A stretch of 62,731 nt of DNA, filler included, from Collodictyon triciliatum (taxonomy: Eukaryota), in the NCBI GenBank assembly GCA_043381765.1. It is 5 parts of 5 records of this genome, joined end to end, with 100 filler letters (N's around TTAATTAATTAA, not from the genome) between each part and the next. Parts side by side here need not be neighbours in the genome. Positions count along the whole stretch, not along the records: positions 1 to 18,373 come from JBHJMP010001376.1; 4 more parts are not named here. One strand, 5' to 3'. Within the stretch, counting starts at the first letter, position 1, and each line of letters starts with the position of its first letter. The translations under genes were made by a program, and so were the position numbers. The notes under the pieces were generated by a model. That model saw only the letters and a list, made by a program, of their open reading frames with translations, did not search any database and was not told where the DNA came from. Positions 1 to 62,731 of this stretch are shown piece by piece.

Positions 1-120
1 AAAAAGAGAATAAAAAAAGAGAATAAAAAAAGAGAATAAAAAAAGAGAATAAAAAAAGAGAATAAAAAAAGAGAATAAAAAAAGAGAATAAAAAAAGAGA
101 ATAAAAAAAGAGAATAAAAA
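1..120. repeat. 13-bp tandem repeat (AAAAAAAGAGAAT)n
   Basis: About 9 perfect copies seen directly at the window start. Confidence 0.95.
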
Positions 121-166
121 CAATAACTTCCGGAAAACTTCAAATATTTTTTAATACGTGTCCTCC

Positions 167-3100
167 ATGTTTTGGTGGTTATTTTATATGAATCCCCAAA
201 ACAACCAACTAGATCAAATCGCATATCGAGGAGCAAGAGGAGTTCAAGTTTCACAGGAGACAATGGACGTCGTTCCTACTCTCTCTCAGTTCCTGGACCT
301 CCAGTCGCTTGGATTCTTACTGATCCCACTCCTACGGATCGGTGTAACATCCACTGAAACCATTGGCCTTCTGAGCGACGAGCTAAAGACTACACTACTT
401 GCAGGATTACGTGGGGAACAGTTGGAAATGGCTCTTTCATTCTTTTCCAAACTATCATCGTGGGCCAATCTCGTTGAACCCTCTGAAGCGTGGATATTCA
501 TTCATCACTCAGTACCCTCCATTGAGGAAATCGTTCGGAAGCATTCTTCTCCCAGTACAATCCCCTCTGACCCAGTTGCTTATTTCCAGGGATTGCCTCT
601 TAGGACAGAGACCTTCTCAAGTTTAATTGGTTTACTCTATGCAAGTATACCCGGAGCATCTCAAAACCCACCCACCCGGAACAAAGACACCCTGAAAATC
701 ATACCAGAGACACCCACACAAGACCCCACTGATAAGACCAACTTCAATAGCCTAAGTGTTGGGGCAAAAGTCGCAGAAGGTGGTCGAGGTACTGCTCGTT
801 TATTACCAAATTACTTTACAAAAATATTTCATTGACAATTCTTTATTTATACACATACTGAAATGATACATATTACCTCCCTTCAAAAATCAACCTTTTC
901 GACGAACTATTCATAAGATAGGCCCTTGTAATTCCTCTGTAAACTTTAATTTTTTTTTTTACCTCCCAAACTCTTGTTTTAGTCAACCATGGTAAGGAAA
1001 AAGAAGAGCAAAACCAAAAGCGACCAGGAGCTTCGTCCTCAGACTCCAACATGGACCAAGGAAACAGAGAAGAGGCATCCTACTCTAGGAAAAGACCATC
1101 AACCGAACGTGATAAAGCTCCTTTAGATTCTTTATTGAATACTATCAAACAAGACAAAAATATGTTTATGCGATATGTCGCCTCTAATACTCCCCAAGGG
1201 GTGGAAGAAAAAATCGCAGATATCGTCAAAAAACGAAGAGAGGTAGAGCCTGTGACAGGAGATGGTCCAACAAATCAGAACCATACCGATAGTTACAAAG
1301 GGAATCAGCCTAAGCATAGAAGTTCTGAGCATGACAACGGGAATCAAAACCAATCGATCGTTTCGGGACGACAAACGACGGTTGTACAAGATTCTAGCCC
1401 CAATTCAGGTGATCTGCACATTTTTGTTCACTTTGAGGACGAAATTTATAGTTCAGAGGTAACTCCGTTTCTTCTTTCCACCGCTCCAAGTCTTGGTTCC
1501 TACGAATCCATCGCTTTAGTACCAGAGCTGGACCGATTTCAAGGTTTACATATGATAAATATTCCGTGTGCTCATTGCATACCAGACGAAGAGATTGTTT
1601 TGACGCTGCTTCTGGTCAATAATCACACAAAACAGCCTGCAGAGGTGTTGCATTATACAATTCGTTATCAATCATCTTTTTCTGTTTTGTTGGTAAAGCA
1701 TCAAATTGAAGGAAACCAAAAAGCTGAAGAAAAACCCTTCCCGATTGATTTATATATTCAAGCTTTGGCTCACCTTTTTTCCGGAAAGCTTTCCTCTGTG
1801 ACATCTGTCCTCTATCCACCCCCACCTTCACAGCTTCTCATGATGGTATTCAACCCTATCGAATCCCTCAAAGCACAGCTGCGTCCTCTACACATCTGGA
1901 AACTCCTTTCTTTACTATATGAGCTGAAGCCGCCCAACATTTTTGAGCTTTCTACATATGTACTGTTTCATGTTTACAACAATAAGTTCTACGGGAATCT
2001 GTCTATAATCCCAGCCAAGGCCAACAACACGATGATATGTCCGCTTCTCTGTGAAGTTTTTAATTTTTTCGAGTTGTCAATTTCACAAGGTCGAGGAGAT
2101 ATCATACCAAAGAATGTACTATTTACTAGCCTCCATTATCTTCTACTGGACTTAATAAGCCTTTCTGATGAGGATTTCATTCCAGTTCTAGCTTTATTCA
2201 ATTTGTCTATCCACAAAACACCAGGTATATCATTTTCGGTTGTTGAAAAGTTGGAATATAATATGAAATCAAAGAAAGAGAGGTCCGACACATGCATCGA
2301 AAGTATGCTCAAATCATTTAGACAGCTTTTAAATCACCATGAGATTCAGCATATGGCTTTCCATCCCCTCTCTGTATGCACTCTTCTGAGTTCTGTGCTC
2401 CCGCTTACTGCATCAATTAGATTTATGTCATGCATTCTGGAATGCCTTGATTTTAATGGGTCAGGAAGTTCAGATATGATGGATTCTAATGTCCTTTCTC
2501 TGACTAATATCCGTGATGAATTTGTTCATGGTATCGCTAAGGAATACAAAGATAAATTGAACATTATTGAATTGAGGCAAATAGTACAGACTCTACATGG
2601 AAGGGGCTGGACCCGACACTCTTACGACTGCTTTTGTGACCTCATCGAGAGAACAATCTTGACAAAAAGATCCTCTAGCATTCTATTTGATCTGATAGTG
2701 GCCGGTAAAGATTTATTGAACGACCGTCTTGTGCAGTCTATTTTATCCAGCCCGGTTGTTTGCTCGTGGAATTATATTACCCGATGGTTATTTATTATTT
2801 TCGAATCAAATCCTATGAAGCCAATCGTCAAGGAGCTGGAAGAGGGCATCCTAACGTCGTTTTTAAATATGCAATATGACCTCCATGCAAGTTTTACAGA
2901 GCTTTTGGTCTCAATATCCGATTTTTTTTCAGTCATAAAGAATGTTACCGTGCAAAATGCTCTTATATCCGCATTTTCAAAGTACATACATACNNNNNNN
3001 NNNNNNNNNNNNNNNNNNNNNNNNNNNNNNNNNNNNNNNNNNNNNNNNNNNNNNNNNNNNNNNNNNNNNNNNNNNNNNNNNNNNNNNNNNNNNNNNNNNN

Positions 3101-6100
3101 NNNNNNNNNNNNNNNNNNNNNNNNNNNNNNNNNNNNNNNNNNNNNNNNNNNNNNNNNNNNNNNNNNNNNNNNNNNNNNNNNNNNNNNNNNNNNNNNNNNN
3201 NNNNNNNNNNNNNNNNNNNNNNNNNNNNNNNNNNNNNNNNNNNNNNNNNNNNNNNNNNNNNNNNNNNNNNNNNNNNNNNNNNNNNNNNNNNNNNNNNNNN
3301 NNNNNNNNNNNNNNNNNNNNNNNNNNNNNNNNNNNNNNNNNNNNNNNNNNNNNNNNNNNNNNNNNNNNNNNNNNNNNNNNNNNNNNNNNNNNNNNNNNNN
3401 NNNNNNNNAACAGGACATAGTTTCTCATAACTCGATCACTGATGAGTTGATTTGTGCATCTCTATCATGGATTGGATTGCCAAAATCGACCTCGGAGTTG
3501 ATTCACACGATGAATACATGGGGGCCGTTTTACGGAAATCTCAAGTTATACGAAGGCTATTTGAGCAAGAACTTGAGAGAACGTTACAAAAAGCTTCATA
3601 GCATGATTAAGTCTTCAGGAGACCTGATCATTTCAGAAAATATATCATTTAATCTCATTGAAGATTTTCATCGATATAAAGAAAAGTTATCTATAATATT
3701 TGAAAGTGCTGTCGTTTCAAAATTTAATGAATTGTTTCATACTTTCACTGAATGGAAAAATTTGGTCAAATACTTGGATAGCTTTTGTCATGAGTTCTTA
3801 TCAACATTGGAAAATAAGTCTATATTCAACGCTGTGTTGGTTCATCTCTCAGAAATCAACGAATTATGGGGAAATTTAACCCCACTAACAGCCAAATCAA
3901 CAATATCGCTTGACGCATTGTGCCCATACATGCACTTCTTTTATTCCCTACGAAAGAACCCCATTTTTATGAATTGTTGGAAACATCATCTACAAAAGAG
4001 CCAAAACTCGATTTTCTCAGCTCAAGTCACACCAGCAAACCCTTTGGACATGCATGTCATTCAAAATCTGATCAAAGTCCTGGTGGGTCCTGTTGCATTG
4101 AGTTCTGCTACATTTTTACAACAAATAGACTCTAGAACTCTTGACATTGTCAGATTTAGTGATTTCTGTTCGCCCCAGTCGGTGGAGCGTGACGTTATCG
4201 AAATGAATGATTCCATAAAATTGATAAGTCTTCCACCAGTTTCTATCAACAAGGATACTCTGCGAAAACTCTCAATATATCAAAAGATGATTCGGTCTCT
4301 CGAACCCATAAACAAGCTCCTTTCAGAGTTATCAATTGATGAGATGCTTTCTCCAGGCAGTCAGCTGCAGAAAATCAGAGCAGAATTCAGCCAGTTGCTT
4401 TCTAGAGTCCATACACCCCCTTCATCTTCTGAGGCGATGGACACATCTGACTCTCACGAGAAAACGAAACTTAGTCTGAATATTCTATGCGAAAATTGGA
4501 CTCCATCCTATGACTTGTTTTATCAAATCAATGACATTTCTGTCTACATATTGAATATTACGACGTCTTTTATAATTGGATTTCTGGAAAAGCTTAATGG
4601 CGGCAATTGGGAGGGAATTTCTACCTTGTTTGAAATGTGCACAGTAAGGTCAAAGTCTGACGTTCATCATCGATTAATCAGAGATTTACGAACAACCTGG
4701 CAAATTTATCACCCAGTGCTACTATGGAAGCGAACTTCGCCTCGCACTTTGGAGGGATTCATAGAATCAATATGCTCCAATCATTTCTCAGAGTCATCCC
4801 TAGAGGCCATACACAAAGTCTGCGATAATGTTGAAGCCATCGAAACTATACTCTCTAACGCTCTTCAAACCCCATCTAGTCAAGCCCTTATTGACATGAA
4901 GTCTATCAGCCAGCATTCTCAATTTCACATCCTTCTTTCCCTTACCGAAACAACCCTAAAGACAGTTCCTACTGGCGATTTTGAAAGAGAGAATGCAATC
5001 AAATCTTTCAACATTGACGACCTGGAGGCTCTAAAATCACGTTTGAATCTGATTTTGTCGCTTGGCAGGGAGAGTGAAGAATCGAAGATGGAGGCCATCA
5101 AAGAATTCATCGAATGTATCCAAGCATTGTTTAAACTGTTTCATTTGCTGTGTGAGTTGCATAAAATAGGCCACCCTGAATACATTAATCAATCATTTGT
5201 TTTCTCTCCGCCATTTCTAATTACTGAGATAAATGAAAAATACAAAAATGACGAATCAAAGTTGACCAGTCTCAAAAATCACGTTAAGGACCTTCGTTAC
5301 ACTCATTATGTGGTGAATTTCTTTACTACAAGGCAGCTACTCCATCTGGTATGGCTCGGTTATCCATTCAAAATCCCTGGTGAAGCTCATTTTCTGCATT
5401 CCATAAGGAAGCTGATACCTCAAGAGAGCGACGAGGGTATTAGATCCATTCTACAGCACTCCTTGGTTGAGAGGGACTCTGATTATACCATAAATGAAAA
5501 GTTGACCCTTTTGTGCTCCAGAATAGAAAAGCTCAGTGACTTTATGTTCGAACCGACAAAAGAGGCCTTGAGACTACCTGCAGCTCCATTGGATTGGCAT
5601 GTTCTTCGTCGCAATGAGCCAAATGTTCTACTGGCTCCCGATTCTGCGTCCTTATGGACAATATGTCTGTCTCTATTTTATGGAATTATGTCTCGGCTAC
5701 CTTTGGTGGATGAGGTGCTTGATTGTACTCCTAGCACCTCGCTAGAAACTGTGGAAAACTTCCTTCGACGTTGCTTCAAAAACAATACAAATAGAGGGTT
5801 ACTCTATATTCTGCTAGACCCTGAAAACTTGCTATTCGACATTCAAGAATCTGCATCTAGATTCATGAAAGCAGAGATGCCCACCACATTTCCCCCCTTA
5901 CTAGTTATTTTGTCAAAGTCGAAAGAGCGCCAGCCCTTATTGGCCTCGCTATCAAAATGTCGCCGTGTTATGTCGCGTTCTAGCTACGATGTCGAAACAC
6001 TTCGACAAACAACTCATGAACTTTTGCGAAAAGAGTTGTTGGATATTCATATATTAACAACTGATAGCCCTGGCGCCGGAAAAACCTTTTTTGTCAAATC

Positions 6101-9100
6101 AAAGTTCAGAGAAGCATCCATCCCATTCAAGTCAATACAGATGAATGCTTCTACTTCTTTTGAACACGTTGTGGAACAAGTACAGACTTCTTTGGAAAAG
6201 CATAATTATCTCTACTTCAACCTCGGTGTAACGTCGATTGCAGAAGTTTCCAAATTGTTCTTCAGATTGCTGATACAAAAGAGTCTTGAGACTGAGAATG
6301 GTTTATTGGCTCGCATACAAGGCTCTTGCGTATGTTTCCTTATCATTTTTATTTCCCTTCTTTTCTGCTTTAATTTTCATATTAATTTAACAAATATATT
6401 TTTCAGTTTTGGCACTTTGATTACATTTTTTCAAAATTTTATTTCATAGACCATTTTTATTGAAGTCCCAAACATGAACACTGGTGTCACGCACCCCGCC
6501 AGAGAATTTTTGGACATTCTCCCAATCACAACAGTCAATACTGAATTGGACGTTACTATGAATAATCCGGATATGATAGTCCACAGAGCACATGGTATTC
6601 CACAGAACATGATACAATATGTCTGTAAAACAATCAACTTCCTCCAAGAGAAAAGGATTCGCAGTAATATTTGTGACCCGTCCAAATTGCCAGCCCTTAC
6701 CGCTCAGGCGTATGATTTGTCTCATGGCTCGTGCCATTTAAAACATGAATACTCTTGACTTCATAAAACCTCTATAACTGTATAATTATTATGATTATTC
6801 CTTTTTTTTTAACATTATAATTAATTGTTTATGATTCATTCTATCTTCACTTTTATTAGCAAACCAAAAAGCTATTTCTATCAATATAACATAGTTGCCA
6901 GGAAATTTTGGACCAGCGATGTAGACAGAAACGACCACTACAAATGAATTTTGTCAAAGTATGTTACAGTCAAATGTCTCTGTATGAAGGTAGCCCCTAC
7001 CTAGCACCCAGACAAATTATGGAATACACCAAAATTCGAGAGCACCTAATAGAGACACTGCTGGAGGCAGCACTCGATTTCTCATCAAACTCTTTAGATG
7101 AGTCTATGATGGATGAAGGAACATATAGGAATCATACTCAATATCATCACTTCAAGTTAACGAGGCTGTGGTCCGACTCTGAGCATCCATTGGTCCTTTT
7201 CAATTATAAAGGAGAGGGGTCGTTGACAGCTTTGGTTCCCTCTACAAAGGAATCTTACAGATTTATTCTGGACAAACTGAAGGCTATGAAACTCAATCCG
7301 CCTGATCTAAAAACTCTTACAAAGAAGGACTCTTATAAAGTGCTATCTATTCTCTTTGGCGAATCACCTCAAAAAATTGAAAGCATAGCAGAAGTTCCTG
7401 GCAAGGAATTTATTTTGACGAAAGACAACTTGCTAAAAATGATTTCCATATTTTTCCGATTGAAAGCCGGCTTGCCAGTAATAATTATGGTAGAGCTTAT
7501 GAAAAATATCATTAGTATCTTGAACCTTAAGATGACATTTCATATTTTTCCATTTGAATTTAACCTTAATTTACAGAAAAGACTATTTTTTAATTGTATT
7601 TCATTAAGTCACGTTAACTAAAGCACCATAAAATAAATAGGGAGAGACAGGCTGTGGAAAAACACGCCTTATTCGATTCCTTTGCGATGTGATGGATGGT
7701 TTCAGTTTGAATTTAGATGTTCATGGTCAGTTTTTAATCTTGGATTAATAAGAGAAAGACAACAGACAAAAAGACAAAAAATTGATATGGTAACCTCATA
7801 AATTCTGCTTCATCTTATTTGAAATTATTTTACATTAAATACCAAGGTGGAATCAAGGAAACTGATGTTAAGGCAAAAATCACGGAGGCAATAGGTAGAT
7901 TTATATTTCGAACCAAAATAGCAATTTTTTTTTTAATGAACGAAGGTTTTTTTTTTTTGTTAATGTTTTTCTTTGCTGTGTCCAAAGCTCTATCCCAGGA
8001 ACATCCAAAAAGACCTGTTTATGTTTTCTTCGACGAGATTAACACTGCAAATTGCATGGGGCTATTCAAAGGTAAAAATTAATCAATAAAAAAATCAAGC
8101 CTTTCCATCAAAAGAGGAGCATGCAAAAGTAGTATTATTCATAGTAACTAAAGTATGGATTACAATAAGTTAATATTCCATAACATCGATACAGAGTGTC
8201 TCTGCGACAGAAGCTGCGACGGTCTTCCATTTCCACCCAATCTGTTCATAATTGGGGCATGCAATCCATATCGATTTTACACAGAAACAGAGAATAGAGC
8301 AGTGGCTGGGTTAATCTTTAAGTATTCATCGCCAGAAAGTCATGTTCTTAAGGATGATATTTTGGACAAACTTGTGTACTTGGTCTATCCTATACCCCCT
8401 TCCATGGCTTTGCATGTCTGGGATTTTGGCTCATTGTCAGAAGTTGATGAAACTGAATATGTATCTCACATTGTGAAGAATGATTCGTTGAGTGTAAGTG
8501 TATATGCTCATAGATTGAGTTGTATTTTAGTACAACACTTATTTCTCCCATTTCATATTGTCTACTTGTGTATTTTATGTATTATTGTTATCAGTTCATT
8601 TTTTAGCCCTCTTACATAAATCACTATATTCATTTTGTTGTTGTTGGTTATAATTTTGAGTCGCAATATTACATCTTATTTGAAATTTCCACGCTTAGGT
8701 CGAAAACCAGGAGTTGTTTACGAAGGTGGTCATGATAGCACAAAGATTCCTTCGGTCATTCTACAAGGACCCTTCATGCGTGAGTCTTCGAGATGTTCAT
8801 CGTTGTGCTGCCCTTCAAAAATGGTTCTTTTCTCTTGAGTCGGAGCGGCAAGCATTCTTTGAAGCCGAAAGGGAGAGAGGGAAGGTATTCCCTGTTGTCA
8901 ATCCCGAAACTCGATCTATCGTTTTGGCTGTGGGTTGCTGCTACTATTATAGATTGAGGTACGTGAAAAAAATGATTTGATGTGCACACTGTCCAAATGA
9001 AGTAGCTACACCATTTAAGAAGGTTGCTCATATTTTCCTTTATGATATCACCAAAATTTATTGAATAGTTCGCAAAACCGATCAAAAATCTCTCTTGAGA

Positions 9101-12100
9101 TCTCCTCCGCAACCGTACCTGCACAAGACAAGTATCGCTCAAAGTTAACAGCTGGCGCTCGACCAAAAATTCAATCCACTGATTTCCAGACCATCCTCGA
9201 CGCAGAACAAAAGTGCTACATGAATTCTTTGAAATTTCCACCCAATACATCCTGCAATTTTGCGCTGACAGAGAATTTATTTTTGATGATTGTGGCTATA
9301 TTCAACTTAATGCCCGTTTTGGTAAGTGTTTACATTAATTTTTCGTTTATATACTCATAATCAAACACTTTCATGTCTAGCTCCACCAAGTGATGTTAAA
9401 TTAGCAATTTTAAAACAAAATAAACAGATTGTCGGAAAGCCTGGGTCCTCCAAATCATATGCCATTCAGGTTCTGAAGAATAATTTTAATGTTGAAAAGA
9501 AAAAGTCTGGAATATTCTCTACTTTCCCATCTTTGGTTTTTTACACATACCAATGTTCGCCTTTGTCGACAGCTTCAGGCAAGAATTGCGTCATTACCCA
9601 TAATTCTTTCTTTTTCATTCTGTATGCTTGCCTGTCACCGCCTAGTTTCTACTCGTTTTACAAATTGTATCCCACCAAATTTAACGATACCTTGTTATAA
9701 AGGTATTATGGATGTGTACAATAGAGCCAAAATAGGACAAACGACGAACATGCTCCCAGTTGTTTTACTTGATGAAGTTGGCTTAGCAGAGCAGAGTCCA
9801 GAACTCCCGCTAAAAATTCTTCATTGGATTCTTGATAAACCCTCTATAGCTGTGGTAGGAATCTCTAACTGGGAGTTAGATGCAGCCAAATCAAATCGAA
9901 TGGTAATTTTTGGAAACCTTTGCAGCTGTCATAGTCATTATTTTTCAAATAAAGGAGTCCTTCACCTTTTTTTTTTGTAGTTATTTTTTTTATTTTTTTG
10001 AAGGATAACAGATATTTTCACAAAATTCTGAAAAATTTCATCAAAAAGTCCATTATGTTCCCAATGAATTCTCCATATTTGCAATAATGTGATGAAACAC
10101 TGTCCTATAGCTGGTATTGAATAGACCAGACCCCAGCGTCCAGGATTTGTCGAAAACAGCTGCTGAAATCCTGGGCTATAGTCAAGAGCTTCACAGAGCT
10201 GAATTGGCGGCATTAGAAAGAATTTCATCAGCCTATAGAACAGTGTATGTCAATCATCAACCAACTCTATGGTTGCAGCAACAGGGCAAACATCAGCAGG
10301 AACCATCTAAAGCGAAGGACGATTACTTTGGTAATACTCTTTATTTAGTTTATTTTCGGCACATATCAAGCTTTCTTTCCTGTCATCTAGTAATCAATCA
10401 CTTCAAACATATCTTACATCCCAAACATTTATTCTCTATCTGTATTCTTTAGGCATGCTACTCTTTTTATATATATATATATACTCGTTGTATTCACTTT
10501 TAATTGAGCAAGCAACATCTATTGCTTTTGTCCTAAATTTAAATGTCCAATATGTCGTTTTTTGACTATCGTTGTTTTTAGGATTGAGAGATTTCTACAG
10601 TTTCGTAAAATTCATGAAACGCCACTCTTTGAGAATAAGCAGCGAATCTATATGCGAAGCGGTGTGCCGTAACTTAAATGGTGATAAGAAAGAAGTTCTC
10701 TTTGAAAAACTTGAGGTTTTCAAAAAACATCTTGGTGTGCAGGACCTTGCACCTATCCCGACGGTAGATTTAGTGTTGGGCAATCTAAGTGACAAGGCCT
10801 CCCGGCACTTGATGTTAATAACCGAAAATAACTATGGATTACAATATCTTATTGACGAAAATATTTTAAGACAAGGTTCTGCCAGAATTCTGTATGCCGC
10901 AGATTATACAGACAATAAAGGAGAGGCATATATTAGCCGAATTTTGTTCCAATTTCGTGAATGCATGGAAGCAGGTCACTGTGTCATCCTCATTCAACAA
11001 CAAAATATATACGAGAGTCTATACGACGTTCTTAACCAAGTAATCATGACAATCAATGAATTATCCATACTTCTCCACTAACATAGGTGTTTTTTTGTTT
11101 TGTTTTTAATCAGGCTTTTTATATGGTACTTTGATGTTTCATGAACATTTTCAAATTGAGAACAATTCTGCATTATAGCATTACGTGACCGTTAACAGCC
11201 AAAAATGGTGCTACCTTCCTATTGGCTCCCACGCAGAGGAGTTGTATGTAGTGCATGAACGCTTTAAATGCATAGTTGTTTGCAATCCCGTGGATGCATT
11301 TTCGCTTCCTCCACAAGGACTGCCTCCTCCTTTCCTAAATAGATTTGAAAAACAAATGGTGACAACCAAGGAACTTCTCAACGACTTACATCAGACAGTC
11401 ATCTCCATGCTAACGGTATAAAAATCTATCATTAAACATCATATTAAGTAGGGCTCTGCCAAATAATTCTATTGTGCAGAAATCGAGACAGTATATAATG
11501 CGTGTATCATGAATCATGTATGCTTAATAGGAATGGGTCTCCTGGTTGACGCAGGGACAAAACTTTTGGAGACCTGATAACATATTCGCTGCATACAGTG
11601 AGAAAATGTATGAATCCTTGGCAATATCTGTCTGTAATAGCATAAATAGTACTCAAGAAGCATTCGAAATGGCAAGGAATCATTTACTGTGGATTTCGAA
11701 GCCAGAATGGATCTTATATACAAAAGGAAAACCTGTATTATTTACTTATTTATTTCTTAAACAAGGACAATAATTTTATTACTAGAGTATCTTTTATATT
11801 TCTGTTTCAAAGATTAAAATAAAAAATACATCTTTCACCTCAATAAGTTGTTTATTTTTTTCACTAATAGGTCTCAGAATCCCCCAGCATATTCGATATT
11901 TACTTTCACAAGCAGATCCATCAAAACTTTGCTGATTTACTCTTCTTTATTAAAGATGGAAAATTGGGAGATAATTTTCCTCATGTTAGGAGAAAGAGTT
12001 TGCACTTGTCTATTTGGACCCATTCCATAGCTACTAGTCTGGATCAGGTACAAAAGTTTGTCACCATGAGGTTCGGTTATGATGTGATGAGCTTTGACCT

Positions 12101-15100
12101 CGGTTGCTTACCCACCGAAAACGAGCTGCATGACATCTTATCAAAATTCTACGAAAAGCCTGGGGAAGCTTTTCTGTTTGTTTCCTTTCAGTCATCCTAT
12201 TGCTCTCCAGAACGGTTAGACCACCTCAAGTTCGCTTGTCTAAATTATCACCAATCATTCGAGGCAGTGAATCAGAAGCATATCATACTATTTCATTACA
12301 TATCGCGCACTTCTCTCAGAGGTGGCAAAAGCCAGATTCACAAGAACACATCCAAGAGACAGACCTCCATCTCTTTTGATAGAACATGGGTCAATATATA
12401 TTTGGACAGTCTCCTTCCTGGAAGTTATGAAGATGTTCCTGAATTCACCACCTTAGCGCAAAAATCATTTTCTGAGGCTATATGTGACCCTAGTGTCATT
12501 GACCTGAGTCGACTAATTGAAAAAGAGTTTGGTAGGGCTATGCCCATATCGATGTCAATAGCTGGATCTGGATGGACGGAACAAATATCGTTGTTCTCCA
12601 AATTGTTTTCAAGTAGCGGTGACACTGAGTTTCGGAAAAAATTTATCGCTAGACTCCAAAGTTCCTTGAAAATAAAAGCGAATGAAGCCGACGGGTCTTT
12701 GATTTGGTCTCACCAAGATGAGGACGACATTAGGCTACTTGAGAGAGAGGGAACTCTGAGAAACACCATGTACGAAAAGGTGAAAGAAATATTTTATGTT
12801 GAGTTGTCTTCCATTTTGGACATAATTTGTTATGGGCACAACTTGAGGTTGTTGGACTCTGAAGAATTGGGACTGCTCAGAGACACCGTCCGGGAGATTT
12901 GGTTACAATTTCTATCATCAGACCACATTTGGAAGGTGGAGGGCACTTTGAAAAAGGGTCAGGCAAGCTCAGGACTGTCAAGGCGTGTTTTACAGACTGG
13001 AACTAAGGTGATGTTTCCATTTAGTACATGCGTTTCCGAAAAACTGGAAAGCTATCATGGAGAAATTGGGGCGAGCTTGGAAGCATCAAGGAATACTCAA
13101 GGGTGTCTAACATCGCTCGAGGGCATCACTAGAATTACGTTCCCTTTCATATATTCCATGTCTCTGGATTTCGTAAATTTATTGACTTTGAATTACGTCT
13201 CTGACTTTGTTCGTTCCTTGGAGATTCTATCGATTCACAAAAACTTTGAAGTCCGGGAGACGGTATCGACATTTTTTTCTGAATTTTTCCATATCGCCAT
13301 AGAATCCTTGAAAGTGAGGCCTTACATACACACCGTCCATGTAGTCTATTGGACTTATCGATCTTGTTTGCATGAAATGAACCACATACTGCTTTATACT
13401 TGCAGGACAACCGCGCAGAGACTTGTCGAATCTTGCCGCAAGCTGAAAACACATTCGGTTGTGAATATTTTGATTTGTTATCTCGATATAGTTATGCAAG
13501 ACCCTAGTTTTCATCAAAGCGATTCGGGATGGCTATTATTCAAACTTCGAAAGGTTCTCACAATCTTGGAAAATGAAATTAAACTGTCAAGACCATCCAA
13601 TCTTACAAATCCAATTGCAGACACGGAGGTAGAGAAAGTAGCTATTCGCTATCACTTACTGCACATATCCCACACGATTACATCTCGTGTGCACACCTCC
13701 CATGCTCGAGAGGTTTGTTCATCATATTTGCTGTCGCTTGAATCTGTTGTGAAGCATATGACCGATATAAACTCGACTTTATTGTGGCACTCTGTGGTGA
13801 GGCTATGCAACAAACTTTCCTCTGATTCCGATGAACCCAGTGAACATTTGAACGGTATACCCCATGACATTCTTGTGAATATAATTATCACGCTCCCAAT
13901 CTCTGACCCTGAATTAGCAAATGAAATCTCTGGAATTATTCTGAATCTTGAGACATATGCATCTTCCCACAATATCATGTTTGAGGCTAGTATGCGCGCT
14001 TCCATTCTTAGTCAATGTCTACTGATTGAGGGTTGTTCCTGGGGAAGCAGTCAAATTCGAAAATATCTGTCTGTTAAATTGGCATCTTTAACAGATATCA
14101 ACTGTGAAGTTTCTGCACTCTACTGTGAAACATTCCAAGACTATCTGAGCTCATCGGTTCGGCTTGATATTCATAAAATGCGAGGACTGATGAAGAATTA
14201 TGGGTTTAAGATTGGTTCTACTATCGAAATATTGGAGTCACTGGCGCACAAAAAGCAATTTATTGACATGTTATCGATGGAAATTGTGTCTTTTTATCGC
14301 GAAAATCAAATTATAACTGAAGAACTAAGCCAATTATTTGGAGAGTTTTTGCAGGAAATTGAAGACCCATTCTTGGTGCCGCTAATAAAATACGCAATTA
14401 AAAGGCTATATACAAATGGAGGATTTCACTTGGCAAGAACACTGATTTTATTGCTTTTGAGGAAACATTCTACGTTGAAATGTTCCCTCATCATTCAGAA
14501 GTTCAGTCAGCAAAACTCAAATCATATTCCCTTATCGGTCCCATTTTCACACATGCCCAATCTAACACATAACCATGATAATTATGTGAAAACGTATGCA
14601 GCCATAGCAGAGTGTATAGAGTATTCCATATCTGGAGCGATGAACTCACTGCAGAGCCTGAAAAAATTGATGGATTCTCCTGTGTTCAAGAGAGCTTTTA
14701 TATTGACAATTTTTGATCGGGTATTTTTTTATTTCATCTCTGGTCTCTCTCTCTCTCTTTTTATTTTTAATCTGATCATTTTCCCTTCTAAAATCTTCTA
14801 CCATCATATATTACGTAGCTGTTAAAATTCTCATTCAAATGTTAACCACCGTGATTCTTTATTTTGTTCATGTATTTGAAGGTCTATTTAAGGTACGCCT
14901 CAAACGACCCGACAACAAGGAAGATGAACTTGAAAGAAATAGAAGAATTTGTGGAAGAGCTACCATGGCCGCGACATGAAAAACCATTTTTAAGGTCTTT
15001 GGTCCGAAATCAGTTCCCGACCCAAGAATTTACTGCAAAGCCTGATATTTCACACGTGAATGCATACATGATAGCACAAATTGTGCACTTCTATGCGACA

Positions 15101-18100
15101 ATAGTCTCCATCTCACCAAAGTCAACACCTTTTTACAATTTGATGTTTGAAACTGACAAATGCATGGACGATTTTTGGATTTCAATAGCCGATGACGCAC
15201 GCAAGAAAGAAGCAGGTTTGACGCTAATATCATGGCATAATTATTTACTTACGTTGGCAATATCAAGCATAGCTGGTTAATTTATATTTTTGAGATACGA
15301 ATAGCTTTAAAAATTGATTTTTCAATACCTTTCTTCACCCATGAGCGAATAATTGTGGAGTCTTCTTCTTGATTATGTCTCATAATGTAGAAAAATTTAT
15401 AAACACAAACCATGGTGTATACGTCTCTCCTAATGGATGCCTTTATCCTGTGTGGAATTGCACATGGCCAATGGAGGTAGTACGCTGCAATGAATGCGGT
15501 CGTGAAGATATTGGAGGTCGAAACCACCTACCTGTATGTAGTGAATCAATAGCTTTGCTGCAAAATCTAAAATTATGTCATTATTTTAGGAAATCTCTAT
15601 GGTACATATTAATCAATCGTATTTTTTTTTTTGTTGAAAAATCAATTTTTCCTTTTTGTTTTCATTGTTATTCCTGACTCTACATTTTACTTTCTTTGCG
15701 CATGAAAGCTTGCTGGTCATCGTCGTGTAGTTAAAGATGGAGACATTGCTCCTTTTCCTTATCCGTCTCCCAGGGTATTTATTTCAGAGTTGATAGAAAG
15801 AGCCCCAAAAGGATACGAAGTTCCTGTTTCAATGGCCAACAACCGAGGCTACACTGAACGAGGCCTCCCTGTCATCATTTTCCGGATTTTGCGATTTATG
15901 CTTCATTCTGCATTGTTTATCTCCAGCAGCTTCTCTGGATATTCCGTTCGCCCAAATCTTGACCCCGAATTTTTCCACAAAATGGCTCTTGGTGACTGGG
16001 TGATAATGCGAGAGGTTACGAAAAAAAGCGACGAAGACATATCCATCATCATGCACATCAGCACGACATATTTGGGGACAAAGAATCCCCAGGATTTCAG
16101 TTCTTTGGGTACCTATGAAAAAAGAACTGAGTTTGAGACATATCTGAACGATGTGATTTTGAATGAAGTTATGAAAAATCCATCCAATGTGATTTCGGAA
16201 GGACGTCGCATCATCAACAAAGTCCAGGAAATGAACGAGGGCTTCTGTGAAGACATGGAAGATCGCTTGCCATTGTCCGATATACGAGATATTCACTTCA
16301 TCCGTTCGAGTCTTCCATATCTGTTCCGCCAGAGATATCCACTCTCTATCGACATTTTCATGAACATCGCCATACGCGATTCCGTTGTCATACAGAAACA
16401 GAAAGCGTTGGCCGCCATATTGCAATATGAACGAGACATTCACTCACTCAGGTTATTTTGAAATGAAAAATCATATATCGACAGTTAATGCATATACATC
16501 TCCTTTACTCCCCCTTAAAGTAATTGCATTTTATGCTCGCATGAGGGGAACATGTAAATTTAAATAAAATCCTGACAATATAAGGGTTAGGGTTGGTCTT
16601 TTTATAATTTGATTTATGGTGTTTTGCATCACTTTCCTCTATTGAATACAGCATAATTCTTTTTAAGGTATCTCCCCTCGATGGTGAAATGGATGAAGCA
16701 TCTGCACACCTTATACGACAAAAGAATTCGCCGAGAAGATGCTCGCACTATAAAGATGGAAGAAGCTCTTCAGAGTTTGGGTGATTCGATGAATACGGGA
16801 GAAGTAAAGAAGATTTTCTCTGAATTTGCTCTGGGCTGGAATTGTATCCGAAAGACAGTGGAGGAGGAGATGCAGAAGGAGTCGGCAACCATCGAAGTTC
16901 CTGTGATGGACGAAAGCGTAAATAGATTTTTTTTTTCAGTTACCTTTTGATTCTTTTCACTTTTTTTTTTTTTTGCAATTCTATTTAGAATTTTCATTCT
17001 CACTAAAATTGCATTTCAACTAAATAATGTTAGACTCCGATTGTATTTGCTTTGACTAATCCGGGCTCCGAAGGCAAAATTCCTGCTTTCCTTATCAAGT
17101 TCCTCACCAAGATGCAAAACGATTTAATCACCACCGTCGTCCTACCTTACGTATTATTTTTCCCTTTTTACCTGCAGATTCTGTTCACTTACTTACTCTT
17201 GTATGTAGCAAAAATGACATTTTTTTTGTTTTGTTATTACCTTTGCTAGAGAAAACTTGTCTACGACGAATGCTCAATTGAGTTGTCTCTCATAACCCCA
17301 TTGGACGTCTTGAATATCGAAATTCACCACGATGGCTCCCTTGAGTTTTTGAAGATGCTGCGTTCGGCGAGTCGATTATCTTTCGAATACGGACGCGGAG
17401 TGCAAATGGACTTTGATTACGAAACACTCAACTTTTATGTCCTGTCCAGTTACTTCTTCAACAAACCTTATCTTGGCAAAAATGAGAGGCAGCCACCTTG
17501 TCTTTCGTGAGTCGCTTTTCTTCTTTCTAATTTACGTGCTCATGATATTTCGGCCCCTATGTGTTTGCCCGACAGATTTTGGTGCCTCTGTGGATGTGTA
17601 AAAACCCTTGTATTTCAATCGGGTCTCTCAATGCACATGAATTATTCTCCTTAATATAGGACGTTCCACTTTTCTAATGAAATAACCATCACTGATACGA
17701 TGGACGTGGTTGCAGCAAAGATACCTCAGCAAACATACAGCCCAGGTTCGTCTTGATGAAAGCTTAGAAATAGTTCAATACTCGGAGATAAATGTTCTGC
17801 TTTTATTGTTTTTTCCACATGCTCTATTTATTATAAGAGTTCCATTTGTAATATTTGGATGAGAAAAATAAGTAATTACATGAGTGATACTGCCGCAGAG
17901 CTTGCTCAACATGTCACCTCCGAGCTTCAGTCGCATCCTGCGCAGGTGCAGAGTTTGATGCGCCTGATGGAATATTCCATCAACTGGCTCCGCATCACAG
18001 GAGGAGACCCCGAAGTGACCATCCACACGTACTTAAGCACAAACCTGCTTGTTCCCGAAGTTCCTGATCTGCTGCTCCGCTTCCAACTCAAGCACACACA

Positions 18101-18182
18101 GGCTTTGTTCCACAGCCTATCAAAGATTGTCAACTCTGACCCCGAAAGCCGTGTGGCCCCGATATACCGACAAACACTCTCT
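167..18182 (+). CDS. RNF213: RNF213/mysterin-like giant multi-AAA+ ATPase / RZ-finger E3 ubiquitin ligase (multi-exon, 3' truncated at contig end)
   Basis: Spliced ORFs give RNF213 motifs in the correct order: TDSPGAGKT (~6060), PVIIM|GETGCGKT (7480/7641), DVHGG, VFFDEINT, IIGACNPYR, LVYLVYPIPPSM..VWDFGSL, VSLRDVHRC, ALTENLFLMIV, VGKPGSSKS, YQCSPLST..GI, VVLLDEVGLAE.SPELPLKILH, VGISNWELDAAKSNR, FGLRDFYS, SRHLMLIT, IYESLYDVLNQ, FLNRFEK, RZ finger (15417-15527). The first exon (to 788) joins 983 through a phase-1 GT-AG intron. The start codon (167 or 188) is uncertain, and an N gap lies at 2994-3408. Confidence 0.93.
2994..3408. other. Assembly gap (N run) inside the RNF213-like gene
   Basis: 415 N; reading frames are open on both sides. 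Confidence 0.99.
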
Positions 18183-18231
18183 GTTTGTCTCAGATATCTC
18201 ACTATGACACTTTGTTGCAGTGTTTTAATGA

Positions 18232-18373
18232 AAAACAACAAAAACAACAAAAACAACAAAAAAACAACAAAAACAACAAAAAACAACAAAAAACAACAAA
18301 AAACAACAAAAAACAACAAAAAACAACAAAAAACAACAAAAAACAACAAAAAACAACAAAAAACAACAAAAAA
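18232..18373. repeat. (AAAAACAAC)-type intronic microsatellite ending at a contig break
   Basis: Seen directly; follows the donor at 18183. Confidence 0.9.
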
Positions 18374-18473
18374 NNNNNNNNNNNNNNNNNNNNNNNNNNN
18401 NNNNNNNNNNNNNNNNNTTAATTAATTAANNNNNNNNNNNNNNNNNNNNNNNNNNNNNNNNNNNNNNNNNNNN
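18374..18473. other. Artificial contig-join spacer N44-TTAATTAATTAA-N44
   Basis: Exactly 100 nt with stops in all six frames; the same structure occurs four times in the window. Confidence 0.97.
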
Positions 18474-18624
18474 CGGTGTCTGTGACAGGGCGCTTGGCAC
18501 GAACAACGCGCTCTCGATCGACGTGGGGCGTGAAAAGTCCTCGATTTTCGGAGACGAAGGACGCGGGATCGGATCCAAGCTGGAGTGTTGACTGGTTGCT
18601 TCGATTGCATCGCGCTTGAGCCAT
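18474..18624 (-). CDS. 5' fragment of an unidentified gene (MAQARCNRSNQSTLQLGSDP...), runs into the join
   Basis: ATG at 18624, GC-rich open frame up to the gap, divergent from TMEM147. No recognisable motif. Confidence 0.3.
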
Positions 18625-19455
18625 AATTGAGCTTCGCACTGTCTGCCTGGGATCTTTTTCTTTCTTCGTCTTGGTGTATTGCTGTTGTTCTGCCGTTCGG
18701 TTTATTGGTTTTTGATGCAATCTTTCCTTCCTGCGCTGAGAAAGGTGATTGGAGAGTGATCGAAGGATCGGATGCAATGCCGTTGAAGTGTAATTCTGGA
18801 ATATATGATAATTACTAATTATAATGTAATCGAATGTATATAAAGTGTCTTAAATATATAATAATTTAAAAAAAATATAGATATATTGCTGCTTATAGTT
18901 ATAAAGATTTTTGGGTGGGTGGTTCTTTTCACGAACATGCAATGGCCACTGCTTCCGCATATAGAAAATCCAATGGAAACCAAGTTCGCCGTCTGAATCA
19001 AGCGAGAGATGCGGCTATGATTAAAGAAAGAAGGCCACTATGAAGCGCCTGTGTGGTTTGATCCTTTTGTATTAACTCTTTTTGTTTTTATTTTTTTTCA
19101 TTTTCTTTTCATTTTTCTTTTCATTTTTCTTCTCGTTTTCTCTTCAATTTTTTTTTTATTGTCCATATTTTCTTTTCACTTTTTTTCTTTCAAGTTTTTC
19201 TTCCCATCTCGTTTTCTTTTCATTTTCTTAGGAAAGCCATATTTGGATCAACACATTTGCTGCTGGTTGTTTTCTTACCAAAGCCCCTTCGCTAAATGAC
19301 TCGAGTCTGTCGATGCAGGGGTTTCAATCGGGCACCCAAACCCACTCATGAATGGTTCAGTGGCCTTCTCGCTTTCCGCCCAACATGCAAACGAGGAAGT
19401 ACTAATGATTCTCTTCATGTTTTATTTTGATCAAACAGGGCGTGGATTCGAAGCT

Positions 19456-21432
19456 ATGACGTTCTTTCACTTTGTCAACTGTGCAAGCCTTGCTCTGCTC
19501 CCACCTTTCATCATCTTCCGCTCGTCAGCCTTGTGAGTGCTTTATTTCAAAGGATCCGACAGAGACTCGTGAAACAGTACTGGGAAGTTACTCTCCGAGT
19601 CAGCTCAGTCCCATATGTTCTTGACTATTTTGTTTTCCTGAATACCATTTCTCTCTTATTGCAGCGATTTGAGTCTGTGAAGTCGTTTTATTTATTTATT
19701 TATTTATTTCTTTTTGCCGAGACAATCTTTTCCCTTTTCCATATCATTATTTTTGCTCTACATTATCTGGTCACAGATAATTTGTATGTTGAGTATACCC
19801 ACGTATTGTTTATGCAAATTGTATATAACGTCCTTTTCTATCGAAACAAGATCGAAATACGAGTCCTATCAGACCGTAATGTATGCTGTCATAGCTTATT
19901 TGATTACCCAAGTAGCAAAGGTGTGCTGGCAAGAATATTCGACATTTTTGTTGATTTTTTATTTAGTTTTACTGCTCCAATTAATGTTGCCGTAGATTTA
20001 GTCGCACAATAAATAAACTAAGAGCACCTGATATTCTTTCGTGGTTTATTATAATCCTCAGATGTTAATTGCTGCCAGCATTGTCCCGACCTCGGACAAC
20101 GATGACAACGAGTTTGAGCCTCTCCAGGTACCTATATAATTACGCAGTGCTCTCGTAGATAACGAGCGATTTTATATGTGTCTTTTTTTTTTATTCTTAA
20201 AATTGAAATATATTTTAATACACCCATTGTATGTTATCAATTGAGTGAAGCAACAAATATGGTTATTATTTGGTGATAATTTTATGTAAAGTACACCCTC
20301 ATCGATTATTCATAGCTCCATCTTAAAGTTCATCTATATTATCGCAACAGGAATTATTTAAGGTCATTATATCCGTTCTCGATATATACGGAATGAAGTA
20401 CGCCCTCGACAAGACGCGTCTCGAAAGTGAAGTCAAGCCTTTTGCTATTGGTCTAGGTAAGTTTCAAGTAATTCTATAAGCACGGATTATTTATGGATTA
20501 AAAACCGCCTCTATTATTGATCTAAGTATTTGGAGCAGATTATCTCCATTATTTCCTATTTTACAAAAAGCAACCAAGATTCTTCGCATAGCTCTTTCTT
20601 TTACTATTTTGTTTGTCCCCGATATATTTTGTCTTTAGTATATCATTCCATAACGAACTCGCCATCTTGTTACTATTCAGGATGGGCTGCGGCTGATGCA
20701 TTTGCAACCAAGGCTGCACCGCTCTATGTGGGTGCTCGTAGCATGGAATTTGATTGGACTTATCTCGCCATCGCTGTGGAGGCAAATATTAACATCGTAC
20801 GTATTTTCTTATTATTTCATTCAAATTATCATTATTATGTCCATCATTCATTAGAGTCTATCTAATGCTGAGTTGCCAATGTACGTTCATAGTATTGTAT
20901 ACACATGTTGTTTTTGGGTGGCATTTCCCTCCCTCTTTCTGATACACCTCATAACAATAACCTATGTTCAATTGAAGGTCGGTTTTATTTCCCTGGCTCG
21001 TCTTGTGTGGCTCTCTGGCCGCACATCCTTCGACAAGACATATCTTCCTACACTCAACGCAGCCCTCTATGGGTTTGCATGCATCCCGTTCCTCGCCAGG
21101 TTTGTGAACTGATAATTGATTCGAGAATCATCATTTTTTTTTTTGTTACTTACAAATATGCTTCACTGGGACACTATTCTCTCAAGTATTTTACTTGCAG
21201 AGATAATCTATATTTAGCAGAAAGAAGCGAGAGATAGAGGGGAGAAAATGGATATTATAAATGATTCATATTGAGGAGCTCTTCTCATATATACACTCCT
21301 AGCTTGACCAAGTGGATTTTGGGAGGATGCCCTTTCTACGGGACAGTTGTCCTCGGCCTCTTCTCCGGGGCTTACTTTGTCGTCTCTGGCAACCTGCTGG
21401 CCTTGAAGCCAAAGAGGGAACACACAGAATAA
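19456..21432 (+). CDS. TMEM147: Transmembrane protein 147 (BOS complex / multipass translocon subunit), 7 exons
   Basis: MTFFHFVNCASLALLPPFIIFRSSAL, YLITQVAK|MLIAASI, GLGWAAAD..PLYVGARSMEFDWTYL..AVEANI match TMEM147. Exons 19456-19532, 19851-19920, 20062-20127, 20351-20456, 20681-20796, 20978-21099, 21303-21432. Confidence 0.93.
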
Positions 21433-21758
21433 TTTTTGACACGGACTGCCTCTGCCTCGGGGCCACGCATATCGGCGCGGCGACTTACACTCACGCACAC
21501 AGACTCTTCAATATGTTTTTCTTTTTCTCATGCCTTTCCCCCTTCTATTCTGCGTTGCCTCTCTCTTTCTCTTTCTGCCTTGATAAAACCAAAACGAAAC
21601 CCACAGGCTGCGACAACTGGCGAACAGACAAGAAGGACGGGGCAGACAGCAACTACCGAAACGACAGCGACAAGGACAGTGCATTAAAGTCCGATGTATT
21701 TCTCTCTTTATGGCTGCAGAGACAGATTGGGCGGGTGTCTGGTCCGTGACGGCAGAGT

Positions 21759-27829
<6,071 letters not shown>

Positions 27830-29350
27830 CGTGGGCTGCAGGGATTTGGTTAAGCAGTGAGTGACGTGCTAGTCTGCTTGTTTGTTTGTTCTTCGTCTTT
27901 GTGTTGCCCAGGTTCTGTGGTTAGTGAGGCGTGGGATTCTACGGGACAAAGAGAAGACTGGCTGTCCGCCCTTAAATAACCCAGTGGCCCTTTGACCCGG
28001 CCATATTTATAATGGCATGCACCCTGGCTTGGGTGATAAGGGTCTCTGTATTATGTGTGTGTATATATATGAGCGCTTTGGTGTGGGTGTGTGAAGTGTG
28101 ATCGGGCGGCTTCTTTTGTTGTGTCCTTTCTTTGAGAGGAATTGATGGCGCGTGTGTTTGTCTGCATCGCTTCGGAATTTGACTACAGTGTCGTTTCCCG
28201 TGGATTCCTAGTGGCTTCAAAGATTATCGATTGCTATGGGTAGTGTTTGGTACATTTCCTTTCATGGGTTTATTGGTGCCGTGGCTATTTGGTATGTGGC
28301 TCGTTTGTGCTGGAATGTAACTTGTCCCTAGCATTTAAAATTATATATATCATTAATACATTAATTATATTTAATACATTATAATCTATATTTCATACAC
28401 ATTATGGTTATTAGGTAATTGATAAATAATATCCACAAATAGAAAATAGATTTCTCCTTTGCTTTTTTTAAATCGCGTCCTGAGGGTATTAATCTCCGTG
28501 CAGGGAAGAATGCAGAACGATTAGTGTGCACGGCGCCAGCATATAAGAGCCAAGGTGCCAGTGTACTACTTGCGTGTAAAAATATGCAGGAAAATGTAAT
28601 ATCAGTTATGATTATAAATTATATATGTATCAAATAAAATTTTATAAAATTATAAACTTAATGCTATCTACTTTGAAACAATTAACTATTAGCAAGGTAT
28701 CGTATAAAGGAGGGAAAATAAAATAAAATATCAGCCCGAGGAAAATGGACCATAAATTGGCTTTGGCTTGCGCAATTATAAAGAAGAAGCCATTCCATGT
28801 AAGTTTTCGTGAGTTCGTCACCCAAGTATCCAAAAAGATGAGATATACAAATGATGTAAGTTATTCTGTTATTATACCACCAAATTGAAAATAAATGCAT
28901 TGAAATCCCTGCATGTCTACCTTTTTAAGATGTTACTTGATAATTTTAATTTTGAATCAAATGGGCCTTTTCTTTCAATATAACTCCTTGCCCAAAAAAA
29001 AAACTGACAAAATACCTGAACATATTCTTACGTTTCATATTTTCATATCTATATATTATTAAATAAAAAAATACCCGAGCAATAAATCTCACGAAATTGA
29101 TGGGTTAATTTCAATTATTTTTATTTTATTTTTTTTAAAAAAAAAGGAATCTGATGGGGCTGAGGGAAAAAAGGAACACCTTCTGTCATCTTTGGATTTA
29201 GTTATAACACCTGGTCAACAAATATTGCCCAAGATAGCAGCATCGAAATGGCCACATTTAATTATTTTGCCTTGACGCCTGAAATTAGACATTTTTTTCA
29301 GGACATAATAGTTTAATATATTCGCGCTTTTTCTCTTCTGCCTTGCATAG

Positions 29351-30040
29351 GTTTGCTCGGTGGCTGTAGCAATATTAATGCGGCGATAGAAAAATTAGAT
29401 CGCATAAAAATATCCATCATCAATTTAGCATCCGTCCAAAATATGGAAACCACTCGTATAATCTCTTTACTGGATAGATACTATGGTAGAGTGGAGAATA
29501 AATCAATCAATTCACGATTTAATTCGTCATTCAATCGTTCAATATGAATATATATGTTAAATGATAAAAAAAATTTATCATGCCCGTTTATTCTTAAGCT
29601 ATCATTCCTAAATGTAGATACTTTGAATTGAATAAAGGAAATTTTTTTTCCTAAATGTAGATATTCACGATGCCTTTGCGGCTAGAAAAAACTCGGACAT
29701 AAAAGAAGAGCTAAATATACATACTCAAGATTTCTTACTGTGTGTTCTTAACAGAATATTAAGCCAAGAAGAGCGTAAGCAATTTTTTTTTTAAAAAAAA
29801 ATACACTTAATATTGTTATTGACATATTTATTAACGTTCTTAAAAAAATCATGTTTTTTTTCTTTTTCTAGATAAAATATCACGGTTATCTGATCGATAA
29901 TAATGTTCATTTAGTTTTGCCAAGCTGTAATATTGAAGGTGGCTATGAAGTTATTTTTCAACAGCTTACAAGAAGACCCGAAATGACGGATTATGCTATC
30001 GATTCGCTTTTAAAAGCTTTACTGCAAGTTTTACCAGAGA
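29351..30040 (+). CDS. Possible exons of an unidentified gene or pseudogene
   Basis: AG/GT-bounded open segments 29351-29484 and 29661-29774 are phase-compatible. A third segment, 29872-30040, is open only in a different phase. No recognisable motif. Confidence 0.25.
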
Positions 30041-30279
30041 GTGAGTATTATAGTTTTCGTATTTGCAAACGATAAAATTGCTTTCAATTGGACTGGATGC
30101 CATTCAACACGCAAACCTATTTTAACGTTGGTCCAAGATATCAAGGGGTTATGCCCGAAAAGTAAACTTATTTCCGAAACTTACTCCATGGCTCACTGTA
30201 ACAGGAGGTGTGTGGGAGATTCAAAAGATTTTTCAATTCCCCAAAGTTATCAAGCTTCTTCAGGAACCAATCTCAAGCT

Positions 30280-30577
30280 NNNNNNNNNNNNNNNNNNNNN
30301 NNNNNNNNNNNNNNNNNNNNNNNNNNNNNNNNNNNNNNNNNNNNNNNNNNNNNNNNNNNNNNNNNNNNNNNNNNNNNNNNNNNNNNNNNNNNNNNNNNNN
30401 NNNNNNNNNNNNNNNNNNNNNNNNNNNNNNNNNNNNNNNNNNNNNNNNNNNNNNNNNNNNNNNNNNNNNNNNNNNNNNNNNNNNNNNNNNNNNNNNNNNN
30501 NNNNNNNNNNNNNNNNNNNNNNNNNNNNNNNNNNNNNNNNNNNNNNNNNNNNNNNNNNNNNNNNNNNNNNNNNNNNN
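30280..30577. other. Assembly gap (N run)
   Basis: N run seen directly. Confidence 0.99.
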
Positions 30578-31602
30578 AAAAAAAATGATACTGCCCGAAT
30601 CATGCAAAAAACTAAACATCTTTACTGAACTCCTACCGACATATAAAAAGAGGTTTGGATTCCGCGTATGATTCGACTGACCCAAGATTGCCTTGAATAC
30701 AAATCGGATTACCCTGTCATCTTTTGGTCTATCTGGCCTTTGGCCCAAAACATATTTTCAGAGGACGATTTACTCCACTTTATATAAATAAAGATTGTTT
30801 GCAAAACATACTATGAAGAAGGCCACACCCCACTTTAAAGGGTTAGATTTTTTTTCCTTTTATAGTGTAACGCATATGAAGTAAGTGAACAATAAATTAT
30901 GCAGGAATACAAAAAAAAAAATATAATCGAAGAATAAGCAAATACGAGTCGGTTTAAGGAGGACAGAATACTTTCAAATTATGAGCTCTTTGCAATAAAT
31001 ATTATTTGTTCTAACAAACATTTTTTTTTTGCGTGACCAACGCCAGTATTCTGAAGAAAATCGCTATACTTTTAAAATGACATCAGGAGTGCAATGAGTC
31101 ACTATAACCCTAATATAACTTCAATAGAGCACGGCTTCGGCTTTGAATCAACCAAAATCGCACAGATATATAGGTGAAAACAATATTTATTAATTCAGAA
31201 AAACAAAGTATTATTCATACTACGAATAATGACCCGATGTCATTTTTTTTTAATTATACATGTCAAACAATCTGCTTAATTCAAATACTCTTGGATTTAC
31301 CTCCGTTCTATGGAAAGGCCTCACATTAAATGATTAGATCTCATGCGAAAAATACGTTCAAGTAAATATATAAATTGTGGTACGAAAGTCGAAACATGTC
31401 CGCGATAATCAAAGTAATTTATTCCTTGATAAACAAAATTAATACTTCATTTTATTTTTGCATCAAAAGAATTCTCGCATTCGAGCATCCCCGTCAGTAG
31501 ATGTGACGAGCCCACGAAAATATCCTGGGTTTCATCTTACAATATTTCATGATGCTCTTTCGATTTGTATGGTTAAACCTCAATAACAGAACAAATGCGT
31601 TT

Positions 31603-34600
31603 TTAAACCCTTTTTGACTCGATCTTTACACGATACAAAAAATCATTCCTCGAACCAACCCACAAGGAAGAGGTCGAATCAGCGACTGGCGATGAAAACA
31701 CATGGCCGTCCAAGGTGGTGGTCGATAGTATGTCACCATTGTGTGGATTCAAAATATAGAAAGTGCCACTAATTGTAATTGCGCAACACACAAGGCATGC
31801 AGAAGGGGTATCTTCATACTCTGTTGGTTCTGGAGAAGCATGCTTCGTAGACGTACGAGTCATCAGCAAATAGGGGGACGATGCAACAGGATTTCTTACA
31901 TTCGTATTCCAAATAATATTTCCGAATATCTTATCTGCGCAATAAACATGGCCATCATGAGAACCAACAAAAATACGATCCGATATTTCAGTTGAATATG
32001 TTGGGGAAGAAAAAACTGGGCCGTTGAACTCTACTCTGAATATAACAGACCCATTGTCAAGTGAAAAACACATCAAAGATGGGGTCTTGACTAATCCCAG
32101 GTATGCCTTGATAGAGTACATTTATGTCAGTATTTTTTTTCTGCCCAATGATAATATACGACAACAAAATGCAGCTTCTTTTATTTTTTAAATACTAGTT
32201 AATATCCGCATGTCTATATATAAATCAATTATATTGATATATTAAAAAGGTTTCCTAATAAATACTTTGTCATTTGTGATGTCTAAACAAGGGGTCGAAA
32301 AAAGAGGGCTTTTTGTATCACATTCCCAGACAATTTTCTCACTATCAAGAGACAAAGCTCTAATGTGCTCATCATGACTACAGATGATTAGGTGTGACCT
32401 CTTACTATCGATAAGTAAGTCGCAGAGTATTGGCTTCGAGCAGGAAAATACGACTCTAATACCGATAAGTGCGTATCGAGAGAATGAATACCAAAATTAT
32501 TTTTTTGAAAAGCATAGATGACAAACGATTTAAATTGAAACCCGAACCTGTTATTTTCTTTATCCAAAGAAAAGGAATAGATGTTCCCGTCATATGAAGC
32601 GCAAAGCAGTCTTTTAAATTTTAAGAAAAATATAATTTTTAATAATATTAATACATCCATTCGCTTATTTTCCCTCCTCTTTTTTAACGTTGTATACGTA
32701 TATTACAAGTTGCTTACCTATCTGTCTTTGGGTCATAAACAGGCGAGCTTTTAATCATCGCTAAAGTTTGGAAACTATAAAGGATGTCTCCCGTCACCCA
32801 ATCCAACCCATACAGAATACCGTTGTAACACCCGACGAATAAAAGTAAGGAGGATGTCTTTTTGATAAAAACTGCTCCGAAATTACATTCCAAACGGTCA
32901 GGGAGCCTCTGTGTCCAGGTGCTTTCCTCCTTTTCACCATCCAAACACACAACCAAGCCAGAATGAGATCCAATAATGATATCATTACTAGTACATTCTC
33001 TTCTTTTTATTGCCTGGCCAGTTTCAAAAGGATAGTAGTCATCCTTATCCTATATTTTCATAATAAGCAGTAATAATAGTAACAAAAAACAAAAACGAAA
33101 CAAAAAACAAAAAACAAAAAAACAAAAAAACAAAAAAAAAACAAAAAACAAATATAAATACAAAAGAGAAAAAAAATATATACCGCATTTACTTACTGAT
33201 GAATTATACATAATAATCAAAGGCGATGCATCAATACATTTCTCTAAATTAGCAACAGGTTTGACAGTCAACGAAAATTCAACATTGGTATAATCTGTCT
33301 CCATGACATTGCCCATTTGATTCGATAAATCCAATACTAATGCGTTTGAAGTATCCAGAACTCTGTTGGAGCGGTAGTTGAATTTCAAAGGGCTTTTTGA
33401 TACCGGCTCAAGTGTTCGTTTCCGAGTTGGGATCATGGGTGATTTAGGAACAACATGAGCATGTACAAATGCCTTTTCTTTTGTGGCTTTTTCGTATCTA
33501 ATTCTACAAAACCAGTTCTCCAGTATGTACGCTATTACACCCTCCAAATTAAAGTTAATTAATATTTGGACAAATTCGGGTTGAGCCATTTTGTCAATGC
33601 AAACTGAGCTACCAAACTTTTCGCGTACAGCCTTTTCTATCTTGATTGCAACGCGCTTGAGCTCAATTGAATGGAAGCCGAATTCGGGCAAGAAATGACC
33701 GAGAATGTTGATATTTGGATTTGGTTCTTTTTCAGATGAAGCCTCGCCACTTTTTATCCTTGAAAGATGGAAGATAATGAAATCGATAATCATACCACAC
33801 GAAGGGTTCAAGAGACCATCGCCAATATCATCGACAAACAACCTTAATGTTTTTTCAAACATGACTTTCATCGTAATATTCTGGGTCGAAGAAAACTTTC
33901 TTATTGTAGTGTACATGCCCCACAAAGTTATGAGAGATTTTACAGAGGACGCTAGCAAAGAATTCCAAGATATTGAGGGATCATATGCTTTGAGTTCATT
34001 AAAAATTGGGTGCGTTTGGGAATAGCTTCCATTACTTGCGATTTCTTCGATCAACCTAATGGAATATTTGTTCAAAATTTCATATAATGAGGTTTTTTTC
34101 CCTTATAAGAAAAAAATTGATACAGCTTTATATCTCGCTCCCTCTCATAATATATATATATGTCTTTTACCTATCTTTGGCCAGAATCTTGAGCCTTCTT
34201 TCATCAGTTTTCCCAGTTTCCTTGGTAGGGAAATATTCAAATTGAAAAATACGTGAAGGAAGAGCAACATTATGAATGGACTTTTTCAGATTTTGCCTGA
34301 TTTTCGCTTCGTTAAACGGACTTTTGCAGGTAATGCATGCTATGATAATCTCCTTCCTTTTTTCAACATTTTCGAAACTCTCTGCGTCCTCAAGTTCACA
34401 TGCAAGCACTTTGCACATTTGAATGTTACCATAGTCTGATTCGATGATAAGTTTTTCAACAAAAAGCATGTCGAACCTAATCCCATTGATTTTCTTTTGA
34501 GAATCGCTTCTCCCGAGACAAATGATGCCGAACTTTGGGTGTTCATATCCAATATCGCCAGTATAATACCATCCAGATTCGTTTGCGATTACAGAGGAAT

Positions 34601-36637
34601 TTATCGGATTGCACTCAAAACAAAAGACATCTCTTCCTTCTTCAGCTTTTGAACTTGATCGTATCCCCATCGAAAGACAGTCGCCCGACACAACGATGCT
34701 GCCACACAGTAATTCAGGTAAACGGAATCCGCTTTTTCCTACCACAGCTACTCGAGTATTTCCTATTGCAAACCCTATAGGCATCAATATGGGATATACT
34801 CTTGAGTCGGAGGAAAGGATTGACCGATCAATTTCATAACAACATGCATCCGCCGTTGTTTCTGTGGAACCATATATGTTAATCAGGCGCACGTGAACTG
34901 GCAGTGTGTTGTGAGCTCTCTGGATTAATGATTTACTTAGTGCCTCTCCACTGAGAAAGATGATATCTAGGACTGTATCATAGGATCTATATGTTTCGGA
35001 TATGTAGTCCAAAAAAAGCGATAGCTGTGAAGGAACAAATAGCATCCTATTTATTGAATGAGTCATACTAATATCACAAACTGTTGCAGGATTATCTGAT
35101 TCTGATTGAGGGACTAAAATAACTTTTCCGAAATACAAAAAGGGGCCCAAATGGTCGTATAAGGCATCAACAAAATTCAGTCTCGACCGAGGTAGGAAAG
35201 ACAAAACTGTTCCTTCTTTACATGGAAATGAGTGATACCCCCATTCGCATCTATTTGCAAAGGATTTTCTAGAAATAATCACTTGTTTTTCATCTCCAGT
35301 AGACCCACTAGTACAAACCAGACACATTATATCTTCATTTGTATTTGGTGTGTCTTTGAATAATTTCGTTTTTTCACTCAAACTGCATATGAAAATGGGA
35401 GACAAATAGCCCGGGCTAGCCTTTTCGGAGGAACCTTCCCCTGACTCAGTGATTTGTAATATACATTTGGAGGCCATCATTCCAATCTTCGGATGGTGCA
35501 CCTTTTCAATTATCTCCAAGTAATGCTGACAGGTTACAAAATAAGCTGGCCTACATTCCAAAACAACTTTTTGTAACCTCTCAAATGACATTTCAGGATT
35601 CAAGACAAGAAACGGTGACTTGGATCTATAGAAATATATATAAGTACGATTGATACATAATTATGTATTTTTTCCCTTTATTCGATTCAAAGTATACCTA
35701 ATTATGTATATAGAAGATAAACATGAAAATGAAAGTAGGTCTTTTTTTTTCTTTTTTTTTTGTAATGAGGTATGCATTAATTTTGGGTGAATGTATTTTC
35801 AATTTTCTACAATAGTATCCTATCATGAAAGCAATCTAAATCAAAGAAATAAATAATGGAGTAATGAAACAAATTAATTTTAAGAAAATAATAATAAAAA
35901 TTTTTAAAAAAGAAAGACAATTAGTAAGCTATTATATTACCTTAGCAAAGAAAGTAGAGTTACTATAAATTCAATGGATCTTTGAAAAAATATGACCGTA
36001 AGAGAATCTTGAAGTCGTTTAAGAGAAAGTAAATCCCCAAAATCTTTTGTTAATTGGGACAGTTCAGGGTATGTTATCGATCGTGCAAAGTGAGAAGAAG
36101 GGCTTGATTCTGCATTTAAAACCTTTTTGTGTTGACAGCAACAAGAACACGAGTAATCAACGATAGAATCGCGTTTGGGTCCTCTTTGGATCTTGGACAG
36201 CAGTACTGAGTCGAGTGGATCGCTGGATGTTTCGCATGTCTCCAAAGAATGCCTCATCTCGAAACTTGTAGGTAATGGTCGGAATATGTATCCATCCAAG
36301 TCCTCCAAAGCCATATCAACCTTTTAGTGTACATAATTTAAACCATGTTAATTAACAAACGCCATGGATGTGGCTGAATATCACCATATGTGATGAACAG
36401 CATGGTATGCATGCAAAATAAAGATAATAAAAATATCGTAGGTAGAGCGAATAGAGAATAAAGTGGAGTTAAAATCTACCCCACGAAGGAGCCTGTCAGA
36501 AACGCATTCCAGAACGTGTAAGTATATGTCCATAAGACTTTGAATCACTTCTGGTGAATATTTCTCTGACCAAAGCATGGAAACGTGTACGCCATGAGAA
36601 CACGTTGCAGAAAATATTGTGGATATTTCCTTTTTAC
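31603..36637 (-). CDS. AASDH: AASDH/ACSF4-like NRPS-type protein: adenylation domain, carrier (T) domain, PQQ-type beta-propeller; 5' truncated
   Basis: A domain: ITYPEL, CTSGSTGDEK, LNFVDA, FLSGEAL, INIYGSTET, YYTGDIG, GRSDSQKKINGIRFD, PTKETGKTD. T domain: FLPEFGFHSIEL. Propeller: LEKCIDASPL, WTQRLPDRLE, VGCYNG, IKSSP, PVFSSP, VGSHDG, VFSSPV..VGSRNDFLY, the characteristic AASDH C-terminus. An extra upstream exon, 36637-36480, splices in frame to 36320. Confidence 0.88.
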
Positions 36638-36734
36638 CTGGCCTATTTTATTTTATTTTATTGTTAATCAAACGACGACAGCAACTGCAATTACAGTTGA
36701 AGTTTCAATAACAATAATAACAAAAACAATGACA

Positions 36735-36735
<1 letters not shown>

Positions 36736-36830
<95 letters not shown>
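36736..36830. repeat. (AAT)n microsatellite at contig end
   Basis: Seen directly. Confidence 0.95.
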
Positions 36831-36930
36831 NNNNNNNNNNNNNNNNNNNNNNNNNNNNNNNNNNNNNNNNNNNNTTAATTAATTAANNNNNNNNNNNNNN
36901 NNNNNNNNNNNNNNNNNNNNNNNNNNNNNN
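36831..36930. other. Artificial contig-join spacer N44-TTAATTAATTAA-N44
   Basis: Same 100-nt spacer as at 18374. Confidence 0.97.
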
Positions 36931-37088
36931 CGAAAAAAAAAACTGTGACTTTTTTCAAGCTCTATACATCTTGTTTTTTTCATTTAACATATGTATACTC
37001 TTCTTTTCAGAGAGCAAAAAAATCGCCAAAATCCCCACCGAGGTATTCTCAGAGGTTTTCTCCAAAATCAAAAACACCATCAAAAGCG

Positions 37089-44983
<7,895 letters not shown>

Positions 44984-45423
44984 TGATGGTCCTTCGGCGT
45001 CGTGTGCGACGGAGGATGGAATACGCTCTGAGATTCCGGGCAAACGTGGATATTTTTCAGCAAAGAGGCGGCTCTCAATATATCTTTCTCTTTCTCTTTT
45101 CTCAGATAAAGATAATCGAGTTAATGAATCTACAACCAATGACACTGACCATCACGCACAAAAAATTAATGTGCTGTGCTATGCTAACCCGAGAACCAAG
45201 GGATGTGAATTTAGCTAATTTATAACCATGACATAAGACAACATAACGGCTCAAGTGGGCTGCTTTACAAGCTACAGTCGAATTAAATGGAGAATACTAT
45301 ATTTTCCACATATGTTATCTGTAAGTGGTTCATCTTTTTCTCTATTTTCTTTCATCCGAGTGGCATCGCTCCACGAACCAAAGTCTTAGAATCAGAACGA
45401 AGCAGGCGACGCCGAAACTCAGC

Positions 45424-47098
45424 ATGTCTTCAACTCTACCTGCGTTGCCTCAAATCGCCCGCCTTTCTTCTCGTGTGGTGACTGTGCTCGGCCTGAATCC
45501 GGGGCCGATGACTTTGACCGGCACAAATACGTATCTTGTCGGAACCGGCGCAAAGTGAGTGCACAGGCCGAAAGTTGGAAAAGATGTGGTATTTACCTCG
45601 TTTGTGGGTTTCGCTTTTTTTTTTTTTTGGCTTTTTTTTTTCCTCTTGCTTCTCTTTTTTTCTTAATGCCTCTGACATACCGGTTCATTCATGTTGCAGA
45701 CGCCTTCTTGTGGATGCGGCAGAAGGGATTGACGGGTTTGAAGACAACATGGCACACGCCATGCAATCGAATGGCTGCTCTCATATTGACTCTATTCTCA
45801 TCACGCACTGGCATCACGATCATGTGGACGGCATCCCCGGCATTATGAAGCGGTTTTCTTTTTGTATTTTGACATGGGAATAAGCTGTGGATGTGTGCGT
45901 GACCACTCTCTTGGTTTTTAGTATTTTTTTTTTTTTTTTGCTTTTAGGTCAGGTTATGTTCTGGTGGTTTTGATTTGCTTTTTTTAATCGTTTTTTTTTT
46001 TTACTTGTTTTAATGGTTGTTTTCATTTTTTTTTTTTACAGGTTTGGAAAGTGTCCCGTATGGAAGATGAAACGCCCACACGATGGTATGATTGGCATGA
46101 ACACCTACTATTTTCTACTTGCTCTGTTCTTTCATTAAATATTATTATATCATTTTTGTCCCTTTTTCTGTAAAGATGAGACTCCTGTCGGGGTGGAATA
46201 CAAATTCTTGAATGACAGACAAGTATTTCAAGTAGAAGGAGCGACGTTGCGGTAATATTTTTTTGATGAGAAATAAGCAATATTTCTGTAGTTTATACCG
46301 CAAATATTCTATCTGTGGCTCCCTCTATCGAATCAACTGCGTGCCAATAAAAGAAAACATACATCAGAGCCATTCACACTCCTGGGCACTCTGATGACCA
46401 CACTTGCTTTTATTTTGAAGAAGAAAATGCGCTTTTTGGGGGCGATTGCATTCTCGGTGTCGGTACAACAACCTTTAGTGATTTGCACACATACTTGGAA
46501 TCCTTAAAGAAATTGCAGGCGTTGAACATCAAGCGGATTTATTCCGCACATGGGTGAATATGTTATCCGATATAGTTATTATATTATTATATATTTTTTT
46601 TTTATTTTTCATGGATTGATAAAAAGTGATTCGCAGTTTTTGTATCGTCACTGTTTCATTTTATTCTTGAAATCATAAGTCCCGTCATTGAAAATGGCTT
46701 GGAGAAGATTGCTGAGTACATAAAGCACCGACAAGAACGAGAGAATCAAATCATATCGGTTCTGAAAGAAATTTCCGCCCCGATTGTATGTCTTCAGAAA
46801 AACATTTGTGATTCATTATGTGACAACAAACGAAGAGAATCCTCCGCGATAACAAAATCGCCTATCCCTTTCAAATTGCGCAATCACATTCATTTATCAT
46901 ATCTCGGCACCGTAGTCGTCCCTGGAGCTAACACGAAAGGTTTACATCGGAGTTCCTGAAGCGCTGATTCCGGCTGCCCAAAACAACCTCAACCTACACC
47001 TCCATAAACTTCTTAAGGACAGAGTTGTCCATAAGACTACTATCAGCCACGAAGATGAAGAGCACAAGTGGCTCATCAGACCCACCAGCACCATCTAG
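45424..47098 (+). CDS. LACTB2: LACTB2-like metallo-beta-lactamase-fold endoribonuclease
   Basis: [111 protein letters not shown]. Confidence 0.93.
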
Positions 47099-47351
47099 CA
47101 CCCAAAACAAAGCCGAAGAAAAGGACAAACCAGGATTAACGAAAAAACATAAAAAAAAAAGGAATTCTGATGCAAAAGGTACTGTATGTTTATTTTAGGC
47201 ATGAGCTACCAGTAATTTCAACCTGCTTTTCGCCGCTTAACAAGAAATTTTCACGCAACGCGCCTGTGAACACGAGTTTCTCTTCCGACCCTTCCACAAC
47301 CGAGGTAAACTCCGTCGCCCAAAGCACCGAGCAAACCACCAGAATCCGACA

Positions 47352-48046
47352 ATGGTAAGACTCCGACCCTCCCTCCGTTAAATTGAAGCCTCTGATTTCT
47401 GGCTGCGGTCAGCGCCATCCACATCCCCACCGGGGATGCACAAGATCGCATGGCAAATCAGAAACTTACCCTGAAACTCACCCGTCTCAAATGAGGGAGT
47501 CACAGCGATTCTCGATAAACTCTAGAGAAAAAAAGCAGATTGTTAAGGATTGTAATTACAGGGTGGGAGGGATGCATAAGATCCACAAATTCTTTCGATG
47601 GTATCGACACCACGAACGATCCAGAACGATCCACAATGTCGCATCTCTGCCTCAAACTCTCCTAAATTTCGGGCCGGTCGATCCGATCCTAACACATCAA
47701 ACACGCTTTGTACCCCCCACACTTATGCACACACACACACACACACAGCCGTCGCAGAAGTCCTTCATCATCAAGCGCAAGCTTGCCAAGAAGCAGAAGC
47801 AGAATCGCCCGATCCCCCACTGGATCCGCCTCCGCACTGACAACACCATCCGGTACGCTGGCCCACCACACCTCTGCTCACAACTCACTCTCCTGAATCA
47901 CAAAACAAACCCGCTAAGATTCGGAACCTAACCTGTCAGCGAAGCTCCGCCCCGCTCCAACTCACCCCTCCCTTTTTTTTTCTCCTTTTGCCTTTAGCTA
48001 CAACTCCAAGAGAAGACACTGGCGCCGCACCAAGCTCGGCTTGTAA
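47352..48046 (+). CDS. RPL39: 60S ribosomal protein L39 (eL39), 3 exons
   Basis: Exons 47352-47354 (ATG only), 47749-47852 and 47998-48046 give [51 protein letters not shown]. Confidence 0.98.
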
Positions 48047-48342
48047 ATCTGCCTGTGGTCTGCCTCTCTCCCAGTCCTTGCGGATCCCTAGCAAGAGACT
48101 GCCGCTGCCCACGTGTAGATTGCCCTTCCTCTGTCTCAGCTTCCCTCCCGCCACCTTGCAACACAATGGCTAAAGAGCTCGCTGCGGAGGAATCCCTAGG
48201 TCGCTCCATAAAACCCACGTCCACGCTACGAATCGTGCCTAGTGTCCAAACCATCCTCACAGCCAGTTAGACTTGTTCGACTCCGAGGTAAGGAAGAGAC
48301 ACCAGATGGCAGAATGTTGTTTATGTCAACCTTGTGGGCCAA

Positions 48343-50148
48343 TTAGAACTCAAGCCTCGGGAGCTGTGTATTACGCAAGGGATTGTAACCATTCTACTTC
48401 CCCACCTCGGTTCCTGCGAGCCTCCCGCTTCGCCGAGGGGCCGGGCCTTTGTCCTCAAAGAAAACCGACTCTCTTCCGGCCCTGTGCAATGTGGACAAAG
48501 GCGTGATGAGCCGAATTGCAGAACACTTTGATATCTGCACAAGATAAGATGGACGAGGCACTTACTCTCTCGCCTGCAGAGTCTTTCTCCAGTAGGCTGA
48601 GTGCGAGTATGAGCAGAATCGCAACCCGTCCTTTTTGCAAACCTCTCCAGACAGAAACTCGAGGAAGGATTTTCGGTAGCGTTGGAACCCTGCGTGATTG
48701 ATTATCCGACTATCAGTCGAATGCATACTTGTACTTTCCAGTGATGCGTTGTGTGATGTTACCGAGGTAGCCGAGAGACAGGAGGATGCGGTCTTCATAT
48801 CGGGGAGAAGAATTAGTTTATTACGAATGCGCATAGATTATCTCATCCTAATTTAATTTTGATTCCTTTCCTATTGTCTGTGATATGGAAACATGATAAC
48901 ATTATGTTTGGAACTGAATCTGTCATCGCAAAGTGTTCGTACTGATGCGCAGATAGTTGTGTGGGTGTGACTCCAGGTTAGCGTAGCGCGCTTTGTAGCC
49001 CGGTGAGCGTGTGATGAGGCCGCTGATTTCACAGTCCAGCCGCATTCCAAAGAACCCAAGCATCATCCTGCCATGCACAGACAAATACACACACACACGC
49101 GCGCACGCATTGGTGGGTAGGTGTGTATAAGAGCAGAGTTCAATATTGTGCCGATTTAAGCATCTGCGCGGTGGTGACAATCAAAGAAACGCATGTCTCT
49201 TACTTGAACGAGTCCACAATGCGTCGGGCAATCGCAGGGTTGCTTAGCATGAGCTGCGCTTCAGTCTATGGTCCATCACAGCAGAAAGCAGAAAAGAACA
49301 GAAAAGCAGAATAGATGAATAATTAAATACTGGCGGATGATTGGACATCGCATCGAGGTTGGCGGTGCATTTCGCTGGTGCTTGTGTGGCTTTTGAAATG
49401 GATTGGGGGTCACCTCAGAGAGTCTGTGGGCGTGGTAGTTGACTCCGTTGTCCTCAAACAGAGGAAATAGCCACTGAATGTATCTACAAGGTGTTGAATT
49501 AATGATTCACTGTTTAGAAAAAGAGTCCTTTTTTTTTTTTTTGTTTTTTTTGTTTGTGTGTTTGGCCGACCCGTGGTGACTTTCAAGAAGGTCGTAGTCT
49601 TTCGCCCATTTATCGTGAATGGATGTTATAAGCGCACCGTCTGGCTTCGATGGGATGCTGGGTGTGGATTGAAAAGTCAGGAGCAGAAGTAACCAGAGCC
49701 CTGCATGGACGCAACGAACCACCGATATCAAGAATCAGGGCGGGTGGCTTACATGTCTGAGTAGAACTCGAAGTTGAACTTGAGCGCCTCCTCGGTGGGC
49801 TTGCTTCGTAGAGAACGTTGGGTTTCCGGCTTCGTCGACGGCGTGAAGTCTTCCTCGTAGGTTTCGTGCGCAGGACTCAGGCTCTCTTGGTCATCTTCAG
49901 TTTTGACGATTTCGAGGTGTTTGGAGTTTGGAGTTTGGTTGGCAAGAAGCGGACTTATTCGAAAGACTGGCAAAAAAGTTTTTTCGTTTCCTTTTTTTTC
50001 TTTATTCATATAAACGAGAAGTGAATGGGGTAAGGTTTCGGGGATCTAATAAACCTTCTTCGTTGCACTTGGCCCGCTTAGTGGGTGCCTTTTCAGGGTT
50101 GGGTGATGGGGATCGGCTGCGGGAGTGTTTTGTGTTTGCCGAAGCCAT
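48343..50148 (-). CDS. Opioid growth factor receptor (OGFr_N) domain protein
   Basis: Spliced product: NFEFYSD..IPSKPDGALITSIHDKWAKDYDLLESHHG|YIQWLFPLFEDNGVNYHAHRLSE|..MMLGFFGMRL..RYANLESHPHNYLRI|NRILLSLGYLG|FQRY. This matches the OGFr conserved region. The start (MASANTKHSRSRSPSP, with NLS-like PTKRAK) and the last exon are less certain. Confidence 0.87.
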
Positions 50149-50309
50149 TGGTTTGATCGAAGTTGCAACCGAGATCTGATTTTATCGTTGGTTGCGTTCT
50201 GTTCTTCGAGTTTGTTACTCAGGCACAAAGATAAATAGTTAACAAATGAAAGAAAATGAAAGTAAAAAGAAAAGCTTGTTGTACGCTTCTTTTTTGAATA
50301 AAAAGGTGC

Positions 50310-51702
50310 GCACGTATCGCGGATGTCTAATCTTTCTCGGTTGTAATGAAAAAGGACTTGCTTCGATGATGCAGATGTATATTGGAGGAAAAGATATGAT
50401 TTGGATGTTGCGTTTTGCTAAGCAAGAGGGATAGGGAGAGTGTTCGCTTTATGCAACTAAGGTAGAAAGGGGCAGTTATTCGAAAGTGTGGACACAGATT
50501 GTCTGTCAACCAACTCATCGCTGTTTCCATCGCCATATGCGCCCGATTCTTCCTCAAACCAGTCGACGGCTGATACAAACATCTCCCACACATCCGCTCT
50601 TTGGACGACGCGGTATATACTTGTGCTTTGAATAAAGTCTGTCTTAATTTTGGAATGGCAAACAGTCTCGAGTTTTGGGTTTCCGTGCAGTAAATCACAT
50701 ATCTCTTGTGAAATCTGTTTGCGGTTTGAGTGCGAACGAATGTTATGTTGACTTTCCTTTTTTTTTTGAATGAATGAATGAATGAATTGCACGACATGGC
50801 AATATTTTATAGTTTTAGTTTGAGAAATATCATTGTTGACTCCATTCTTTTAATTGAGTGGTTATTTGGTATCTTTGTCACGAAATTACCATGACATTGC
50901 GAGAGTCTATTCTTCTTGCCACAAAAAGTGAGCGGGTCACTATTATACAGAGGAATAACTTTTCAGTCCCTGATTCAGAGTTTTGCGGAAGAACCAACTC
51001 ATACTTGGAAAAAAAATACCTGGAACACCAAAGCAGTCATAGGCAAAATGTTTTCCACCTTAAATATTTTTTAATTTAGGTTAAATCACCAAACAAAAAC
51101 ACCACTCACCCGTATCTGAAAAAATAAATTGAACACCTATCGTCCCATATGAGATTGTCCCACTATCCATAAAAATAATGGCTTTCATTTCTCTGTGCTC
51201 CTCAACACGAGACATATCATGGAACATATCCAGTATCTAATCCACATTTTTAACAATATATTTTGGCTTACATATGGTTGTTTTTATTTCTATTTTTGAC
51301 CTCTTAAAAGATTAAAATAGAATAGACTTAAAGAAGAGAATACCTTAAACGAAAATTCGAGTGACATTTCAATGTGCTCCATAAACAAAATCTCACTTCC
51401 TCTTATTTTTGGTACCAGCTAGAGCAAAACAATATGGTTACTTGCAGATTCTTCTTAAATTGTAAAGATTAATTTTAAGAATTATTTACCATGACCATGG
51501 TACTTGTGGACTTTATTATTTCCAAGTTGTAAGACTTGATACAACTCTCTAAACTTTGCATACATCCTGTCGCAGAGGCAATATTAATCGAGAAACAGAT
51601 TGTGGTATCGATATTCACACTTCACCTGATAAAAGGTTGAACTTTGACTCACAACTGACTGCATCGTCAAATAAGCAAGGGTGATTGATATGCGTCGTCA
51701 TA
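50310..51702 (-). CDS. Possible multi-exon unidentified gene directly downstream of the LINE relic
   Basis: AG/GT-bounded open segments, e.g. ~51019-50890 (YFFSKYELVLPQNSE..RNVM) joining ~50714 (ISQEICDLLHGNPKL..). No full model or family could be assigned. Confidence 0.3.
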
Positions 51703-51706
51703 CAAA

Positions 51707-62731: not shown

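Follow-up and report, generated by a model that had tools for sequence, protein, structure and literature searches.

The window, a 62,731-nt stretch of the Collodictyon triciliatum genome, contains on its plus strand an RNF213-like gene for a giant AAA+/E3 protein and, within that gene, a short exon for an RZ-type finger. The main features are the following.

1195..18194, plus strand: RNF213-like gene for a giant AAA+/E3 protein, in about 19 coding blocks; the extent given is a minimum (tblastn with P0001 and P0002)
7641..7664, plus strand: Walker A motif GETGCGKT of the AAA core (regular expression)
15216..15390, plus strand: intron upstream of the RZ exon, 175 nt, GT..AG (joint in the X1 and X2 RNA contigs)
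15391..15533, plus strand: RZ-finger exon, 143 nt (splice joints in RNA contigs and Pfam PF20173)
15534..15708, plus strand: intron downstream of the RZ exon, 175 nt, GT..AG (joint in the X1 and X2 RNA contigs)
15709..16458, plus strand: exon following the finger exon (LAGHRRVVKDGD...), part of the C-terminal region (tblastn and RNA contigs)

The gene was delineated with P0001 and P0002, two paralogous genes of the EukProt Diphylleia rotans transcriptome set showing 36.7% identity to each other overall. Both P0001 (residues 47-4514) and P0002 generated colinear tblastn matches in the window with every block present, and the gene is open and colinear with a 4572-aa homologue over about 4500 residues. 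The AAA-core exons of the window are 65-90% identical to the matching part of P0001 (83% for the Walker A exon in tblastn), ORF 2880-6449 matches RNF213 chains in the PDB (E 3.8e-8), and Pfam AAA and AAA_5 match P0001 and P0002. The core is of the dynein-like AAA type, as that of P0001 aligned with the core of the Nematostella vectensis 'E3 ubiquitin-protein ligase rnf213-alpha-like' (P0008), one of two named full-length relatives found, at E 1e-124. The C-terminal region including the finger also aligned between these two proteins (P0001 3832-4495 to P0008 4810-5460, E 1.6e-25); in mouse and human RNF213, the part after the finger is the CTD on which E2 docks. The exon at 15709-16458 shows 48% identity to P0001 3928-4177 in tblastn and is covered by RNA contigs; window positions 15706-16461 generated only a weak match to RNF213 chains (E 0.19).

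Pfam detected no RING in P0001, in P0002 or in 15 ORFs of the window, and a RING regular expression gave 0 matches in P0001, P0002, P0009 (an RNF213-like protein of Diversispora eburnea) and the plus-strand frames of the window, against one in P0008. The gene was therefore labelled 'RNF213-like, RING-less', and the finger is the sole recognisable E3 site in the window, P0001 and P0002. CBM_20 was likewise undetected by Pfam in the window ORFs, P0001 and P0002. The host gene, from a freshwater protist, is intact and expressed and belongs to the RNF213 family, without a RING. Its product is a further RING-less RNF213-like protein, here from a deep branch of the eukaryotes. Such a protein is consistent with an old functional unit consisting of the AAA core, the RZ finger and the C-terminal region.

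RZ-finger exon and its transcripts

Two runs, X1 and X2, which appear to be RNA, each provided one contig joining 15213/15215 to 15389/15391 and 15533 to 15709, with GT..AG at both joints of the RZ exon. The borders 15391 and 15533 given in the first-pass annotation, which was made from the sequence without database searches, are exactly the points at which these contigs splice. The exon is expressed. It consists of the final two bases of a Glu codon followed by 47 codons, KFINTNHGVYVSPNGCLYPVWNCTWPMEVVRCNECGREDIGGRNHLP, and the window translation in the frame starting at 15390 is EKFINTNHGVYVSPNGCLYPVWNCTWPMEVVRCNECGREDIGGRNHLP. The RZ-finger motif occurs only once in the window in all six frames. 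Both introns flanking the exon are 175 nt long; as their sequences are unlike, the equal length is regarded as a coincidence.

The same annotation had read a Ser codon, TCT, at 15426 and had asked for TCT to be checked against TGT. In-frame reading gives TCT at 15426-15428, and the X1 and X2 contigs contain 0 other letters over 15389-15533, so TCT stands. At 15157 the contigs differ from the window by a C>T change (synonymous, GAC>GAT), and they are therefore not simply the window's own data. As the exon is reproduced without a mismatch in contigs from two runs, the Ser is not a sequencing error. A single base separates TCT from TGT, which would suit the explanation that the Ser arose by sequencing or assembly error, or that the gene is a pseudogene; that explanation is nevertheless refuted by these contigs, by the presence of Ser at the same position in two paralogues and two metagenomic relatives, and by the colinear gene remaining open over about 4500 residues.

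Residues and conservation of the finger

RZ fingers, defined only recently, are E3 active sites that attach ubiquitin to lipid A and RNA. Exon 15391-15533 encodes a finger of this type. Against Pfam ZnF_RZ-type PF20173, with a gathering cut-off of 27 bits, the window finger scored 38.2 bits within the ORF and 39.5 bits (E 4.3e-10) as the exon alone; together with the RNA splice joints, this bears out the proposal of an RZ finger on its own exon. Its relatives with Ser in the place of ligand 1 scored 35.5 (P0001), 33.3 (P0004), 22.9 (P0002) and 17.1 bits (P0006), so that Ser-type fingers span 17-40 bits, two of the five under the cut-off, versus 76-77 bits for canonical fingers. A phmmer search of PDB sequences with the 48-aa exon returned no RNF213 chain and one unrelated match (E 2.1), and a profile was therefore needed. 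A search of the PDB with a profile of nine fingers, five Ser-type and four others, recovered nine different RNF213 sequences, with E-values from 1e-15 to 2.2e-15; the alignment sets the Ser/Cys of the window against human C-P-N-G-H. In the colinear homologue, the finger occupies the place of the RZ finger of RNF213.

Residue roles were taken from the available text of PMC11549300, PMC12075652 and two bioRxiv preprints. The six RZ residues are C4505, H4509, C4516, C4525, C4528 and H4537 in human RNF213, as given in the part of PMC11549300 consulted, C4451/H4455/C4462/C4471/C4474/H4483 in mouse RNF213, and C1849/H1853/C1860/C1869/C1872/H1881 in the excerpted description of ZNFX1. The corresponding positions in the window, all on the plus strand, are listed below.

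15426..15428, plus strand: Ser (TCT) in the place of zinc ligand 1 (human C4505); RNA contigs identical, Ser in five of five Ser-type fingers
15438..15440, plus strand: Cys (TGC) in the place of zinc ligand 2 (human H4509), from the alignment
15459..15461, plus strand: Cys (TGC) in the place of the transthiolation nucleophile (human C4516, mouse C4462), from the alignment, role from the literature
15486..15497, plus strand: C-N-E-C, in the place of zinc ligands 3 and 4 (human C4525, C4528), from the alignment
15498..15509, plus strand: G-R-E-D loop of canonical length plus one residue, with Glu at 15504-15506, from the alignment
15525..15527, plus strand: His (CAC) in the place of the general base (human H4537, mouse H4483), from the alignment, role from the literature

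The spacing of the finger is S-x3-C-x6-C-x8-C-x2-C-x9-H. In the alignment, spacing from ligand 1 through CxxC is exactly canonical, while the gap from CxxC to the last His is one residue longer than in human RNF213, placing the His 9 rather than 8 residues after CxxC. The nucleophile-type Cys, six residues past ligand 2, and the His after IGG are both present. In-frame reading and alignment agree with the first-pass annotation on Ser at ligand 1, Cys at ligand 2, and retention of the nucleophile Cys, CxxC and final His. The 'CxxCxxxIGG' portion of the consensus it had quoted is not an exact fit, because of the extra residue after CxxC. That annotation made no mention of this Glu-bearing one-residue insertion. 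With Ser for ligand 1, Cys for ligand 2 and C-x2-C retained, the finger lacks the CHCC set of zinc ligands and is classed as a divergent RZ homologue with non-canonical ligands, not as a canonical finger.

The SPNGC...WNCTWP...C-x-E-C...GG-x-x-H finger is common to the window, P0001 and P0002, which answers the earlier call for further SPNGC-type RZ fingers. The window RZ exon is 79% identical to P0001 and 68% to P0002 in tblastn, and the 984-aa ORF of the window is 38-40% identical to these proteins. P0001 and P0002 share 77% identity in the finger core versus 37% overall, and in this comparison the finger ranks sixth among non-overlapping 48-aa segments and first outside the AAA core. A search of 1.84 billion representatives gave six matches at E <= 0.001. 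One of the six, P0003, was dropped, being a repeat protein that matches residues 26-47 without the finger pattern. Ser at ligand 1 was also found in two metagenomic relatives, P0004 and P0006. Metal-site positions 2, 3 and 4 are C/H, C and C in all five Ser-type fingers, which also share the final His (5/5), the Glu after CxxC in the one-residue-longer loop (5/5) and, except for P0006, the nucleophile Cys (4/5). Selection for a three-ligand metal site and for catalysis would be expected to leave this pattern of C/H, C, C with His and nucleophile. P0004 and P0006 carry CxC (CNC and CHC) instead of CxxC and, as P0006 has also lost the nucleophile, the Ser-type clade may be decaying. As the Ser-type sequences may form a single clade, the co-occurrence of Ser and Glu counts as one evolutionary event.

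Three further suggestions of the first-pass annotation were not supported by these relatives. The upstream His of 'NHG', put forward as a substitute ligand, is not conserved, P0001 having N there, P0002 Y, and both P0004 and P0006 E, and was rejected as fourth ligand for this reason. A coupled rearrangement of both ligands is at odds with P0004, which has Ser yet keeps His at ligand 2, so the changes at ligands 1 and 2 are separable. The supposedly remodelled pocket, N-C-T-W-P-M-E around the nucleophile, also occurs in P0005, which has canonical CPNGH ligands; the Trp preceding NCTWPME is the sole clade-specific residue of that nucleophile segment in the alignment.

A word-index search with the alignment of the C-terminal region returned P0004 itself alone among 8000 scored candidates. 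Metagenomes were scanned with the patterns VWNCTWP and [MY]EVVRC[NQ]E; 122 stretches matched and nine loci passed, none of which was a real relative. All nine read ...FHARHSARRKTYEY...VWNCTWPLD... without the Cys/His pattern of the finger, and these stretches are probably TruA-like.

The P0001 finger fragment and a 9-row alignment were used as AlphaFold2 input. RZ fingers have a beta-sandwich with a short helix at the N-terminus; the resulting model, of moderate confidence (pLDDT 69.1, pTM 0.57), predicts a helix at 10-18, a hairpin at 23-33 and few other strands. Foldseek comparison of the model with the PDB yielded nothing at E <= 0.001, and in VIA-align the best Z among 48,161 chains was 3.5 (RING, U-box and S27e-like rows), with none at Z >= 5.

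Proposed metal site and ubiquitin transfer

Like the finger of mammalian RNF213, the window finger belongs to PF20173, occupies the same site within a giant AAA+ protein of colinear layout, has identical spacing from ligand 1 as far as CxxC, and contains the nucleophile Cys, CxxC and final His. It differs in having Ser rather than Cys as ligand 1, Cys rather than His as ligand 2, a segment between CxxC and IGG that is one residue longer and contains an invariant Glu, and Trp for Gly before the nucleophile, and in its host protein, in which RING and CBM20 are undetectable. ZNFX1, compared by those parts of its published description that were available, has a finger of the same family with the same residue roles; its ligands are the canonical CHCC, unlike those of the window finger, and its host protein is a helicase of SF1 whose E2-binding domain is a Miz/Z-RING, unlike the RNF213-type AAA+ giant of the window. 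P0008, at 22-27% identity, differs from the window protein in having a canonical CPNGH finger and a RING. The Diversispora eburnea protein, P0009, resembles it in being RING-less by Pfam and regular expression and in having a non-canonical RZ ligand set, but the change is a different one: in its Y-R-C-S-C-G-F, ligand 1 is kept, His is replaced by Phe, and an extra Cys lies two residues after ligand 1. Its finger scored 50.9 bits on Pfam and it has CBM20, unlike the window protein.

On balance, we lean towards a working transthiolation finger whose metal would be held by three Cys and an oxygen ligand, a mechanism drawn by analogy with RNF213 and ZNFX1. The RZ active site would then have been built in a second way in nature. 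An E2~ubiquitin conjugate would dock on the C-terminal region, the loop Cys (15459) would receive ubiquitin as a thioester, and His (15525) would act as the general base in its transfer to substrate. The small beta-sandwich that would present Cys 15459 and His 15525 would still be metal-held, with no more than three thiolates of the protein, those of Cys 15438, 15486 and 15495, as ligands of the metal. The fourth metal position may be filled by the clade-specific Glu (15504), by water or by the Ser hydroxyl; by its position in the alignment, the loop Glu is a candidate replacement metal ligand. In mouse RNF213, mutation of each of the four ligands, including C4451, abolished autoubiquitination, and Ala/Ser ligand mutants altered cobalt binding, according to the available portions of PMC12075652 and a bioRxiv preprint. 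As C4451 is essential there, Ser at this position, taken at face value, predicts an inactive finger, against our main reading.

The mouse result fits a finger that is metal-free and held by packing and hydrogen bonds, in the way that U-boxes are in comparison with RINGs, either as a holder of the catalytic loop or as an inactive structural remnant. The loss of ligand 1 in all five Ser-type fingers, the altered CxxC in two of them and the missing nucleophile in one point in the same direction, as do bulky clade-specific residues such as Trp for Gly before the nucleophile, and ZNFX1 itself, in the available text of a bioRxiv preprint, has a hybrid U-box/RING that lost a zinc site. We nonetheless consider a metal-free finger unlikely, since three ligand positions remain C/H, C and C in five of five despite 37-40% overall identity, and the finger is the best conserved segment outside the AAA core; non-binding cysteines would be expected to drift. 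Cys4 zinc sites are common, and the finger contains exactly four Cys; cysteines 15438, 15459, 15486 and 15495 could form a new site of this kind, the nucleophile having turned ligand in a structural finger without transthiolation. P0009, with its own four-Cys arrangement (C-x-C...C-x2-C), would be in keeping with this, but a Cys4 site is very improbable, given that the spacing from ligand 1 to CxxC is exactly canonical and that both the general-base His and the N-C-T-W-P-M-E flank are conserved in the manner of a canonical finger. An improbable variant of the three-Cys site is zinc with one open or weakly held position (three Cys with water or carboxylate) that would be labile or reactive, serving as a redox or metal switch on the ligase or having its coordination completed in trans, whether by another domain or by a phosphate or hydroxyl of the substrate. 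Completion in trans, if true, would link the choice of substrate to coordination of the metal in an RNF213 of ancestral type without a RING.

The discoverers' published alignments, as described in the available parts of PMC12075652 and a bioRxiv preprint, present the four zinc ligands as fully conserved. The protist clade, in which the finger is strongly constrained yet has no first ligand, would amount to a natural compensation experiment on what the metal site needs, and suggests giving the mammalian enzyme Ser for Cys and Cys for His in combination, along with the loop Glu. In the U-box, compared with the RING, Aravind and Koonin (2000) reportedly recognised an E3 zinc module whose fold and function survive the loss of its metal ligands. 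The one-zinc Miz/SP-RING of ZNFX1, in the available text of a bioRxiv preprint, is a similar precedent for an E3 module lacking metal ligands. The folds of U-box/RING and Miz/SP-RING are unrelated to that of the window finger, which still has three of its four ligand positions occupied.

A variant RZ finger on its own exon

Read in the frame from position 15390, the window translates as EKFINTNHGVYVSPNGCLYPVWNCTWPMEVVRCNECGREDIGGRNHLP, in which the serine at ligand position 1 is encoded by TCT (15426-15428). The Pfam family PF20173 (RZ-type zinc finger; curated cut-off, 27 bits) scored 38.2 bits on the surrounding ORF; restricted to the exon, the score was 39.5 bits (E 4.3e-10). A six-frame motif scan found the finger pattern once in the 62.7-kb window. 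The first-pass annotation had matched the finger to the RZ consensus; compared with human RNF213, its spacing, S-x3-C-x6-C-x8-C-x2-C-x9-H, is canonical through the CxxC, but an extra residue ahead of IGG...H had been overlooked. A profile built from nine fingers, four of them not of Ser-type, matched nine distinct RNF213 sequences in PDB (E about 1e-15, a value that is partly by construction) and aligned S-P-N-G-C of the window opposite human C-P-N-G-H.

Two sequencing runs of a single study, X1 and X2, presumed to be RNA, each gave one contig in which 15213/15215 is spliced to 15389/15391 and, further on, 15533 is spliced to 15709. GT..AG ends are present at either joint. These joints define the finger exon and support both borders of what had been proposed to be a separate exon:

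15391-15533, plus strand: RZ finger exon, 143 nt
15216-15390: intron on the upstream side, 175 nt (X1/X2 splice joints)
15534-15708: intron on the downstream side, 175 nt (X1/X2 splice joints)

The two introns are unrelated to each other in sequence, and past the finger exon the spliced product runs from ...GGRNHLP into LAGHRRVVKDGD. The contigs showed 0 differences from the window across 15389-15533, so that the reading of TCT rather than TGT was upheld and the serine is real. At 15157 both differ from the window by T in place of C, read as synonymous GAC>GAT (Asp) and apparently an allele or strain difference; the contigs are thus not copies of the window's own data. Their loose ends resemble cDNA-amplification adaptor sequence.

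An RNF213-like host gene

A tblastn search with two homologues placed 19 colinear blocks on the window, between 1195 and 18194, corresponding to residues 47-4514 of P0001, a homologue of 4572 aa from the Diphylleia rotans transcriptome set. The N-terminal large ORF of the gene matched RNF213 chains in PDB (E 3.8e-8), P0001 aligned with the Nematostella rnf213-alpha-like protein P0008 in two parts, the AAA core (E 1e-124) and the finger with the C-terminal region (E 1.6e-25), and a regular expression located one further motif:

7641: Walker A motif, GETGCGKT

On the basis of these matches, the gene is assigned to the RNF213 family. Pfam detected neither RING nor CBM20 in the window ORFs (15 for RING), P0001 or the second homologue, P0002, and a RING regular expression that detects the Nematostella RING had no match in the plus-strand frames of the window or in these two proteins. 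The product is therefore described as a RING-less RNF213-like protein, of which the RZ finger is the sole recognisable E3 element.

Ser-type relatives and the zinc site

P0001 and P0002 carry SPNGC, sharing GVY[LV]SPNGCLY.VWNCTWP.EVVRC.ECG.E..GG..H, and Ser occupies ligand position 1 in two fragments from metagenomes as well, P0004 (406 aa; S-A-R-G-H, nucleophile Cys present, C-N-C) and P0006 (163 aa; S-K-L-G-C, C-H-C), the latter with Ser in place of the nucleophile (A-K-S-T-W-P) and 17.1 bits on PF20173. P0006, which lies on an 81,676-bp contig of a JGI metagenome, may represent an inactive copy or else a form with Ser as nucleophile. Further homologue searches returned no additional Ser-type relatives, and a metagenome scan for them gave chance matches only. 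Since P0001 and P0002 come from one EukProt transcriptome set, they do not stand for two species; they are two paralogues, or possibly come one from the host and one from a co-cultured organism. The reading frames of P0004 and P0006 apparently run on into introns at the two positions flanking the window's exon, which suggests that the separate finger exon is old in the Ser-type clade.

P0001 and P0002 are 36.7% identical overall, and the window is 38-40% identical to them over a 984-aa ORF; its exon reaches 79% with P0001 and 68% with P0002 (tblastn). In the finger core, P0001 and P0002 agree at 77% of residues, compared with 37% for the whole protein; the core ranks sixth among non-overlapping 48-aa segments and top outside the AAA core. 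A 48-aa segment starting with the first residue of the exon shows 65% identity, exceeded by 349 of 4524 such segments. All five Ser-type fingers, a small sample collected by similarity to a Ser-type query and probably a single clade, share Ser at ligand 1, potential ligands (C/H, C and C) at positions 2, 3 and 4, and the final His. They are also longer by one residue behind the knuckle's second Cys, and an invariant Glu comes next (C-G-x-E). At the Glu position, the five fingers compared (P0005, a canonical-ligand relative; P0007; P0008; the fungal P0009; human) have no insertion and carry Ala (4/5) or Asn. We conclude from these alignments that Ser at ligand 1 is real and constrained.

Published work (PMC11549300, PMC12075652 and two bioRxiv preprints) gives the zinc ligands as C4505, H4509, C4525 and C4528, the nucleophile as C4516 and the general base as H4537 in human RNF213 (mouse C4451, H4455, C4471, C4474; C4462; H4483). 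A 2021 preprint describes the zinc-binding residues as fully conserved among the sequences it aligned. Among the papers listed for the RZ domain or finger, none concerns protist RNF213 or a non-canonical ligand set, as judged by title and abstract opening, and supplementary variants could escape such a scan. P0009, an RNF213-like protein of Diversispora eburnea (4677 aa) with CBM20 and without RING, has Y-R-C-S-C-G-F...G-N-C...C-P-Q-C...IGGENH at residues about 3854-3901, with Phe replacing His and, two positions beyond ligand 1, an additional Cys (C-x-C). This is a second natural rearrangement of the RZ ligand set, so ligand plasticity is not unique to the Ser-type clade.

The variant finger is thus confirmed as an observation, and the interpretation first attached to it is partly supported. 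The upstream His of 'NHG', put forward as a ligand, is not conserved, being N, Y, E and E in four relatives; the Ser and Cys substitutions are no obligate swap, because P0004 pairs Ser with His at ligand 2. The idea of a remodelled substrate pocket has a weak basis, as N-C-T-W-P-M-E also surrounds the nucleophile of P0005, whose ligands are canonical (CPNGH), and only the Trp preceding this motif is clade-specific.

We lean, at slightly better than even confidence, towards a working transthiolation finger in which three thiolates and an oxygen ligand would coordinate the zinc. For the oxygen ligand, the clade-specific Glu is the most attractive candidate, ahead of water or the Ser hydroxyl. 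The Cys ligands and catalytic pair are kept at 37-40% overall identity, and would be expected to drift rather than stay invariant if unused. Against a working finger, mutation of any ligand of mouse RNF213, including the position that is Ser here, abolished activity (PMC12075652 and a bioRxiv preprint). Further erosion is seen in two Ser-type relatives (CxC for CxxC; the nucleophile lost in P0006), and PF20173 scores are 17-40 bits for Ser-type against 76-77 bits for canonical fingers. We consider it unlikely that the finger lacks metal in the manner of a U-box, whether as an active or a vestigial domain. Recruitment of the former nucleophile Cys into a new Cys4 site is more improbable still. 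Sequencing error or a pseudogene is refuted and carries next to no weight. AlphaFold2 modelled the P0001 finger with middling confidence (pLDDT 69.1), and PDB searches with this model gave no significant match.

Other features of the window

Pfam annotated the following outside the finger gene:

31603-35660, minus strand: AMP-binding enzyme domain (E 1.6e-28) and ACSF4 beta-propeller (E 4.5e-28)
42330-42809 and 47359-47931, plus strand: Helicase_C and ribosomal protein L39
61530-62279, minus strand: UPF0004, the N-terminal domain of MiaB-like enzymes

The ORFs of 31603-35660 probably form a single gene like that of ACSF4, the beta-alanine-activating enzyme. Unlike the remaining window, 22001-28000 has raised G+C (0.41-0.51) and strongly positive GC skew (+0.19 to +0.31); two of its ORFs, 22003-22725 and 26782-27555, matched no Pfam family. 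Across the whole window, Rfam gave no match. Sequence words of the stretch recur in small proportions in many freshwater and lake metagenomes and metatranscriptomes (runs X3-X20), hinting at a freshwater habitat for the organism or for close relatives of it; X3 and X11, the two of these runs aligned to the window, each covered about 200 nt of the exon upstream of the finger exon.
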